Source of the DNA: an uncultured Candidatus Saccharibacteria bacterium
GTDB taxonomy: Bacteria; Patescibacteriota; Doudnabacteria; UBA920
Length of the DNA stretch: 56,876 bases
Assembly: GCA_964556325.1 (NCBI GenBank)
Contig: CAZKVS010000006.1
Span: forward strand, 1-56,876
Direction: 5' to 3'
Position 1 is the first letter of the stretch; each line of letters starts with the position of its first letter. The notes under the pieces are model-generated. The model was not told where the DNA came from. It saw only the letters and a program-made list of their open reading frames with translations, and searched no databases. Below are positions 1 through 56,876 of the stretch, piece after piece. Both the position numbers and the translations under genes were made by a program.

Positions 1-2
1 TG

Positions 3-11
3 TGATATACT
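3..11 (+). promoter_or_regulatory. extended -10 promoter box TGaTATACT (recurring TGnTATACTAAAT motif)
   Basis: tgTGaTATACTaaata lies 27 nt upstream of ATG 39. The same box recurs at 7960-7968 and 47369-47377. Confidence 0.4.
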
Positions 12-38
12 AAATACAAAGCTATTTTTTAAACTCAC

Positions 39-512
39 ATGCCTGAAATACAAACTTCATCTAAAGCAAAACCGCTGCTGGCCTTGGTAGTGGTTTTAGT
101 GCTTGCCTTTGTGGCGCTGTACGCCTTTTTTCCTAAGTTCCGCGCAAGCCTGCCATTTTCTAAGCAAGGTGCCGAGCCAACGCAAACAGTAGTTCCTACG
201 GCTGAGCTGCCTAAAAATTTTCCTGCTAACTTGCCCTTAGCGAAGGCGTCAGTTGTGTTACATAACTTTGAAACGACGAACGATAAAGGTGCAACGCAGT
301 CTGTCCGAAAGTGGGAAAGTATAGAGACGCCAGATCATGTAAAAGCAACTTACGCAGAGTTCTTTGCGAAAAATGGTTGGGAAATAGTCACGCAGGTAGA
401 CCAGCCAACACTACACATTTTAGCCGCCCGACATGATAGAGAATTTATTTCGGTCTCTATTCACCCTGCTCCTACGGGCGCGGGTTCTTTAATTGAAGTG
501 ACTGTTAAATAG
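39..512 (+). CDS. hypothetical membrane-anchored protein (N-terminal TM helix)
   Basis: 157-aa ORF with a hydrophobic N-terminal segment (PLLALVVVLVLAFVALYAFF) followed by a soluble domain. No motif recognised. Confidence 0.6.
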   Translation: MPEIQTSSKAKPLLALVVVLVLAFVALYAFFPKFRASLPFSKQGAEPTQTVVPTAELPKNFPANLPLAKASVVLHNFETTNDKGATQSVRKWESIETPDHVKATYAEFFAKNGWEIVTQVDQPTLHILAARHDREFISVSIHPAPTGAGSLIEVTVK

Positions 513-543
513 GGGAGTGCAGATCTAAATTAGTTTTATATTT

Positions 544-3500
544 ATGGTACGTTTTTTAAATTTAAAACAATCGGCGAAAGTTGTTCAGTCTATTTTGGCC
601 AATGAAGGCTTCCGTCTGAGTTTGTTTGGGTTCGCATTATTGGCCCTATTCGTGCTGAGTGGGCAAAAACAAATTGCTATTGCGCAGGATTCAGGCTGTC
701 CACCGAGACATTCAATAACGGTAGATGGAACGTGGACAAGCCCCGACTTTGGTCCTTTTTGTAATTATGGAAGCGTTCAGTGTGAAGCAGGCTACCATTT
801 GTCGGGCTGTAGTGTGCCTACGCAGACCGGTCCAGGCACATGCTCAGTGAGCTGTGTGTGTACCGCTGATAATTACTCGTGTGGGGAGCCACCACCACCC
901 GGCCCAAACCCACCACCTCCACCACCAGATAATGAACCTCCACCACCACCGACTCCGATTGATCGAGTGCCAACGGGCAACTTTGAAGCGGCCTCGTGCG
1001 ACTCGTTTTCTGGCTGGGCTTTTGACCCTGATACTCCAAGTCAGTCTATAGCGGTGCATGTGTATAAAGATGGCCCTCCGGGTGTTTTTTCCGGCGGGTT
1101 TACTGCAAACATATCCAGGCCAGATGTGAACGCAGCTTTTGGCATAACCGGTAACCATGGGTTTGTTATAAGTCCTGTACCGGATCAGTTTAAGGACGGT
1201 TTACCGCATTCTGTCTATATATACGCCATTAACACGGACCCAAATGGTCAAAACGTGCTGATCGGCGGTTCTCCTAAGAGTATTCCTGCCTGTCCTACTC
1301 CTCCGGTATGTCCTCCGAGCAATGCATATTCTGTTGCCCTTGCTGATGCAGTTGTTCGAGCCGGACAAACAACTACTGCGTTTGCTCCGAGTGGTTGGGT
1401 GGGTGGAACTTTTAGTTCTTCCAATACAGGCGTGGCTACTGTAGCAACTTCTTTGAATAATGGTACGGGCTCAGTTCGAGGCATAAGTCCTGGACAAGCG
1501 GACATTAGTGGCGTCGGGTGGACGGCATCTAACGGTGCAACGGGGTGTGCTATAGGTCCTACGACTGTTACCGTTACTGCTGCAGTGACCGGTACGCTTT
1601 CGGCGACTGCGCCCAATATTTGTTCACCCGCTACCGCAGGGACTAGTACCGTAACTGCCAGCGCAAACACCTATGCCGAGGTACGGGTAGACAATGCAGA
1701 AGGACTTCCTAACAATACTTTCTTTTTTGCAGTCTCTGCATTTGAAACGAAGACTGTGCAAACTGGAGCTTGGGCCAAAGCCGGCACCGTGTTTCGGCTT
1801 GTCGCGCCGTTTGATAACAATGTTGAACTGACTTTAAAAGTGGTGGGCTCGACATCTAATTGTCCGGCAAATAACCCGACTGTGGATTTGAAGATAATAA
1901 ATCAAGACGGAACGCTTACCGATGGTCCGGTTACTATTCCAATTGGCACTGCTACGCGGTTGCAATGGGTAAGTCAGAACACTACGAGCTGTCGGGCAGT
2001 ATGGACTACAAGCACCGCTACTGCGGGCGCACAAGCTACGCAGCCTTTGTTTACTGCTACAACGTTTACTATTACTTGTACCGGGACCAACGGTCAGGAA
2101 GTAAGCGATAGCGTGACGGTAAACGTAAAGGACACGCCTGCAAGCGGGGTAGATATTTCTATTAGCAAGATTGCCGATAAAATCTGTGCGACTCGAACTG
2201 ACAGTGTGACCTTTACTATTACCGCAACCAATAATGGTCCCGATCAAGCCACCAATGTGGTGCTGGTGGATGCGTTTGATTCACCTCCATTCCAGTATTC
2301 CGAAGCAAACGTTTCTCAAGGTTTGTACGATAACACTCAAGGTGGAGCATGGAAAGTAGGCACGCTCAATGCGGGTGCAACTGCTACGTTGACCTTAGTT
2401 TTGAAACCCACGTTTGGTAATTTAGGCATGGCAAGCAATACCGTCAGTCTCCGCTCTGTAACCCAATCGGAGAATAATTCGAATAACAACCAAGCGCAGG
2501 CGTTTGTAGAAATAAAGAACTCTTGCACTATAAACCCGCCACCACCACCTCCGAATGATAAGTCTGTGGATATAAGTGTTACGACGGGCACAGATACAGA
2601 ATGTGTAACTCTCAACGGTGAAGTTGTGTATACTACTCGCGTTAAAAACCTGGGGCTTGATGCGGCAACGGCAGTAACGGTTGGTGTTATCAAGGCAGGA
2701 AATGGACTTACGTATAAGTCTGCCAATCCAAGTCAGGGTGCCTTTAGCTACGCAAATAGTTCTGGGGGGACGTGGACAGTGGGCGCTCTTGCGTCCGGTG
2801 CCGAAGCAACGCTCCAGTTTGTTGCGACCGGTACAAGTCTGGGGACTGCAGGCTTCACGTTTGCGGCGGGTTCTGTAGTGCCGACAGATGTGGACGTGAG
2901 TAACAATCAGGCAAGCAAGTCTATAAACATATCTCAAAATTGTGCCGGACCTGGAACTCCGAGTGGAGTTATTTCGGCAGATCCAAACCCTTGTCTTATT
3001 GCAGAAAATCAAAACACCTGTACGAGCAACGTCACCTGGAACACACAGAATGTAACCAAAGCTTTAGTGTTTGTGTCATTGAATGGCGGTCCAGAAAGTC
3101 TGTTCGGCAATAGCGTGAGTTGCGCAAATGCCGATTGTCCTGCCGGGTTTATTACGACTCAACCTGACTACTATGACTTTAACTTATACGATTATAGCTC
3201 CGGTAGTCGGGGTGTATTGCTCGATACAGTACGGGTGACCGGTAAACGTGCCGTAGTGCCGCCAACAGATAAACCTCCAGTGGGTAGTTTTGATGCTGTA
3301 AACTGTACCGCTATGAGCGGCTGGGCGTTTGATCCAGACTCACCAAGTGCGTCTATTCAAGTACATGTCTATCGCGACGGGGCTGCTGGTGCAGGCGGAA
3401 TACTTGTGGGTGGATATGCTACCACTGTGTTGCGTCAAGATGTGAACGATGCGTATCAGTTGACGGGTACCCACGGATTTAGCATTAGTCCTATACCTGC

Positions 3501-6036
3501 GGAACTTAAAGACGGGCAGAGTCATATGGTATATATCTATGCTATTAATACTAACTCTGCAGGCTCCAATCCATTGTTGTCTGGTTCGCCAAAGCCCGTA
3601 TCTTGTCCGCCGCCTGTGGCAGTGTGTCCGGATGTGGGGCAAAGCTACGTAGTGGCAGCGGATGCAGTTGTGGCCGTGGGGGATGCTACGCAAGTCTTTG
3701 CACCTAACGGTTGGTCGGCAGGGGATTTTGTATCAAGTAATACATCTATTGCTAAAATAACCAACCCACTCGCCACGAGTGCTACCGTGGCGGCGGTCAA
3801 AAAAGGTATTGTAAGTATTTTTGGAAGTGGCTGGACTGCTCCAAATGGTGCGACGAACTGCAGTCTCGGTCCGATTGATATAACCATTGTTACAAATCCA
3901 ACGGGTCAGTTGAGTGCCACACCGGCTACATATTGTGCCCCCGGCACAACTGGTGTGACGACCATTACAGCCACGGCCAATGTGTATATAGAAGTGCGCA
4001 TAGACGGCGCTGCGGGCCTACCTGACGACACACTACTCTTTACTGTGCCTGCTTTTGCTACCAGAGTTGTTACGACAGGCCCCTGGATAAAGCAAGGGAC
4101 AATCATTCGTCTCGTGGCAGTGCAGGATGGAAACGTGGAAGTGGCTCGTCAAGTTGTGCAGCTGACAGAAAAATGTCCGCCTCCTGGCAGCCCGACGGTG
4201 GATTTAAAAATAGAAAACCCTGATGGAACCACCACTGATGGTCCGGTGACCATTTTGGTTGGGACTTCTGTGCCTTTGGTCTGGACGAGTCAAAACACCA
4301 TTGAGTGTCACGCAGCGTGGACCTCTAGTTCGGCAGTGTCCGGACGGCAGCAGGTAGGGCCATTGCCCACGAGCACGGTATTTACCATTATGTGTACTAA
4401 CGCGGCAGGTGACCAGGTATCGGACAGTGTCATTGTAAATGTGAGGGATTTACCTGTTACAGGTGCGGATTTGTCGGTGAGCAAGGTGGCAAGCGCTTTG
4501 TGCGTAAATCCAGGTAAGCCTTTGAGTTTTAGCATTTTATTAACCAATAATGGTCCTGATAATGCCAACAACGCACTGGTCACAGAAAATTGGTCGGGAC
4601 TTGTAAGTTTTGCCAGTGCGTCTCCGTCGCAAGGTCAATTTAACAGTAGTACGCATGTGTGGACAGTTGGCGCCTTAAATGCCGGCCAGAGCGCTACGTT
4701 GAACATCGTGTTTACCGCGAACGCAACGGGTCCAGGCACAAATGTAGTTGCAGTCAATGTATCTGGCCAACAGGATGGAAATAGTGCAAACAATATTTCT
4801 TCGGTACCGTTTGTAGTGGTCAGTGATTGCGGTCCCACTAACCAACCGCCTACGGTAGATTTAAAGATTAATGGCACCGATGGGACAGTAACGGTGAATA
4901 ACGGCGATACCGCTACTTTGAGTTGGACGAGTGTAAACGCAACTGAGTGTCACGCTCAGGATGGTTGGACAAACAGTACTGCAACTTCCGGTTCCATTCA
5001 GAGTAACCCCGTAACTGCCAATAGAAGTTATGCTATTGTGTGTACTGGTCCCGGCGGTCAAGCGCAAGATATAGTGGCAGTGGCAGTTGCCGGTGGCCCC
5101 GGGGGCGGATCTCCTCCTGGCGGCGGTGGACCTGGGTCCGATATTTACAACACCTCTACTGGTGCGGCAAATGGACTGGTGGTTTCTTGTGGCAGACTAC
5201 TTGTTGCGTGGGACAAGCCGAGCACTGCGGTAGATGGGTTTAGATTGTATTACTTTAATGCTGACATTGGTAACTGGATTCGTTTTATGGAAGTTCCGCT
5301 TGGTTCAGCTGATGTGCTACCTGGTGGAAGGTATGGTTTAGAGTTTACCCCACCGGTGCAGCAAAAGTTGTTCCGATATCGAGTGTACAGCTATCTTGGC
5401 GCGCAAGAGTATGTACCAGGAGCAGATGCGGCTGGGTCACCTATTGCGGCAGATTATCCATGCGACTCAGATTTAAGTCCTTCAAACAAAGACATTATTA
5501 AAATCCGCGGGATTGTTATGGATAATAATCCATTGCAAGGCCAAGATCCGCGTCCCAATCGGCACCCGAATATTAGTGATGCAACTCCGTTAGTGGAAGG
5601 CGATAAGTTGGAGTTTGCGGTGAATCTGGTTAACGGCGGACAAAAAGAGATTACTACTCCTATTACTGTAGATGACGTGCTTATGAACTTAGTACCAGCA
5701 CGTCTTACTACAGTGCCACTGGACGGGTTCGATATTGCTCTATCGTGCCAGACTGCGGCGGTAAAGCAGTGTACTGCAGATATAAAGTATTATCCTTTGA
5801 ATAGCAGGCTGGCAATTATAGTAAAGCCAATCGCCGGTCAAGGTTTGGCTGCCTTGGGTAAAGAAGCCTGGATCATTACCTTCACTGCTAAGGCTCAGGC
5901 TGCACCTGAGTTACGGGGTAAGCCGTTTCGAGTACAGAATAAAGCCTATGTAAATGGTTTAACCACCGATTTGCTTATTACCCCTAAAATTTTGGTTCTG
6001 CCCATTGGCGCGCCAACAATTCAAGAAATACAATAG
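544..6036 (+). CDS. giant secreted surface protein with proline-rich linkers, an internal ~770-aa duplication, Ig/PKD-like modules and DUF11-like repeats
   Basis: 1830-aa ORF with an N-terminal hydrophobic segment (FGFALLALFVLSG) and a PPPPGPNPPPPPPDNEPPPPPTP linker. The block starting VPTGNFEAASCDSFSGWAFDPD (nt ~964) is repeated at PPVGSFDAVNCTAMSGWAFDPD (nt ~3275). There are three PTVDLKI modules (nt ~1876, ~4190, ~4850). NNGPD-type DUF11 signatures are present (ITATNNGPDQATNV, LLTNNGPDNANNA). The protein is rich in Cys. Confidence 0.85.
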   Translation: MVRFLNLKQSAKVVQSILANEGFRLSLFGFALLALFVLSGQKQIAIAQDSGCPPRHSITVDGTWTSPDFGPFCNYGSVQCEAGYHLSGCSVPTQTGPGTCSVSCVCTADNYSCGEPPPPGPNPPPPPPDNEPPPPPTPIDRVPTGNFEAASCDSFSGWAFDPDTPSQSIAVHVYKDGPPGVFSGGFTANISRPDVNAAFGITGNHGFVISPVPDQFKDGLPHSVYIYAINTDPNGQNVLIGGSPKSIPACPTPPVCPPSNAYSVALADAVVRAGQTTTAFAPSGWVGGTFSSSNTGVATVATSLNNGTGSVRGISPGQADISGVGWTASNGATGCAIGPTTVTVTAAVTGTLSATAPNICSPATAGTSTVTASANTYAEVRVDNAEGLPNNTFFFAVSAFETKTVQTGAWAKAGTVFRLVAPFDNNVELTLKVVGSTSNCPANNPTVDLKIINQDGTLTDGPVTIPIGTATRLQWVSQNTTSCRAVWTTSTATAGAQATQPLFTATTFTITCTGTNGQEVSDSVTVNVKDTPASGVDISISKIADKICATRTDSVTFTITATNNGPDQATNVVLVDAFDSPPFQYSEANVSQGLYDNTQGGAWKVGTLNAGATATLTLVLKPTFGNLGMASNTVSLRSVTQSENNSNNNQAQAFVEIKNSCTINPPPPPPNDKSVDISVTTGTDTECVTLNGEVVYTTRVKNLGLDAATAVTVGVIKAGNGLTYKSANPSQGAFSYANSSGGTWTVGALASGAEATLQFVATGTSLGTAGFTFAAGSVVPTDVDVSNNQASKSINISQNCAGPGTPSGVISADPNPCLIAENQNTCTSNVTWNTQNVTKALVFVSLNGGPESLFGNSVSCANADCPAGFITTQPDYYDFNLYDYSSGSRGVLLDTVRVTGKRAVVPPTDKPPVGSFDAVNCTAMSGWAFDPDSPSASIQVHVYRDGAAGAGGILVGGYATTVLRQDVNDAYQLTGTHGFSISPIPAELKDGQSHMVYIYAINTNSAGSNPLLSGSPKPVSCPPPVAVCPDVGQSYVVAADAVVAVGDATQVFAPNGWSAGDFVSSNTSIAKITNPLATSATVAAVKKGIVSIFGSGWTAPNGATNCSLGPIDITIVTNPTGQLSATPATYCAPGTTGVTTITATANVYIEVRIDGAAGLPDDTLLFTVPAFATRVVTTGPWIKQGTIIRLVAVQDGNVEVARQVVQLTEKCPPPGSPTVDLKIENPDGTTTDGPVTILVGTSVPLVWTSQNTIECHAAWTSSSAVSGRQQVGPLPTSTVFTIMCTNAAGDQVSDSVIVNVRDLPVTGADLSVSKVASALCVNPGKPLSFSILLTNNGPDNANNALVTENWSGLVSFASASPSQGQFNSSTHVWTVGALNAGQSATLNIVFTANATGPGTNVVAVNVSGQQDGNSANNISSVPFVVVSDCGPTNQPPTVDLKINGTDGTVTVNNGDTATLSWTSVNATECHAQDGWTNSTATSGSIQSNPVTANRSYAIVCTGPGGQAQDIVAVAVAGGPGGGSPPGGGGPGSDIYNTSTGAANGLVVSCGRLLVAWDKPSTAVDGFRLYYFNADIGNWIRFMEVPLGSADVLPGGRYGLEFTPPVQQKLFRYRVYSYLGAQEYVPGADAAGSPIAADYPCDSDLSPSNKDIIKIRGIVMDNNPLQGQDPRPNRHPNISDATPLVEGDKLEFAVNLVNGGQKEITTPITVDDVLMNLVPARLTTVPLDGFDIALSCQTAAVKQCTADIKYYPLNSRLAIIVKPIAGQGLAALGKEAWIITFTAKAQAAPELRGKPFRVQNKAYVNGLTTDLLITPKILVLPIGAPTIQEIQ

Positions 6037-6082
6037 TCAGTAGTATGCTGTAAGTAGTAGAGTTGTAAGTACATAATCAGGA

Positions 6083-6224
6083 ATATGCCCAGTAGAGCTT
6101 CTTTGCAAGTTTTCTTCTGGCTCGCGGTATTATTAAATAAATGCACAGGCTCACTTTTTTACTAGAAACTCATGAGTGTAAGTAAAAACTTGAGGCCAGA
6201 TGCAAAGAAGTCTTACTTGGTATG
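6083..6224 (+). promoter_or_regulatory. 5' clamp leader, copy 1: conserved 5' arm pairs with the start-codon region of the downstream gene; contains mini-ORF 6085-6165
   Basis: The 5' arm ATATGCCCAGTAGAGCTTCTTTGCA (6083-6107) pairs with TGCAAAGAAGTCTTACTTGGTATG (6201-6224). P2 is 10 bp perfect and P1 is 6 of 7 bp. A CATAAT -10-like box sits at 6072-6077, 7 nt before ATG 6085. Confidence 0.55.
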
Positions 6225-7064
6225 AGAATGCGTTTGATACATGAAGAAAAAGAAGTTGAAGAGCCAGTTGTAGACTCTGAGCTCGGTATAGTTGAGGTAA
6301 GTAACGCCGAACTACTTGCCAGCAACAAGCGCTTGGTTCGAGTGGCGTACTATTCTGCTACTGTGTCGGTTTTGGTGATGATTGCTTTTGTGTGGTTGAG
6401 TAACTACGACTCCCTTGCGTTGGATAGAAGAATGAGTCTCATGCAGGCAGAAGCAACCCGCCAGGTAGATGCTCGCTTGGCCACGCTCTCTGCGGGTGCC
6501 GTGAATCCCAAGCCTCAGCCCAAATATGCTGATATACAAGTGCCGTCAAACGCTCCTCGTTTGGGCGACGCGAATGCCAAAGTAACTATAGTCGAGTTTG
6601 CGGATTTTCAGTGTCCGTACTGCGGTAAGTTTCAGCAAGAGGTATACCCGTTTATTAAACAAGAGTATGTGGACACAGGTAAGGCTTCATTTGTCTATTT
6701 AGATTTTACCTTTTTGGGTGAGGAATCTGAGTCTGCCGCCCAAGCAGCAAAGTGTGCAGGTGAACAAGGAAAGTTTTGGGAGTTCCACGATAAGTTACTT
6801 GAGAGTCAAAAAGGAGAAAATCAGAATGCTTTTGTGGTCTCTAAATTGAAAGGGTTTGCTCGGGGCATTGTGCCTAATACCTTTGTTTTTAACCAATGTC
6901 TGGATTCCAAAAAATATACTCAAGCTGTAGCCGATGAGACAGCGTTAGGCCGTGCGGCGGGCATAGTGGCAACCCCAACTGTCTTAGTAAATGGGAAGCT
7001 AGTGGTAGGGGCGTTGCCGTATGCTGCGTTTAAGCAAGAGATTGAGGCTGCGCTGGCGAAGTAA
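6222..7064 (+). CDS. DsbA-family thiol:disulfide oxidoreductase, membrane-anchored
   Basis: 280 aa with a TM segment (VSVLVMIAFVWLSNY) and a thioredoxin-fold active site (FADFQCPYCGKF, CxxC). The C-terminal part is DsbA-like (GIVATPTVLVNGK). Confidence 0.85.
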   Translation: MRMRLIHEEKEVEEPVVDSELGIVEVSNAELLASNKRLVRVAYYSATVSVLVMIAFVWLSNYDSLALDRRMSLMQAEATRQVDARLATLSAGAVNPKPQPKYADIQVPSNAPRLGDANAKVTIVEFADFQCPYCGKFQQEVYPFIKQEYVDTGKASFVYLDFTFLGEESESAAQAAKCAGEQGKFWEFHDKLLESQKGENQNAFVVSKLKGFARGIVPNTFVFNQCLDSKKYTQAVADETALGRAAGIVATPTVLVNGKLVVGALPYAAFKQEIEAALAK

Positions 7065-7180
7065 TAGTAGAGACTTATCGATATCGGGAGATTTGTGGAG
7101 ACTCGGCGGATAGTGGAATATATTTATTTGCGTCAGTCTCAACCGGTTTCAATGAGTATCTATAAGTATCCAGAGTATTT

Positions 7181-7927
7181 ATGCTTCACGTAAGTTTTTT
7201 TGCGGCTTTTATAGCAGGAATGCTGAGCGTGCTTCCTGCATGTGGGCCGGCACTTTTGCCGGCCTTTTTTGCCTATTCATTTACCCAACCTCGGCGACTA
7301 GTATTGGCGACTGTATTGTTTGCTTTGAGCTTTGGCTTAGTATTTATTCCGTTTGGTTTAGGGGTCGCATGGTTGGCCCAGCTTTTGAGTGCTGAACATG
7401 TTGCCTTAACTCGAATGGTGGGAGTGGTGCTTATAGTTTTTGCGTTTGGTTCTTTGGCGGGGTGGGCTATTCCGCATAGGGAACCTGCGCAGAAAGTTCA
7501 GAAAACAGCCGGTGTATGGCGCGCGGTGGTACTTGGGTTAACCTTTGGGTTTACGGCAAGTAGCTGTATTGCGCCGGTATTGGGTGCCATTATTACTGCC
7601 TCAGTTGGAGAGGGGAATCCGGCGAGTGCGTTTGTACTTCTCGCGTGGTTTGTGGCAGGTATGTTTACTCCATTGCTGGTGCTATCGTATCTTATACAGC
7701 GATATGGTCAGAAGAGGTTGCAAAAATTGTTCCGATGGGGCTTCGAAGTAACTATTGGAAGGAAGATATACAGGTTGTATTGGGCACAAGTCTGCGCTGC
7801 TTTGCTTTTCGGAGGACTAGGCCTCTTGTATGTATTAAATATACCTACTACCTGGTTGGGAGGGTTGACCTCGGGTGGGTTGCAGGATTGGTTTTTTAGG
7901 ATGAACCAGCGATTACTTGGGTACTAG
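7181..7927 (+). CDS. ccdA: cytochrome c biogenesis/DsbD-family transmembrane electron transporter (CcdA-like)
   Basis: 248 aa, polytopic. It has the CcdA-type motifs LSVLPACGPALLPAFF and FGFTASSCIAPVLGAI, with two conserved Cys in TM helices. It is adjacent to the DsbA-like gene. Confidence 0.8.
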   Translation: MLHVSFFAAFIAGMLSVLPACGPALLPAFFAYSFTQPRRLVLATVLFALSFGLVFIPFGLGVAWLAQLLSAEHVALTRMVGVVLIVFAFGSLAGWAIPHREPAQKVQKTAGVWRAVVLGLTFGFTASSCIAPVLGAIITASVGEGNPASAFVLLAWFVAGMFTPLLVLSYLIQRYGQKRLQKLFRWGFEVTIGRKIYRLYWAQVCAALLFGGLGLLYVLNIPTTWLGGLTSGGLQDWFFRMNQRLLGY

Positions 7928-7959
7928 TGGGGCTTCGAGTCGGAAATTGATGTGCGGGA

Positions 7960-7968
7960 TGGTATACT
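7960..7968 (+). promoter_or_regulatory. extended -10 promoter TGgTATACT
   Basis: aTGgTATACTaaatat is followed directly by ATG 7975, 6 nt after the -10. This implies a leaderless transcript start at the clamp mini-ORF. Confidence 0.45.
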
Positions 7969-7972
7969 AAAT

Positions 7973-8111
7973 ATATGCCCGGTAGAGCTTCCTTGTAAGT
8001 TTTTTCTGGCATAACTATTTTTTCCATAAACGTACGGGTCTGATTTCATTGCATAATTTTTTGCTGCAAATGAAACTCGGGGCCTGTTACAAGGAAGTCT
8101 TACCGGGTATG
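7973..8111 (+). promoter_or_regulatory. 5' clamp leader, copy 2: contains 7-codon mini-ORF 7975-7998 (MPGRASL)
   Basis: CCCGGTA (7978-7984) pairs with TACCGGG (8101-8107). CTTCCTTGTAA (7988-7998) pairs with TTACAAGGAAG (8087-8097). G7977/T8108, T7976-A8109 and A7975-T8110 extend the helix through ATG 8109. Confidence 0.6.
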
Positions 8112-8621
8112 AACATGCTCCGTATGTTGTTGGCAGTTGTTCTGCTGAGCGCAGTACTGCCTACGCTTGTTTTTGCACACCCCAACGGTACTTCCTGGGA
8201 GCAGGTTTTTAACCAGTATAAAGTGGATGTAGGATATGACCCGTCGAGTTTTGTAGTAGGCCAGCCGGTGCGTTTGGATTTTAACGTTACGAGGGAGCAA
8301 GGTGGTCAGGATGTAGACTTTGCAGACGTATGGGTGCGAGTGATCCAAGGCGGGACTACTGTATTTGCTACAGGTGTCCATAAACCATCTATTGGTCGTG
8401 CGGGCATGACCTTTACCTTTCCGGCAGCAGGTGCGTATTCTTTAGATGTTCGGTTTGAAAAAGCAGGGGAGTCTATAGTGGATGCAACTTTTCCTATGAC
8501 TGTAAACCCGTTAGCGGTTCCAAAAAAGTCTGTTCAGCCGCTCGTGGTGCTCGCGTGGGCTGGGTGGCCAGTCGCCTTTGTTCTAAGTTTTTATTTTATA
8601 TATAAAAGAAAATCTAAATAG
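8109..8621 (+). CDS. secreted Ig-like domain protein with a C-terminal TM anchor (hypothetical)
   Basis: The start is placed at ATG 8109 by analogy with the other clamp copies; the track ORF starts at a TTG at 8049. The signal peptide MNMLRMLLAVVLLSAVLPTLVFA is followed by HPNG. The C-terminal TM segment is LVVLAWAGWPVAFVLSFYFIY followed by KRKSK. Confidence 0.6.
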   Translation: MNMLRMLLAVVLLSAVLPTLVFAHPNGTSWEQVFNQYKVDVGYDPSSFVVGQPVRLDFNVTREQGGQDVDFADVWVRVIQGGTTVFATGVHKPSIGRAGMTFTFPAAGAYSLDVRFEKAGESIVDATFPMTVNPLAVPKKSVQPLVVLAWAGWPVAFVLSFYFIYKRKSK

Positions 8622-8630
8622 TCTACACGT

Positions 8631-9167
8631 ATGGATAAAAAATATATTGTTGGTTTAGTGTTTGCTGTAGTCTTGCTGGGCTCTGCGGGGGCCGTTGCAG
8701 TGCGCGTGGTGCTACATGGAAGGTCGTCCGTGCCAGTAAAAGGTTTAACGAGCAGCGCTTCTGGGCCGACTTCGAATAATGAACCTAAAACGACTCCAGC
8801 CGTAGAGCAACCGCTCGGAGACTTTGTATTGCCGGTAGAGAAGACTGTTGCTTCGGTGAGTTTGGCAGACGTGCCCAAAGCTATAACTAGCTTGCTCGGA
8901 GACACGAAGGATGCGCGGGCATATAGTGTAGAGTATGCCAATGGTAGTAAAGGGTACCGTGTAGAACGGGACATTGCACAAAGTCTGACTCAAGTTTCGA
9001 GTCGGTGGCAAACTGCTATCCAAACCGCGGATATTTCTGCGCGGAGTAAGGTGTCTGAGGATCAGGCGTTGTATCAAACTCAAAGTGGCGGATATAAAAT
9101 ATTGGTCACTCTTTCCCGCTTAACTACTACTGCCACCGGTCAGTCCGTTGCTGCAATTCCACAATAA
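8631..9167 (+). CDS. hypothetical membrane-anchored protein
   Basis: 178-aa ORF with an N-terminal TM helix (IVGLVFAVVLLGSAGAVAV). No motif recognised. Confidence 0.55.
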   Translation: MDKKYIVGLVFAVVLLGSAGAVAVRVVLHGRSSVPVKGLTSSASGPTSNNEPKTTPAVEQPLGDFVLPVEKTVASVSLADVPKAITSLLGDTKDARAYSVEYANGSKGYRVERDIAQSLTQVSSRWQTAIQTADISARSKVSEDQALYQTQSGGYKILVTLSRLTTTATGQSVAAIPQ

Positions 9168-9256
9168 ACGTTCCACAATTTGATGGGCATCTCCCCGGAG
9201 ATATCTATCAAGTTCGTTGCAAATTACCTCTTAAATAAAAGAGTTTATTGAATATA

Positions 9257-9285
9257 TTGACATTTATACAAGTATATACTATAGT
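9257..9285 (+). promoter_or_regulatory. near-consensus sigma70 promoter TTGACA-17-TATAGT
   Basis: TTGACA at 9257-9262, a 17-nt spacer, and TATAGT at 9280-9285. This lies ~390 nt upstream of ORF 9678. Confidence 0.55.
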
Positions 9286-9291
9286 ATAGGG

Positions 9292-9648
9292 TCACCTGCT
9301 GACCTTTCTAGATGAATACTTTACGCGGCGCAGACGTGCGCAATGATTCGTAAAATATTTGTCCAGGAAGACAAGATAACCTCAACCCTTCCGCACATTT
9401 ACGTGTACTTTTCTATATCCCAGGAGGATATATTTTAGAGAGATTATTGTTTAGTATTGCGGATGGTTTATTTTTGGCCTTGAGTGCAATTGCATGCAAG
9501 CTGTCCGAGAAAAGTAAGAGTGTAAAAGCCTTAAACTTTTACTTTGTTACTTTTCTCGGCAGGTATCTGTGTGTTCCCAACAGCGGGAACTTGCAGTGCG
9601 GCCAAAACCAATCAACCGCGACGCTTTAATCGGCGGCGCGATTTTTTT
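9292..9648 (+). ncRNA. long structured leader or stand-alone ~360-nt RNA (unknown class) ending in an intrinsic terminator
   Basis: An extended hairpin pairs 9505-9517 with 9547-9559 (13 bp perfect) and has an inner 7-bp helix (9522-9528/9536-9542). A terminator-like stem pairs CGCGACGC 9617-9624 with GCGGCGCG 9633-9640 (one A/G mismatch) and is followed by T7 at 9642-9648. No convincing ORF is present. Confidence 0.35.
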
Positions 9649-9677
9649 CAACTTCCAAACCTTTTACAAGGAGAATT

Positions 9678-10718
9678 ATGCTGTCAATGAAAAAATTCGT
9701 GACCGCGATGTTTGCTATCGCGGTTTTGTTATCAACAATGGCGACTTTTGCCTCAGCGCAAGCGACGGAAGAACAGGCGCAAGAACAAGTGCAGCGGCTC
9801 GACGACCATTTTGCTTCAAAGGCGGTGGTGCAACAGCAGTCGTTTGCGATTACGCAATCTGCCGCGGCCAAGGCAAAGATCATTATCACCGGCGGCCCCT
9901 CGGGGACTGTTGTCAACCAGGCATACGCTGCGACGTTTCCGAATCAAGCGCAGCCCTTATTGCTCTCGTTGGAAGGTGGAGTCGGTACGTGCCGTCTGCA
10001 CAACACCTATACCGGCGAAACCTGGTCGAATGTGACTATGCCCAGAGCGTTTGCTCCCACCTTGGACGAGTCAGGAGAAACACTTCTGATTGGCGGGTAC
10101 ATTACCGCCGACTGCGGAAACGGAGCGCAGACAGCTTCGCTGTTTGTTCATTTGTTCAACCGGTTCGGCATGATGGCTGTGTCTGAAGGGGATACGACCA
10201 GCGGTGCAACAGGTTCCTCGAAACGTTTTTATGCGGTGAGTTTCGTTGCAAGTCGCAAGTTTACGTGGACTGCTCCTGGTGGCTCTCCGTCGAGTGGTGT
10301 ATCGGACGAAATTTTCAACGTCTCGTTTCCCACTGGCGGGGTTCGCGATATTGAGACGACGTTCGGTCCGGCACCGGATCGGGGCGGCCATAAGTTTAGC
10401 ACTCGTTTGGCTTTTTATGCCATTGGGTCGTCTGCGCTGTCATTCTCCCGCGATCGAACCGGAATCACGCTTACCGCATCCGAGGAAGCTGATGTTATGG
10501 CCGGTATCCTGACCTTGCAAGTCAGGTACGCGCGTTCCATTCAAACTTTCAACCTGAACGTCCCCGGCGTAACAGCCGGAGAAAAACTTCGGGTTGACTT
10601 ACCCAACAACGCCGAAGCGGCCACCATTGTTGCGACTTACACCACCGACGAAGAATCGCCCTGCACCTGGGCGCGGAAGTTGCCCGCAATGCAACGCCCC
10701 TCCATGCCGGAGCGATAA
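9678..10718 (+). CDS. secreted hypothetical protein (signal peptide; no recognisable domain), possibly horizontally acquired
   Basis: 346 aa. AAGGAGA lies 5 nt upstream of the ATG and is the only strong SD seen in the window. The signal peptide is KKFVTAMFAIAVLLSTMATFASAQA. The region appears GC-rich, with several long spurious ORFs overlapping in other frames. Confidence 0.7.
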   Translation: MLSMKKFVTAMFAIAVLLSTMATFASAQATEEQAQEQVQRLDDHFASKAVVQQQSFAITQSAAAKAKIIITGGPSGTVVNQAYAATFPNQAQPLLLSLEGGVGTCRLHNTYTGETWSNVTMPRAFAPTLDESGETLLIGGYITADCGNGAQTASLFVHLFNRFGMMAVSEGDTTSGATGSSKRFYAVSFVASRKFTWTAPGGSPSSGVSDEIFNVSFPTGGVRDIETTFGPAPDRGGHKFSTRLAFYAIGSSALSFSRDRTGITLTASEEADVMAGILTLQVRYARSIQTFNLNVPGVTAGEKLRVDLPNNAEAATIVATYTTDEESPCTWARKLPAMQRPSMPER

Positions 10719-10914
10719 TTCGTCCCAACGATAACTCTCAATATTCCACCACCCTTACCCGGTGGTAAAAGCCCAGCACAAATAACACACTACTACAATT
10801 GTGTGACCTATCTGTTGCTGGGCTTTTAGGTTGCCTATTTTTAAAATATCGTCTGTAATCGTGATATAATATTACTAATTGGGAGAGAGTGTATTTTAAG
10901 AAACAAATTAGGCT

Positions 10915-11451
10915 ATGAAAAAACAATACATTTTTTTTGCTGTACTCATGGTCGTGCTAGTGCTTGTGGGGACGAAGTTGGTTATAGATTCTCGTAGTTC
11001 AGAACAAGCAGCGGAACCGGTCGTAGAACATCAAGAGCCTGTAAATACAGTTACCAACCAACCGCCGAAAGACCAAAACTCAGTTAAAAAAGGTATACGT
11101 CGGTTTGTGTTTGCTTCCGCGGATAAAACTATTACCGGTGATGGTTCTATAACCCTTAAAGACACACTTACTTCGGTTGGTTTGAGGCTTATTACAGCAC
11201 CCAAACCACCTACCGGTATGGTCTATGAGGCATACTTAGTTACGGGTACACAGCCTGCCGTGTTTATGGGTGAGTTAAAAGAAGTAACTACAAAAAGTCA
11301 AAAATACCTATGGGCGGGTCCGGGTTTGTTGGATTGGTACAAGGCAGACAAGGTTGTAGTAACCAAACGTAAGCCTGTTGATCCGCGACCGGGGCAAATT
11401 GTAGTTGAAGCCAAGATTAGTGTGGAAGAGTTTTTCACACAGCCTAAGTAG
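10915..11451 (+). CDS. hypothetical membrane-anchored protein
   Basis: 178-aa ORF with an N-terminal TM helix (IFFAVLMVVLVLVGTKLVI). It lies directly upstream of the second giant gene. Confidence 0.55.
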   Translation: MKKQYIFFAVLMVVLVLVGTKLVIDSRSSEQAAEPVVEHQEPVNTVTNQPPKDQNSVKKGIRRFVFASADKTITGDGSITLKDTLTSVGLRLITAPKPPTGMVYEAYLVTGTQPAVFMGELKEVTTKSQKYLWAGPGLLDWYKADKVVVTKRKPVDPRPGQIVVEAKISVEEFFTQPK

Positions 11452-11460
11452 TGAGTAAGT

Positions 11461-14400
11461 ATGGTTAAAAGGTTCTCGTTTTTGAATATATTGAGTGGTG
11501 TACTAACAAGCAAGGCAGGATTGTTTGTGGTGGCCTTTGTAGCGGCTATTTTCCTGGCTCAGGTTCCTGTGTTTGTCCACACTGTTCAAGCCGCGCCGGG
11601 AAGTCCTCAAAGTTTAACCTGCGGGGCGACTTTTAATGGCAGCAATGGAAGGTGGGACGTTACCGCAAGCTGGTCGTTTGTGCATAATCCAACGCCCTGG
11701 CCTTATGGTACAAATTATTTTTTGGGTATATCAGGACATGGGGATGGTACTATGACGGGTGTGGACGAATCAGGTACCGCCAGCTTTAGTTTTTTGGGTA
11801 GTGCTGGTCCGTTTACCGCTTCGATTACAAATTGGGAGGCACTAGAAGAAATTACCGCCGATTGTGGTGGTGGCACGCCTCCAACACCTCCGACAGTCAC
11901 TTTGAGTGCGTCTCCCACGTCGGGGGTGTATCCAACGTTTGCCGGTTTAAGTTGGAGCACTACAAACAACCCTACTAGTTGTACTGCAGGAGGGGATTGG
12001 TCAGGTAGTAAATCAATTTCCGGTGGAAGCGAGACTGTGGGATACCCTTCCGCGGGCCACCATGATTACACTATTTCTTGCACTAATGATGGAGGCACTG
12101 CCAATGCCAGCGCGAGTATAGATATTAGCGCGCCGGGCCCTGCGGTAACGTTGACCGCCACGCCAAATCCGGTTACGTATAATGCAACCACGACGCTTGG
12201 CTGGAGCTCGGATTACACCTCGGAGTGTGTTGCAACCCAAGGACCTGGTTTTTCTACCGGTTCAGGTTCGCCCACTACGGGGTCAGATACCTCTACGGCT
12301 TTAACTTCCGCTGCTACTTTTACCGTTTTTTGCGATGGTCCGCAAGGTTCGGTAAGCGACACCCAAGTGGTAAATGTGCAACCGCACTGTACGAGTAGTG
12401 CGGCTGCTACGCCAACTGTTTCTATCGCAGCCGGAACTCAATATGTGTACGCATACGGAGTAGTGAACGCAACTTCCGTATCGTTTCCTACCTGGGGTGA
12501 TGTAAACGCTCAAGACGACATTATTTGGTACGCCGGAACTAATATAGGCGGGGGAACATGGCGTGCGACGGTAAATTTAAATAGTCATAGCCCGGGTAAC
12601 CCTGAATATGGCAACATAAATACACATGTGTATATGAGCGGGTCTGGGTACACGAACACCTGGTGTGGTACGGCCAACTTTACACTTAATTCATCTCCGG
12701 TTGTTGCGCAAATATACACTCGTGTATCCGGTACAACTCCTTGGCTTAAGAGCGTAGTAGTTGCTCCCGGAACGCAGGTGGATTATATGTGGACTTCTGC
12801 CGGTGGCTCTTCATATTCTTCTACTTACACTGCTAATCCTTTAGCGACGTATTGTGGCAGTGTGCCTCCCACGGGTGGGTGGATTGCCAATAGTAGTTCG
12901 GGTACAAGTTTAAATAATACGACTCAAGCTTGTCAAAATGGTATTGTATTCACTCTCTTGTACTCCGTGAATGGCGGCGCGGCAACGGATAGCGTGACGG
13001 TTACAGTCAATAGTACCGGTGCTATTCCTGCAGGGTCTTTAACGCTGAGTCAAACGCCAAATTGTACCGTAACCCCACCCGCTACAACGTGTGACCCGAT
13101 TCCAACGGTGAATTGGATAACCACTAATACAGTATATTCTCAGGTTTTGGTGAGCGTAAATGGCGGGGCAGACTCACTCTTTAACGCGGGTTGTGCTGCG
13201 AGCGGCGGCCCACTTGATCGTACGGTGGCCTCGGGTGAAACGCATGCATTTAAGCTGTATGCGGCGCCTAACTGTTTTGATTCGCCGGGCGGCTCTTTAA
13301 CCGGTGATATTACCGTACTTTGGGACTCCGCAAACGGCGCCGTACCATCCGGTTGGACGTGTATTTCTTGTAATCCTGGAGATGCGTATTACCATTATTT
13401 CCTGAGAGGGGATGCTACGGCCGGCACAACCGGGGGGAGTGATACGGGCTCTCATACTTTGACTTACCAATCGGCAACTTCGGGGGCTACCACGTTGGCT
13501 CCGTCTGGTTCAAATGCTGCGGGCGGCTCTCACGCGCATTCTTGGCCAAATTTAGCTACGACAACGGACAGCATTGTTCCCGCGTACAAGCAATTGCAAC
13601 TAATCAAGCGAACCAATCCACCGTATATCCCGGCAAACGCCATAGCGTTGTTTGAGGCCTCTGTCCCGTCGGGCTGGACTCGGTATTCTAGCCTAGATGG
13701 GCTGTATCTGCGCGGAGGGGAGAATAACGCTACCGGTGGGAGTTCGACGCATGCGCATACCACCATTGCTAATGTGTCCGGTGGGCCGAGCGGTGGGAGT
13801 GCGGGCGGTAGTGGTAGTGGTAGAATTCCCGCAAGTAACTTCCATACGCATTCGCTTGATGCCACAGGTTTGAGCGCGAGCAATAATAGTCCGCCGTATG
13901 TGCAAGTGGTGTTTGGGAAAATTTCTGCAAACGGTCCGGCGCCGGCAGGTATGGTTGCTTTCTTTGATGGTAGTGTGCCCACTGGATGGTCTTGTGTTTC
14001 CTGCGCAGCCGGAGATGTGTATTATCAGCGACTATTGGTTGGGGCGGCAAACTTTGGTTCGACAGGTGGTGTGGCCACACATGATCATGGCGGTGGTTTG
14101 GTTATTACGAGCGGCGGTCCGAGTATGACCACCTCTACGGGTTCGACTTCTGGTAGCAGTCCGGCAAGTAGCAGTCATGCGCATGCTGTAACGTATACTG
14201 TGGGCTCTCAAAGCAGCTGGCCGGCTTATAAGACAATAAAGCTTGGACGATACACTGCGTTTACATTGCTCGACACCAAGAGCGTAACTGGAGTGACTGC
14301 TGCGTCTCCGGCTATTTTGATTTCCTCTAACAAAGATGTAGTTGAGGTGGATGGTGAAGATGTGCCTTTTGTCTATAATGATTCCGTGGCCACCGCGAAT

Positions 14401-14901
14401 ATTGCAGACTCTGTAGGTGAAGGTAGTATTGTTAAGTTCGCTATTCATATTCGCAACACTGGCCCGGGTATGGTGAGCAGTGATTTTGTCGTGGAGGATA
14501 CTATTGCTAACCTGGTTAAAAATACAACCGACTGGGGTGCGCAAATTTATTGCAATGATACTGGTTTGACAATACCGTGTGATATTTCAGAATACGAGCT
14601 TCTGACTCCGGTACCATACGATTCTGTCACTGGCAAAATTACTTTTACCATTCAGAACAACGGAGGTAAGTTGGGGAACGGAGACTTTATTAGTTTAGTG
14701 TATTCTGCTAAAACGCAGGGCGCCACCGGTACAAGCTCTTCCATCTTCCGGTTTAAGAATGAAGCAAAAATTATCTATACGGACCCCGTGAACGGCGCAA
14801 GTTTTGTAGACTGTTCAAGCGGAGGCTCTACCTGTCCGCTGAGGACGCCGGCGGTGTTGTTCTTCCGTGATTTATCTATTCCATTCTTGCAGGAACGTTA
14901 A
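11461..14901 (+). CDS. giant secreted protein: Ig-like modules, three tail-collar (MdpB)-like repeats, C-terminal DUF11-like domain
   Basis: 1146 aa with a signal/TM segment (LFVVAFVAAIFLAQVPVFVHTVQA). Three repeats carry VPSGWT / VPSGWTRY / VPTGWSC followed by Gly-rich HxH segments (GGSHAHSW, SSTHAHTT, ATHDHGG, SSHAHAV) and PxY..hh tails (VPAYKQLQLIK, PPYVQVVFGKI, WPAYKTIKLGRY). The C-terminal part resembles the C-terminus of ORF 544-6036. Confidence 0.8.
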   Translation: MVKRFSFLNILSGVLTSKAGLFVVAFVAAIFLAQVPVFVHTVQAAPGSPQSLTCGATFNGSNGRWDVTASWSFVHNPTPWPYGTNYFLGISGHGDGTMTGVDESGTASFSFLGSAGPFTASITNWEALEEITADCGGGTPPTPPTVTLSASPTSGVYPTFAGLSWSTTNNPTSCTAGGDWSGSKSISGGSETVGYPSAGHHDYTISCTNDGGTANASASIDISAPGPAVTLTATPNPVTYNATTTLGWSSDYTSECVATQGPGFSTGSGSPTTGSDTSTALTSAATFTVFCDGPQGSVSDTQVVNVQPHCTSSAAATPTVSIAAGTQYVYAYGVVNATSVSFPTWGDVNAQDDIIWYAGTNIGGGTWRATVNLNSHSPGNPEYGNINTHVYMSGSGYTNTWCGTANFTLNSSPVVAQIYTRVSGTTPWLKSVVVAPGTQVDYMWTSAGGSSYSSTYTANPLATYCGSVPPTGGWIANSSSGTSLNNTTQACQNGIVFTLLYSVNGGAATDSVTVTVNSTGAIPAGSLTLSQTPNCTVTPPATTCDPIPTVNWITTNTVYSQVLVSVNGGADSLFNAGCAASGGPLDRTVASGETHAFKLYAAPNCFDSPGGSLTGDITVLWDSANGAVPSGWTCISCNPGDAYYHYFLRGDATAGTTGGSDTGSHTLTYQSATSGATTLAPSGSNAAGGSHAHSWPNLATTTDSIVPAYKQLQLIKRTNPPYIPANAIALFEASVPSGWTRYSSLDGLYLRGGENNATGGSSTHAHTTIANVSGGPSGGSAGGSGSGRIPASNFHTHSLDATGLSASNNSPPYVQVVFGKISANGPAPAGMVAFFDGSVPTGWSCVSCAAGDVYYQRLLVGAANFGSTGGVATHDHGGGLVITSGGPSMTTSTGSTSGSSPASSSHAHAVTYTVGSQSSWPAYKTIKLGRYTAFTLLDTKSVTGVTAASPAILISSNKDVVEVDGEDVPFVYNDSVATANIADSVGEGSIVKFAIHIRNTGPGMVSSDFVVEDTIANLVKNTTDWGAQIYCNDTGLTIPCDISEYELLTPVPYDSVTGKITFTIQNNGGKLGNGDFISLVYSAKTQGATGTSSSIFRFKNEAKIIYTDPVNGASFVDCSSGGSTCPLRTPAVLFFRDLSIPFLQER

Positions 14902-14980
14902 GCGGCTCGGGACACTAAGGGCTCGGGAACCATAACACCTCGTAATTGCAACGGCGGGGGTAATTTTGTATACTTATCAC

Positions 14981-15122
14981 ATATGTTCGGTAGAGCTTCT
15001 TCACACAGTGAGTGTTTTATAACGTGTGTGAGCGGATTTTTATCGGACTAAATTATTGAATAATTACCTCTATTTGTTCGCAAGTCAGGTAGAACAAATG
15101 CGAAGAAGTCTTACCGGGTATG
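14981..15122 (+). promoter_or_regulatory. 5' clamp leader, copy 3: contains mini-ORF 14983-15051; encloses the gatC start
   Basis: TTCGGTA (14986-14992) pairs with TACCGGG (15112-15118) using two U-G wobbles that work only on the + strand RNA. CTTCTTC (14996-15002) pairs with GAAGAAG (15102-15108). TATACT at 14969-14974 lies 8 nt before ATG 14983. Confidence 0.55.
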
Positions 15123-15401
15123 TTAACCAAAGAAGAAGTAGCAAAAGTGGCTGTTTTGGCTAGGATTAGCTTGACGGAAGCTGAGGTGGAAAAGTTTCAG
15201 CATGACCTTTCCGCTGTTTTAGACTATGTGGCAGAGCTAAACCAGGTGAATATAGACGGAGTAGAAGAAGTATCACAAGTAACGGGACTGGTGAATGTGC
15301 AACGAGACGATGTAGCCGTGGTGTTTGAAGACCTGCAGGCTATAACTAGCCAAGCGCCGGAAACGAAAGATGGCTACTATAAGGTAAAAGCAATACTGTA
15401 A
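15120..15401 (+). CDS. gatC: Asp/Glu-tRNA(Asn/Gln) amidotransferase subunit C
   Basis: 93 aa with a typical GatC sequence (VAKVAVLARISLTEAEVEKFQHDLSAVLDYV). It is followed by gatA and gatB. Confidence 0.9.
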   Translation: MLTKEEVAKVAVLARISLTEAEVEKFQHDLSAVLDYVAELNQVNIDGVEEVSQVTGLVNVQRDDVAVVFEDLQAITSQAPETKDGYYKVKAIL

Positions 15402-15403
15402 AG

Positions 15404-15491
15404 AATTTCCAATACCCAATTACTAATTTCCAATGTCAGAAAATGGATATTGGACATTTCATTGGAAATTGGGTATTAGAAATTGGAAATT
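15404..15491. repeat. word hairpin, family TTCCAAT/AATTACC (gatC-gatA spacer)
   Basis: AATTTCCAATG (15425-15435) pairs with CATTGGAAATT (15460-15470). The flanking arms are built from the same words. The family recurs at 52617-52690 and inside gatB (~17335-17372). Confidence 0.7.
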
Positions 15492-15500
15492 TGTTGTTTT

Positions 15501-16988
15501 ATGGATTTTGAACATTTAGAACTTCACGAATTACGGGAAAAATTAGATAAGAAAGAAATAACTTCAGTCGAACTGACTGAGTATTTTTTGGCACGTATAG
15601 AAAAGTTGAACCCTGCATTAAATGCCTTTGTTACAGTAGTTCGAGAAGAGGCTTTAGAGCAGGCCCGCAGAGCGGATGAATATATTAGTTCTCCAGGAGA
15701 AAACCCTCCCTTATGCGGAATCCCTTTTGCGGCTAAAGATTTATTTTGTACGGTAGGCATTCGAACGACTGCAAGTTCAAAAATTTTGGATCAGTACAAG
15801 CCACCCTATGACGCCACTGTCATTGCAAAGCTCAAAGAACAAAAAGCAGTCCTTGTTGGAAAAACTAATCTAGACCAATTTGCTCATGGGTCTTCCACCG
15901 AAACTTCTGCGTATGGTCCCACCAAAAACCCCTGGGATGCAACCCGTATTCCGGGTGGGTCTTCGGGTGGTAGTGCGGCCGCAGTTGCAGCAGGTCTCGT
16001 GCCGTGGGCGCTTGGTACAGAAACTGGTGGCAGCATTCGCCAGCCATCAAGCTTGTGTGGTATTTCGGGTTGGAAACCAACGTATGGTCGGGTAAGTCGA
16101 CATGGGGTTATTGCCATGGCTTCGAGCTTGGATAGTCCGGGTGCGCATGCAAAATCGGTGGCAGATTTAATAACTTTGGCTAACGTTATAGCTGGCCCTG
16201 ACCCCAAGGACTCTACTACGGGCGACCATCCTGTTCACTATTCACTGTCCACTGTTCACTCTCTTTCCGGTTTGCGCATTGGTATTCCCAAAGAATATTT
16301 TCCGGAGGGCCTCCAAGACGAGGTAAAGCAACGAGTCATGGAAGCAACAGAGGAACTGCGAAAGCTCGGTGCTGAATTAGTAGAAGTAGAATTGCCTCAC
16401 ACCAAGTACGGTTCTCTCGTATATGCTATTGTAGCGCCGGCGGAAATTGCCTCCAATTTGTCTCGGTACGACGGTATTCGATATGGTCACGTAACTAGTG
16501 ACGCAAAAAATTTGTTAGAGGTGTACGAGAAATCTCGATCGGAAGGTTTTGGCGACGAAGCCAAGCGACGTATTATGACGGGTACCTATGTACTTTCTGC
16601 AGGGTATTATGATGCATATTATAAACGGGCACAAAAAGTGCGACGGCTCATTATAAACGAGTTTGCTGAAGTGTTTAAACAAGTTGATGTGCTCGTTGCT
16701 CCATCGAGCCCGACAGTAGCAAATACGCTTGGTAAGGCTGCAGATGATCCTTTGTTTGGATATATTGCAGACCAGTTGAATATTCCGTCTTCGCTCGCTG
16801 GGTTACCTGCCTTGTCTGTTCCGTGTGGTTTTGCAAAACCGCTGGAAGGAAATCAACCATCCTTAGATGGTATGCCCGTGGGTTTGCAGATAATTGGTCC
16901 GCAATGGAGTGAGCAGAAAGTGTTCGATGTTGGTCTTGCGTATCAGTCCGCTACTGAGTGGCATACGAAACATCCGAATTTGGAATAA
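15501..16988 (+). CDS. gatA: Asp/Glu-tRNA(Asn/Gln) amidotransferase subunit A
   Basis: Amidase signature GGSSGGSAAAVAAG, plus KDLFCTVGIRTTASSKIL. The start is taken at ATG 15501; the track ORF begins at a TTG inside the hairpin. Confidence 0.92.
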   Translation: MDFEHLELHELREKLDKKEITSVELTEYFLARIEKLNPALNAFVTVVREEALEQARRADEYISSPGENPPLCGIPFAAKDLFCTVGIRTTASSKILDQYKPPYDATVIAKLKEQKAVLVGKTNLDQFAHGSSTETSAYGPTKNPWDATRIPGGSSGGSAAAVAAGLVPWALGTETGGSIRQPSSLCGISGWKPTYGRVSRHGVIAMASSLDSPGAHAKSVADLITLANVIAGPDPKDSTTGDHPVHYSLSTVHSLSGLRIGIPKEYFPEGLQDEVKQRVMEATEELRKLGAELVEVELPHTKYGSLVYAIVAPAEIASNLSRYDGIRYGHVTSDAKNLLEVYEKSRSEGFGDEAKRRIMTGTYVLSAGYYDAYYKRAQKVRRLIINEFAEVFKQVDVLVAPSSPTVANTLGKAADDPLFGYIADQLNIPSSLAGLPALSVPCGFAKPLEGNQPSLDGMPVGLQIIGPQWSEQKVFDVGLAYQSATEWHTKHPNLE

Positions 16989-17001
16989 CAAATTACGATT
17001 T

Positions 17002-18546
17002 ATGAACCAGGAAGAATACAAACCGGTAATTGGACTAGAAGTCCACATTCAACTTCGTACTAAGTCGAAGATGTTTGGGAGTGCCCGAAATGACCAGAAT
17101 GCAGACCAGCCCAATATAAACATAGACGAAATTGTAACCGCTCAGCCGGGTAGTTTGCCGGTCGCAAACAAAGAAGCCATACGTTTAGCTGCAAAAATGG
17201 GGTTGGCGTTGAACTGCACGATAGATGAGTGGAGTAAGTTTGACCGTAAACATTATTTTTATCCGGATTTGCCAAAGGGTTATCAAATTTCTCAACTTGA
17301 CCAGCCTATAGCCAAAGAGGGGTATATAGATATAGAAATTTCTAATTCCCAATTACCAATTCCTAATGAAAATACGGATACTCAAGGCACTATTAAGCGC
17401 ACTAAGCGTATTTTGATTCAGCGGGCACATCTTGAGGAAGACGCGGGTAAAAATATTCACCCGGATGGGTTGTCATATTCGTTAGTAGATTACAACCGAG
17501 CAGGTACACCGCTTTTGGAAATAGTAACCCACCCGTGCATTGAAAGTGCTGAAGAAGCTCGGAAATACTTAGAAGAGTTGCAGCGCATTGCTCGCTATGT
17601 GGGTGCAAGTGACGCAGATATGGAGAAAGGGAGTATGCGCTGTGAGCCGAGTATTTCTGTGCGCATGCCCGGTGAAGAGGGTTTGCCACCCTATAAGTGC
17701 GAAGTCAAAAACATTAACTCTTTTAAATTTGTAGAGCAGGCCATTGCCTACGAAATTGTCCGTCAGACTGAAATGCGGAAGAATGGTCAAACTCCGAAGC
17801 AGGTAACTATGGGTTGGAATGAAAAAGAGAATGTAACCGTAGAACAGCGAAGCAAAGAAGAAGCAAATGACTATCGGTACATGCCGGAACCGGATTTGCC
17901 ACCGCTACATTTTACTCAAGAGTATTTAGATGAGCTTCGGGGTGAGCTGCCGGAGTTGCCGCAGGCAAAGCGAATAAGGTTTACCAGCGAATATGGTTTG
18001 CCCGAAGCAGACGTCGAAAATTTAATCAACTGGAAAGAGCTTACTTTTTACTTTGAAAATGCAGTAAGTGAGTTAGACGCGTGGGTGGAGACATCTGCAT
18101 CCGCAGGGCAAAGTTTGAATCGGGCCAAGCTTATTAAGCAGGCCGCAAATTGGTGTTTGCAGGATTTTAGTGCATTTTTGAACGCAGCCAAGCAAAACCC
18201 TGATGACTCTACGGTAACACCGGAGAACTTGGCTGAGCTTGTTACGCTCATCGAAGAGGGAAAAATCTCTAGTTCTGCTGCCAAACAAGTATTTAAGTTT
18301 ATGTTTGAAAAGGGCGGAGAGCCAGATGCGATTGTCCGCGATTTAGGTTTAGAACAGGTAAGCGACGAGTCGGCCATTGGAGCAGTTATAGATCAAGTGC
18401 TCACCGTGAATGCAAAGGCGGTGGAAGACTATAAAGCTGGTCAGCAGAAGTCTTTTGGATTCTTGGTGGGACAAGCTATGAAAGAACTAAAAGGCAAGGG
18501 TAACCCACAAATGGTCAATGACCTTCTGAAGAAAAAGTTGGAATAA
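17002..18546 (+). CDS. gatB: Asp/Glu-tRNA(Asn/Gln) amidotransferase subunit B
   Basis: YKPVIGLEVHIQL, HLEEDAGK and a C-terminal YqeY-like tail. The start is taken at ATG 17002, 14 nt after the gatA stop. Confidence 0.92.
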   Translation: MNQEEYKPVIGLEVHIQLRTKSKMFGSARNDQNADQPNINIDEIVTAQPGSLPVANKEAIRLAAKMGLALNCTIDEWSKFDRKHYFYPDLPKGYQISQLDQPIAKEGYIDIEISNSQLPIPNENTDTQGTIKRTKRILIQRAHLEEDAGKNIHPDGLSYSLVDYNRAGTPLLEIVTHPCIESAEEARKYLEELQRIARYVGASDADMEKGSMRCEPSISVRMPGEEGLPPYKCEVKNINSFKFVEQAIAYEIVRQTEMRKNGQTPKQVTMGWNEKENVTVEQRSKEEANDYRYMPEPDLPPLHFTQEYLDELRGELPELPQAKRIRFTSEYGLPEADVENLINWKELTFYFENAVSELDAWVETSASAGQSLNRAKLIKQAANWCLQDFSAFLNAAKQNPDDSTVTPENLAELVTLIEEGKISSSAAKQVFKFMFEKGGEPDAIVRDLGLEQVSDESAIGAVIDQVLTVNAKAVEDYKAGQQKSFGFLVGQAMKELKGKGNPQMVNDLLKKKLE

Positions 18547-18606
18547 CAAAGAGTTTCTCAGGGGCTTCTATTGGATTCACGTGCGTACCCCGTAGCATGT
18601 AAAATG

Positions 18607-18675
18607 CAACGTTTTTCGCTGCCGCAACGCTCAGCGTTGCGATAGTCGCGCTAAGCGCGATTGCGAAAAACGTTG
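18607..18675. terminator. GC-rich three-way palindrome between convergent gatB and miaA (probable bidirectional terminator)
   Basis: The outer 13-bp stem pairs CAACGTTTTTCGC (18607-18619) with GCGAAAAACGTTG (18663-18675). It encloses two hairpins, GCAACGC/GCGTTGC (18624-18640) and TCGCGC/GCGCGA (18646-18660). Confidence 0.55.
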
Positions 18676-18725
18676 TATTTGAATATCTTACGGATTTTTC
18701 CATTCACAAATAGGCTATGCGATGG

Positions 18726-19679
18726 CTATTGTACCGTGTGCTGTTCGTATTTTTTGAACCAGGTTTCCTGGCGTTTGGCGTATTGCTGGATAGACTTAAG
18801 CGCTTGGGTGTACATGGCCGCATAGTCTATGCGTCCACGCATGTACTCAGTGGCGAAGGTGTATTCGAGCCCAAACTCTGCTATGCGTTTCCAACTGACT
18901 CCGCTCGCGCGAAGCTTTTTTATTTCTTTGAATAACGCGTCTCGTTTGAGCCATTCTTTCAGACGTTTCTCAATTTTTTTGTATAGTTCTGCACGAGGTG
19001 GATTGAGATAGTGAATTTCAACAGGGAGCAAATAGGGCTCATGAGACGTATTGGACCTATAAGTCAGATGTGTCATATTTGGTGCTGCTTGTGGGACGGG
19101 TACTGGCTTCCCGGTTACGTGGATTATTTCTAATGCCCGAATGAGGCGGCGCGGGTTGTGCGAGTCTATTGTTTGGGCGCGTTTGGGGTCGAGTTTTTTG
19201 AGCAGCGTAAATAGTTGTTCCCGTGTTTTGGTTTCGAGTATTTTTCTGTATGCAAAATCGGGTTTTACATCCGGGATGACTTGGTTAAATAGCACGGCAT
19301 CAACATAGAGTCCAGTGCCGCCGCAGATAATGGGAGTTTTCCCTCTTCGTATTATATCGGCTATGGCAAGCTCGGCATCGTGCTTGAAGTCAGTGACCGC
19401 ATATTGTTTTTTAGGGGAAATGTAGTCGATACAATGGTGGGGTATACCTTTATACACAAACACCTTCGACTCCGTCTTGCTTCTTCCGCGGCCGCGGATT
19501 TTAAAGGACGTCCAATGACCGAGGACTTTACCCGTGCCAATGTCGAGATTTTTATATACCTGCCTGGAGTCAGCAGAAATAATTTCTCCGTTACATTTTC
19601 TGGCTAGTTTAACGGTGTATTCGCTTTTACCGCTCGCGGTCGGTCCAATTACCACGATAATTTTTGGCTGGTTAGTCAT
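18726..19679 (-). CDS. miaA: tRNA dimethylallyltransferase
   Basis: P-loop VIGPTASGKS, then ISADSRQVYKNLDIGTGK and HHCID. It carries an insertion (HWTSFKIRGRGRSKTESKVFVY) relative to my memory of typical MiaA. Confidence 0.9.
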   Translation of the reverse strand: MTNQPKIIVVIGPTASGKSEYTVKLARKCNGEIISADSRQVYKNLDIGTGKVLGHWTSFKIRGRGRSKTESKVFVYKGIPHHCIDYISPKKQYAVTDFKHDAELAIADIIRRGKTPIICGGTGLYVDAVLFNQVIPDVKPDFAYRKILETKTREQLFTLLKKLDPKRAQTIDSHNPRRLIRALEIIHVTGKPVPVPQAAPNMTHLTYRSNTSHEPYLLPVEIHYLNPPRAELYKKIEKRLKEWLKRDALFKEIKKLRASGVSWKRIAEFGLEYTFATEYMRGRIDYAAMYTQALKSIQQYAKRQETWFKKYEQHTVQ

Positions 19680-19724
19680 TATGATACAATTATAGTAGTT
19701 CTAGTCATTTTTGAGAACAAACGT

Positions 19725-20267
19725 ATGAATAAAAAAACCGTAATCCCTATTGTTATAGTGCTTGTCATCTTATGCGGTGCGGGAATATTGGTAGCGCGGC
19801 GAAGTGCGGATATGGCCGAGGTGGCGCCTGGGCAGAATATAACCTCTCCTGCGTCGACTGTAACCGAAGATAACTCCCAACTAGCAGTGGCGACTGCAAC
19901 AATTCCAGAACCGCCGGCGATGCCTACTATGCAACCTTCAGAGGTAGCAGGGCATTTTAGTGGTGAAAGCGACATAGAAGGGAGTGATGTGCAGGTGTTT
20001 GATGTTATATATGATGGCACCACGTTTAGTCTGAGTAGTCTTTCTGTTAAAAACGGGGATGTCGTTATATTTAAAAATAAATCAAAAGTTGAATTTCGAC
20101 CGGCGTCTAACCCGCACCCTACCCATACAGACTATCCCGAATTTGACGCAAAGCAGCCCATAGCCGCAGGAAAATCTTATCAGTTTAAGTTTACCAAAAA
20201 TGGAATCTGGAAGTTTCACGACCACTTAAACCCATCTGCGCAGGGTACTATCACCGTAACGCCGTAG
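19725..20267 (+). CDS. membrane-anchored cupredoxin-like domain protein (tentative)
   Basis: 180 aa with an N-terminal TM helix. The C-terminal ~90 aa form a beta-rich domain with His-rich motifs (NPHPTHTDYPEF, WKFHDHLNP). The assignment is by pattern only. Confidence 0.4.
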   Translation: MNKKTVIPIVIVLVILCGAGILVARRSADMAEVAPGQNITSPASTVTEDNSQLAVATATIPEPPAMPTMQPSEVAGHFSGESDIEGSDVQVFDVIYDGTTFSLSSLSVKNGDVVIFKNKSKVEFRPASNPHPTHTDYPEFDAKQPIAAGKSYQFKFTKNGIWKFHDHLNPSAQGTITVTP

Positions 20268-20327
20268 CGTATATATGGTGTGTTGGGCCGGCTTACCAGA
20301 GATATTGATTCGACTTTACTACCACTT

Positions 20328-21164
20328 ATGGAATGGCAGACACTAGGACATGAACGAATACGTGAAGTATTAAGCCGGCAACTCATGGCCGGGAGAATGT
20401 CGCAAGCCTATTTATTTGTAGGCCCCTCCGGGGTAGGCAAACACACGCTTGCCGCCGAATTTGCGCGTAAAATTTTTAAAACAGAAGAGGCTCATCAGCA
20501 ACCTATTGAGTTCAGTTTTGCCCAAAGTTCTTTGGAGGAAGTGCGGGGGCTTACTCATCAGTTATCGCTTCGACCTCAATCTGGAACCACCCAAGTGGCG
20601 ATTTTGGACCATGTGGAGGAAATGACCGGTGCTGCGGCGAATGCGTTGCTCAAGTCTATTGAAGAACCTTCACCTTCTACAATTTTATTGCTCATTGCAA
20701 GTCGGGACAATGCCTTGGCCACTATTCGTTCTCGTTGTCAGGTGTTTCAATTCGGTAGGCTTTCCTCTCTGCACATGCATGCATGGGCAGAGATGCGGGG
20801 TTATGGAGCAGAGCAGGAAGCAGCCCTCCTCGCTGCAGACGGTAGTCCGGGCCAGTTTTTAGTTCAAGGGCAAGCGGCACATGCACAGGCTCGCACACAG
20901 TGGGTAGTACACCGAGAGGACTTTCAAGCATTGGTGCAAGCCCCGCTCGCCGAAAGGCTGAGCTTTATAAGTCGGTGGGCAGGAGATGACGCCGAAGTAA
21001 GTAGTGCTCGTATTGCGGCATGGTTGACCATATTGTATAAACAGCCCGCTCTCTGCAAAGAAACGACTAAGTCATTATCCGTACTGCTTGAGGCATGGCG
21101 GAGATTACAAACAAATGCAAATAAAAAATTAGTACTTGAATATGTCTGTATCAACATTCTTTAG
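20328..21164 (+). CDS. holB: DNA polymerase III delta' subunit
   Basis: AYLFVGPSGVGKHTLA (P-loop), NALLKSIEEPSPSTILLLIA and TIRSRCQVFQF. The start is taken at ATG 20328; the track ORF starts at GTG 20280. Confidence 0.75.
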   Translation: MEWQTLGHERIREVLSRQLMAGRMSQAYLFVGPSGVGKHTLAAEFARKIFKTEEAHQQPIEFSFAQSSLEEVRGLTHQLSLRPQSGTTQVAILDHVEEMTGAAANALLKSIEEPSPSTILLLIASRDNALATIRSRCQVFQFGRLSSLHMHAWAEMRGYGAEQEAALLAADGSPGQFLVQGQAAHAQARTQWVVHREDFQALVQAPLAERLSFISRWAGDDAEVSSARIAAWLTILYKQPALCKETTKSLSVLLEAWRRLQTNANKKLVLEYVCINIL

Positions 21165-22338
21165 ACAGCCTCGCTTACGAGCTGGGCGACGCATTGCAAT
21201 GAGTCTTACCCTAGTGCTGTTGTTGGCCGCGGGTTGTAAAAGCCCTTTGGATACCAGCGTCAGTGGAGGGGGTATTGTAAAAACTGTAAACGGCGGTCAA
21301 GACTGGTCCGCTCAAAACAAGGCAGAGCCGACTATTAACTCCAAAGGCAAGCAGTCCGCACCCGCCCAATCGGCTTTGGCTTCCAGTAGTGTTACGAAAT
21401 TAAGTTTTGCTCCTAATAGCTCCACAAAATTATTTGCAGCAGCGCTGGCGCAAGGACTTTTTTTCTCCGGCAACAGTGCGGATACCTGGACTCAGATTTT
21501 ATCCAAGTTTAATGTGTTTGATTTTGTAGTTGACCCAACTAACGAGGATCACATATACGTTGCTGGACAGTCGACTACTCATGCGCGTGTACTAGAGACA
21601 AAAGACCACGGCAAGTCATGGCAAGAAATATTTAATGATGCCGTCAGTCAAAACTCCGCTCGGTCTATTGCTCTGAATCCGACCGACACAAAGCAGATTT
21701 TAGTAGGGCTCAATTCGGGAGATTTATTGCAAAGTAAAGATGGTGGTCAAACCTGGAGCTTAATTCAAAATTTCCAGGACTCAGTCCAACAAATTACCTG
21801 GCCAACATCGGGTTTGCTCTATGTATTGACTCGGGTAAAGGGTCTCTATTTGAGTCGAGACGGGGGCTTGACTCTTGAAAATATTAGTAAGCCGTTACAG
21901 GATTTGAGTGTATGGAGAAAGAGCTTGCCCACACCGCCTGCCCCTCCGACAGATGACCAGACAGCAGTCGTAAATACTATTTTACCTCCGAATACGGTTC
22001 AAACTTTTTATCGGCTTGCGGTGGACCCGAAGAACCCAAATATAATATATGTGACCGGTGATAATGGGGTTTTCTCCAACGCTGATGGTGGGGTATTGTG
22101 GCGCTATTTGAAATTGCCCCTGAGGCGCACTGATAATTCTGCGGTCCGGGCAGTGGGTTTGGGCGATCAGGGGGCTACCTTGTACGTTGGGGTGGCCAAT
22201 ACCGTTTATAAAAGTACGAATCAAGGACAGGCGTGGCAGGTTACGGCTATTGCCACCGACGCCGCAATCAACTATATTTTAGTAGACTTTAACGTACCAT
22301 CCGTAGCATATATTGGTCTGACGGGTGCTCGATATTAA
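21136..22338 (+). CDS. lipoprotein with BNR/Asp-box beta-propeller repeats (Ycf48/sialidase-like fold)
   Basis: Lipobox LLLAAGC. Repeated SxDxGxxW-type boxes are present (VNGGQDWS, TKDHGKSWQ, SKDGGQTWS, SRDGGLT, STNQGQAWQ). The gene overlaps the holB 3' end by 29 nt. Confidence 0.7.
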   Translation: MNMSVSTFFRQPRLRAGRRIAMSLTLVLLLAAGCKSPLDTSVSGGGIVKTVNGGQDWSAQNKAEPTINSKGKQSAPAQSALASSSVTKLSFAPNSSTKLFAAALAQGLFFSGNSADTWTQILSKFNVFDFVVDPTNEDHIYVAGQSTTHARVLETKDHGKSWQEIFNDAVSQNSARSIALNPTDTKQILVGLNSGDLLQSKDGGQTWSLIQNFQDSVQQITWPTSGLLYVLTRVKGLYLSRDGGLTLENISKPLQDLSVWRKSLPTPPAPPTDDQTAVVNTILPPNTVQTFYRLAVDPKNPNIIYVTGDNGVFSNADGGVLWRYLKLPLRRTDNSAVRAVGLGDQGATLYVGVANTVYKSTNQGQAWQVTAIATDAAINYILVDFNVPSVAYIGLTGARY

Positions 22339-22350
22339 TAGCTAATTAAA

Positions 22351-22420
22351 AAGAAATGAGAAATGAGTCGTGAGACGTGAGTGGTGCCACCACCCATGCT
22401 CATTCCTCAAGTCTCATTCC
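22351..22420. repeat. word hairpin, family GAGAAATGAG/CTCATT (upstream of frr)
   Basis: aagaaatgagaaatgagtcgtgagacgtgag opposes ctcattcctcaagtctcattcc. The same family is found at 47268-47331. Confidence 0.6.
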
Positions 22421-22434
22421 TAATACTTAATTTC

Positions 22435-22992
22435 ATGTTTGAAAATTTATTGAACGAGTTTAATCCCCAATTCTCAAAGATTATTGAGCATTTGCACCAC
22501 GATCTTGCCGGTATTCGGACTGGTCGGGCCAATCCTGCTTTACTCAATTCCGTACATGTGGAAGCCTATGGTATGAGCCAGCCTTTAAACCAGGTAGCCA
22601 ACGTATCTGTATCAGATAGCCGTACGTTAGTGGTGACTCCGTGGGATAAGGGGTTATTGGGTGCCATCGATAAAGCTATTCAGGCAGCCAATTTGGGACT
22701 TAATCCGAGCAGCGATGGCCAAATATTGCGTATCAGTTTACCCGCGCTTAGCGAAGAGCGAAGAAAAGAGCTAGTAAAAGTGGTGAATGGTTTGGCAGAA
22801 AAGGCTCGCATTGGAATTCGTAACATTCGTGAGGACATGCTGAAGAGCGCTAAGAAGCAAGAAGCAGAGGGCGAAATTAGTAAAGACGATATGGCCCACG
22901 TCCAAAAAAAAGTTCAAGAAGTGGTAGATAAGTTAAACGAAGAAATTAAGGGTATTGTTTCCGATAAAGAAAAAGAAGTAATGACCGTGTAG
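22435..22992 (+). CDS. frr: ribosome recycling factor
   Basis: DLAGIRTGRANPALLNSVHVEAYG and LSEERRKELVK. The start is taken at ATG 22435. Confidence 0.92.
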   Translation: MFENLLNEFNPQFSKIIEHLHHDLAGIRTGRANPALLNSVHVEAYGMSQPLNQVANVSVSDSRTLVVTPWDKGLLGAIDKAIQAANLGLNPSSDGQILRISLPALSEERRKELVKVVNGLAEKARIGIRNIREDMLKSAKKQEAEGEISKDDMAHVQKKVQEVVDKLNEEIKGIVSDKEKEVMTV

Positions 22993-23078
22993 ATAGCTAG
23001 TTAGCAACTAGTGCGCGAGCGGTTAGCTAACTGCTAACTGCCTAATTGCTAACTCGCTAACCGGCTAACTGCTAAAAT

Positions 23079-24236
23079 ATGATTATAACTATTCTAATTA
23101 CTGTTATTGTGCTCGGCCTGCTCGTGTTTGTCCACGAGCTTGGTCATTTTATTATGGCAAAACGGGCTCACATGCAAGTTGATGAGTTTGGTTTTGGCTT
23201 TCCTCCGAGGCTTGTTGGGGTGCAACGCGTGCAAGGGGTCTGGAAAGTTGTTTGGGGTCCAAAGTCTACGGTGGAACATGGGCAAACAGTCTATTCTTTA
23301 AATAGTATTCCCTTGGGTGGCTTTGTGAAAATTGTGGGAGAGAATGGCGATGATATAGAGCACCCGAATAGTTTTTCACACAAGAGTTTTTTTGCTCGTT
23401 TGAGCACCCTGCTTGCCGGGGTTATTATGAATGTCATTTTGGCCTGGGTGCTTATGTCTATTGGGTTTGCCTGGGGTGTGCCAGCTGTGGTTGAAGCCGA
23501 TACGGTGCTGCAGCACGGCGCGCGTCTTTCTGCTCCTCGAGTGACTATTTTAGATGTAGAGGCGGGGAGTCCTGCCGCAGCTGCAGGACTGCATGGGGGA
23601 GATGGAATTTTGCAGATTGACGATGTGGACGTAACAAACATTGCGAGCGTGCAGTCATACGTAACCGAGCACAAAGGGCAAACGTTCCGTGTGCGCATTA
23701 TGCGTGGTCAGACCGAACATGAATTTTCTGTTCAATCACGGAGCCAGCCGGGGCCGGATGAAGGCCCGACTGGGATAGCGCTGGGAATGGTGGGGCTGCT
23801 GAGATATCCATGGTATTATGCGCCCGTGATGGGTATACAGAGTGTATATGGTCAAGTCGCCAATATTTTTGTTGGATTATATAGCTTGGTGAGTGGGCAC
23901 GTAACCTTTGGTCAGCTAGGCGGACCGGCTAAGATAGCCCAATTGACGGGACAAGCGAGCCAACTTGGGCTTGCGTATGTGTTACAATTTACTGCCTTTC
24001 TATCTTTAAATTTAGCAGTATTTAACGTCTTGCCCATTCCGGCTCTTGATGGGGGTCGTGTGCTTTTTCTCATTATTGAGAAAATTCGGGGGAAGAAAAA
24101 CAATCAAACCATAGAAGCCTGGGTAAACTCTGTGGGGTTTATAGCCCTCTTGGTTTTAATTCTTGCTGTTTCGGTAAATGACGTGCGTAGTTTTGGTGGC
24201 GTGGGCCACGTGGTGAGTAAGCTATTTGGCAACTAA
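23079..24236 (+). CDS. rseP: RIP metalloprotease RseP (site-2 protease, M50 family) with PDZ domain
   Basis: HELGHF zinc motif near the N-terminus, a central PDZ-like segment (GSPAAAAGLHGGDGILQIDD) and C-terminal NVLPIPALDGG. Confidence 0.9.
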   Translation: MIITILITVIVLGLLVFVHELGHFIMAKRAHMQVDEFGFGFPPRLVGVQRVQGVWKVVWGPKSTVEHGQTVYSLNSIPLGGFVKIVGENGDDIEHPNSFSHKSFFARLSTLLAGVIMNVILAWVLMSIGFAWGVPAVVEADTVLQHGARLSAPRVTILDVEAGSPAAAAGLHGGDGILQIDDVDVTNIASVQSYVTEHKGQTFRVRIMRGQTEHEFSVQSRSQPGPDEGPTGIALGMVGLLRYPWYYAPVMGIQSVYGQVANIFVGLYSLVSGHVTFGQLGGPAKIAQLTGQASQLGLAYVLQFTAFLSLNLAVFNVLPIPALDGGRVLFLIIEKIRGKKNNQTIEAWVNSVGFIALLVLILAVSVNDVRSFGGVGHVVSKLFGN

Positions 24237-24243
24237 TAGTAAC

Positions 24244-24350
24244 ATTGACAAAAATGACAAAATTTAAAAAAATGACAAAATTTGCACAGAGAATTCCGAC
24301 ATGCTAATTTTTGTCAATTTTGTTCAATTTTATTTAATTCTGTTCAATTA
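24244..24350. repeat. word hairpin, family TTGACAAAA/TTTTGTCAA (upstream of proS)
   Basis: cattgacaaaaatgacaaaat opposes atttttgtcaattttgttcaa. A related copy lies at 54252-54340. Confidence 0.6.
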
Positions 24351-24353
24351 ATT

Positions 24354-26063
24354 ATGCGACAATCTAAATATTTTTTGAAAACGAGTAAAACTGTCTCCGA
24401 AGAAGAGACGGCGGCTTCTTCTCGACTGTTAAAGCAAGCGGGGTATGTGCGTGAATCGGTGGCGGGCCGGTATTACTTTTTACCGATTGGACAGCGTGTG
24501 CAGCAGAAGGTAATGAAAATTGTAAAGGAAGAGATGGATGCGGCCGGAGCTCAGGAGATGATTAGCCCAATTTTGCACCCGCTTGAATTGTGGCAGGAGA
24601 CAAATCGAACCAACACGGCCGGGTTCGAACTTATGAAGGTAAGAGATCGACGAGGAAGTGAGTTTGCGTTGGGTGGAACGGCCGAAGAAATGTTTGTAGA
24701 TTTGGTGCGCAAGTTTACGATAAGTTATCGGGACCTCCCTTTTCATATATACCAATTTTCGCCTAAGTTCCGAGATGAGCTGCGAGCTCGGGGAGGGTTG
24801 TTGCGCGTTCGAGAATTTATTATGAAAGACGGGTATTCTTTTCATGCGAATGAAGAGGATTTTAAGCTCGAGTATGAAAAAATGAAAGGTGTGTATAGTC
24901 GAATTTTTTCACGATTGGGCTTGCAGACGGATATTGTCGCTGCCGACAACGGGTACATAGGGGGGGAGTATTGCCATGAATTTATTGCCGAAAGCGAAGT
25001 TGGCGAAAGTCGGTATTTTGTAACCGAGGATGGGAGTATTGCGGCGCATGAAGATGTTGCGGTATTCAAGAAGAACCCAGCAAATGCAGATGCAGAGCAA
25101 TTGCCCCTGACTACTGTAGAACAACCGGACTGGGTGCGAAACATGGATGAAAATGAAAAACATTATGGAAAGTCAAAGAACCATTTTCTAAAAAATGTTG
25201 TATATAAAAATTCTAGGACTGGGCAAATAGTTATTGCTACGGTGACTGGGGATTTGGAAGTCAATAAGACAAAATTGGAGCAAGTGACTCATATGGTGGG
25301 TCAGCTTGAAGATGCAGAGGAAGCCGATTTGGCTGCGCTTGGTACCAAGTCTGGCTACGTGCATTCATGGGGGTATGCGGGAGTGCTTACCGTTGCAGAT
25401 GATGTGTTTCTGACGGCTCGTAACTTAATTGGTGGTCAAAAGACTGAAACTACCGATACTGTACAGGTGAACTATGGTCGTGACTTTACCTGCGATATTG
25501 TGGCGGATATTGCTATGGCAGGGGGTGATAGCTTGGCCTCGAATGGTCAGAAATATATTGAGAAAAAAGGAATTGAGGTGGGGAATATATTTCAGCTGGG
25601 CTATCATTATTCTTCGTTAATGAAAGGGGCGGCTTTTACCGCAGAAGACGGTACTGAAAAGCCATACTATATGGGTTGCTATGGTATTGGCATTGGCCGA
25701 ACTATGGCGGCAGTGGTAGAAGCCCATCACGACGAGAAAGGAATTATGTGGCCGGACAGTGTGGCTCCTTTCCAAGTGCATCTGATTGCCCTTCCGGGAA
25801 AGGATGCGGAGACTATATTTTCTGCCGCAGATAAGCTGTATTCTGAACTTCTAGACGCAGGGGTAGAAGTATTGTACGATGATAGGACTGATGTTTCTCC
25901 TGGTGAAAAATTTGCTGATTCTGATTTGATTGGTATTCCTGTTCGGCTCGTCGTTTCTCAGAAAACGTTGGCTGAACAATCAGTGGAGTACAAACAACGC
26001 ACTGCGAGCGCAGGCGAGCTTGTGCTGCTGGGCGGTATCGTACAAAAAATGCGCAGCGTCTAA
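24354..26063 (+). CDS. proS: prolyl-tRNA synthetase
   Basis: Class II aaRS motifs (FRDELRARGGLLRVREFIMKD, GCYGIGIGR) and an anticodon-binding C-terminal domain. The start is taken at ATG 24354. Confidence 0.9.
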   Translation: MRQSKYFLKTSKTVSEEETAASSRLLKQAGYVRESVAGRYYFLPIGQRVQQKVMKIVKEEMDAAGAQEMISPILHPLELWQETNRTNTAGFELMKVRDRRGSEFALGGTAEEMFVDLVRKFTISYRDLPFHIYQFSPKFRDELRARGGLLRVREFIMKDGYSFHANEEDFKLEYEKMKGVYSRIFSRLGLQTDIVAADNGYIGGEYCHEFIAESEVGESRYFVTEDGSIAAHEDVAVFKKNPANADAEQLPLTTVEQPDWVRNMDENEKHYGKSKNHFLKNVVYKNSRTGQIVIATVTGDLEVNKTKLEQVTHMVGQLEDAEEADLAALGTKSGYVHSWGYAGVLTVADDVFLTARNLIGGQKTETTDTVQVNYGRDFTCDIVADIAMAGGDSLASNGQKYIEKKGIEVGNIFQLGYHYSSLMKGAAFTAEDGTEKPYYMGCYGIGIGRTMAAVVEAHHDEKGIMWPDSVAPFQVHLIALPGKDAETIFSAADKLYSELLDAGVEVLYDDRTDVSPGEKFADSDLIGIPVRLVVSQKTLAEQSVEYKQRTASAGELVLLGGIVQKMRSV

Positions 26064-26211
26064 ATGCGTCTGTAGAATAAAAATAAAAATTTTAACTCAA
26101 AAGTAGTAGGTATAATTTTGTATGCTTTTGAGTTTTTTTATGTCTCTACCGTCTTCGTCGCTCTGATTTACTACTGAGTACTAATTACTGTTTACTAACT
26201 ACTTCATTATC

Positions 26212-27264
26212 GTGTTTGAACCAATTTTTAAAAGATTTTCTCAAGATATTGGCATAGACTTAGGTACAGCCAATACTTTGGTGTATGTAAAAGGTAAGGG
26301 TATTGTAATTAATGAGCCATCGGTGGTGGCCATCAATAATCGAACCAAACAAATTGTGGCTATTGGCAGCGAAGCGCAGAAAATGGTTGGTCGAACCCCC
26401 GGCTATATTACCGCTACACGTCCTCTGGTGGATGGAGTTATTTCTGATTTTGAAGTGACTGAGCAAATGCTTCGGTATTTTATAGACAAGGTACATGCAG
26501 GCACGTATAGTTTTTTACGTCGTCCACGGGTAGTAATTGGTATCCCTAGTGGTGTTACTGAGGTGGAGAAGCGTGCGGTGCAGGATGCAGCTATAAACGC
26601 GGGTGCGCGAAAAGCATTTTTGGTTGAGGAGCCTATGGCAGCGGCAATTGGTGCGCGGCTTCCCGTACAGGATGCTATAGGGAGCTTGGTTGTTGATATT
26701 GGCGGTGGCACTACAGAAATTGCTGTTATTTCTTTGGGTGGTGTCGTGGTTGCTCGAAGCATTCGCGTTGCGGGTGATAAAATGAACCAGTCCATTGTGC
26801 AGCATGCTCGAGATAGGTTTAACTTACTCATTGGTGAACGTACTGCGGAAGATGTGAAAATTAAAATTGGTTCCGCAGGGGTATTGCCTGAACCTATGCA
26901 AGCACCGGCGCGAGGGCGTGATTTGCTTACGGGCTTACCGAAAGAGATTATTTTTACGGATGCAGATGCGCGGGAAGCGCTGGCACAGCCGGTTCGTAAC
27001 ATTGTTGATAACCTTAGGGCAGTCATAGAAGAGATCCCTCCAGAAATTGTGGCTGATATAATGCATCGAGGTGTAGTCCTTGCCGGTGGTGGTGCGTTGT
27101 TGCGAGGCTTGAGCGAGTTATTGGCTGGCGAAATAAAAATGCCTGTACAAGTGGCAGATGATCCTTTGACATGTGTAGCGCGTGGAACGGGAGTAATAGT
27201 TGAAGACTTGGAGTCTTTGAGCGATGTGCTGTTGCCCGCAGATTTTGAGAGTATGGGAAGATAG
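26212..27264 (+). CDS. mreB: rod shape-determining protein MreB
   Basis: DIGIDLGTANTLVY, EPMAAAIGA, DIGGGTTEIAVISLGG and VLAGGGALLRGL. GTG start. Confidence 0.95.
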   Translation: MFEPIFKRFSQDIGIDLGTANTLVYVKGKGIVINEPSVVAINNRTKQIVAIGSEAQKMVGRTPGYITATRPLVDGVISDFEVTEQMLRYFIDKVHAGTYSFLRRPRVVIGIPSGVTEVEKRAVQDAAINAGARKAFLVEEPMAAAIGARLPVQDAIGSLVVDIGGGTTEIAVISLGGVVVARSIRVAGDKMNQSIVQHARDRFNLLIGERTAEDVKIKIGSAGVLPEPMQAPARGRDLLTGLPKEIIFTDADAREALAQPVRNIVDNLRAVIEEIPPEIVADIMHRGVVLAGGGALLRGLSELLAGEIKMPVQVADDPLTCVARGTGVIVEDLESLSDVLLPADFESMGR

Positions 27265-27273
27265 AATATAACA

Positions 27274-27397
27274 AGCACCAAATTACAAAATACAAATAAC
27301 AAGTAAATCCCAATATATAAATTCAAAATATAAAAATAGGATACGGGCTTTGGAAATTTGGAACTTGTTTGGTACTTGTATTTTGTAATTTGGTGCT
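27274..27397. repeat. 22-bp perfect inverted repeat hairpin (mreB-mreC spacer)
   Basis: AGCACCAAATTACAAAATACAA (27274-27295) is the exact reverse complement of TTGTATTTTGTAATTTGGTGCT (27376-27397). Confidence 0.85.
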
Positions 27398-27411
27398 TTA
27401 TTTAAAATGAT

Positions 27412-28212
27412 ATGGTTTCCTTAATTCCGAAATGGTTTCGTTACTTTGGAATAGTGTTGTTGATTGCTGTGGTTCTTGGTTTTTTTCAGATGAGAACCTG
27501 GCTTACTCGACCACTGGGCATGGTTGGTAGTGTTCTAACCGTGGTCACTTCTCCTATTCGATCAGTAGCGGTGTGGTCTAGGCAGTCAGTTGCGAGTATT
27601 GCTTCTTTGCGGGGTTTGTATGTGGAGAATGCAGAGCTTAAGCAACGGGTTGCCAGTCTTGAACAACAAGTTTCGAGTTTGCAGGGCGTGGAGTCAGAAA
27701 ATGCTGTTCTTAAAGCAACGTTGGGGTTTACAGATCGTCCCCCTGTCCACATTGTTCCGTGTACGGTGGTAACACGTGATCCAGAAGGGTTAACTCAGAC
27801 ATTGCTGTTGTCATGCGGAAGTGCACAGGGTGTCGTGGTGGGGCAAGGGGTAGTCAGTCAGGGCTATTTAGTTGGGAAGGTTATATTAGTTGCTTCAAAT
27901 AGCGCTACCGTTCGGCTCATTACTGCTCCTGCTACAGCGATTGATGTGCGAGTTGCGAGCCGACAAACGAGTGGGGTATTGCGGGGGTCCTTTGGATCAG
28001 GCTTAGAACTGGATTTTATTTCTGATACAAGCGGTGTCGTAGTGGGGGACTTGGTGACTACTGCCGGGGTGAATGCGCGCATACCTCCGGATGTGCTAGT
28101 GGGAAGCGTGGCTCATGTAGAAAAAAAATCTGGGGCACTGTTTTCTCAAATTACCATAAAGAGTCCTGTGGATTTAAGGGATATACGCTTCGTGCATGTT
28201 TTAGAACCGTAA
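27412..28212 (+). CDS. mreC: rod shape-determining protein MreC
   Basis: N-terminal TM helix, a coiled coil (ENAELKQRVASLEQQVSSLQ) and a beta-barrel part (GQGVVSQGYLVGKV, LVTTAG). Synteny: mreB-mreC-mreD-PBP2. Confidence 0.85.
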   Translation: MVSLIPKWFRYFGIVLLIAVVLGFFQMRTWLTRPLGMVGSVLTVVTSPIRSVAVWSRQSVASIASLRGLYVENAELKQRVASLEQQVSSLQGVESENAVLKATLGFTDRPPVHIVPCTVVTRDPEGLTQTLLLSCGSAQGVVVGQGVVSQGYLVGKVILVASNSATVRLITAPATAIDVRVASRQTSGVLRGSFGSGLELDFISDTSGVVVGDLVTTAGVNARIPPDVLVGSVAHVEKKSGALFSQITIKSPVDLRDIRFVHVLEP

Positions 28213-28341
28213 TTAATAAGAGTCTATAAGGTTGAAGGTCTTCAAGTCTAAAGTCAATAACCGTGTGGGTGAGCCCACCTTTAACGACATGGGTATTACG
28301 ACTTTAGACCTGACGACTTTATGACTTTTGACTAATACCGT

Positions 28342-28872
28342 ATGCGTTCAATCTGGTGGCCAATTGTTCTTTTGTGTGTACTGTGGGTGTGTACTGCGGT
28401 CATTTTGCCTGCTTGGTTTGGAGTTGTCTGGATACCCCGATTGGTGCTCGCGGGCTTGCTGGTGCTTGCTGCAACAGATGCCGAGTTCAAGTGGCACTGG
28501 TGTGCCCCCATTGCAGGTCTAGTTTTTGACTTTTCCACCGGAACTTTACCTGGTACGTATATGATTGGTTTTTCAATAATTTATATTTTGGTTCGCGTTA
28601 GTTTTTTTAGAATTGTACCGTCAGATAAGATTATCCCAACGCTCGGCCTTGTCTTTATTCTCGCTACTTTTTTATTAAGTGTGTGGATGTACCTAATTGG
28701 AGTGCTTGCGATCGTATTGAACTACCCCGTTGTTCCTATTAACATGTGGAATATGCCGCTGATAGAGCTGTTGCGAACTGGCGTTGGCGCGCTGGTGACT
28801 ATTGGAATTTATCTCATATGGTTAGAGTTTGTACATACATTTTCTAAACCCATTCGACTTCGTCGTATGTAG
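28342..28872 (+). CDS. mreD: rod shape-determining protein MreD (by position; polytopic membrane protein)
   Basis: 176 aa with about 5 TM helices, located between mreC and PBP2. Confidence 0.55.
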   Translation: MRSIWWPIVLLCVLWVCTAVILPAWFGVVWIPRLVLAGLLVLAATDAEFKWHWCAPIAGLVFDFSTGTLPGTYMIGFSIIYILVRVSFFRIVPSDKIIPTLGLVFILATFLLSVWMYLIGVLAIVLNYPVVPINMWNMPLIELLRTGVGALVTIGIYLIWLEFVHTFSKPIRLRRM

Positions 28873-28883
28873 AAATATAGTAT

Positions 28884-30833
28884 ATGTCAGATTATCTAGA
28901 TACAATTGATATAGTGGACAGTCCTCATATGCCGCATGGAGATTTAGAGTGGGAGGAGGCTGCGTTTACACCAGTTAGTCCAACTCAAGACCCACGGAGC
29001 TTGGAAGGTACCGGCCATGCTAAATGGTGGCTGCGTATCTTACTCGCATTGAGCGTGTTGGCGTTGGTTGGTAGGTTGGGCTGGCTACAGCTTGGACAGG
29101 GTTCGGAAATGCGCGCGCTCGCTGATGGCAATCGATTGCGAGAGCGAGTGTTGCTAGCCCCGCGGGGTGAAATCCTTGACCGCAATGGGGAAGTCTTAGC
29201 TCGGAGTGCGCCAAGCTTTCGTTTGTTGGTTGTGCCGTTTGATGTACCAAAGGGTCAGTTTTCGGACAGGCTTGCGGAATTGGCAAAGGCATTAAGTTTG
29301 GACACTGCTGCCCTGACTGAATCTACAAAAAGTCTTGATCAAAAAAGTGTCCAGCCAGTGACGCTTGTGAGTAATCTCAGTAAGAATCAAGCGGTTTTAT
29401 TTGAAACTCGTTCAGTAGAGTTTCCAGGCTTTCTGGTTCAAGCAGTACCGGTGAGAGAGTATACAAGTCCTTTCGCCTTTGCGCACGTGCTTGGTATAAC
29501 GGGTAGCATTGGGGATTCTGACGATTATTTGAAAAATCCCTTATATTCCCCGCAGGATGTAGTGGGTAAAAACGGTCTTGAGTATTCATATGAGTCTGTA
29601 TTGAAGGGCGCAAACGGTCATGATCTCGTTGAAGTTGATGCGGCCGGGTCAGTGGTAAAGAGTTTAGGTCAGCTACCAAGCAGTCCTGGCGCAACATTTC
29701 ACTCTACACTTGATAAAGGCCTACAAGAGGTGCTCTATGCTCAGTATGCCGATAAACCATACATGAAGGGCGCTGCCGTTGCCTTAGATCCAAAAACTGG
29801 AGCTGTGCTCGCGTTAGTATCATTTCCTAGCTTTGACGGTAACGCATTCGCTCAAGGCATGAGTACAGCGGCGTATCAAGCATTGCTTAGTAATACTCAG
29901 TTACCCCTATTTAATCGCGTAATTGGCGCGCAACTACCTCCTGGCTCAACAGTTAAACCGATGGTTGGTATAGCAGCCTTGCAAGAGGGAGTTGTTACAG
30001 ATAGAACCATTATTTATGACAAGGGCAAAATTACAGTTCCGAACCAGTTTAATCCCGCCATTAGCTATGACTTCGTAGGTTGGAAACGGACAGGCTTGGG
30101 TCCTATGACCGTGCGTTCCGCTATTGCTTCTAGCAGTGATATTTACTTTTATGTGGTTGGCGGGGGTTATCCTGGATCAGGAGTAGATGGATTAGGTATT
30201 GAGAAGTTGTCCTCATATTATAGAAAATTTAATTTAGGCAAACCTACCGGTATAGATTTGCCCGGAGAAAAGCCAGGGGTGGTTGCCGATCCGGCATGGA
30301 AAGAGTCTTTCTTTAAATCCGATCCCATACTTGGTAAATGGTACTTAGGCGACACGTATCACGTATCGATTGGTCAGGGTGATATGCTCACAACCCCTCT
30401 GCAGGTTGCTGAGTGGACCGCTACTATTGCCAACAATGGTGTAGGTATGAAGCCGCATGTGCTAGACCGGGCAGAGGACCAATCAGGTGCGACTGTGGCA
30501 GAATTTAAGCCCGAAGTGCTTATACCAAAAGTGGCGGATGATAATGTTATTTCAATTGTACAACAAGGTATGCGGCAGACAGTGCTTGCCGGCAGCGCGC
30601 AGCAGTTGCAGTCACTGCCCATCACCTCAGCGGGTAAGACCGGTACAGCCCAGTTCGATAACAACGCGAGCGAACACGCGTGGTTTACGTCTTATGCTCC
30701 GTATGAGGACCCTCAAATCGTCTTGACTGTTCTTGTTGAGGGGGGTGGAGAAGGTCATGCGGTTGCAGGGCCTATAGCAAGAGAGGTTTTAAAATGGTGG
30801 GCTGAGCATCGCTATAAATCAAGCGGAAAGTAA
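28884..30833 (+). CDS. mrdA: penicillin-binding protein 2 (elongasome transpeptidase)
   Basis: PBP dimerisation domain plus transpeptidase motifs STVKP (SxxK), SSD (SxN-like) and KTGTA (KTG). Confidence 0.9.
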   Translation: MSDYLDTIDIVDSPHMPHGDLEWEEAAFTPVSPTQDPRSLEGTGHAKWWLRILLALSVLALVGRLGWLQLGQGSEMRALADGNRLRERVLLAPRGEILDRNGEVLARSAPSFRLLVVPFDVPKGQFSDRLAELAKALSLDTAALTESTKSLDQKSVQPVTLVSNLSKNQAVLFETRSVEFPGFLVQAVPVREYTSPFAFAHVLGITGSIGDSDDYLKNPLYSPQDVVGKNGLEYSYESVLKGANGHDLVEVDAAGSVVKSLGQLPSSPGATFHSTLDKGLQEVLYAQYADKPYMKGAAVALDPKTGAVLALVSFPSFDGNAFAQGMSTAAYQALLSNTQLPLFNRVIGAQLPPGSTVKPMVGIAALQEGVVTDRTIIYDKGKITVPNQFNPAISYDFVGWKRTGLGPMTVRSAIASSSDIYFYVVGGGYPGSGVDGLGIEKLSSYYRKFNLGKPTGIDLPGEKPGVVADPAWKESFFKSDPILGKWYLGDTYHVSIGQGDMLTTPLQVAEWTATIANNGVGMKPHVLDRAEDQSGATVAEFKPEVLIPKVADDNVISIVQQGMRQTVLAGSAQQLQSLPITSAGKTGTAQFDNNASEHAWFTSYAPYEDPQIVLTVLVEGGGEGHAVAGPIAREVLKWWAEHRYKSSGK

Positions 30834-30836
30834 AAA

Positions 30837-30884
30837 GTGTACAGTGAACAGTGAAAATAATGATTGCGTCTGTTCACTGTACAC
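30837..30884. repeat. word hairpin, family CAGTGAACAG/CTGTTCACTG (PBP2-folD spacer)
   Basis: GTGTACAGTGAACAG (30837-30851) is the exact reverse complement of CTGTTCACTGTACAC (30870-30884). Confidence 0.8.
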
Positions 30885-30899
30885 TGTAAACTGTACTCT

Positions 30900-31748
30900 A
30901 TGTTGATTGATGGAAAAGTAATTGCACAGTCTATATATGAAGATGTAGCTACCCGGGTCTCGCGGTTGCCCTTTAAGCCCATTTTTTGTGATGTGCTTAT
31001 AGGGGAAGATCCTGCCTCTGTGCAGTATGTTCAGATGAAGGCACGAAAGGCTGAGCAATTAGGTTTTGAATTTTTACAGGCTAGTTTTCCCGGTTCTGTC
31101 TCGGAGGTCGAGGTGGTCGCTCGTATTCATGATATTTGTCGTATGCCTGAAGTGGCGGGCCTTATTGTGCAATTGCCCATACCGATTGGTTTCAACAAAG
31201 ATACAATAGTGAATGCTATTAGCCTCGAAGTGGATGTTGACTGTTTGACTCAGCGTAACGCCGCATTATTTTACGCAAATCAATTGTTATTTGTACCGCC
31301 CACACCTGCCGCTATTTTGGCAGTGCTAGATAGTCTGCCACGCACGCACGCACTACCTGGTGCACGGTGTGTGGTAGTTGGCCAGGGTGAGCTCGTGGGT
31401 AAACCAATTACGCATTTACTTAAAGCTCGAGGCGCGCAGGTGGAAGTTATTACTCGCAATACGGTTCATCCCGAACTAGTCGCAGCCCAGGCAGAGGTGC
31501 TTATTACGGGCGTGGGTCAGCCGGGGTTGATTACTGCTTCGTGGGTTAAGGACGGCGCCGTAGTAATAGACGCAGGCACAGCAGAAAGTGGAGGAAGCGT
31601 AGTGGGAGATGTAGATGCGGAGAACGTGCAGCAAAAGGCGGCATTTCTATCGCCAACCCCAGGGGGTGTTGGTCCTATAACAGTCGCCAAGTTGTTTTGG
31701 AATGTGCTGCAGGTGGCAGAAGCGAAAGCCCGAGTTAGTAATAAGTAA
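30900..31748 (+). CDS. folD: bifunctional methylenetetrahydrofolate dehydrogenase/cyclohydrolase
   Basis: LIDGKVIAQSI, DPASVQYVQMK, GLIVQLPIP, VVVGQGELVGKP and PGGVGPITVA. The start is taken at ATG 30900. Confidence 0.9.
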   Translation: MLIDGKVIAQSIYEDVATRVSRLPFKPIFCDVLIGEDPASVQYVQMKARKAEQLGFEFLQASFPGSVSEVEVVARIHDICRMPEVAGLIVQLPIPIGFNKDTIVNAISLEVDVDCLTQRNAALFYANQLLFVPPTPAAILAVLDSLPRTHALPGARCVVVGQGELVGKPITHLLKARGAQVEVITRNTVHPELVAAQAEVLITGVGQPGLITASWVKDGAVVIDAGTAESGGSVVGDVDAENVQQKAAFLSPTPGGVGPITVAKLFWNVLQVAEAKARVSNK

Positions 31749-31834
31749 TGAGTAATAGGAATTAATACCTATTGGCTTTCCTTATTACTGATACTAAGTA
31801 CTAATTACTGATTGGCGGTGGATAACCCAAGCCG

Positions 31835-31863
31835 TTGACACGGGGTTGTCTTACCTGTAAAAT
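31835..31863 (+). promoter_or_regulatory. sigma70-type promoter TTGACA-17-TAAAAT upstream of greA
   Basis: TTGACA at 31835-31840, a 17-nt spacer, and TAAAAT at 31858-31863. Confidence 0.5.
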
Positions 31864-31961
31864 AGGTCAAAGTTACCTTATTGTAGATTGTTGATTGCAA
31901 ATTGTAGATTTGCGTTCAAATTCCAATCTGTAATCCTCAATTTAAAATTTGCAATTGTATT

Positions 31962-32423
31962 ATGTCCAAGAAATATCTATTAACCCCAGAAGGGTTAGCT
32001 AAACTGAACGAAGAATTAAAACACCTCATTGAAGTAAAGCGCAAAGAGGTTATTGAGCGTATCCGTGAAGCAGCGGCTCACGGTGATTTAAGCGAGAATG
32101 CAGATTATGCCCAAGCTCGCGAAGAGCAGTCGTTTATTGAAGGTCGTATTCAGGAAATTGAAGAAATGGTTAAGAACGCAGAAATTATCACTGCGTCTAC
32201 TCAGCATAACGTTATTTCAATTGGCTCCACCGCTGTCGTAAAGGTTGCCGGACAAGATAGAAAATACACCATAGTGGGAAGCAACGAGGCTAACCCGTCC
32301 GAAGGTAAAATTTCCAACGAATCACTTGTAGGAAAGTCTTTGCTTGGTAAGCGAGTAGGCGATAAAGTGCCGGTAACCACCCCCGCAGGTGAAACTATTT
32401 ACGAAATTACTGCTATTGAGTAA
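31962..32423 (+). CDS. greA: transcription elongation factor GreA
   Basis: 153 aa with LTPEGLAKLNEELKHL and GDLSENADYAQAREEQSFIEGRI. Confidence 0.93.
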   Translation: MSKKYLLTPEGLAKLNEELKHLIEVKRKEVIERIREAAAHGDLSENADYAQAREEQSFIEGRIQEIEEMVKNAEIITASTQHNVISIGSTAVVKVAGQDRKYTIVGSNEANPSEGKISNESLVGKSLLGKRVGDKVPVTTPAGETIYEITAIE

Positions 32424-32438
32424 ATCTTGAAAGAGTTC

Positions 32439-32471
32439 ATCCGCCCGTGGTCACCACGGGCGGATTTTGTT
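32439..32471 (+). terminator. rho-independent terminator after greA
   Basis: ATCCGCCCGTGG (32439-32450) pairs with CCACGGGCGGAT (32454-32465) and is followed by TTTTGTT. Confidence 0.8.
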
Positions 32472-32500
32472 ATAATTAAAGCAAATCAGGGAATAGCGTA

Positions 32501-32568
32501 TAGGGCTAAGGGCTAAGTAAAATACAGTACATTTTACACCCTTAACCTTACATCCTTAGCCCTTAGCA
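32501..32568. repeat. word hairpin, family AGGGCTAAGGGCTAAG (greA-lysS spacer)
   Basis: TAGGGCTAAGGGCTAAG (32501-32517) opposes CCTTAGCCCTTAGC (32555-32568). The same words form a 16-bp inverted repeat inside dnaE (44622-44679). Confidence 0.8.
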
Positions 32569-32575
32569 CTAACAT

Positions 32576-34486
32576 ATGAGTGAACGACTAGAAGATATAC
32601 GTGCTCGGCGTATCGAAAAAATTAAACATCTTGAACAGGCAGGAATAGAGGCTTATCCTTCGACGACTGCTCGTACCCATTCCAATGCGGACGCTTTGGC
32701 ACATTTTAATGATCTGCAAGGTCAGCGCGTTACCTTAGTTGGTCGTATTCGAAGCATGCGCGGGATGGGTAAGATTTTGTTTGCCCATGTAGAGGATGGT
32801 ACTGCCCGCGTGCAAATTTTGGTAAAACAAGAAGAGGTTGGCGATGCGCAGTTTAATTTTTTCTTAGACACCTTTGATACGGGTGATTTCGTGGAAGTTA
32901 CCGGGACATTGTTTGAAACAAAAACTGGAGAGAAGACTCTCCAGGCTTCTGCATATCGGCTTCTTGCAAAAAGCCTCCTTCCATTGCCGAGTGACTATTT
33001 TGGTATAACCGATGAAGAAACGCGTTTACGTAAACGATACTTGGATATTCTGTTTGATCCCGCAACCAAAGAGCTATTTGTGCAGAAAGCAAAGTTTTGG
33101 CAAGCCTTTCGTAACTTTTTGCTGCAGCGAGACTTTGTGGAAATGTACATGCCTATTTTGGAGCCCACGACGGGGGGTGCGGAAGCTGAACCGTTTGTGA
33201 CCCATCACAATGCATTGGGTCGAGATTTTTATTTGCGTATATCACTAGAGCTTCCTCTCAAGAAAATGCTTGTGGCTGGGTATGAAAAAGTATTTGAACT
33301 TGGTCGGATTTTTCGGAACGAAGGGATTAGTACGACTCATTTGCAGGACTATACGCAAATGGAATTTTATTGGGCCTATGCTGATTTTAATCAGCTCTTA
33401 GAGTTTTGGCAGGAAATGTACCAATACGTCATCCAGGAGACCTTTGGGACCTTGCAAATTACCGTAGAGGGTCAGGTGTGTGACTGGAGCGGGCAGTGGG
33501 AGCGGGTAAATTATCTAGATCTGTTTTTAAGGCATACGGACATCGATTTAGAAACTGCAACTGACGACCAACTGCGAGCCTATTGCGATACTCACAATAT
33601 AACGTACGAATCTTTTGTCCGCCGTGGTCGACTCATTGATCTTATATTTAAAAAGATTCGAGTTAACTTACCAAAGGATAAGCCAATCTTTTTGATTAAC
33701 CAACCTATAGAGCTAGAGCCATTGGCGAAAAAAGTACCGGGCAACCCTAAGCTAGTGCAGCGAGCGCAGCTTATTGCCTACGGAAGTGAGCTTGGAAAAG
33801 GATTTGGGGAGTTAAACGATCCACTGGATCAGCGTGCGCGTTTTGAAGAGCAGGAAAAACTCCGCCAAGCAGGTGATGTAGAAGCGCAGATGATTGATGA
33901 AGGCTATGTGGAAGCTATGGAGTATGGTATGCCTCCCGCGGCCGGCTTTGGTGTAGCAGACCGCTTGTTCTCTATGTTGGCGGGGCGTCCTATTCGCGAA
34001 ACTGTGGTGTTTCCACCTATGAAAGAAGAAACAAGCGAGAAGGGGCAAGTGACCGGGAAATCTAAGGAGTCTAAAATTGCCGTAGCCGTAATAAATGAGG
34101 GTGCAAGCCTAGAAGAATGGCAGCGATTAAATACAGTGGCCCATTTGACTGCTGCGTTTGGCGCACGCGCTGGCAAACAGCTATTGCTGCAAGACGAAAT
34201 TAGTACAAGTGATAGCCAGCAGATAAAGTTGAATATTCAGCATGCAATTATGCTTAAAGCTGGCAACTCGAGCGAGGAACTTAGGAAACTGGCGCAGGAA
34301 GCAAAAGAGCAGGGATTGGAAGTGACGGAGTTTACTCGCGAGATGATTGAAACCACCGATGACCGTAAAGTGATTGAGTGGACCAAGCAAAAGAACTTGG
34401 CAGATGTGGAGTATTTAGGTGTGCTAGTCTTTGGCAAGAAATCTGCTGTAGAACCCTTAACGAAAGAGTTTCCTCTTCATACATAG
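32576..34486 (+). CDS. lysS: lysyl-tRNA synthetase (class II) fused to a C-terminal DUF2000 (PTH2-like fold) domain
   Basis: The LysRS body runs to ...ADRLFSMLAGRPIRETVVFPPMK (~aa 485). It is followed by a ~150-aa extension, SKIAVAVINEGASLEEWQRLNTVAHLTAAFG...EFPLHT, that matches my memory of DUF2000 proteins (KIAV..., W.KLN..A.L, C-terminal LH). Confidence 0.85.
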   Translation: MSERLEDIRARRIEKIKHLEQAGIEAYPSTTARTHSNADALAHFNDLQGQRVTLVGRIRSMRGMGKILFAHVEDGTARVQILVKQEEVGDAQFNFFLDTFDTGDFVEVTGTLFETKTGEKTLQASAYRLLAKSLLPLPSDYFGITDEETRLRKRYLDILFDPATKELFVQKAKFWQAFRNFLLQRDFVEMYMPILEPTTGGAEAEPFVTHHNALGRDFYLRISLELPLKKMLVAGYEKVFELGRIFRNEGISTTHLQDYTQMEFYWAYADFNQLLEFWQEMYQYVIQETFGTLQITVEGQVCDWSGQWERVNYLDLFLRHTDIDLETATDDQLRAYCDTHNITYESFVRRGRLIDLIFKKIRVNLPKDKPIFLINQPIELEPLAKKVPGNPKLVQRAQLIAYGSELGKGFGELNDPLDQRARFEEQEKLRQAGDVEAQMIDEGYVEAMEYGMPPAAGFGVADRLFSMLAGRPIRETVVFPPMKEETSEKGQVTGKSKESKIAVAVINEGASLEEWQRLNTVAHLTAAFGARAGKQLLLQDEISTSDSQQIKLNIQHAIMLKAGNSSEELRKLAQEAKEQGLEVTEFTREMIETTDDRKVIEWTKQKNLADVEYLGVLVFGKKSAVEPLTKEFPLHT

Positions 34487-34509
34487 GTCTTATATGACCA
34501 ATTGGACTA

Positions 34510-34806
34510 ATGAGACTTATGGTATTATCTCCAGAACAAATTAACGCTAAACTGCATGCGGTCCAGGGCTGGAAATTGGATGGCGCTCGTATTGCAAAAA
34601 CCTATCGGTTTGCAGATTTTGCTACTGCTTTGCAGCTCGTAAACGCCGTGGCGGTAATTGCTGAACATTATAATCACCATCCGGACATCACGCTAAAGTA
34701 TGGCGAAGCTGCTTTTGCGCTTACTACCCATGATATGGGAGGGGTAACAAAAAAAGACTTAGATATGGCTATAGAGATTGAGAAGGCCGCGGTAGCATTT
34801 GTATAA
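34510..34806 (+). CDS. pterin-4-alpha-carbinolamine dehydratase (PCD/DCoH family)
   Basis: 98 aa with GWKLDG...IAKTYRFADFATALQLVNAVAVIAEHYNHHPDI, the HHP motif typical of PCD. Confidence 0.85.
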   Translation: MRLMVLSPEQINAKLHAVQGWKLDGARIAKTYRFADFATALQLVNAVAVIAEHYNHHPDITLKYGEAAFALTTHDMGGVTKKDLDMAIEIEKAAVAFV

Positions 34807-34811
34807 TTTGT

Positions 34812-35240
34812 ATGAACACAGACCGGAAACAGCTCGTTATTGTACTCGGGGCGGTGCGAGATGAGAAGAAGCAAATATTGGTTGCGCGTCGAGTCGACGC
34901 GTCCGTGCCAGATGCATTCGGCAAGTGGGAGTTTGTAGGAGGAGCGGTAGACTTTGGAGAGGACCCGGAGACTGCTCTCGTCCGTGAAGTGGCAGAAGAA
35001 TCTGGTTTGGTAGTTCGAGTGGTACGTTTATTGCCGAAAATTTTCACCCACGTGTGGAAGACTGAACGAGGTGAGAACATTCATGTACTGCTCATTACCT
35101 ATGAGTGTGCGGTAGTGAGTGGTCAGCTCAATAACAACCGTGTGGCTGATGAAATAGGTGACCTGCAGTTTGTAAGTCCTACGGTGCTTCAAAAAATGGA
35201 CATGCTGCCAAATGTAAGAGAAACGTTGCAATATTTATGA
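34812..35240 (+). CDS. NUDIX hydrolase (MutT-like)
   Basis: Nudix box GGAVDFGEDPETALVREVAEESGL. Confidence 0.85.
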   Translation: MNTDRKQLVIVLGAVRDEKKQILVARRVDASVPDAFGKWEFVGGAVDFGEDPETALVREVAEESGLVVRVVRLLPKIFTHVWKTERGENIHVLLITYECAVVSGQLNNNRVADEIGDLQFVSPTVLQKMDMLPNVRETLQYL

Positions 35241-35317
35241 TTATTCAGTTACTAACCGTTATACGACCTACTTTAAAGCCGTGGAGATTCTTTTCTTGAC
35301 GCTTGGCGTCTTATGAG

Positions 35318-35425
35318 AGATACCAATATACTAATGGTACTAATGAAACGAATAAATACTAATTCTTTCTTAGCACGCATTAGTAAACATTAGTATCATT
35401 CGTACAGATTAGTATATTGGTATCT
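35318..35425. repeat. empty copy of the AGATACCAATATAC-terminated hairpin element (MITE-like)
   Basis: AGATACCAATATACTAAT (35318-35335) is the exact reverse complement of ATTAGTATATTGGTATCT (35408-35425). The termini and an internal 17-mer (CATTAGTATCATTCGTA) are identical to the element carrying the GxxExxY gene at 38099-38570. Confidence 0.75.
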
Positions 35426-35447
35426 GTTATTAATTAGTATTACATAT

Positions 35448-36803
35448 ATGCTAGATATTAAATTCATTCGAGAACATCAGGATGCCGTAAAAAAGGCAAT
35501 TCAAGATAAGCGCATAGACATTAACTTAGATGATTTATTGGACTTAGACGGCAAACGTCGGGACTTGCTCACGGAAGTAGAAAGCCTACAGGCAACAAAA
35601 AATCAAGTTTCTAAAGATATTCCTACGTTATCCGGCCCGGATAAGCAGGCAAAAATTTTGGAAATGCAAGAGGTGGATGGTCGCCAGACTGAACTCCAGG
35701 CAAGCTTGAGAGAAGTGTTGGTAAAATTTGATGATCTCATGTTACGGGTGCCAAATATTCCATCCCCGGAAACTCCCATTGGGAAAGATGACAGTGAAAA
35801 TGTGCCATGGCGGTACTGGTCGCCGGTTGTAGGAGAAGTTGACCCTACGGAAACGGAGAAAGTTGCGCAAGTTCCAACAAAGTTCGAGTTTGAAGTGAAA
35901 GACCACATGGACCTTGCTCGAAGCTTAGATTTGATTGACACGGACGCCGGCGTGAAGACATCCGGTTTTCGTGGGTACTACTTGAAAAATGAGGCAGTAC
36001 TCATGCAGTACGGCCTTATGTGGCACGCCATGGAAAAGCTCCGAAAAAAAGGTTTTACCATTATGGCTACACCGACTTTGGTCCGCGGGAGCGTCTTAAC
36101 GGGGTCTGGTCATTTTCCGTTTGATACAGAAAATATTTATCAAGTAGAGAGCGCTGGACGTTTAAACAGTGGCAAGGCAGAAGAAAAGGAGCCTTTGTAT
36201 TTGGCAGGGACAAGCGAACCAAGCTTGCTGGCCTATTATGCAGATCAAGTACTTGAAGAAAAAGATTTGCCTGTAAAGCTGGCTGGTATATCTACGTGCT
36301 ATCGTAGTGAAATCGGGAGCTACGGCAAAGATACGAAAGGCGTGTACCGTATTCATGAGTTTATGAAAGTGGAACAGGTGGTGTTGTGCAAGGCGGACAC
36401 GATAGAAGGTGATCAGTGGTTGGAAACACTTCGCGGGATTGCTGAAGAGTTGTTACAAGATTTGCAATTGCCGTACCGTGTACTCAATATTTGTACCGGT
36501 GATATGGGTGCGGGTAAGTACAAGATGTACGACGTGGAAACTTGGATGCCCGCTCGGGGTAAGTATGGGGAGACACATAGCGACTCGAACTTGACTGACT
36601 GGCAAGCGCGGAGGTTAAATATTCGCTACAAAACTGCAGACGGTAAGTTGAAACATGTATTCACGCTTAATAACACAGCGGTTGCCAGTCCGCGCATTTT
36701 AGTTGCCTTGCTTGAGAACTATCAACAAGCTGACGGCAGTGTGAAAGTTCCAGAGGTATTACAGAAGTACGTTGGTACGGATCTTATCAAGCCAAAGCAA
36801 TAA
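35448..36803 (+). CDS. serS: seryl-tRNA synthetase
   Basis: N-terminal coiled-coil arm (MLDIKFIREH...) and class II motifs (YRIHEFMKVEQV, TLNNTAVASPRILVALLENYQ). Confidence 0.93.
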   Translation: MLDIKFIREHQDAVKKAIQDKRIDINLDDLLDLDGKRRDLLTEVESLQATKNQVSKDIPTLSGPDKQAKILEMQEVDGRQTELQASLREVLVKFDDLMLRVPNIPSPETPIGKDDSENVPWRYWSPVVGEVDPTETEKVAQVPTKFEFEVKDHMDLARSLDLIDTDAGVKTSGFRGYYLKNEAVLMQYGLMWHAMEKLRKKGFTIMATPTLVRGSVLTGSGHFPFDTENIYQVESAGRLNSGKAEEKEPLYLAGTSEPSLLAYYADQVLEEKDLPVKLAGISTCYRSEIGSYGKDTKGVYRIHEFMKVEQVVLCKADTIEGDQWLETLRGIAEELLQDLQLPYRVLNICTGDMGAGKYKMYDVETWMPARGKYGETHSDSNLTDWQARRLNIRYKTADGKLKHVFTLNNTAVASPRILVALLENYQQADGSVKVPEVLQKYVGTDLIKPKQ

Positions 36804-36837
36804 CCTGGAATAAGAAATAGCGTACCCAGTTTTTACT

Positions 36838-38097
36838 ATGAGACATATTATAGAACCAGTATTGGCATTTTTTGCTCGCAAGATTGTGGCAAAGTACCAG
36901 CCAAAGATTGTGGGCATAACCGGCAGCGTGGGTAAAACCTCGACTCGAGCGGCTGTATTTGCCGTGGTGTCGGGGCGGTTTAGCGCGTATACACCTCCTA
37001 AAAACTTAAACGATAAAATTGGTTTGCCATTGGGTATTATTGGTATGGATAGTCCTGGGAAGAGTTTTGTGGGATGGGTGAAGGTTATAGTACGGGCTAT
37101 TTCGTTACTGGTATTTAAGCAAAAATATCCAGAGGTTTTGGTATTGGAATATGGCATAGATAGAGTAGGGGAAATGCAGCAATTGCTGGCTATCGCTACT
37201 CCCCACGTATCGGTACTCACAAGCATCGGCTTTTCGCACTATGAGTTTTTTAACGATATTGAAACTGTTGCTCGTGAAAAAGGATACATTTTGCAAGCGC
37301 TTCAAACAGGCGGAATTGCCGTGCTGAATGGCGATGACTCGCGAGTACTAGCACAGGCCTCCGGTTTAAATAGTGCTGTTGTCACATATGGTCATGGTAC
37401 TCAAACAGTGAGTCTGATAGAAAAGGTTGAGGCTTTTACCGATACTCCTGTAACTAATGTACAGATACGAACTTCTTATTTTAGTGTGTCTGCCCAGCTT
37501 TTCGCCTTGGGTGCGCCCCATGTGAGCGCGGCGCTTGCTGCTGTCGCTGTTGCGGAGGCCTTAGGGGTAGAAGAGAGCGCGATTGTGCGAGGCCTGTCCG
37601 CATATAGGCCTGTGCCGGGCCGCCTCAACGTGATTGGCGGTCTCCGGCGGTCATGGATTATAGATGATACCTACAATGCATCGCCTGACTCTATGCGCGA
37701 GGCATTGGCATTGCTTAGCCGTTTTCCCGGTTCACATAAAATAGCTGTTCTAGGTGATATGCTGGAGTTGGGTTCAGTATCGGACGCTGAGCATGTTGCT
37801 ATCGGAACGCAGGTGGCAACAGTGGGAGTAAATCACTTAGTGACGGTAGGTCCGAGTGGGAAAATAATCGCTGAAGCAGCGTTGGCTGCAGGGTTACCAG
37901 AGGAACGGGTTATTAGTTTTGATACATCAGCCCAGGCAACTGTGACCGTTCAAGAGCTTATGCGTGAAGGTAGTGTGGTGTTGGTAAAAGGTAGCCAGGG
38001 GGTGCGCATGGAACGGGTTACGAAGGAGATAATGGCTGAACCCATGCGTGCAGCCGATGTCCTTTGTCGACAGTATGGTAAATGGCTACAATCATAA
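36838..38097 (+). CDS. murF: UDP-N-acetylmuramoyl-tripeptide--D-alanyl-D-alanine ligase
   Basis: Mur ligase P-loop GITGSVGKTSTR and the MurF-type motif IIDDTYNASPDSM. Confidence 0.85.
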   Translation: MRHIIEPVLAFFARKIVAKYQPKIVGITGSVGKTSTRAAVFAVVSGRFSAYTPPKNLNDKIGLPLGIIGMDSPGKSFVGWVKVIVRAISLLVFKQKYPEVLVLEYGIDRVGEMQQLLAIATPHVSVLTSIGFSHYEFFNDIETVAREKGYILQALQTGGIAVLNGDDSRVLAQASGLNSAVVTYGHGTQTVSLIEKVEAFTDTPVTNVQIRTSYFSVSAQLFALGAPHVSAALAAVAVAEALGVEESAIVRGLSAYRPVPGRLNVIGGLRRSWIIDDTYNASPDSMREALALLSRFPGSHKIAVLGDMLELGSVSDAEHVAIGTQVATVGVNHLVTVGPSGKIIAEAALAAGLPEERVISFDTSAQATVTVQELMREGSVVLVKGSQGVRMERVTKEIMAEPMRAADVLCRQYGKWLQS

Positions 38098-38098
38098 C

Positions 38099-38570
38099 AG
38101 ATACCAATATACCAATGAGTACCAATAATACCAATGGATACGAATAATGGTAGTGTCCCAGAACTATTATTTCCTGAATTATCGTACCAAATAACGGGCG
38201 CGCTGTTTCGTACTCACAATGCGCTGGGCCCATATGCACGTGAAAAACAGTATGGTGATTTACTTGCAACGGAATTAGGTGCAGTACATCTAAACTATAT
38301 TAGAGAATGTAGAATTGGAGATAGCGGCAATATTGTAGATTTTGTAGTCGAAGGTAAGATCTTAGTAGAGTTAAAAGCTAAGCGTATACTCCAACGGGAA
38401 GATTATGAACAAGTGCAGCGGTACCTCCAGGAAAGCACATTGCGTTTAGGTCTTTTGGTGAACTTTAGAAACAAATACATTAAGCCTATAAGAATTGTGC
38501 ATATAGATAACTTGCGCAAACAATATTAGTATTTATTTGTATCATTAGTATCATTCGTATATTGGTATCT
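38099..38570. mobile_element. hairpin-bounded cassette carrying the GxxExxY gene (candidate small mobile element)
   Basis: AGATACCAATATAC (38099-38112) and GTATATTGGTATCT (38557-38570) are perfect 14-bp terminal inverted repeats. They are identical to the ends of the ORF-less copy at 35318-35425. Confidence 0.4.
38134..38529 (+). CDS. GxxExxY family protein (PD-(D/E)XK nuclease-like fold)
   Basis: 131 aa with ...ELSYQITGALFRTHNALGPYAREKQYGDLLATEL..., D-x-V(V)EGKILVELK (D...ExK-like) and LGLLVNF, as I remember for the GxxExxY (TIGR04256-type) family. Confidence 0.7.
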   Translation: MDTNNGSVPELLFPELSYQITGALFRTHNALGPYAREKQYGDLLATELGAVHLNYIRECRIGDSGNIVDFVVEGKILVELKAKRILQREDYEQVQRYLQESTLRLGLLVNFRNKYIKPIRIVHIDNLRKQY

Positions 38571-38590
38571 ATTATATTTAGGACTATCTA

Positions 38591-39676
38591 ATGTTTAGAA
38601 ATAAAAAAAAGTTACCTTCAAAAGTTAAATATCAGTCTACCCAGTTTAAGACTAAGCTTGCTCGAGCTCGGACTTATCAGCGTAATCCGGGTAGTTGGTC
38701 AAAGTTCATCCGAACTGTGCAATCCTGGCGGTGGTCTTTTCGTACGTGGCTGTTCGCCATAGTGGCCGTTATTGTGTTTTGCTTTGGTCTATACATATCC
38801 TTCTATCCAAATTGGTTTTTTGTCCGTGATATAAAAGTTGTTGGCGCTCGCATTGGCTTGGAGCAAGAACTGCGTGGTCAGGTTGATCGGTACTTGGCGC
38901 AACGTGCATTTGTTTTGCCGCATAGGAACTTACTCTTTTTAAGCCGTACAGACTTGCAGTCATATATTCTCGCGGTTAACCCCGGGGTATGGCGAGTGGA
39001 CGAAGTGAAAAAAGAGTGGCCACATTCACTCGTAGTCCGAGTTGCGCCGCGAGATCCTGTCTTTACTGTTATTACCCACGAGGGGACGTGGCTTGTTTCC
39101 AATGACGGACTCACTCTTCCCAGCACTATGCAGTCGGTTAATACTTTGCTGGTTTCAGCACAAGGTCTAAAAGCCCCTGAGTTAGGAAAGAATTATTTTA
39201 CCGGCAATTTGCTTGCGACGTTGGCTGCTGTTAAAAAGGATTTTGTAGGTCTTACCGGTTTGTCTGCTCCTACGCAGGTAGTACTCAAGCCTGTTGTGCT
39301 TGATACTCGAATATTAAATGTGCCTAACAGCCTTCCTGCAGCAACCTCGGCATTAAATACTGGCCTTCAGGTTGATCCGCTCGCGCCCGTTGTTTCTAGT
39401 CTCATGCCTGAGGAGGTGCTCGTAGTTGTGCCTGCTGGGGCTCAAACTTCTGCCTTTAGTATCTTGCTTCAAACAGCGGAAAGTTTTGATGACGTGTTCC
39501 GCCAGATACAGATTCTCATATCTAAGCAAACGCCTGACAGGTTGCAGCACTTGTCTTACATAGATATGCGTTTTGCAGGCAAGGCTTTTATATGTTTACA
39601 AAATACGCCTTGTGCGAAGCCGTTGGAGGCGGTCGCTCCGCTAGCGCCAACTGTTCCAGTTCCTGCCCAGAAATAA
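38591..39676 (+). CDS. ftsQ: cell division protein FtsQ-like (TM helix + POTRA domain)
   Basis: TM helix (LFAIVAVIVFCFGLYISF) followed by POTRA-like FVRDIKVVGARIGLEQELRGQV. It lies next to murF. Confidence 0.6.
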   Translation: MFRNKKKLPSKVKYQSTQFKTKLARARTYQRNPGSWSKFIRTVQSWRWSFRTWLFAIVAVIVFCFGLYISFYPNWFFVRDIKVVGARIGLEQELRGQVDRYLAQRAFVLPHRNLLFLSRTDLQSYILAVNPGVWRVDEVKKEWPHSLVVRVAPRDPVFTVITHEGTWLVSNDGLTLPSTMQSVNTLLVSAQGLKAPELGKNYFTGNLLATLAAVKKDFVGLTGLSAPTQVVLKPVVLDTRILNVPNSLPAATSALNTGLQVDPLAPVVSSLMPEEVLVVVPAGAQTSAFSILLQTAESFDDVFRQIQILISKQTPDRLQHLSYIDMRFAGKAFICLQNTPCAKPLEAVAPLAPTVPVPAQK

Positions 39677-39690
39677 AGATTGGTCATTCA

Positions 39691-39718
39691 AAAAGAGCAC
39701 TCGTATGAGTGCTCTTTT
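39691..39718. terminator. bidirectional terminator between ftsQ (+) and thrS (-)
   Basis: AAAAGAGCACTC (39691-39702) pairs with GAGTGCTCTTTT (39707-39718). An A-run precedes the stem and a T-run follows it. Confidence 0.8.
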
Positions 39719-39730
39719 GTTTTGTAGATA

Positions 39731-41476
39731 TTATTGTTTGGTTTGAATTTCCGTCTGTAGTTTTTGGACAAAGTCGGCTATAGACATACTACCTAAGTCT
39801 GCGTCGCCTCGGCCTCGTACGCTTACCATGTGCGCTTCTATTTCTTTGTCGCCAACTACAGCCATGTAGGGCACCTTGGTCTTTGCCGCTTCGCGAATTT
39901 TTTTACCAACCGACTCACTGCGTTCGTCTACTTCAATACGAGCATCGGGCAGTATTTGTTCTATTTCTTGCTTGACTTGTTGAGCGTACGCAATATGTTT
40001 GTCGCTGATAGGTAAGATAGTAACCTGCATGGGTGAAAGCCAAGTAGGAAATGCCCCAGCATAATGCTCAATGAGCACTGATAGGAAACGTTCAATAGAG
40101 CCCATAATTGCTGCGTGAACCATAACGGGAGTTTCTTTTTGGCCTTCGCTGTTCGTGTATTCAAGACCAAACCGACCCGGCATATTCATGTCTACTTGTA
40201 TGGTTGCTACTTGGTGGTCTCGCCCAATCGCATCTTTACCCATAAAGTCTAATTTCGGTCCGTAAAACGCAGCCTCGCCCACGCCGTCAAATGTTTCTAC
40301 GTGTTTCTCTGCGGCAAGTTCTCTTAGCATATTTTCCGCTTTCCCCCATAACTCTGGATCACCTTGGTATTTTTCCATATGCGCTGGGTCGTGCATTGAT
40401 AGGCGAACTCTTAAGTTAAATCCAAAGGTGTTATAGAATTTTTGTACTATTTCCCACGCATGGGATAGCTCCTCTTTGACTTGATCAAAGCGAGCGAAGA
40501 CATGGGCATCATCTTGGGTAATGGCGCGTACTCGAGATAAACCTGCTAGCTCTCCCGATTGCTCATCGCGGTACACCATGGTGGTGTTCGCATATCGTTG
40601 AGGCATCTCTCGGTAGCTCCAGGCTTTGCGTCCAAATATTTGTGTATGATGCGGACAGTTCATAGGCTTCATGGCAAATTCATGCCCTTCTCGTGTCTTA
40701 ATTCGCATGAGCTCGTCGGCAAATTTGCTCCAATGACCAGACGTCTCGTACAAATCTTTTTTGGTAATGTGAGGGATTTCCACCTTCATGTAGCCTGCCG
40801 CTTTACGGAGTGACCACAAATAGTCGTCTAAAAGATTTCGAACAAGAGTACCTTTGGGGGTCCAGAGAGGCAAGCCGGCGCCGACCAACTCAGAGAAAAC
40901 AAACAGATCCAACTGTGGCCCGAGGATTTTATGGTCACGTTTTTTTGCTTCCTCTATCATCTGCTCGTATTGCTCGAGTTCATCCTTTGAATTAAAGGCT
41001 AAGCCGTAGATGCGAGTGAGCATTTTATTTTTTTCATCACCGCGCCAGTATGCCCCTGCCACTTTGGCAAGCTTGAAGCTCCCAGGGTCAATGTTCTTCA
41101 TGTTTTCTGCGTGTCCGCCACGGCAGAGGTCCCAGTAATCGCCGGATTTGTAGAAGCTGACTTTTTCACCGTCCTTGGTAAACTCTTCTATGAGCTCGTG
41201 CTTATACTCGTTTCCAGGGTATTCTGCCTTTGCCTCCTCAGCCGTGAGCTCTGAGCGCTCAAAACCATCCCAGGTGGGCAAAATTTTGCGCATCTGCTTT
41301 TGTATCTGGGGTAAGTCTTCGTCTGAAATAGGTGTACTAAACTCAAAGTCGAAATAGAAACCATTGTCTATGGCTGGGCCAATAGTCCGTTTTGCGTCCG
41401 GATACAGTTGCATAACTGCTGCGGCAAGTAAGTGGGCGAGTGAGTGACGTTTGTTTTGCAATTGTTCGTCGTTCAT
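39731..41476 (-). CDS. thrS: threonyl-tRNA synthetase (lacks the N-terminal TGS domain)
   Basis: It begins at the editing-domain motif RHSLAHLLAAAV and has class II motifs and an anticodon-binding domain. The start is taken at ATG 41476 (MNDEQLQ...) rather than the track's 41569. Confidence 0.9.
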   Translation of the reverse strand: MNDEQLQNKRHSLAHLLAAAVMQLYPDAKRTIGPAIDNGFYFDFEFSTPISDEDLPQIQKQMRKILPTWDGFERSELTAEEAKAEYPGNEYKHELIEEFTKDGEKVSFYKSGDYWDLCRGGHAENMKNIDPGSFKLAKVAGAYWRGDEKNKMLTRIYGLAFNSKDELEQYEQMIEEAKKRDHKILGPQLDLFVFSELVGAGLPLWTPKGTLVRNLLDDYLWSLRKAAGYMKVEIPHITKKDLYETSGHWSKFADELMRIKTREGHEFAMKPMNCPHHTQIFGRKAWSYREMPQRYANTTMVYRDEQSGELAGLSRVRAITQDDAHVFARFDQVKEELSHAWEIVQKFYNTFGFNLRVRLSMHDPAHMEKYQGDPELWGKAENMLRELAAEKHVETFDGVGEAAFYGPKLDFMGKDAIGRDHQVATIQVDMNMPGRFGLEYTNSEGQKETPVMVHAAIMGSIERFLSVLIEHYAGAFPTWLSPMQVTILPISDKHIAYAQQVKQEIEQILPDARIEVDERSESVGKKIREAAKTKVPYMAVVGDKEIEAHMVSVRGRGDADLGSMSIADFVQKLQTEIQTKQ

Positions 41477-41845
41477 ATGATTAGTAATCAGTAAATAGTA
41501 AGTAGTAAAAAGTAATAAGTAAAGATTGATAATATTCTTGCTTTGCCATTGCGAGTGCATCCGAAGCAATCTCTCATTTGCATAGTAGATTGCTACCTGA
41601 TGCCCATGGCATTGCCGTGGCGGGCGGGCGTCACAGAGCTTCTCTTCGAGTCTGAGCGATGAGGCCCAGGACTCAGAGTCGAACGACCTCGCAATGACAG
41701 TGTATGTTTGGCTGATTTGCCCCAGGGCAAAACCAGCCTATCTAGTCAGGCTTCTGCGGTACTTTTCTTGCGGTAGTAATCGATTCGACATATGCAGTCC
41801 CATTACTACAATACTTCTAAGTATCGAAGTAATGTTAATATATTA

Positions 41846-41901
41846 TTTTAAAATAAAAACCCAGATTACAAATATGAATACATTCATATCTATAATCTGG
41901 G
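41846..41901 (-). terminator. rho-independent terminator on the minus strand (end of ncRNA unit B)
   Basis: CCCAGATTA (41860-41868) pairs with TAATCTGGG (41893-41901), with an inner palindrome ATATGAAT..ATTCATAT. On the minus strand it is followed by TTTTTATTTTAAA. There is no T-run on the plus side. Confidence 0.65.
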
Positions 41902-42353
41902 GTCTATCCTGGTGGATGACGGTTCCGTCCCAGCGTGCTTTGGCACAAAGCACGTCCTGAGCGAAGTCGAAGGGTCGTCTTTCAAGCCAAAGCCTTTTAA
42001 AATATTAACTTGTTTCAGGCTCCGCGGGTTGGTAGTCCACATTAACACCTGAAAGGTACTACATTAATTATACCTAGGCTAAAATAAATGCGCAAATAGT
42101 AATGCCAGGCGCATTTGGAGTGTGGTCACCAAAAGATTACGCCTGGCGGGTTGGTTGAGACAATGGTGTCTCCTCCTTCGTGTGGAATATAAACATTCTT
42201 TTTGGCCTTCATCAGGTTGAGATTCGGTTTTGGATACGCCGACATCAGCTCATTGCGCCAAAGCTATGACGTTTAGACAGCGGGCTGTCTGAGGTTTGTG
42301 CCGGGCCCAGGGTCCGAACCGTCTTTAATAGCGGCCTACTCGGAGATGTTATT
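41846..42353 (-). ncRNA. candidate structured ncRNA unit B (~0.5 kb, unknown class)
   Basis: It is bounded by the TTGCTG-17-TATAAT promoter (42388-42360) and the terminator at 41901-41846. Internal helices include 42092-42099/42140-42147 (GCCAGGCG/CGCCTGGC), 42275-42280/42285-42290 and 41934-41952 (GTGCTTTG/CAAAGCAC). There is no plausible ORF. Strand choice is tentative. Confidence 0.35.
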
Positions 42354-42359
42354 TAGCTG

Positions 42360-42388
42360 ATTATAGCCGGTTAGGCAGCTTGCAGCAA
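42360..42388 (-). promoter_or_regulatory. minus-strand promoter TTGCTG-17-TATAAT
   Basis: The reverse complement of 42383-42388 is TTGCTG and of 42360-42365 is TATAAT, with a 17-nt spacer. It sits directly after the U-tract of the upstream terminator-like hairpin. Confidence 0.45.
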
Positions 42389-42454
42389 ATAAAAAAGGAC
42401 CCACGACGTGTACAGCGCGAAAAGGTTGGCCTTTCAAAGAGCAGACGTCGTGGG
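42386..42454 (-). terminator. terminator-like hairpin plus U-tract on the minus strand (end of ncRNA unit A)
   Basis: CCCACGACGT (42400-42409) pairs with ACGTCGTGGG (42445-42454), 10 bp perfect, with an inner AAAGG/CCTTT hairpin. On the minus strand it is followed by TCCTTTTTTATTT. Confidence 0.45.
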
Positions 42455-43599
42455 CATAAAAAAGGAGGGAGGTAACTTGTAAAACTCAAGGCCAGGAGTG
42501 ACACAGTGGTGTCCATTCCTGCAAAATTTACTGGGCCACAAAACTGACCTTGAGTTTGCCGATTGTCCCGACTAAGAGTCGGGACAGAAATCTGAGACGC
42601 TCAGGAGCGTGAGCCAAACTTTGTTCGTGCTCAGTGATGCCGCTCCGTGGACTGGAGGAAGTGAGTCCACTTATTAAGCGCCTCAGCGCGCAACGCTATT
42701 TTTAGCCAGCCGGTGGCGTTGCGCGGGGCAAAAGAAATCCCTTATAAATTTTGCGAACTTGGAAAGTTGCCAACGCGAGCCAGAGGCTCGTGCGAACTGT
42801 CCGGGCCCGGCTGATGGGCTCGCGTTGGCAACAGCGGTCTTGGGTGCCTCACTCACCGTCGACCGAGACGAATATCTATCGTGGTAATCCAGGTGTGCTG
42901 GAGGCCCGCTTGCTTTTCTACCATTTGCGGGTTGCGTGTGGATTACCACGATCTTGTGCGCAACTTTACATTGTCGCGCAAGGGGTACCACAGTGACTGC
43001 GGCTAGGTTGGCAAAGCTAGCCAAGCATCCGCACCAGCATTCTAGGCACAGTCACTGTGATCTTGTTGGGAGCGCGTTTGTGCGCTCAACCAAGTCCTGG
43101 AGCAGGACTACGGAGCAGCGCGGGCAGCTCCTCCGTAGTCCTGTGCGATGAGGGCTGAGTCTATCGCAAAGAGGTTTCATGGTAGCTGGGTTTGACCCCA
43201 GCAAAGCTTTTGGAAGGAGGTTTTACAAACTTCCAGCTACCATGAACTTGGTGTAGTGAGCGGCGCAAGGTCGCGCTCGAACCACGGAGTGGTTTTGTAG
43301 GAAAAAACCATAACCGCCCGGGCGATCGTAGCTCAGCATGTAATGCTAGAAGCGATGGTTTTTCCCTACAAACTTATAAAATTTGAGGAAACTAAAATTC
43401 GCAAAATTTGCGTTATGTTTCCTCGTGAAAATTTTTAAGCCAGTGACAACTACGCGGGGCGTTGTGGTGAGCTAGTTTGACCGGCGGGGAAGCCAGTCGG
43501 TTCATCTCAAGCGGTTCAAGTGGCGGCTCTATTGGGCCGCCTCAAGTGGTCGCAGGTGGGATTAACCTAGCGGTTTGTGTAGTTGTCACCGGACTATCT
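42386..43599 (-). ncRNA. candidate giant structured ncRNA unit A (~1.2 kb, unknown class)
   Basis: A chain of at least 12 long helices (8-16 bp, mostly perfect) fills 42482-43592; coordinates are in the findings. The TTGACA-18-TACACT promoter at 43635-43606 lies upstream. Single mismatches in three helices become G-U pairs only on the minus strand. The sequence is GC-rich relative to other spacers. Only noise-like ORFs are present. Confidence 0.4.
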
Positions 43600-43605
43600 G
43601 CGCAC

Positions 43606-43635
43606 AGTGTACGCCTGGTGAATTGTCTTTGTCAA
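43606..43635 (-). promoter_or_regulatory. minus-strand promoter TTGACA-18-TACACT
   Basis: The reverse complement of 43630-43635 is TTGACA and of 43606-43611 is TACACT, with an 18-nt spacer. It lies just downstream of the dnaE terminator. Confidence 0.45.
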
Positions 43636-43646
43636 ATAAAAGCAAA

Positions 43647-43683
43647 ATCGACTCCCGTAGTTTGTTCGGGGGTCGATTTTTTC
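43647..43683. terminator. bidirectional terminator hairpin 3' of dnaE
   Basis: ATCGACTCCCG (43647-43657) pairs with CGGGGGTCGAT (43667-43677). The plus side is followed by TTTTTTC and the minus side by TTTTGCTTTTATTT. T43653/G43671 is a wobble on the plus strand and a C/A mismatch on the minus strand. Confidence 0.7.
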
Positions 43684-43724
43684 TGACTTTCCTGTACACT
43701 TTTCACTGTTCACTTTCCACTATC

Positions 43725-46700
43725 TCATGCCCCTGTGACCTGAGCAACTTCGGGGATTTTTTTAAGCTCCAGGAAGAGGTCTTCGGAAATGCGGACCATG
43801 GTTTTGGTTTTTATAGTTTGGACCGAGTTGCCGGAGCCGAAAGTGAGAAATACCTGTGCATTACCGGGACGAGCCTCGAGTACTTCTTTTATTTTATGCA
43901 GTGATTGGTCGCCGGCCATGTGCTTCATACGAATAACTACTTGTTTATCTTTTTCTATTTCACCGAGTGCGAGGTGGTAGGTGTCGTCGTTGGGAAGCTC
44001 GATTACCGTGTCTGCAATTATGGTGAGCTCGCCATCTCGCTCGTTGAGTCTGCCGCTTATTTGGAGGACTTTATCTACGACCATAAGATGGACTACCTGG
44101 GGCATGAGTTTGGGAAACACAAGTACCTCTAAGTGACCGGTTGGGTCTTCCAAGGTGAAGAATGCCATGGGCTCATTTTTCTTGGTCATGGTACGTTTGA
44201 GTTTGGCTACCAGTCCGCCTACGGTGACGTTTTGACCGTCTAGCTCTTCTGTAAGTTCACGAATGGGTGCAACGGACTTAAGCACTGTTTTATACTGCTC
44301 CAATGGGTGGCTAGATACATACATGCCCAAGTGTTCTTTTTCCCAAATAAGTTTTTCTTCGGGGGAGGCAGGGGAGGCGTCTTTGAGTTTGAGTTTGCCC
44401 AATGGTAACGTGTTGCCAAACAGTGAGTTTGGCGCGTCCAGCTCATGTTTTGCTTTGCCGCGCATGTAGTCCAGCACGAGCTCAGTGTTGGCTATGAGTT
44501 TTCCGCGTTCTTCATAGCGGTCGAGTGCACCGCTTTTGACCAGTGCTTCCCAAGACCGTTTATTAAAGTTTTTAACGTAACATTCACCAACAAAGTCATC
44601 TAGCGTGGGAAACGCTAAATCAGGGCTAAGGGCTAAGGGGGTAGGGTCTAGTTCTGAATTTAACTTAGCCCTTAGCCCTACACGCCTATCCCTTCCTTGT
44701 TTTATTGCTTCAATTACATCACTACCTAAGTTTTTAATTGCGCCCAAGCCAAATCGGATGGTGGTATCGTTCACTACTGTAAAGTCGTCCATGCTTTCAT
44801 TTACATCGGGTGGCAGTACCGCAATGCCCATGGCCTTGCATTCTTCCACTGCGGCGTAAATTTTTGTTTCATCGCCGCTTTCCGCGGTCATGAGCGCAGC
44901 CATGAACTCAACTGTGTAGTTTGCCTTCATGTAGGCGGTTTGGTATGCAACGACGCTATAACTAGCAGAGTGACCTTTGTTAAAACCATAGGCAGCGAAC
45001 GGTTCAATCCAGCTCCACACTTGCTCACCTTTTTCTTTCGTCCAGCCTTGCACCTTCATACAGCCTTCTATGAACTTTGTCCGTTGCTTTGCCATTTCTT
45101 CCGGGATCTTTTTACCCACGGCTTTACGGAATTTATCTAGTTCTTCCCAGGTGTAACCGGCTAGGTCGTGTGCCATTTGCAGGAGGTCATCTTGGTAGAC
45201 CAAAATACCGTAACTTCGGGCAAGTATTTTTTCTAGTTCCGGATCAAGATACGTAATAAGGTCTGGATTGTGTTTGCGCGCAATAAAGTCCGGGATAAAC
45301 TGCAGTGGTCCTGGGCGGTACAACGCAATCATGGCCATGATGTCGAAAATGGTTTCCGGCTTCAGCTCTTTGAGATACCGAGTCATGCCGGACGAGCCCA
45401 ACTGAAACACGCCAAAGGTGTGCCCCGCAGAAAGAAGAGTATAGGTTTTCGGGTCTTCGGCTGGAAGATTATAAATATCTACTTTAGTCTGATGTCGTTT
45501 TTCCACAAGTTTCAGTGCCCCCACCAAAATAGAGAGGTTGCGAATTCCAAGTAGGTCAAGTTTGATAACCCCTATGGCGTAGGAAGAAGCACCTACATCC
45601 ACGGAATACATATCGTACTGGGTTATAGTGCGTTCTCCGTCCGGTTCCTTTTGGAGCGGTAAATAGTCTGTAAGTTCGGTGGGCGTAATCACAATACCCG
45701 CTGCATGTATTGATGCGTGCCTGCAGCTACCCTCAATCTTTTTTACAATGTCAATAATTTTTTTGGTTTCTGGGTCGGTTTGGTAGGCGGCCTTGAGCTC
45801 GGGGTTCAGTCCCATAGCTGCGTCTATGGTCATGTCAAAACCTTGTTTGCCGATGGGTACCATTTTAGCTAGGCGATCACATTTGCCATAGGGGATGCCC
45901 ATGGCTCTGCCTACATCCCGCATGGCAGCGCGTGCCTTCATAGTTCCGAAGGTAATAATTTGTGCTACTTTGTCGTGGCCATAGCGCTCGGTCATCCAGG
46001 CTATAGTCGCGTCGCGGTGAGTATCGGAAATGTCCAAGTCTATATCGGGAGGTGATGGGCGATGTTTGGTTAGGAAACGCTCAAAGGGAATAATAAATTC
46101 TAGGGGGTCTACGTTTACAATTTGCAACACATGTCCTACGAGACTTCCGGCAGCACTCCCACGAGTATTTGTAATGGCTCCGAGTGAGTGGGCTCCGTGG
46201 ACAATATCCGCAACCATAATAAAGTAGGGCGCGTATCCTTTACTGCAAATAATATCCAGTTCGTACTCAAGGCGCTCTTGAGCTTCAGAGGGGATTTCGC
46301 CCTTGTATTTTTTAAGGGCGTGTTCGTGTACAAGAGTGCGTAAGTAGCTCTCGTTTGTTTCGCCTTCAGGAATTTCTACTTTTGCAAACCATCGTTGGTC
46401 TAAGAGAATCTCCAGTGTGCATTGATCAGCTACCCAAAGAGTGTTTTCTACGGCGTCGGGAAGGTCTGCAAAGAGCGCCTTCATTTCTTCCGGGCTTTTA
46501 AGTGATAGGTCATGACTGCGCATGTCCAAACGGTTCGGGTCTTCTACTGTTCGGCCTGTGCCAATGCAGACAAGTACATCCTGGGCTTCTGCATCGTCCG
46601 CGTGTATATAGTGGCTATCTGCGGTTGCCACTAATCTGAGATTGTGTTTACGTGCAATACCCACCAGTTTTTGTAGTCGCTCCTCGAGTTGTTTTCCTTC

Positions 46701-47252
46701 TCCATGGGTGCGGTCACGCTCAGTCCGTTGAATTTCGATTAAAAAGTTTTCAGGTCCAAAAATGTCTAGGTATTGCTGCAATACTTCTTCGGCCCGCTGC
46801 TCGTTGCCTGATGCTATGGCCTTTGGAAGTTCGCCACCCGGGCAGCCAGAGAGCGCAATAAGTCCTTCGCTGTGTGCCTTGAGAAACTCTTTGTCTACGC
46901 GGGGTTTGTAATAAAAACCTCGGGTGTGCGCCTCTGTAGTGAGTAGAATTAAGTTTTTGTAACCGGCATCATTTTTAGCGATGAGCGTTAAATGGAAATA
47001 GTCGCTGTCAATTTTTCCTTCCTTGTCTTCCATTCCGCGGGGCGCGATATATGCTTCCATCCCAATGAGTGCTTTTACACCTGCCTGTTTGCAGTTGTAG
47101 TAAAATTCTACTGCGCCGTACATGACGCCATGGTCGGTCAATGCAATGGCTGGCATTTCAAGTTCTTTGGTACGTTCAACAAGCCCCTCAATGCGAGAGA
47201 GTCCATCTAAAAGTGAATAGTGACTATGTGTGTGGAGATGAACGAAAGACAT
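43725..47252 (-). CDS. dnaE: DNA polymerase III alpha subunit
   Basis: PHP domain start MSFVHLHTHSHYSLLDG, polymerase core (GLLKMDFLG-like VIKLDLLGIRNL) and a C-terminal OB fold. The start is taken at ATG 47252. It contains an in-frame palindromic insertion at 44622-44679. Confidence 0.95.
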   Translation of the reverse strand: MSFVHLHTHSHYSLLDGLSRIEGLVERTKELEMPAIALTDHGVMYGAVEFYYNCKQAGVKALIGMEAYIAPRGMEDKEGKIDSDYFHLTLIAKNDAGYKNLILLTTEAHTRGFYYKPRVDKEFLKAHSEGLIALSGCPGGELPKAIASGNEQRAEEVLQQYLDIFGPENFLIEIQRTERDRTHGEGKQLEERLQKLVGIARKHNLRLVATADSHYIHADDAEAQDVLVCIGTGRTVEDPNRLDMRSHDLSLKSPEEMKALFADLPDAVENTLWVADQCTLEILLDQRWFAKVEIPEGETNESYLRTLVHEHALKKYKGEIPSEAQERLEYELDIICSKGYAPYFIMVADIVHGAHSLGAITNTRGSAAGSLVGHVLQIVNVDPLEFIIPFERFLTKHRPSPPDIDLDISDTHRDATIAWMTERYGHDKVAQIITFGTMKARAAMRDVGRAMGIPYGKCDRLAKMVPIGKQGFDMTIDAAMGLNPELKAAYQTDPETKKIIDIVKKIEGSCRHASIHAAGIVITPTELTDYLPLQKEPDGERTITQYDMYSVDVGASSYAIGVIKLDLLGIRNLSILVGALKLVEKRHQTKVDIYNLPAEDPKTYTLLSAGHTFGVFQLGSSGMTRYLKELKPETIFDIMAMIALYRPGPLQFIPDFIARKHNPDLITYLDPELEKILARSYGILVYQDDLLQMAHDLAGYTWEELDKFRKAVGKKIPEEMAKQRTKFIEGCMKVQGWTKEKGEQVWSWIEPFAAYGFNKGHSASYSVVAYQTAYMKANYTVEFMAALMTAESGDETKIYAAVEECKAMGIAVLPPDVNESMDDFTVVNDTTIRFGLGAIKNLGSDVIEAIKQGRDRRVGLRAKLNSELDPTPLALSPDLAFPTLDDFVGECYVKNFNKRSWEALVKSGALDRYEERGKLIANTELVLDYMRGKAKHELDAPNSLFGNTLPLGKLKLKDASPASPEEKLIWEKEHLGMYVSSHPLEQYKTVLKSVAPIRELTEELDGQNVTVGGLVAKLKRTMTKKNEPMAFFTLEDPTGHLEVLVFPKLMPQVVHLMVVDKVLQISGRLNERDGELTIIADTVIELPNDDTYHLALGEIEKDKQVVIRMKHMAGDQSLHKIKEVLEARPGNAQVFLTFGSGNSVQTIKTKTMVRISEDLFLELKKIPEVAQVTGA
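44622..44679. repeat. 16-bp perfect inverted repeat of the AGGGCTAAGGGCTAAG word family, in frame inside dnaE
   Basis: AGGGCTAAGGGCTAAG (44622-44637) is the exact reverse complement of CTTAGCCCTTAGCCCT (44664-44679). It encodes ...GLRAKLNSELDPTPLALSPDL... in dnaE. Confidence 0.85.
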
Positions 47253-47267
47253 AGGCAAGATACAAAT

Positions 47268-47331
47268 GAGAAATGAGCCTTGAGCCGTGAATAAATTGCC
47301 ATTTTGGCTCATTACTCAAGTCTCATTTCTC
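47268..47331. repeat. word hairpin, family GAGAAATGAG (dnaE 5' region)
   Basis: GAGAAATGAGCCTTGAG (47268-47284) opposes CTCAAGTCTCATTTCTC (47315-47331), 16 of 17 complementary. Confidence 0.7.
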
Positions 47332-47368
47332 ACTTCTGTCTATCTATTATACCATTCTGTCGCTAATT

Positions 47369-47377
47369 TGATATACT
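47369..47377 (+). promoter_or_regulatory. extended -10 promoter TGaTATACT; leaderless start of ORF 47385
   Basis: tTGaTATACTaaattatATG. The -10 ends 7 nt before ATG 47385. Confidence 0.45.
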
Positions 47378-47384
47378 AAATTAT

Positions 47385-48239
47385 ATGCAGATTTTATCTG
47401 ATGATACCAAAGATACTCTTAAGTTAGCATGGCTTTCATTTGTGGAAGCTTTGTATACATTTCCGCCCATACAAAGAGCAGTTCTTATTTTTGGGATAAT
47501 TATGATTATCCCAGGATATTGGCTTTTCCGAGTGGGCGCCCATACATTTTATAACTATCAGTACGAAGGCTACCAAGTATATGCGCAGCCGTCCTTCACG
47601 AATCCTCAAGACTTAGTCGCTTCTGCGGTGACTGTTTTGCCTGCCCCAGGCGGCTTTATGGGGTATGTTAAAATACAGAATCCCAATTTGGAAATTAGCG
47701 CTACCACTGCGCAGTACCACGTACGGTTTTACAATGCGGCAGGTCAGCAGTCTTATGAGACGACTGGGCAGTTTTACGTACCCGCAAGTAAGGATGCCTT
47801 TGTGATTATACCTCGGTTTATTAGCAAAGAGGGGGTGGCGAGTGCGCAGTTGGAGGTAACCGGGGTGCGATGGCAGAAAAAACTTTCCACTTTGAAGGTA
47901 GATTTAAATGCTCCGGCTCCAACTGTATTTGAGGAGACTGGCGGGGTACGATTGGAAGGTGTGGTAACGAATACGAGCCCGTATAAAATAAATAGCGTGC
48001 GCATTGTTATGTTTCTATACGATGCAAACAACAGAATTGTGGGGGTAGGGGAGCGCGTGGAAAAAACAGTTCTACCGAATCAGCGGCGTGCGTATGTGAT
48101 GAGCTTTCCCGGCATTACCCGTAGTCAGTTCGTAAGAACTCTACCGGTAGTGGACACTAATACAGCTGACAGTCAGAATATAAATGCCACCGATCTAAAA
48201 GGTTCTAACCAAAATCCAGGGGGGACGTTGACACGATAA
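47385..48239 (+). CDS. hypothetical membrane-anchored protein
   Basis: 284-aa ORF with a TM helix (AVLIFGIIMIIPGYWLF) and a beta-rich C-terminal part. No motif recognised. Confidence 0.6.
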   Translation: MQILSDDTKDTLKLAWLSFVEALYTFPPIQRAVLIFGIIMIIPGYWLFRVGAHTFYNYQYEGYQVYAQPSFTNPQDLVASAVTVLPAPGGFMGYVKIQNPNLEISATTAQYHVRFYNAAGQQSYETTGQFYVPASKDAFVIIPRFISKEGVASAQLEVTGVRWQKKLSTLKVDLNAPAPTVFEETGGVRLEGVVTNTSPYKINSVRIVMFLYDANNRIVGVGERVEKTVLPNQRRAYVMSFPGITRSQFVRTLPVVDTNTADSQNINATDLKGSNQNPGGTLTR

Positions 48240-48264
48240 AGTACACTATAGTAGTCATAACTCC

Positions 48265-49362
48265 ATGAAAATATCTGGGATAATTCGAAATTTTGATTTG
48301 CCGCTCCTTCTTGTGAGCGGCTTATTACTCATCCTGGGTCTTACTTTGCAGTATACGAGCTCGCTGTCCAACCCAACGCTTACTATATTTTGGCGACAAC
48401 TTGTGTTTGCCTGTATAGGTGTGGGGGTGCTCGTATTTATGGCCAATTATAACTACCACACTTTGGCTCGAGTAAACCGGGGGACCTATGTTGTGCTCAT
48501 TGTGCTTTTGCTGGTGGTACTGCTTTTTGGGCGACAAATTCGTGGCTCTTCTCGTTGGATTAGCCTAGGGTTTTTTCAGCTACAACCAGCGGAATTGGCT
48601 AAAATGATTGTGATTATTGGCTTGGCCCGGTGGTTTTACTTGTTTCGAGGTCAGATAAATGCATGGCGAAATGTAATTATTACTTTTTTACTCGCAGCAG
48701 TCCCCGCAGGTCTTGTGTTGGTAGAACCAGATTTGGGTTCCTCCATGGTCATACTGGCCGTGTGGTTTGGGATTTTGTTGGTAAGCCCTATTAGCAAAAA
48801 ACGGTTACTCGTGTTGATGTTCTGCGGTGTGTTGGCCGCAGGGGCTGTATGGCAATTTGCGCTGCACGATTACCAAAGAAGTCGTTTAGAAACGTTTCTC
48901 GATCCAAACTTAGACCCAAGGGGTACGGGGTACAATGTTCGTCAGGCGCTTATATCGGTGGGGAGCGGGCAACTCTTTGGCCGCGGGCTCGGCCGCGGAC
49001 TGCAAAGTCAACTTCGTTTTTTGCCAGAACGTCAGACAGACTTCATTTTTGCTACTGCCGCTGAAGAAATTGGGTTTGTAGGCTCAACGGTGGTGGTAGG
49101 ATTGTATGCCCTGCTCATGTTGCGCATACTCATTATTGCAGGCCGTGCTCGAGACGACTTGGGGAAATATTTGAGTTATGGAGTTTTCTTTTTATTTTTC
49201 TTTCAGGCTTCAATAAATATAGCAATGAATATAGGTATTGCGCCGGTAACTGGTATTCCACTGCCGCTTCTTTCATATGGTGGAAGTTCGCTTTTGGTGA
49301 CCATGCTCGCATTAGGCTTAATGCACAACATTTCATGGCAATCGCGGACTTTGCGATTTTAA
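48265..49362 (+). CDS. SEDS-family peptidoglycan polymerase (RodA/FtsW)
   Basis: 365 aa, about 10 TM helices, with QPAELAK, EPDLGS, LPERQTDFIFA and PLPLLSYGGSS. Confidence 0.88.
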   Translation: MKISGIIRNFDLPLLLVSGLLLILGLTLQYTSSLSNPTLTIFWRQLVFACIGVGVLVFMANYNYHTLARVNRGTYVVLIVLLLVVLLFGRQIRGSSRWISLGFFQLQPAELAKMIVIIGLARWFYLFRGQINAWRNVIITFLLAAVPAGLVLVEPDLGSSMVILAVWFGILLVSPISKKRLLVLMFCGVLAAGAVWQFALHDYQRSRLETFLDPNLDPRGTGYNVRQALISVGSGQLFGRGLGRGLQSQLRFLPERQTDFIFATAAEEIGFVGSTVVVGLYALLMLRILIIAGRARDDLGKYLSYGVFFLFFFQASINIAMNIGIAPVTGIPLPLLSYGGSSLLVTMLALGLMHNISWQSRTLRF

Positions 49363-49480
49363 GAAAAATCAAGTAAAATAGAATTACGAATTTCGAATTA
49401 CGTGATATTCCCTTGGTTTTGTGATGGATTTTGATTTTTTGCTAGATTCGTAATTCTTTATTCATAATTCCGGTTTCCTT

Positions 49481-49840
49481 ATGAAGAACTTAGATTTAAA
49501 AAAAGTTTTAGGAATTATTGGTTTCATCCTCCGCTGTCCAATTTGCGGTTTTCGAAATAACCTAGAAACCATGAAGGTAGTGGATAGCGAGCAGGTAGAA
49601 GGGACATCAGATGCGCGGTTGGTTATCCATTCCGACTGCCAGAAGTGCCAGGGGAGTGTAATGTTCACTATTGGTGTGATGGGGCCGGAAATTACTTCCG
49701 CTGCTGCTGTAACCGATTTAACGTTAGCCGATACGCACCGTTTACGAGACCTAGCGCCTATTACCACGAACGACGTGCTTACTATTCATGAGGCAGTCCA
49801 AAAGTTTAAAGGCGATTTCAAAAAAGCCTTTAGTAAATAG
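49481..49840 (+). CDS. small zinc-ribbon protein (hypothetical)
   Basis: 119 aa with CPICG...(~34 aa)...CQKCQG. Confidence 0.5.
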   Translation: MKNLDLKKVLGIIGFILRCPICGFRNNLETMKVVDSEQVEGTSDARLVIHSDCQKCQGSVMFTIGVMGPEITSAAAVTDLTLADTHRLRDLAPITTNDVLTIHEAVQKFKGDFKKAFSK

Positions 49841-49861
49841 TCTTGTTTTAATGGTTGTATA

Positions 49862-49890
49862 CCCGGACCACGAAGGTCCGGTTTTGGTTT
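49862..49890 (+). terminator. rho-independent terminator
   Basis: CCGGACC (49863-49869) pairs with GGTCCGG (49875-49881) and is followed by TTTTGGTTT. Confidence 0.7.
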
Positions 49891-49932
49891 CTATTTATAT
49901 TATTAGAATGAATTAGCGTAATTATGTCAATA

Positions 49933-49961
49933 TTGCAAAATAGGGCTTGTTTATATATAAT
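49933..49961 (+). promoter_or_regulatory. sigma70 promoter TTGCAA-17-TATAAT upstream of rplY
   Basis: TTGCAA at 49933-49938, a 17-nt spacer, and TATAAT at 49956-49961. Confidence 0.5.
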
Positions 49962-50070
49962 TACTTCTACCAAATACGAATTTGTTCGAATATACTAATG
50001 TTCTTGGTATATATGCCATCTGGCCGGCAGTATTCGTGTATTTCGTATAAATTTGTAACTTCGTAGGTAT

Positions 50071-50715
50071 ATGGAAACAGTAGAACTAAAAGCAACGGTA
50101 AGAGATTTGACCAAGCCAGTGGCCGCTACCCGCAAGCAGGGTTTTGTACCTGCTGAATTGTATGGTCACAACGTGCCTAACGTGCATGTGCAAGTAGCAC
50201 TCAATGAGTTTGAAAAAATCTTCCGCAAAGCAGGTGAATCTACCATTATTACTCTCGACATTGAAGGCGTTGGTAAACGCAGCGTGCTTATTCATGATGT
50301 GCATGCTCACGTGCTTAAGTCTCATCCTATTCATGTAGATTTCTATGAAGTGAACATGAAAGAGACCCTGCAGACAACTGTACAATTGGAGTTCGTAGGT
50401 GAGGCGCCAGCAGTGAAAGCGCTTGGTGGTGTCTTAGTTAAAACTTTGAATGAAGTAGAAGTAGAATGTTTGCCAGTTGATTTGCCTCATAATTTGGCTG
50501 TAGATATTAGCAACATGGCAACCTTTGAAGACGTAATAATGGTAAAAGACCTTGCATTGCCAAAGGGTGTTACCATGTTGACCGATGTGGAAGAAATGGT
50601 GGTAAAAATACAGCCTCCTCGTGAAGTAGAAGTAGATCTTTCTTCTCCAGTAGTGGAAGATGTGACCAAAGTGGCAGGTGTAGTGAAAGAAGAAGAAAAA
50701 ACTGAGACTAAATAA
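50071..50715 (+). CDS. rplY: 50S ribosomal protein L25/general stress protein Ctc
   Basis: 214 aa with RKQGFVPAELYG, IHVDFYEV and an acidic C-terminal tail. Confidence 0.9.
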   Translation: METVELKATVRDLTKPVAATRKQGFVPAELYGHNVPNVHVQVALNEFEKIFRKAGESTIITLDIEGVGKRSVLIHDVHAHVLKSHPIHVDFYEVNMKETLQTTVQLEFVGEAPAVKALGGVLVKTLNEVEVECLPVDLPHNLAVDISNMATFEDVIMVKDLALPKGVTMLTDVEEMVVKIQPPREVEVDLSSPVVEDVTKVAGVVKEEEKTETK

Positions 50716-50728
50716 CCTCTCGTGTTAT

Positions 50729-50758
50729 AATCCCCGGAATACTCCGGGGATTTTTATT
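50729..50758 (+). terminator. rho-independent terminator after rplY
   Basis: TCCCCGGA (50731-50738) pairs with TCCGGGGA (50743-50750) and is followed by TTTTTATTT. Confidence 0.8.
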
Positions 50759-50773
50759 TACAGGCCTCAATGC

Positions 50774-51721
50774 ATGCGGTATGATACACAAATGAAAATT
50801 CTTGCTCAGCGCCGTGTTCAGGTTTTGTGTGGCCTTGTGGGATTGCTTATTATGGGAGTGGGCGTATACATAGGAGTGCGGGTATGGCAGGTGCGTGGTT
50901 CTCAGCCAGTTCAGATTGCTCAGGCGGGGGAATTTGCTGTGTCTACAACTCCTAACCCAACTTACAACGCTGGGGCACATGCCTTGCATATTCCATTTTC
51001 TCAGAATGTAGACGTTCCAGCGCCGAAAGATGCTTTGCCTGTGCCCATTTTGATGTACCACCATGTGGGACCACTTCCTGGAGATGCGGATGCGCTTCGT
51101 CGTGATTTGACTGTGTCGGCGGAAGATTTTGAAACTCAAGTCGCCTGGCTCTCTCAAGCGGGATATGTAACGGTAAGCCTGGCAGATATATATCAAGCCA
51201 CGCAGGGAAAACTAAGCTTGCCCCCGAAGTCTATGGTCTTCACGTTTGATGATGGGTATGCAGATGTGTTTACCTTTGCCATGCCTATTTTGCAGAAGTA
51301 TCATATGCGAGGCAGCTTTGCCGTAGTGCCCGGTTTTTTGGGCCAGCCCGACTACGCAACCTGGGATATGGTGCAAGGGGCTAAGAATGCAGGCATGGAA
51401 ATTGTTTCCCATACGGAAAACCATTTTGATGGAAGCAGTGTAAAATTTGATGCAAAATATATACAAGAAAATTTAGAGCAATCGCTGCGCGAATTGGAAG
51501 CCCACCTGGGACCCATTCCACGAATTTTGGTGTATCCGTACGGACATTACACGACGGAGTACATTAGAATTGCTCAGCAGGTTGGTTTTGTAATGGCTTT
51601 GACTACACGCTACGGGAGACATGTGGATATGCGCAATCTTATGCTTACCCCCCGCGTGCGCGTGCATGGGCATGGAACCATGGAAAAGTTTGAAGAAAGT
51701 ATAACGGGGATAAAGCGATAA
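50774..51721 (+). CDS. polysaccharide deacetylase (NodB homology domain), membrane-anchored
   Basis: MVFTFDDGYADV, SHTENH and LVYPYGHY. Confidence 0.85.
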   Translation: MRYDTQMKILAQRRVQVLCGLVGLLIMGVGVYIGVRVWQVRGSQPVQIAQAGEFAVSTTPNPTYNAGAHALHIPFSQNVDVPAPKDALPVPILMYHHVGPLPGDADALRRDLTVSAEDFETQVAWLSQAGYVTVSLADIYQATQGKLSLPPKSMVFTFDDGYADVFTFAMPILQKYHMRGSFAVVPGFLGQPDYATWDMVQGAKNAGMEIVSHTENHFDGSSVKFDAKYIQENLEQSLRELEAHLGPIPRILVYPYGHYTTEYIRIAQQVGFVMALTTRYGRHVDMRNLMLTPRVRVHGHGTMEKFEESITGIKR

Positions 51722-51733
51722 TATCCATACATA

Positions 51734-51765
51734 ACAAAAGGCCTTCAGTAAGAAGGCCTTTTGTT
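51734..51765. terminator. bidirectional terminator between the deacetylase gene (+) and prmC (-)
   Basis: AACAAAAGGCCTTC (51734-51746) pairs with GAAGGCCTTTTGTT (51752-51765). Confidence 0.8.
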
Positions 51766-52606
51766 ATGACTTGATTTCCAGGTATCGCCAGAGGCCGTTC
51801 AGGTCTTTGTAGAAAGAGGTTTTATAGCCGGGGAGCAATCTCTTAATCATCTTTTGTAAATCGGATTTTGAACCGTCGTCTATTTCTAAGAGGGCTACTC
51901 CGCCAGTTGCAAGGTGTTTAGGGAGTTGCTCAAAAAAACGTCGGTACATATCCCACACCTCACCCCCATCGGTAATGGCTACTTTGGGTTCGTATTTTAA
52001 GTTATGGTACAAAAGTTCGTACATCCCTTGTGGTACATAGGGAAGGTTTGCGGTAATAATATTAAATGTACCGGGTATTTTGGAAAATAAGTCGCTCTGG
52101 ATGAATGTAACTTTCGTTTTGTGGGTCTTGGCGTTTTGTTCCGCTACTTTGAGGGCCGAAGCGGATACGTCAGAAGCCGTAACGGTGAACAGTGAACAGT
52201 GAACAGTGGAAAGAGTGTGTGCCAGGCTAATCGCAATGCATCCAGATCCAGTACCTACATCTAGTATGCGCACTTTGGTTTTTTTCTTGCTGTCCACTGT
52301 CCATTTTTCACTTTTCACTGTGGACAAAGCCTTGTCCATCAGCCATTCTGTTTCTGGACGGGGAGTGAGAACATGTTTGTTTATTTTAAACTTAAGTCCA
52401 TAAAAATATTTATGCCCTACAAGGTAGGCTATGGGTTCGCTGTTTTTGCGTCGCCCTACGAGCGTAGTGAGCTTTGCAGTCTGCTGAGGGGTGAGGGTAA
52501 CCTGTGGGTTCAAATATAAAAACTCCTTTGGCTGCTTGAGTACGTGCGCCAAAAGGAGGTCAACTTCAACATCTTTATTCTTTTTTTGAATTTCTTTGAT
52601 GGTCAT
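51764..52606 (-). CDS. prmC: release factor glutamine N5-methyltransferase (PrmC/HemK)
   Basis: ILDVGTGSGCIAISLA (SAM motif) and ANLPYVP (NPPY-type motif with Leu). The start is taken at ATG 52606. Two in-frame word-repeat segments flank the SAM motif. Confidence 0.85.
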   Translation of the reverse strand: MTIKEIQKKNKDVEVDLLLAHVLKQPKEFLYLNPQVTLTPQQTAKLTTLVGRRKNSEPIAYLVGHKYFYGLKFKINKHVLTPRPETEWLMDKALSTVKSEKWTVDSKKKTKVRILDVGTGSGCIAISLAHTLSTVHCSLFTVTASDVSASALKVAEQNAKTHKTKVTFIQSDLFSKIPGTFNIITANLPYVPQGMYELLYHNLKYEPKVAITDGGEVWDMYRRFFEQLPKHLATGGVALLEIDDGSKSDLQKMIKRLLPGYKTSFYKDLNGLWRYLEIKS

Positions 52607-52616
52607 TATAATTTTC

Positions 52617-52690
52617 AATTACCAATTTCTAATTTCCAATGAAATATCCAATTTCTAAAGGCTATTTCATTACATTAGAAATTGGTAATT
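52617..52690. repeat. 17-bp perfect inverted repeat, family AATTACCAATTTCTAAT (prmC-prfA spacer)
   Basis: AATTACCAATTTCTAAT (52617-52633) is the exact reverse complement of ATTAGAAATTGGTAATT (52674-52690). Confidence 0.85.
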
Positions 52691-52702
52691 AGGTATTGGG
52701 AA

Positions 52703-53773
52703 TTATTTTTGCAGGTTTTCTTTCTTAAGTCGGAGGTCCGCTTTTTGGAGGGCGTCAAAAATAGGCTCAAACTTACCCTCCATAATTAAGCTAATTTGGT
52801 TGAAGTTTTCGTTAATGCGATGGTCCGTGACCCGGTCTTGAGGAAAGTTGTAGGTGCGAATTTTTTCGCTACGGTCGCCAGTCCCGATTTGGCTCAACCG
52901 AGCGTCTTTGAGTTTTTTGTCTTCAATTTCCTTGTAGTGGGCAGCCACACGAGCCCGAATAACTGCTAAGGCTTTTTCGCGGTTTTGGGCCTGGCTCCGT
53001 TCGTCCTGACATTGCGCGGTAATGCCGGTCGGGATGTGAAGAATCCGAATGGCAGAGTAGGTGGTGTTTACGCTTTGCCCGCCGTGGCCGGAGGAAGTTG
53101 TTGCTTCCATTTTAAGGTCTTTGGGGTCAATTTTATAATCTGCTTCGCCCAGTTCGGGTAATACAGCAACCGTTATGGTGGAAGTATGTACGCGGCCAGC
53201 TTTTTCTGTTTCCGGAACCCGCTGTACTCGATGAACGCCTGATTCGTACTTAAAAATACTATACGGCCCTTGTATTTGGCTGGCTTTGCCCGTGACTTCA
53301 AATATAACTTCTTTAAAACCACTTACCTCGCTGTGAGAGGATGACACAATGTGTACACGCCAGTTTTTACTTTCAGCAAATTTGCCATAAGCTCGAAATA
53401 GCTCCGCTGCAAACAAAGTGGATTCATCGCCTCCCGCCCCCGCGCGAATTTCCACCATTATATCTTTGTTATCATGCTCATCTTTTGGAAGCAGTTCGGT
53501 TTCTATTGCCTCCAGCAACTCGCTTGCTTGGACTTGTAGTAGCTTCAAGTCGTCGTGGGCCATTGTTTGTATTTCCGAATCAGGAGAGCTGAGCAGGTCT
53601 GTCGTTCCTTGTATTTCCGCTTCTACTTTTTGGAGTTTTTGAACTTTCTCCACAACCGGTACGAGCTCCGCTTGTCGCTTGCCTAAGCGCGCCAAATCCT
53701 GCGGGTTACCTTGGGCTAACTCGTTGAGATTGGCTTCGTATTCATCAAGAATTTTTTGAAAGGCTACATTCAT
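52703..53773 (-). CDS. prfA: peptide chain release factor 1
   Basis: GGQ motif (SGHGGQSVN), a PxT-type tripeptide (VPETE) and the RF1-type N-terminus. Confidence 0.93.
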
Positions 53774-53784
53774 AAAGGTAGTTT

Positions 53785-53830
53785 ACAGTGAACAGTGAAT
53801 AGCAATAAAGCCTCCTGTTCTGTTCACTGT
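53785..53830. repeat. word hairpin, family CAGTGAACAG/CTGTTCACTG (prfA 5' region)
   Basis: ACAGTGAACAG (53785-53795) opposes CTGTTCACTGT (53820-53830). Further copies of the word extend to ~53860. Confidence 0.7.
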
Positions 53831-53918
53831 ACACTTTACACTGTTCACTGATAATTCTAACACAAAACCACCCGCACAAAGTTCTTGCGCTTTTGGGTGG
53901 TTTAGAAGTTATGTTGAC

Positions 53919-54182
53919 CTAAGCTTTGGTTGTTCGAGCTTTGCGAGGTTTCTTTACGGTTGCCACAGCTTTGGCTTCGGCTGCTTTGGCCTGTTTCTGC
54001 TTAAAGCGATCTACCGTACCGGCAGTGTCAATCAAGTTCTGCTTACCAGTATAGAACGGATGGCATTTGCTGCAGATTTCCGTATGGAGGGCTTCTTTGG
54101 TCGAGCCTGTTTGCCAGGAGTTACCGCATGCGCAGGTAACGGTCGCTGTAGCAAAATATGTTGGATGGATACCGTTCTTCAT
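53919..54182 (-). CDS. rpmE: 50S ribosomal protein L31 (Zn-ribbon type) with a Lys/Ala-rich C-terminal extension
   Basis: MKNGIHPTY..., CACG...[12 protein letters not shown]. Confidence 0.9.
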
Positions 54183-54251
54183 ATAGAGGTATTAAATAGT
54201 GCATATAGTATAGCCGATTCTTGCTTTTTCCGTCAAGGGATGATACAATAA

Positions 54252-54340
54252 ACATTGACAAAATTGTACAGTATTTAAATAATTGACCAAAATTGACTTT
54301 TTTAATTTTGGACAATTCTGGTCAATTTTGGACAGTTATT
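54252..54340. repeat. word hairpin, family TTGAC(A/C)AAAATTG (upstream of rpsB)
   Basis: cattgacaaaattg...aattgaccaaaattgac opposes ttttggacaattctggtcaattttggaca. It may include a TTGACA-17-AATAAT promoter at 54255-54283. Confidence 0.55.
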
Positions 54341-54410
54341 AATGCATATCGCGCCTATATCCTCCCTTAATCAGGGCGTGCGCGGTAGAAGTAAAAAGGA
54401 CATAGCAGCT

Positions 54411-55163
54411 ATGAAAGACGTTACTTTGTTAGAGCTCCTCAAGAGTGGGGCACACTTTGGGCACACCACCAGCCGGTGGAACCCTCGCATGAAGCCGTTT
54501 ATATACACGGTTCGCAACAACATTCATATTTTAGATTTAGCCAAGACTCGGCAGCATTTGCTGAAAGCAGCGAGTTTTGTTTCCGATAAAGCCGCCATGG
54601 GTGGAACAGTACTGTTCGTAGGCACCAAGCGTCAGTCCAAAGAGAGCATAAAGAAGGCAGCGGAGGCAGCGGGTATGCCATTCGTAACCGCTCGTTGGTT
54701 GGGCGGTACTTTTACAAATTTTAGAACTATTCAAAAAACTATTCGCAAGCTGGAAAAGCTGGAAGAGCTACAGGCGACTGGCGAACTCGCAGCTCGATAT
54801 ACGAAAAAAGAACGCTTGCTTATTGAGCGAGAGATGCTCAAGCTCGAAAAACTGTTCGAAGGTATTAAGGGGCTTAAAAAGTTGCCGGATGTATTATTTG
54901 TCGCAGATATAATCCATGACGCTACCGCTGTGCGCGAAGCAAAGAAAATGGGTGTGCCTGTTATTGGACTTGTAGACAGTAATAGCGATCCAGATTTAGT
55001 TACGTACCCTATTGCATGTAACGATGACGCTACTAAGGCTGTGGAGCTTGTAAGCTCGGTTATTGCCGAAGCTATTGTGGAAGGTAGGAATCGTTTTGTA
55101 GCTAACCGTGCGCCTGTGGCGGAAGCTGCTCCAAAGCAAGAAACAGAAGAAGTAAACGCATAA
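54411..55163 (+). CDS. rpsB: 30S ribosomal protein S2
   Basis: LLKSGAHFGHTTSRWNPRMKPFIY and GTVLFVGTKRQ. The start is taken at ATG 54411. Confidence 0.93.
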   Translation: MKDVTLLELLKSGAHFGHTTSRWNPRMKPFIYTVRNNIHILDLAKTRQHLLKAASFVSDKAAMGGTVLFVGTKRQSKESIKKAAEAAGMPFVTARWLGGTFTNFRTIQKTIRKLEKLEELQATGELAARYTKKERLLIEREMLKLEKLFEGIKGLKKLPDVLFVADIIHDATAVREAKKMGVPVIGLVDSNSDPDLVTYPIACNDDATKAVELVSSVIAEAIVEGRNRFVANRAPVAEAAPKQETEEVNA

Positions 55164-55177
55164 TTAAATTCAGAATT

Positions 55178-55230
55178 AAAGAATGCAAAGTGCAGAATGA
55201 ACTAAATTCTGCATTCAACATTCTGCATTC
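55178..55230. repeat. word hairpin, family GAATGCAGAAT (rpsB-tsf spacer)
   Basis: TGCAGAAT (55190-55197) pairs with ATTCTGCA (55205-55212), with extra copies of the word on both sides. A related hairpin lies at ~55833-55905. Confidence 0.65.
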
Positions 55231-55244
55231 AAAATTTAACACAT

Positions 55245-55826
55245 ATGACAAACGAACTTATAAAAGAACTCCGTGAGCTTACTGGCGCGGGTATGATGGA
55301 TGTTAAAGAAGCGCTGGATGCAACCAATGGCGACAAGGAAGCGGCTATAGATTTTTTGCGCAAAAAAGGTTCGGTAAAGCTTACAAAAAAAGCAGATAGA
55401 GTTGCCAACGAAGGCATAGTGGAAAGCTATATACATGCCGGCGGTCGGATTGGCGTATTGGTTGAGCTAAACTGCGAAACAGATTTTGTTGCTCGTACTG
55501 ACGATTTTAAGCAGCTTGCAAAGGATATTGCATTACACATTGCTGCGAGTGCCCCTTTGTATGTTTCCAGTGCGGAAGTGCCTGAGGAGGCCTTGCTTCG
55601 GGAGCAAGAAATTTACAAGGAACAAGCTCAGGGCAAGCCACAAGACATTGTTGAAAAAATGATGTCCGGACGTGTCCAAAAATACTACGAAGAAGTATGT
55701 TTGCTTAACCAGCCATTTGTAAAAGATTCCAGCATTACCGTACAAGATATGCTTGGTACAAGCGTATCTAAAATGGGAGAGAACATTCAAGTCCGTCGTT
55801 TTGCTCGGTTTGTATTGGGAAACTAG
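55245..55826 (+). CDS. tsf: translation elongation factor Ts (short form)
   Basis: LIKELRELTGAGMMDVKEALDATNGDKEAAIDFLRKKG (UBA-like N-terminus) and VLVELNCETDFVA. Confidence 0.92.
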   Translation: MTNELIKELRELTGAGMMDVKEALDATNGDKEAAIDFLRKKGSVKLTKKADRVANEGIVESYIHAGGRIGVLVELNCETDFVARTDDFKQLAKDIALHIAASAPLYVSSAEVPEEALLREQEIYKEQAQGKPQDIVEKMMSGRVQKYYEEVCLLNQPFVKDSSITVQDMLGTSVSKMGENIQVRRFARFVLGN

Positions 55827-55906
55827 TAACGTATAGAATTCAGAATGGAGAATTTGGAATTTGCGGTCTTTCATTCTGCACTCTAAATTCAACATTCTGA
55901 ATTTTT

Positions 55907-56791
55907 ATGTCTGCCTATATTCTTCCAAACAGTATCCTTCTCTTGGCAATTGTTTCCGCAATACTAGTTATTGCGCGACATTTTCCTGAAGCGACGCGTC
56001 AGTTGGAAGAATCTGGCGGAGTACATACAGAAACGGCACGGGATGTCTTTAAGCGATGGTTGCCAAAGGCACGTGGTGGAGTTCGTTCCTTTTGGCGGTT
56101 TGTGCTAGAGGGTAAAGGACTACGCGACCCCAAGGGTTCTAAATTTCGCATGCGACAGCTGCTGGAGCAGAATCGTGCACCAAAAGGCAAGGTGGCGGTA
56201 AAGCCGAAAATTGCTAGTCCTCGCAATGTGCAACCGGCGGTGGCTTCTGTATTATCTGCCCCCTCTGAAGCGGTGGGCGATGTGGGTACCTATGATGCTG
56301 CTGTTGAAGACGCTTCAGTTAAGGGAGCTCCTGTGAGCTCAACAGAAACCTCCAGTGTCCCAATTGCAACTGAGGAGGTTATTGTGGTGCCAAAACCGCC
56401 TAAGGCGGTTTCTCGGCGTAAGCCGGTAGCGCCCTCCATAAACCCTGATGAGGTTATGCAGCAGGCAAAGACGTTTATTGATGGTAAAGAGTTTTTGCGC
56501 GCGCGACACGAGCTTGAGCAGGTTGCGAGTAGCTTTCCGGACAATCCAGTCTATTGGGCCCGGTTGGGATATGTGCAGTATCACTTAGGGGCGTACATGG
56601 AAGCAATCCGATGTTACCAGACATCTTTGGCACTTGATTCAAATCAAGCAAACCGCTATTATAACCTAGCCCTAGCGTACGAGGCAGCTCAGGAACACGC
56701 TGAGTCACTCGTTGCTCTCGACCAGGCTTTGGTGTTAGACCCGGACAATGTAAAGTATAAGCAGACCCGGGATGCCTTAAAAACAATGTAA
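55907..56791 (+). CDS. membrane-anchored TPR-repeat protein
   Basis: N-terminal TM helix and C-terminal TPR-like repeats (WARLGYVQYHLGAYMEAIRCYQTSLALD, YYNLALAYEAAQEHAESLVALDQALVLDP). Confidence 0.65.
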   Translation: MSAYILPNSILLLAIVSAILVIARHFPEATRQLEESGGVHTETARDVFKRWLPKARGGVRSFWRFVLEGKGLRDPKGSKFRMRQLLEQNRAPKGKVAVKPKIASPRNVQPAVASVLSAPSEAVGDVGTYDAAVEDASVKGAPVSSTETSSVPIATEEVIVVPKPPKAVSRRKPVAPSINPDEVMQQAKTFIDGKEFLRARHELEQVASSFPDNPVYWARLGYVQYHLGAYMEAIRCYQTSLALDSNQANRYYNLALAYEAAQEHAESLVALDQALVLDPDNVKYKQTRDALKTM

Positions 56792-56838
56792 GTAAGGCGA
56801 GCCGTCGCGCTAAGCGCGACAATTGGCACGCTAAGCAT

Positions 56839-56876
56839 GCCGTTTTAGCTCAGTTGGTAGAGCATCTCCATGGTAA
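56839..56876 (+). tRNA. tRNA-Thr (anticodon GGU), 5' part truncated by the window end
   Basis: GCCGTTT (acceptor), TA, GCTC-AGTTGGTA-GAGC (D arm), A, TCTCC (anticodon stem) and the loop ATGGTAA, giving anticodon GGT. Confidence 0.75.

Follow-up and report, generated by a model that had tools for sequence, protein, structure and literature searches.

Three copies of a short unit, all on the forward strand, were located in the 57-kb window, the term used here for the whole stretch of DNA that was analysed. Copy 1 (6083-6224) lies upstream of a dsbA-like gene (6222-7064), copy 2 (7973-8111) upstream of an open reading frame for an Ig-like secreted protein (8109-8621, ORF8109), and copy 3 (14981-15122) upstream of gatC (15120-15401). 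In copy 1, a 5' ATG (6085-6087) is found in the 5' arm (6084-6107), which also carries a GAG (6095-6097), and the interior (6108-6200) is followed by a 3' arm (6201-6224) containing a TCT (6211-6213) and the main ATG (6222-6224). The corresponding parts of copy 2 are the 5' ATG at 7975-7977, the 5' arm at 7974-7997, GAG at 7985-7987, the interior at 7998-8087, the 3' arm at 8088-8111, TCT at 8098-8100 and the main ATG at 8109-8111, and those of copy 3 are at 14983-14985, 14982-15005, 14993-14995, 15006-15098, 15099-15122, 15109-15111 and 15120-15122, respectively. As originally noted, two of the copies follow giant genes, a 1830-aa DUF11 gene for copy 1 and a 1146-aa gene for copy 3; the genes between the copies include the housekeeping gatCAB.

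Only the two ends are common to the three copies. These were read as ATATG-YYCRGTA-GAG-CTTCYT (5' arm) and RGAAG-TCT-TACYKGG-TATG (3' arm), from which a sense-strand helix of 23 pairs can be formed. The two-block pattern GTAGAGCTTC-N95-115-GAAGTCTTAC gave three matches in the window, where 0.00 were expected from 100 shuffles. The interiors, which span 88 to 103 nt in 12 aligned copies, are unrelated, as had been proposed, since their pairwise identity is at the level of shuffled sequence (57 +/- 3 %) except between orthologues. The distance from the 5' ATG to the main ATG is 132 to 147 nt and occurs in all three phases. On folding, the ends closed the structure in each window copy, with z-scores of -3.4 to -6.5.

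Each 5' ATG in the window is preceded by a promoter-like box. For copy 1 this is a -10-like CATAAT (6072-6077, forward strand) 7 nt before the ATG, and no good -35 element was found for it. Copy 2 has an extended -10 box, TGgTATACT (7960-7968, forward strand), 6 nt before the ATG, which is unchanged in the allele that lacks the unit. Copy 3 has TTGCAA-17-TATACT (14946-14974, forward strand), the -10 box of which (14969-14974) ends 8 nt before the ATG, and the same tttGTATACT box also precedes the leaderless gatC of relatives. A well-placed -10 box is missing at three of the nine loci at which the unit was found, and the transcription starts were deduced solely from the -10 spacing. The 5' ATGs open forward-strand mini-ORFs of MPSRASL... 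(copy 1, 26 aa, MPSRASLQVFFWLAVLLNKCTGSLFY, 6085-6165, beginning at the putative +1), MPGRASL (copy 2, 7975-7998, with the stop TAA at 7996-7998) and MFGRASS... (copy 3, 22 aa, MFGRASSHSECFITCVSGFLSD, 14983-15051). The coordinates, arms, -10 boxes and mini-ORFs were all found to be correct on re-reading. The mini-ORF peptide varies between copies, and in the L040 orthologue of copy 3 the mini-ORF has equal length with 8 of 11 differing codons non-synonymous. Genes that look leaderless occur elsewhere in the window, for example gaTATACTaaattatATG at 47385, and many further GatC homologues carry in-frame N-terminal extensions ('..YNxxM' or 'MYTxxM') that correspond to the -10 box, 6 nt and ATG read as codons.

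The helix was then considered as an RNA. On the sense transcript, it would start at the 5'-terminal AUG and extend as far as the A and U of the real AUG (23 to 24 bp, duplex energy -23 to -36 kcal/mol). Of its cells, 95.3 % are paired, compared with 37 to 48 % when the partner columns were slid, and both sides have changed at five pairs. RNAalifold returned this helix alone, with nothing conserved within the interior. The GAG/TCT had been described as a conserved internal loop; its conservation was upheld, whereas the loop is better drawn as G.U, an A-C mismatch and G.U in a continuous helix, a motif that occupies the exact middle and pairs on the sense strand only. G.U is kept at three helix positions, and each of the three arm substitutions that distinguish close strains replaces C by U opposite G. 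A covariance model scored the 12 copies from which it was built at 90 to 127 bits on the plus strand (56 bits for the rearranged L010 copy) and 22 to 56 bits on the minus strand, and in 10 of 12 copies the plus strand folds better. In the window the model returned exactly 6083-6224, 7973-8111 and 14981-15122, with plus-strand scores of 109.6, 110.5 and 127.5 bits for copies 1, 2 and 3 and minus-strand scores of 38.3, 49.2 and 32.1 bits, respectively. The predicted helix enclosing the real start codon, with its -10 box and 5'-terminal ATG, thus holds and extends to relatives, as do the changes that keep pairing on the sense strand only; further copies and arm covariation, on which the original prediction depended, were both found. 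Pairing kept on the sense RNA only, together with one shared orientation, indicates, at the level of sequence, that the helix is under RNA-level selection after insertion.

The family appears in a narrow CPR group, in MAGs labelled Candidatus Doudnabacteria and close relatives, and is low-copy. Besides the three genes in the window, the unit precedes alaS and gatC in nzgw381, hisS in the CAZCTL MAG, a 287-aa gene in the CAZYMS MAG, and one other gene each in nzgw382 and L028; the gatC sites of the CAZCTL, CAZYMS and nzgw382 genomes are all empty. Its orientation relative to the downstream gene is identical at 9 of 9 loci, and at 8 of these it is placed exactly at the start codon. The L010 copy is rearranged, with ~37 nt interrupting the helix centre, and an ORF still follows. 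Six of the extra copies were found using core 10-mers, which accounts in part for the invariance of these 10-mers. No further copies were found in ~300 kb of related DNA, and a scan of JGI metagenomes gave one additional copy only. Matches to the unit were absent from viral contigs, plasmids and phages, and no Rfam family for it was found. Transposases, integrases and longer elements sharing these ends were not found, and the 57-kb window holds none of them, nor a Y1 transposase.

The major data on the origin of the unit were the comparisons of occupied and empty alleles, which were available for ORF8109, gatC and alaS. At all three loci the difference is exactly the unit between two ATGs. The empty site reads -10 box, 6-7 nt, ATG-gene, whereas the occupied site reads -10 box, 6-8 nt, ATG, [CCCRGTA-GAG-CTTCTTTGCA ... 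~90-100 variable nt ... TGCAAAGAAG-TCT-TACYGGG-T], ATG-gene; since the unit sits between the -10/ATG and the ATG-gene, the ATG is duplicated on its two sides. For ORF8109, alignment showed that 134 nt (7978-8111, forward strand, or equivalently 7975-8108) are missing from the same-species strains L032 and L033, which are 94-99 % identical to the window in the flanking aligned blocks. Their empty allele (ggTATACTaaatacATGaac) reads TATACT-aaatac-ATG-gene, with a clean 134-nt gap bounded by ATG...ATG. It has CATG, in place of the TATG that borders the unit on either side in the occupied allele, so that one extra substitution is required under any model. The gatC unit is present in three lineages (the window with L032-L039; L040/L041; L005/L052) and absent from six relatives (L042, L043, L044/L045, L046/L047, L048 and L050/L051), in which TATACT or TATAAT is followed by 6 nt and ATG. 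This pattern is patchy, since GatC+GatA identity is ~80-83 % for occupied and empty relatives alike. The alaS unit is present in the Doudnabacteria MAG L001 and absent from L055 (AlaRS 87 % identical) and L056-L058 (83 %), where TATTAT is followed by 6-7 nt and ATG.

At three loci, therefore, the whole unit has been gained or lost in one piece, precisely at the ATG of a leaderless gene. To judge from these alignments, it is a predicted hairpin-forming insert of ~134 bases placed exactly on the first codon of normally leaderless genes in a few CPR bacteria. Its presence or absence between close relatives suggests a small mobile element of a new kind, and since different genomes carry it at different genes, we infer that it is, or recently was, mobile. 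The mobile hairpin with imperfect terminal inverted repeats, the last of three options first offered, is directly supported by the occupied and empty alleles at the three loci. The anatomy described for the clamp leader holds; a regulatory role for it is a possible reading. The unit is no conserved leader of any gene, because in most relatives these genes are expressed from ordinary leaderless mRNAs. The unrelated interiors are unusual for a MITE family, and likewise for copy 2 if it arose by recent transposition.

The full explanation considered somewhat probable is a MITE- or IVS-like hairpin insertion of low copy number that has specialised in leaderless starts, with a helix selected at the RNA level and likely RNase III processing. 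Insertion would turn a leaderless mRNA into one with its true start ~135-150 nt downstream. The gene would stay expressible because the helix would act as a two-turn RNase III substrate: the enzyme would cut at the central non-Watson-Crick motif, the insert would be discarded, and the processed mRNA would keep a 5' end ~10-13 nt before the AUG. The logic would be that of rRNA intervening sequences and Correia elements. Copies at start codons would be held in place, since imprecise deletion or a helix-breaking mutation would damage the gene, while copies elsewhere would decay (e.g., L009). At least 90 % of CPR genomes keep rnc, the gene for RNase III (PMC12641178), and in the case of Correia elements, which are small mobile elements, RNase III cleavage is documented for the hairpins that their inverted repeats form within 5' leaders (PMC2649163). 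Against this reading, such a cut would give a short leader without a Shine-Dalgarno sequence rather than a leaderless mRNA, processing leaves the retention of the 5' ATG and its G.U partner unexplained, and the L010 copy, with its interrupted helix centre, is still followed by an ORF.

As the likely mode of downstream expression, cleavage of the helix centre by RNase III is preferred, followed by unzipping through translation of the leaderless mini-ORF, and both are compatible with mobility. As an account of the whole unit, mobile or immobile, a translational clamp opened by the leaderless mini-ORF is doubtful. Here 70S ribosomes would load on the 5'-terminal AUG before the 3' arm is synthesised ~110 nt later, and translation of the first 8 codons would hold the 5' arm single-stranded and leave the real AUG free at the helix base; on ribosome departure the helix would close and silence both starts. 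This is favoured by the leaderless spacing (6-8 nt) of the 5' ATG in the old orthologous gatC copies (window copy 3, L040 and L005), by the 5' arm falling wholly inside codons 1-8 of every mini-ORF, and by the near-constant interior length of 88-103 nt, which could provide a timing delay. In addition, G3 of the 5' AUG always forms G.U with the U before the real AUG, and the stronger A-U or G-C pair never takes its place in intact copies, as would be expected if selection kept AUG as a codon and the helix end weak and breathing; pairing with the real AUG, however, by itself dictates the A and U of that AUG. The clamp is further weakened because neither the peptide nor the length of the mini-ORF (7-39 codons), its stop position or its frame with respect to the gene is conserved, because none of the three window copies has a Shine-Dalgarno sequence suitably spaced upstream of the real AUG, and because the duplex (-23 to -36 kcal/mol) should re-form once the ribosome passes. 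It also gives no reason for the conserved arm sequence and the central G.U/A-C/G.U motif.

A purely selfish DNA element without RNA function was judged improbable; its helix would simply result from a transposase that requires both ends to be alike in sequence, and its start-codon copies would be tolerated at somewhat lowered expression. It would account for a small, non-coding unit with inverted ends, a flanking 3-bp direct repeat (ATG) and presence/absence polymorphism, and in gatC orthologues the divergence of the 5' arm (6 of 25 positions between copy 3 and L040) is similar to that of the interior (19 %). But the ends are never exact inverted repeats, always having G for A on the sense strand, which gives G.U there and C-A on the opposite strand, and the strain substitutions in the arms all preserve wobble. 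Nor would a DNA-only element at the near-palindromic YATG show one orientation at 9 of 9 loci, and the essential genes gatC, alaS and hisS carry the unit, so that expression must be maintained. It is highly improbable that the unit is a folded single-strand recombination site, whether of the integron attC type, of another hairpin-recognising recombinase or a substrate of an HUH transposase, with the conserved ends as protein-binding boxes, the centre as a variable loop and the strand asymmetry marking the recombinogenic strand. The architecture does formally parallel attC in its two short conserved boxes, a spacer that is unpaired or mismatched, the variable centre and the strand-specific folding, and the length of the unit lies within the attC range of 57-141 nt; if the unit was inserted 3' of the host ATG and carried its own terminal TATG, it would also resemble an IS200/IS605-type insertion without duplication. 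Against this, the cores are CCCRGTA/TACYGGG and not RYYYAAC/GTTRRRY, integrase and Y1 transposase are absent from the window, the hairpin alone is gained or lost rather than a gene plus site, housekeeping gatCAB lies between copies, no separate subterminal hairpins are conserved at either end, and it is left unexplained why the position is fixed at the start of transcription and at the start codon.

Several known systems share features with the unit. Long-range pairing is opened by upstream translation in MS2 coat/replicase, ribosomes are shunted on the CaMV 35S leader, and translational bypass occurs in T4 gene 60 and at the mitochondrial byps, which are mobile hairpin-like inserts too. As in the unit, a stable structure has a start or landing codon at its 3' foot and is flanked by a short upstream ORF or by take-off and landing codons that are identical (AUG...AUG in the unit); these systems act on elongating or scanning ribosomes, and we know of none for 70S initiation on a leaderless 5' end. 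Integron attC sites resemble the unit in their short conserved end boxes, mismatched spacer, variable centre and strand-specific folding, whereas the unit has another core sequence and no integrase nearby and moves alone without a cassette. Rickettsia palindromic elements are small palindromic mobile elements of reduced genomes; they persist within functional genes, since a gene that has received one can still be expressed. They are in-frame and translated as part of the protein, whereas the unit precedes the coding sequence and has no conserved frame. The intervening sequences of bacterial 23S and 16S rRNA are sporadic hairpin insertions of ~100-200 nt with conserved stems and variable loops, the long stem of which is cut by RNase III, and they are excised from the RNA without re-ligation while the host RNA still works. 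They are located in rRNA helices, not at mRNA 5' ends, and to our knowledge nothing analogous at start codons has been described.

In Neisseria, the Correia repeat-enclosed elements (CREE/NEMIS) form an inverted-repeat mRNA hairpin that is bound or cleaved by RNase III (PMC2649163; see also the reviews PMC2229807 and PMC10969869). CREE are high-copy (100-250 per genome), alike over their entire length, inserted at TA almost anywhere, genes included, and may carry promoters and an IHF site, whereas the unit occurs in few copies, with unrelated interiors and ATG on its flanks, lies exactly at the start codon at 8 of 9 loci in one orientation and supplies no promoter. Like the unit, however, CREE and bacterial MITEs are non-coding, ~100-160 bp long, and have inverted ends of ~25 nt and a short flanking direct repeat, and CREE also vary in presence between strains, often lie 5' of genes and are co-transcribed with them.

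The three window copies of the unit, a hairpin insert of ~134 nt, were read out again at 6083-6224 (copy 1, before a dsbA-like gene), 7973-8111 (copy 2, before ORF8109, encoding an Ig-like secreted protein) and 14981-15122 (copy 3, before gatC), in exact agreement with the original prediction. The same was true of the arm motifs in all three copies (YYCRGTA-GAG-CTTCYT after the 5' ATG and RGAAG-TCT-TACYKGG-T before the ATG of the downstream gene), of the -10-like boxes (CATAAT at 6072-6077, TGgTATACT at 7960-7968 and TATACT at 14969-14974, each 6-8 nt before an ATG), and of the mini-ORFs, which were re-derived unchanged. The pattern GTAGAGCTTC-N95-115-GAAGTCTTAC gave three matches in the window versus none in 100 shuffles, and copies 1 to 3 folded with both ends closing the structure (MFE of -40 to -53 kcal/mol; z-scores of -3.4 to -6.5). 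The observation was thereby confirmed as real and highly non-random. The interior measures 90-93 nt in the window copies and is held at 88-103 nt across the family. The aligned unit spans 137-152 nt, and its coding content is limited to non-conserved mini-ORFs of 7-39 codons, whose codons 1-8 are the 5' arm in 11 of the aligned copies, all those with an intact 5' ATG (the copy at locus L009 has ATT). A good -10 box was found 6-8 nt upstream of the 5' ATG in six of nine loci, with copy 3 having a full promoter, TTGCAA-17-TATACT. The orientation relative to the downstream gene was identical in all nine loci. All copies lie upstream of protein-coding genes and none in an rRNA helix, no terminator-like sites were found inside the units, and the interiors had no match elsewhere in the DNA compared here.

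The major data on the nature of the unit came from sites that are occupied in one genome and empty in another. Copy 2 is absent from two strains of the same species (L032 and L033), where the flanking aligned blocks are 94-99 % identical to those of the window. The empty allele reads ...gatggTATACTaaatacATGaacatgctc... and the occupied allele ...gatggTATACTaaatatATG[cccgg...ccgggt]ATGaacatgctc..., the difference being a clean 134-nt gap with ATG at both edges. Outgroup homologues of ORF8109 are also without the unit, but they have another gene order and lie directly behind another gene, and so do not polarise the copy-2 event. A lookup of the window's exact ORF8109 protein returned no record. 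For alaS, the occupied site of Candidatus Doudnabacteria nzgw381 reads TATTAT-atttac-ATG[unit]ATG-alaS, while the empty sites of relatives read TATTAT-atatagc-ATG (AlaRS 87 % identical) and TATTAT-acctac-ATG (83 %).

The gatC site is occupied in the window species, in the relatives L040/L041 and in nzgw381 (L005/L052), and empty in L042, L043, L044/L045 (nzgw382), L046/L047, L048 and L050/L051. All empty gatC sites consist of (ttt)GTATACT or TATAAT, 6 nt, and the ATG of gatC. GatC and GatA together are 83, 81 and 81 % identical to those of the window in the empty L042, L043 and L044 and 80 % identical in the occupied L005, from which it was deduced that the unit is distributed patchily at gatC rather than clade-wise. 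The interior of copy 3 is 81 % identical to that of L040 and 67-71 % identical to that of L005, against a null of 57 +/- 3 %, and this common similarity indicates one origin for the occupied gatC copies. Many more GatC homologues carry mis-called N-terminal extensions ending in '..YNxxM' or 'MYTxxM', in which the -10 box, the 6 nt and the ATG have been translated; these are empty leaderless sites. Two further observations concern the same operon. The mechanical gatA ORF (15483-16988) opens at TTG 15483, and the real start is probably an ATG ~20 nt downstream, since homologues begin MN(F/Y)EHLEL. A small '23S rRNA intervening-sequence protein' gene (PF05635) lies between gatA and gatB in several relatives (L040 2169-2531, L046 11884-12231, L048 11884-12252 and L050 12049-12282) and is lacking in the window, constituting another presence/absence polymorphism of gatCAB.

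The host genes vary as well. The window species has the unit at the dsbA-like gene and gatC, and at ORF8109 in one strain only; nzgw381 has it at alaS and gatC; and the CAZCTL MAG, the CAZYMS MAG and nzgw382, all with an empty gatC site, have it at hisS, at the gene for a 287-aa secreted protein and at another gene, respectively. Because the alleles are patchy and the host genes differ, no gene has the unit as a conserved leader. Rather, it is a polymorphism, arising by insertion or by precise deletion, at the first codon of a leaderless gene. The original prediction had offered translational occlusion relieved by the mini-ORF, an RNase III processing stem, or a mobile hairpin with terminal inverted repeats. 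This interpretation is partly supported: the occupied and empty sites are direct evidence for the mobile hairpin, and the two RNA-level options are still candidates.

A scan of one genome per species returned 12 matches, consisting of six true copies with full arms and six chance matches inside unrelated genes. The true copies were from nzgw381 (L001, L005 and L009), from nzgw382 (L010) and from two MAGs labelled Saccharibacteria (L006 and L012, one each). The GatC/GatA proteins of these two MAGs are ~81 % identical to the window's, as near as those of Doudnabacteria MAGs. The JGI metagenome scan gave one true copy (L028) among 19 matches, and an orthology search via GatC provided copies free of pattern bias in the same-species strains L032-L039 and in L040/L041, whose GatC is 89 % identical. 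No copy of the unit was found in the viral contigs, plasmids and phages searched. A covariance model built from 12 copies found the three window intervals again with exact boundaries. No more diverged copies were detected with this model in the window plus ~300 kb of related DNA, nor by fuzzy search; at the dsbA-like gene of nzgw382, where the upstream gap is only 102 nt, the model sees no copy. The unit is a low-copy family of a narrow lineage.

Two copies depart from the rule. L009 (6174-6322) lies off the start codon, 73 nt upstream of a gene with its own TATACT promoter, and it has C-A mismatches in helix P1 in addition to the ATT in place of the 5' ATG. Judged from these changes it looks like a decaying copy where nothing maintains the unit. 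A minus-strand ORF (5734-6279) would begin within it. L010 (7620-7790) is rearranged on its 5' side, with the order ATGCCCGGTAGA, a second partial arm (CCCAGTAGAGCTCT...) and GGGTAGAGCTTCTTTGCC. This adds ~37 nt in mid-helix, by partial tandem duplication or by a nested event.

In the alignment of 12 sequences the ends make 23 pairs (columns 2-25 with 131-154). Standard pairs occupy 95.3 % of the cells versus 37-48 % after the partner columns were slid by 1-3. Two-sided changes were seen at five pairs (for example CCCAGTA/TACTGGG vs CCGAGTA/TACTCAG vs CCCGGTA/TACCGGG), which extends to relatives the RNA-level compensation of arm substitutions proposed for the window. Further copies and arm covariation, whose absence the original prediction had named among the findings that would refute its model, are both present in relatives. 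RNAalifold, run independently, returned the closing helix only, with no conserved structure within. The GAG/TCT site is better described not as an internal loop but as a G.U, an A-C mismatch and a G.U midway along an unbroken helix of ~24 bp. As proposed, the helix reaches the start codons: the bases U, A and U around the real AUG are the partners of the 5' AUG. The invariance of the ten-base core is partly a matter of ascertainment in the seven copies found by pattern; among the unbiased copies (the three of the window, L032, L039 and L040), L032 and L040 show one core change each.

On the sense strand every non-Watson-Crick position is a G.U, where the opposite strand would have C-A. In agreement with this, the covariance model scores 90-127 bits on the plus strand of its 12 source copies (56 for the rearranged L010) and 22-56 bits on the minus strand, and the plus strand gives the better fold in 10 of the 12. 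Among close strains, all three arm substitutions of the gatC copy are C to U opposite G (the arm variants being CCCGGTA, CTCGGTA and TTCGGTA, and GAGC to GAGT), and in L040 the central G.U is replaced by A-U. Taken together, the sense-strand wobbles, the substitutions that preserve wobbles and the orientation bias show that the helix matters on RNA, and not just as protein-binding DNA ends.

Several other identities were considered for the unit. No gathering-score match to Rfam 15 was obtained in the window, and nothing at E <= 10 on 5900-15400, which covers the copies. A curated cis-regulatory RNA (riboswitch, T-box or r-protein leader) was rejected on this result and for want of a conserved core inside the closing helix. 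A T-box or other tRNA-sensing leader, suggested by gatC, alaS and hisS, was rejected on the same two grounds and on the presence of the unit at dsbA-like and secreted-protein genes. A tRNA-like element for RNase P/RNase Z was suggested by the D-arm-like GGTAGAGC and the 7 bp of P1, but ARAGORN was negative, and P1 and P2 form one continuous helix without an equivalent of the T-arm. A promoter within the 3' arm, by which the real ATG would itself be a +1, was rejected: the best hexamers, TCTTAC and CTTACT, are without the key -11A/-7T or lie only 4-5 nt from the ATG, and a promoter scan was negative as well. Read-through fusion of mini-ORF and gene is contradicted by ATG-to-ATG distances of 132-147 nt in all three phases with intervening stops. 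A conserved mini-peptide or toxin is contradicted by lengths of 7-39 aa and by 8 of 11 differing codons being non-synonymous between copy 3 and L040.

With the insertion the real AUG would no longer be at the 5' end but ~135-150 nt downstream, enclosed in a duplex predicted at -23 to -36 kcal/mol. Expression of gatC, alaS and hisS must nevertheless persist. Our tentative first choice, possible rather than probable, is removal at the RNA level by RNase III, which would cut the helix at its centre. The helix is two turns long with the conserved non-Watson-Crick triplet at its centre, and a two-turn helix is the minimal substrate of this enzyme. The gene rnc is kept in at least 90 % of CPR genomes, among few ribonucleases, together with RNase J and PNPase (PMC12641178). 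The weak points of removal by RNase III are that its product would retain a 10-13-nt leader without a Shine-Dalgarno sequence, that retention of the 5' AUG and its G.U partner would go unexplained, and that L010 has ~37 nt inserted mid-helix. The second choice, rather unlikely, is the first option of the original prediction: a leaderless mini-ORF, translated co-transcriptionally, would keep the 5' arm open and the real AUG usable. Old orthologous copies do retain the 5' ATG at leaderless spacing, and G3.U(-1) is never strengthened, as if the end of the helix were 'deliberately weak'. However, the length, stop position and frame of the mini-ORF vary, and the conserved arm sequence is not required by such a model.

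The remaining readings are weaker. A selfish element acting at the DNA level only would account for the occupied and empty sites, but is improbable in view of the evidence for a helix that matters on RNA. A recombination substrate of the attC or HUH type is still less probable. The cores of the unit are CCCRGTA/TACYGGG, not the RYYYAAC/GTTRRRY of integron attC sites, and an integron cassette array was rejected because the indel is the hairpin alone and no integrase is present among the annotated ORFs of the window; a transposase is likewise absent there. An IS200/IS605-derived palindrome-associated element would be inserted 3' of a fixed short target without duplication and would have separate subterminal hairpins but no inverted ends. 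The constant ATG before the unit and the TATG at its end would fit this; on the other hand, its ends are mutually inverted, and there are no conserved subterminal hairpins. Lowest in our ranking, and very doubtful, is an 'initiation shunt' in which the ribosome leaves the 5' AUG for the real AUG next to it, skipping the ~130-nt insert. The 5'-terminal AUG would recruit the 70S ribosome and initiator tRNA in the leaderless mode, the helix would set the real AUG against the 5' end through partial pairing between the two AUGs, and the P-site tRNA would cross the hairpin at its foot and pair anew with the second AUG, the insert being neither unwound nor translated. If true, this would be a mobile element surviving at start codons through being skipped at initiation, and the initiation counterpart of T4 gene 60, of mitochondrial 'byp' bypassing and of the caulimovirus shunt.

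Site specificity may reflect real targeting, a selection filter, or both, the two being non-exclusive. Under targeting, YATG beside a -10 box, or the melted open complex, would be the target. Under a filter, insertions at other ATGs would kill genes, or would be neutral and soon lost, and the unit would be 'addictive' at a leaderless start because imprecise deletion or a helix-breaking change would harm the gene. L009, with its apparent decay off the start codon, fits such a filter.

The window is otherwise an ordinary CPR core chromosome, with genes for aminoacyl-tRNA synthetases, gatCAB, mreBC, PBP2, DNA polymerase III, RF1 and RRF. Shine-Dalgarno sequences are rare, and in several genes the ATG follows within a few bases of a -10 box, as in gaTATACTaaattatATG at 47385. 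Shine-Dalgarno-like sequences were noted upstream of 9678 (ttttacAAGGAGaattATG) and 10915, and from these few genes the genome is deduced to mix Shine-Dalgarno-led and leaderless starts. Low-complexity periodic repeats, often hairpins between genes, form an CAGTGAACAGTGAACAGTG-type set and an AATTTCCAATxCCCAATTAC-type set (30829-30899, 52184-52214, 53773-53849, 16230-16260 and 43691-43721, as well as 15404-15509, 17337-17371 and 52610-52708); by sequence they look like a genome-wide terminator or spacer repeat family. A small PD-(D/E)XK nuclease gene (PF13366; 38134-38529) is bracketed by inverted repeats of 25-52 nt that are 88-92 % complementary (38094-38118/38551-38575 and 35312-35363/38525-38576), an arrangement that suggests a small selfish gene cassette. 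The window ends within a tRNA gene, of which it contains the 5' 41 bases (56836-56876; GCCGTTTTAGCTCAGTTGGTAGAGCATCTCC...) and which ARAGORN therefore does not report; the D-arm of this gene, GGTAGAGC, matches the 5'-arm core of the unit with one mismatch.

The result is solid as well as surprising, and it raises questions that can be tested directly. If the interpretation is correct, the unit is a natural experiment in rebuilding a 5'-end-dependent start behind a structured leader of ~135-150 nt, for which the candidate routes are cutting by RNase III ('excision without ligation'), opening of the helix by a leaderless mini-ORF, and some more exotic means. It would also mean that the essential gatC, alaS and hisS of minimal CPR genomes tolerate inserts, implying an RNA-level rescue built into the element. 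The question would then be what recognises the transcription start or start codon as a target, or whether selection alone filters. In practical terms, gene callers mis-start or extend ORFs at unit sites, which can be flagged with the covariance model.

Small hairpin-forming mobile elements and leaderless mRNAs are both known. An element with its niche at the +1/ATG of leaderless genes was not described in the literature searched. The unit resembles a bacterial MITE in its 23-24-nt imperfect inverted ends, its small size without coding capacity for a transposase, its presence or absence between strains and its single-ATG empty sites at three loci; the ATG that flanks it on both sides is either a target-site duplication or part of the unit itself. 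Unlike in a classical MITE, the copies share no interior (identity is at shuffle level except between orthologues), the copy number is very low (3 in 57 kb), and the site is the +1/ATG of a leaderless gene (L009 apart) in a single orientation, which also differs from Correia elements. Those elements duplicate a TA target, have a core with an IHF site and reside in Neisseria, whereas unit copies with a CATG left flank show no TA duplication, have no conserved core and reside in a CPR bacterium. In favour of the first choice, RNase III cleavage by the same logic has been documented where Correia elements lie in 5' leaders (PMC2649163). With the RNase III-excised intervening sequences the unit shares its sporadic insertion as a hairpin and its long conserved stem, although those sequences occur in rRNA helices and the unit upstream of protein-coding genes; for them, too, the logic of removal by RNase III holds. 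The unit is classed between a MITE and an RNase III-excised intervening sequence, as a small insertion element that forms a hairpin; what is unusual about it is that its niche is the start codon of leaderless genes.

Follow-up and report, generated by a model that had tools for sequence, protein, structure and literature searches.

RNAIII of Staphylococcus aureus and CsrB/RsmZ are multi-hairpin RNAs that act as regulators or protein sponges; the loops of RNAIII pair with Shine-Dalgarno regions, and those of CsrB repeat the motif GGA. OLE, GOLLD and ROOL, all represented in Rfam, are heavily structured non-coding RNAs longer than 0.5 kb, each with a promoter and a terminator of its own; their function is not obvious, and they fold into intricate multi-way junctions and pseudoknots with deep covariation across many genera (described in part in PMC12286853). 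T-boxes occupy leaders of aminoacyl-tRNA synthetase genes; in the canonical form, 5'-UGGN-3' at the 5' edge of a 7-nt bulge pairs with tRNA 3'-NCCA, and short Stem I forms are known among translational T-boxes (PMC7583486). At the level of DNA, template switching makes hairpins and compensatory changes in one step (PMC8794818).

We analysed a 56.9 kb stretch of DNA (the window) from a Patescibacteria (CPR) lineage, in which the spacer between dnaE and thrS probably holds a previously undescribed hairpin-rich non-coding RNA gene of ~1.2 kb, the hairpin chain, followed by an unusual T-box-like thrS switch. Like OLE, GOLLD and ROOL, the chain exceeds 0.5 kb, is non-coding and heavily structured, has a predicted promoter and terminator of its own, and lacks an obvious function; unlike them, it is a string of long simple hairpins, belongs to one tight genome cluster, varies by whole hairpins and has no match in Rfam. 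With RNAIII and CsrB/RsmZ it shares the arrangement of independent hairpins along one (here predicted) transcript, and its few exposed conserved C-rich (CCUCC/UCCC-like) segments might bind Shine-Dalgarno regions by base pairing, in the manner of RNAIII. It is not homologous to these RNAs, however, and is two to three times longer; we rejected a CsrB-like sponge for want of a repeated loop motif such as the GGA of CsrB/RsmZ. REP/BIME, MITE and template-switch hairpins (PMC8794818) resemble the chain in being clustered, near-perfect and strain-variable inverted repeats, one of those in the chain having direct-repeat bounds, but the chain hairpins are unique and form no repeat family, the promoter and terminator are conserved, and the unit evolves more slowly than synonymous sites.

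Predicted transcription units in the dnaE-thrS spacer

The spacer covers positions 41477-43724, between the thrS start (41476) and the end of the dnaE stop codon (43725), as the initial annotation had it. It has no credible ORF and is strongly structured. The longest ORF inside it has 113 aa, no Pfam match to its ORFs is better than E=0.02, and none reaches the cut-off; this, together with the hairpin-sized indels among relatives that interrupt every ORF, led us to reject a protein gene or pseudogene. In 300-nt windows compared with shuffles, MFE z-scores across 41450-43700 run from -2.6 to -9.0 on the minus strand and from -0.4 to -6.7 on the plus strand; those of thrS and spacer-adjacent dnaE lie at about -1.9 to +1.6. 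The stretch 41477-42400 folded alone gives z = -7.7. Perfect stems of at least 10 bp number 4.9 per kb in the spacer region vs 0.86 per kb window-wide, with a GC of 0.50-0.57 vs 0.44-0.48 in the flanks. The description of the region as ORF-free, hairpin-dense and GC-enriched is thus borne out. A mildly structured stretch (z -2 to -3) also lies deeper in dnaE, at 44450-44899.

Nearly all of the helices listed in the initial annotation were recovered by an inverted-repeat scan (42400-09/42445-54, 42482-95/42544-57, 42564-73/42577-86, 42687-96/42716-25, 42878-91/42939-52, 42989-43006/43042-59, 43103-19/43127-43, 43176-89/43233-46, 43294-311/43355-72, 43440-53/43579-92 and 41860-79/41882-901). One listed coordinate is in error: the 16-bp helix pairs 42766-81 with 42817-32 and not with 42827-42. 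Nor does any Rfam family cover the region, again in agreement with that annotation: Rfam 15, including OLE, GOLLD, ROOL, HEARO, raiA, RNase P, 6S, SRP, tmRNA, group I/II introns and rRNA, gave no match at gathering in the whole window or in 11 loci. At E<10, 41400-43800 yielded six sub-threshold, chance-level matches, four of them to microRNA-precursor hairpin models and the other two to the rimP leader (E 6.3) and the bglG/LicT cis-regulatory element (E 4.8). ARAGORN found no tRNA or tmRNA, no consistent motif for integron attC-like ends, DnaA boxes or parS was seen by eye, and the window's own thrS and dnaE proteins have no exact match on record.

The spacer is a composite of separate predicted minus-strand transcription units rather than a single giant RNA (Table 1). 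Scanning retrieved the TTGACA-18-TACACT promoter and the strong terminator with U-tract before thrS that had been proposed at the outset; the promoter proposed at 42388-42360 is plausible but was not detected by the scan. The dnaE terminator is kept in the relatives L093 and L095 with both arms changed in the alignment. The middle unit is about 80-91% identical to L096 and L093, and its position in L095 and L086 is taken by other sequence with a 42-aa ORF. The extra hairpin in the thrS 5' UTR (z -4.9 to -7.3) is missing from L093, L095 and L086.

Table 1. Features of the dnaE-thrS spacer, in the order of minus-strand transcription.
Feature	Position	Strand	Description
dnaE intrinsic terminator	43636..43684	-	stem 43680-43667 / 43657-43644, then U-run; inverted repeat I14
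Chain promoter	43606..43635	-	TTGACA-N18-TACACT; promoter scan, 10/12 matches
Hairpin-chain RNA candidate	42386..43603	-	about 1.2 kb, roughly 20 hairpins; MFE -513 kcal/mol
5' domain	43440..43592	-	closing stem 13-14 bp around 2-3 inner hairpins; inverted repeat I13
Hairpin GAGGAAAC...GUUUCCUC	43385..43424	-	stem and loop nearly invariant
19-bp-stem hairpin module	43292..43373	-	inverted repeat I2; strain-variable presence
13-17 bp stem hairpin module	43103..43143	-	I6; direct repeat CAGGACU at bounds; strain-variable
Central domain (predicted)	42755..43097	-	long-range helix GGACUUGG (43097-43090) / CCAAGUUC (42762-42755)
14-bp-stem hairpin module	42878..42952	-	inverted repeat I10
Invariant unpaired ACCUCCCUCCU	42463..42473	-	anti-Shine-Dalgarno-like; identical in 5/5 sequences
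Chain terminator	42386..42454	-	stem 42454-42445 / 42409-42400, then UCCUUUUUUAUUUGC; I21
Short middle unit	42100..42388	-	~250 nt structured; possible promoter TTGCTG-17-TATAAT (42388-42360)
thrS leader promoter	42066..42094	-	TTGCGC-17-TATAAT; read from sequence
T-box-like thrS leader	41846..42058	-	short Stem I, ACC specifier 42033-42031; present in 21 aligned leaders
T-box-like sequence CUGGGACGGAACCGUC	41934-41919	-	within thrS leader
thrS leader terminator	41901-41860	-	then U-tract; promoter/terminator scan
thrS 5' UTR	41477..41845	-	with extra ~155-nt hairpin 41544-41699 (inverted repeat I3)

The promoter and terminator suggest that the chain is read from the minus strand, and U-tracts follow terminators on that strand only. 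The wobble-pair asymmetry is weak: isolated mismatches within long stems are G.U in five cases and A.C in none on the minus strand, these events being few and not independent, and among 198 pairs predicted on both strands there are 25 G.U and 23 A.C. With the two about equally common, base-pair chemistry shows no preference for an RNA strand, and the initial argument for a strand from wobble pairs fails statistically.

The T-box-like thrS leader

The locus had been described as two like promoter-to-terminator units, a description that does not hold for the second, the last ~210 nt of which appear to be a thrS attenuator (unit B, 42094-41846) with its own promoter. This promoter, missed at first, is better than the one at 42388-42360, and a sequence resembling a -10 box occupies the corresponding position ahead of Stem I in most relatives. 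About 20 genomes carry the conserved leader ahead of thrS, so the initial exclusion of a T-box by eye was wrong in substance. The Rfam model is blind to the leader too, as RF00230 gave no match at gathering score in the window or 11 loci, and short slices (one of them 281 nt) from the window and from L015 also had none at E<10.

ACC, GGGACGGAA and CCC..G are invariant across the 21 aligned sequences. The ACC (Thr) specifier, present in 21/21, is followed by A in 20 leaders and by G in one. Stem I spans about 45-50 nt and consists of a base helix of 6-7 bp, an internal loop, a helix of 3-4 bp and a specifier-loop cap; five of the seven pairs of its base helix have changed on both sides. Stem I base and antiterminator A1/A2 together are 90% paired, with both-side changes at 8/15 pairs, and within the antiterminator, where both-side changes are present, A1 (CUGGG/CCCAG) is 99% and A2 (GUC/GAC) 95% paired. 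The 3' strand of A1 (CCCAG) is also the start of the terminator stem, which makes antiterminator and terminator mutually exclusive. For the leader as predicted overall, 13/20 pairs have changed on both sides, mostly in the terminator stem.

The leader has much in common with T-boxes (RF00230), above all with short-Stem-I and glyQS-like forms. Both precede an aminoacyl-tRNA synthetase, with the Stem I codon (here ACC) followed by a purine; both have an A1/A2 antiterminator with a bulge of 7-8 nt, the 3' strand of the antiterminator being the 5' arm of the terminator (anatomy as in PMC7583486). Judged by eye, they may also share a GA-type internal loop (K-turn) at the base of Stem I, for which a conserved G(N)UGA opposite GA has the right form, and the Stem III purine string 5'-RRRxG ... 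AA-3', to which AAAAG (in a conserved UAAAAAG) before and GAA after the Stem-III-like hairpin preceding CUGGG would correspond. The leader differs in its host, a Patescibacteria lineage, and in a Stem I that lacks the distal platform used for stacking against the tRNA elbow and that places the specifier in or beside the terminal loop. It also differs in the bulge, A-CGGA-AYC as against UGGN-ACC in T-boxes: it reads invariantly A-C-G-G-A-A in 21/21 leaders, UGGN is not present at its 5' edge, and of the tRNA 3' end only U73-C74-C75 could be paired, by GGA, with C facing A76. For comparison of the discriminator base, which the N of UGGN complements in T-boxes, no tRNA-Thr gene was found in the window or any of the 99 loci. 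Literature searches returned nothing on large structured RNAs in Patescibacteria, and a full-text search gave no paper that connects T-boxes with that group.

From this anatomy we infer binding of tRNA. Stem I would offer the threonine codon ACC to the anticodon of tRNA-Thr, and the bulged antiterminator A1/A2 would compete with the terminator; with uncharged tRNA-Thr bound, the antiterminator would be stabilised and transcription would continue into thrS.

Conservation and modularity of the hairpin chain

The first unit of the initial annotation, from the promoter at 43635 to the hairpin and U-tract at 42454-42386, is maintained. It is common to four independent close relatives, at 1.04-1.16 kb vs about 1.2 kb in the window, with an invariant promoter, 5' end and terminator tail, and it shows compensatory changes. 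The window, L096, L093 and L095 agree fully in both promoter hexamers and in the start region GCGCAGAUAGUC and vary in the adjacent bases; in L099 the promoter is slightly diverged (TTGACAAG ... GTACACTGTGCCCAG). The terminator tail TTTTTATTTGC is the same in 5/5 sequences and follows a remodelled hairpin in L093 and L095. The hairpin at 43385-43424 is identical in the window, L096, L093 and L095 bar one loop base in L093.

In a comparison of five sequences from a single narrow and visibly mosaic clade, paired columns of the chain are 0.80-0.85 and unpaired columns 0.61-0.69 identical; at four-fold sites of thrS/dnaE, which are near saturation, the identity of the window with L093, L095 and L086 is 0.36-0.48. 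In the RNAalifold consensus of the chain, 284 pairs with 93.9% of cells paired, both sides have changed at 29 pairs vs 15.3+-2.6 in shuffles (0/500 reach 29) and 2-10 in slid controls. Checked by hand, GUGGAC/GUCCAC is replaced by CCGGAC/GUCCGG, and hairpin 42832-42766 contains the changes A-U to G-C and C-G to U-A. In the 5' domain, helix 2 is 98% paired with a swap of U-A to C-G, and 4/7 pairs of inner helix 4 have changed on both sides. The long-range helices show no variation; the closing helix of the central domain (RNAalifold helix 13), 95% paired in five sequences, is essentially invariant and therefore without covariation support. A further long-range pairing, 43409-43395 / 42760-42746 (I8), is complementary in the window and is not claimed here, since a change in L093 weakens it without compensation. 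Recent recombination could inflate the apparent conservation of the chain.

Variation comes in whole hairpins. The module at 43292-43373 is absent as a clean block from L093 and carried by L095 and L096; that at 43103-43143 is missing from L095 and L086, where the sequence reads CACAGGACUUGG; and at 42878-42952, a hairpin of equal size and different sequence stands in L095 and L086 (I4 in L086), and none in L093. Even the closest relative, L096, is missing a block of ~155 nt. That whole hairpins and this block can be missing implies that much of the chain RNA is dispensable. Many chain stems are perfect over 10-20 bp, and in this they resemble DNA palindromes or recent hairpins more closely than helices in long-established structured RNAs.

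The hairpins are mutually dissimilar, and none has a second copy in the window's other 54.6 kb or 91 other loci; within this scope, about 57 kb of the genome plus the 91 loci, the absence of dispersed copies speaks against a REP/BIME or MITE family. No motif recurs among the apical loops, and unpaired bases show no enriched k-mer. CCUCC occurs at four shared alignment positions, three of them in four sequences each and one in all five, a weak enrichment (5 vs 2.1 expected, P about 0.06). The loops are C-rich and G-poor; we considered this a possible mark of Shine-Dalgarno targeting and rejected the idea, as shuffles of the same composition give equal loop composition.

The chain was found in L096/97/98, L093/94, L095 and L086 and partly in L099, a tight cluster with dnaE at least 90% identical, in which hairpins are gained and lost between strains; the notion of a deeply conserved giant RNA family falls with this. 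Searches of the fetched loci with BLASTN and an nhmmer chain profile, and of 27 of these loci with a covariance model for the 5' domain, matched only the close cluster. JGI metagenomes, scanned for two exact patterns, gave no matches, nor did an exact-pattern scan of viral contigs, and BLAST of the chain against 50,697 phage and 72,556 plasmid records revealed no similarity. As for synteny, another point raised in the initial annotation, relatives do have a structured block in the slot, but its sequence is unrelated in sister lineages, which carry RNA-like regions of 2-3 kb that are equally structured and constrained. More distant relatives have a spacer of 525-850 nt with little beyond the leader, and in L082 and L087 protein genes lie between the structured part and thrS.

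Competing explanations and the wider slot

We read the spacer as a row of minus-strand units, comprising an autonomous non-coding RNA gene of ~1.2 kb (unit A, 43635-42386) and the T-box-like thrS attenuator, with a probability of roughly 0.55. From a sigma-70-type promoter, unit A would give rise to a transcript of about 20 mostly independent hairpins that ends at an intrinsic terminator, and three predicted long-range helices may group these hairpins into 5', central and 3' domains. Selection would preserve the stems plus some loops and linkers, and single hairpins would be modules that recombination between strains deletes, replaces and exchanges. Our guess is a stable, folded RNA that works in trans, perhaps as a scaffold or a sponge, through its helices and a handful of exposed, C-rich CCUCC stretches.

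The foremost rival, which we consider rather unlikely, is a recombination or replication-error hot spot, in which template switching or slippage would make perfect inverted repeats that strains then shuffle, any transcript being incidental. Such an origin would suit the long, perfect stems, the symmetric G.U and A.C counts and the variation of whole hairpins between strains of 95% overall identity, as well as the hairpin at 43143-43103, which has a 7-nt direct repeat at its bounds and a 3' arm that is the reverse complement of the flanking CAGGACU. Metagenome contigs repeatedly terminate inside the chain, long inverted repeats occur in other spacers of the genome, and template switching is a known one-step origin of compensated hairpins (PMC8794818). 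Mutation alone, however, leaves unexplained why a unit with the same boundaries occurs in every cluster member with a slot-spanning contig. Identity far exceeds that of four-fold sites, in loops and linkers too (e.g. the 43424-43385 hairpin and ACAAGUUACCUCCCUCCU), and the invariance of the promoter and terminator tail, terminators that function on one strand only and the 5 : 0 ratio of G.U to A.C among isolated stem mismatches on the minus strand likewise speak against a purely DNA-level origin.

It is less probable still that the chain is a cis-acting spacer with no role of its own, that is, an insulator or processed leader, possibly with RNase-resistant ends, between dnaE transcription and the thrS attenuator. 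Its position between a terminator and the thrS leader, with both genes on one strand, fits such a role, as does the long structured stretch that related lineages keep in the slot, but a conserved promoter and a terminator belong to the chain itself, one or two more promoters precede thrS, distant relatives cope with their short spacer, and in L082 and L087 the structured part is separated from thrS by protein genes. A decayed gene or mobile-element remnant (MITE/REP pile-up, prophage or plasmid fragment) is very improbable and largely refuted: the slot of relatives does hold foreign genes (a PaaX-like ORF and others in L082 and L087) and small ORFs (L086, L095, L001), but every ORF here falls short of the Pfam cut-off, searches for tRNAs, Rfam introns and other mobile-element RNAs found none, the phage and plasmid records show no similarity, the hairpins are single-copy and mutually unlike, and conservation above that of neutral sites is the reverse of decay.

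The unrelated, constrained regions in the slots of sister lineages suggest a class of rapidly replaced long RNAs. Tentatively, and as a possibility that we would not yet favour, the dnaE-thrS slot of the Doudnabacteria-like clade may be a conserved site of fast-turnover structured RNAs of 1-3 kb, accompanied by a class of T-boxes that uses ACGGA to read the 3' end of the tRNA, in place of the supposedly universal UGGN. Each sub-lineage would have its own promoter-to-terminator RNA, without detectable similarity to the others and under purifying selection with compensatory changes, and within a lineage the RNA would evolve through the addition, deletion and swapping of whole hairpin modules. 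If so, a bacterium with a tiny genome would show conservation of position without conservation of sequence, as seen for eukaryotic lncRNAs, and such RNAs would escape homology searches with Rfam, BLAST or covariance models.

CPR/Patescibacteria genomes are about 1 Mb in size with little spare DNA, and in so compact a genome a non-coding unit of 1.2 kb that changes at a lower rate than synonymous sites is unlikely to be filler. If transcribed, the chain would be a new large bacterial RNA of unusual, openly modular build, and the natural strain variants, in which a hairpin is present, absent or replaced, are a ready deletion series for testing which parts are important. With the thrS leader, for its part, T-box-like regulation would reach a CPR lineage. 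The bulge of this leader departs from the UGGN rule, which bears directly on how T-boxes sense aminoacylation, and the leader indicates that current models under-detect T-boxes.

Organization of the dnaE-thrS spacer

The gap between dnaE and thrS measures 2,248 nt and contains only short ORFs with no Pfam family support. Perfect stems of at least 10 bp occur there at 4.9 per kb, against 0.86 per kb across the whole window, and GC content reaches 0.50-0.57. In 300-nt windows over 41450-43700 the folding energy lies about 3-9 SD below dinucleotide shuffles on both strands (z-scores of -2.6 to -9.0 on the minus strand and -0.4 to -6.7 on the plus strand); where thrS and dnaE border the spacer, the z-scores are again close to zero. 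An inverted-repeat scan recovered the helices listed in the initial annotation, including a 16-bp helix whose correct position is 42766-81/42817-32 rather than the one first assigned. In the Rfam search that the annotation had called for, the window as a whole gave no match at gathering thresholds. No known family covers the spacer, where matches at E<10 were sub-threshold, at chance level and mostly to miRNA-precursor hairpin models. The window contains no tRNA or tmRNA genes.

We favor, with a probability of roughly 0.55, a composite arrangement in which an autonomous, modular structured RNA gene of ~1.2 kb (the hairpin chain), probably trans-acting, would be followed by a T-box-like attenuator of thrS. 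The spacer had been proposed as a candidate giant structured ncRNA locus organized as two promoter-to-terminator units; it is indeed structured and without credible ORFs, but in our reading that locus gives way to a candidate chain RNA plus a thrS leader.

Features of the window and their occurrence in relatives (L001-L099, loci fetched for comparison)
Feature	Coordinates	Strand	Remarks
dnaE	43725-47312	minus	Pfam
Hairpin chain (candidate RNA)	43635-42386	minus	also in L096 (L097, L098 identical), L093 (L094 identical over the shared stretch), L095, L086; L099, first ~120 nt only
Hairpin module	43373-43292		absent in L093
Hairpin module	43143-43103		absent in L095 and L086; direct repeat CAGGACU at its bounds
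Hairpin module	42979-42958		window and L096 only
Hairpin module	42952-42878		different hairpin of similar size in L095 and L086
Short structured stretch	42388-42100	minus	behind a possible promoter; common to L096 and L093
thrS leader (T-box-like candidate)	42094-41846	minus	promoter TTGCGC-17-TATAAT, read from sequence; also upstream of thrS in L001, L002, L003, L005, L006, L011, L014, L015, L018, L027, L028, L043, L045, L054, L082, L083, L085, L086, L093, L095, L096
Extra ~155-nt hairpin in thrS 5' UTR	41544-41699	minus	imperfect 21-nt closing arms
thrS	39731-41476	minus	Pfam
Other spacers with long inverted repeats	27273-27398, 35318-35425, 52617-52690, 9505-9559, 10766-10828, 18607-18675, 24244-24318

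Many other intergenic spacers of the window also carry inverted repeats that are long and perfect (stems of 12-23 bp, loops of 29-80 nt), mostly AT-rich, with short-period words such as AATTACCAAT and a geometry atypical of terminators. A 13-16 bp inverted repeat made by the word AGGGCTAAGGGCTAAG occurs twice, within the dnaE coding sequence (44622-44679) and, 12 kb from there, in a spacer (32502-32567).

A T-box-like leader upstream of thrS

From 5' to 3', the leader comprises a Stem I base helix of 6-7 bp, a GA-type internal loop, a 3-4 bp helix capped by YUACCAAC (whose ACC, a threonine codon, is invariant in 21 leaders), the string UAAAAAG followed by a variable hairpin and GAA, the element CUGGG-ACGGAAYC-GUC ... 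GAC-CCCAG, and a long terminator whose 5' arm starts with the same CCCAG as the antiterminator. Thirteen of the 20 predicted pairs covary, most of them belonging to the terminator stem. Taken together, the base helix of Stem I and A1 and A2 of the antiterminator are 90% paired, with 8/15 pairs changed on both sides, and all departures from pairing in A1 except one are G.U. Distant relatives share a single block of ~150-200 nt with the window, from about 42060 to about 41850. It takes in the stretch leading up to the 'strong terminator' and that terminator itself, which the initial annotation had assigned to a second unit; the terminator is real, but it belongs to this leader, which is conserved in relatives.

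The T-box anatomy consists of a specifier, a purine string and an A1-bulge-A2 element in competition with a terminator (PMC7583486), all of which have likenesses here, the purine string as judged by eye. The leader differs from T-boxes in its very short Stem I and in its bulge, which starts A-CGGA instead of the UGGN that is fixed across all known T-boxes according to the same review; since the Rfam T-box model also gave no score at all, we class it as T-box-like and not as a canonical member. A tRNA-Thr gene for comparison of the discriminator base was found neither in the window nor in the 99 loci; U73 is the discriminator that would match the GGA of the bulge. The leader is predicted to work like a T-box, set apart from the canonical members, and would be a divergent T-box-like element in the Patescibacteria, a phylum for which we found no T-box reports in the literature.

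Within the thrS 5' UTR (41845-41477), the ~155-nt hairpin is inserted downstream of the attenuator and is absent from L093, L095 and L086. Directly upstream of the thrS start, low-complexity short-period repeats occupy the place of a clear Shine-Dalgarno sequence in the window (41478-41530, AGTAA/TTACT-type), L001 (5975-6000) and L005 (5930-5960, GATTTAG x5).

A modular hairpin chain in close relatives

By its thrS and dnaE, the window belongs to the Patescibacteria (CPR), close to Candidatus Doudnabacteria. The dnaE-thrS order recurs widely across these bacteria, with spacers of 525 nt to 5.7 kb. No counterpart of the 1.2 kb chain exists in 85 loci; it is restricted to genomes whose proteins fall in the 90%-identity clusters of the window's own ThrRS and DnaE. 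Searches with an nhmmer profile, and with a covariance model built on the 5' domain, matched the chain in this close cluster only. Exact patterns drew no hit in JGI metagenomes or viral contigs, BLAST gave no match to phages or plasmids, and no hairpin of the chain has a second copy in the rest of the window or in the other loci.

In the alignment of the five chain sequences, no base differs in the promoter TTGACA-N18-TACACT, in the ~25 nt with which the RNA begins or in the terminator tail UUUUUAUUUGC. Hairpin 43424-43385 is also identical save for one loop base in L093, and the remaining parts vary by whole modules. L096, elsewhere 91-95% identical to the window, lacks ~155 nt (about 42725-42570), and its hairpin 42557-42482 has an interior of the L095 type. 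Farther downstream, L095 and L086 have other sequence, a small ORF included, in place of the 42388-42100 stretch. A small Gly/Pro/Gln-rich ORF lies in the spacer of some relatives (L086 1215-1495, 42 aa; L095; L001 5305-5600), with a conserved hairpin CUUCUCUCUAUGAGAGCC...CACAGCGGGAAGUUUUU upstream; the window has neither.

In thrS and dnaE, the window is only 0.36-0.48 identical to L093, L095 and L086 at four-fold degenerate sites, compared with 0.80-0.85 for chain columns predicted to be paired and 0.61-0.69 for unpaired ones. The unit is therefore either constrained or was recently moved between lineages. RNAalifold predicted 284 pairs, with 93.9% of cells paired, and both-sided changes occur in 29 pairs, versus 15.3+-2.6 in shuffles (0/500 reach 29) and 2-10 with slid partners. 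Three predicted long-range helices would close the RNA ends, the central domain and the 3' domain; they never vary across the alignment and are thus unproven.

The promoter and both terminators (a hairpin, then a U-run) are compatible with function on the minus strand only, and it is these parts that are conserved. Wobble pairs, from which the initial annotation had argued about the strand, are a weak guide: the 198 pairs predicted on both strands include 25 G.U versus 23 A.C on the minus strand, and a stricter count of isolated mismatches inside long stems (5 G.U : 0 A.C) rests on few events, partly common by descent. C-rich, G-poor loops carry no weight as a signal, since shuffles give the same. 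CCUCC occurs at four common unpaired alignment positions, one within the invariant ACCUCCCUCCU (42473-42463), an enrichment that is only suggestive.

The main alternative, which we consider unlikely but serious, is a DNA-level hot spot whose palindromes arise by template switching and recombination, which also perfect and shuffle them. Such a process would account for the perfection of the stems, the symmetry of the wobble counts, the indel bounded by a direct repeat and the broken contigs, but leaves unexplained the conservation above neutral sites and the invariance of promoter, terminator and loops. A spacer acting purely in cis fits the data poorly and seems improbable, and a decayed gene or mobile remnant, also a poor fit, is very improbable indeed.

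The ThrRS of L093 (10535-12286) is just 72% identical to that of the window, compared with 91% for the DnaE C-terminus and ~80% for the chain between them, implying a recombination break in or near the spacer. Contigs of close relatives, from independent metagenome assemblies, end in or at the edge of the spacer, mostly within the chain (the ends of L081 (9617), L099 (7774) and L094, and the starts of L086, L097 and L098), which fits structural polymorphism of the spacer within populations.

The chain differs from OLE, GOLLD and ROOL in build and in evolutionary behavior. Known from five sequences of one narrow clade, it appears to lie outside every described family.

The same slot in sister lineages

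In L083/L084 and L085, whose dnaE is 83-84% identical to the window's, the spacer is 2.2 kb long and unrelated in sequence. Between L083 (9466-11430) and L085 (9535-11480) this spacer is 82.5% identical, against 0.476 at dnaE four-fold sites, with paired columns at 0.908 and unpaired ones at 0.732; 22 pairs are compensated, versus 0-2 in slid controls. A fold computed from two sequences is biased in favor of the structure it yields. Its z-scores are -3 to -5.6, and it carries a similar promoter, TTGACAAA...GTACACT. Over the first 3 kb of the L082 spacer (9472-12471) most z-scores lie between -4 and -9.7, a single 300-nt window giving -1.4. Minus-strand ORFs called inside this structured stretch (10415-10852, 11727-12194, 12271-12408) are probably spurious. 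From these data we conclude that, in several sub-lineages, the slot between dnaE and thrS is occupied by long non-coding sequence that is structured and constrained, without detectable similarity from one sub-lineage to another.
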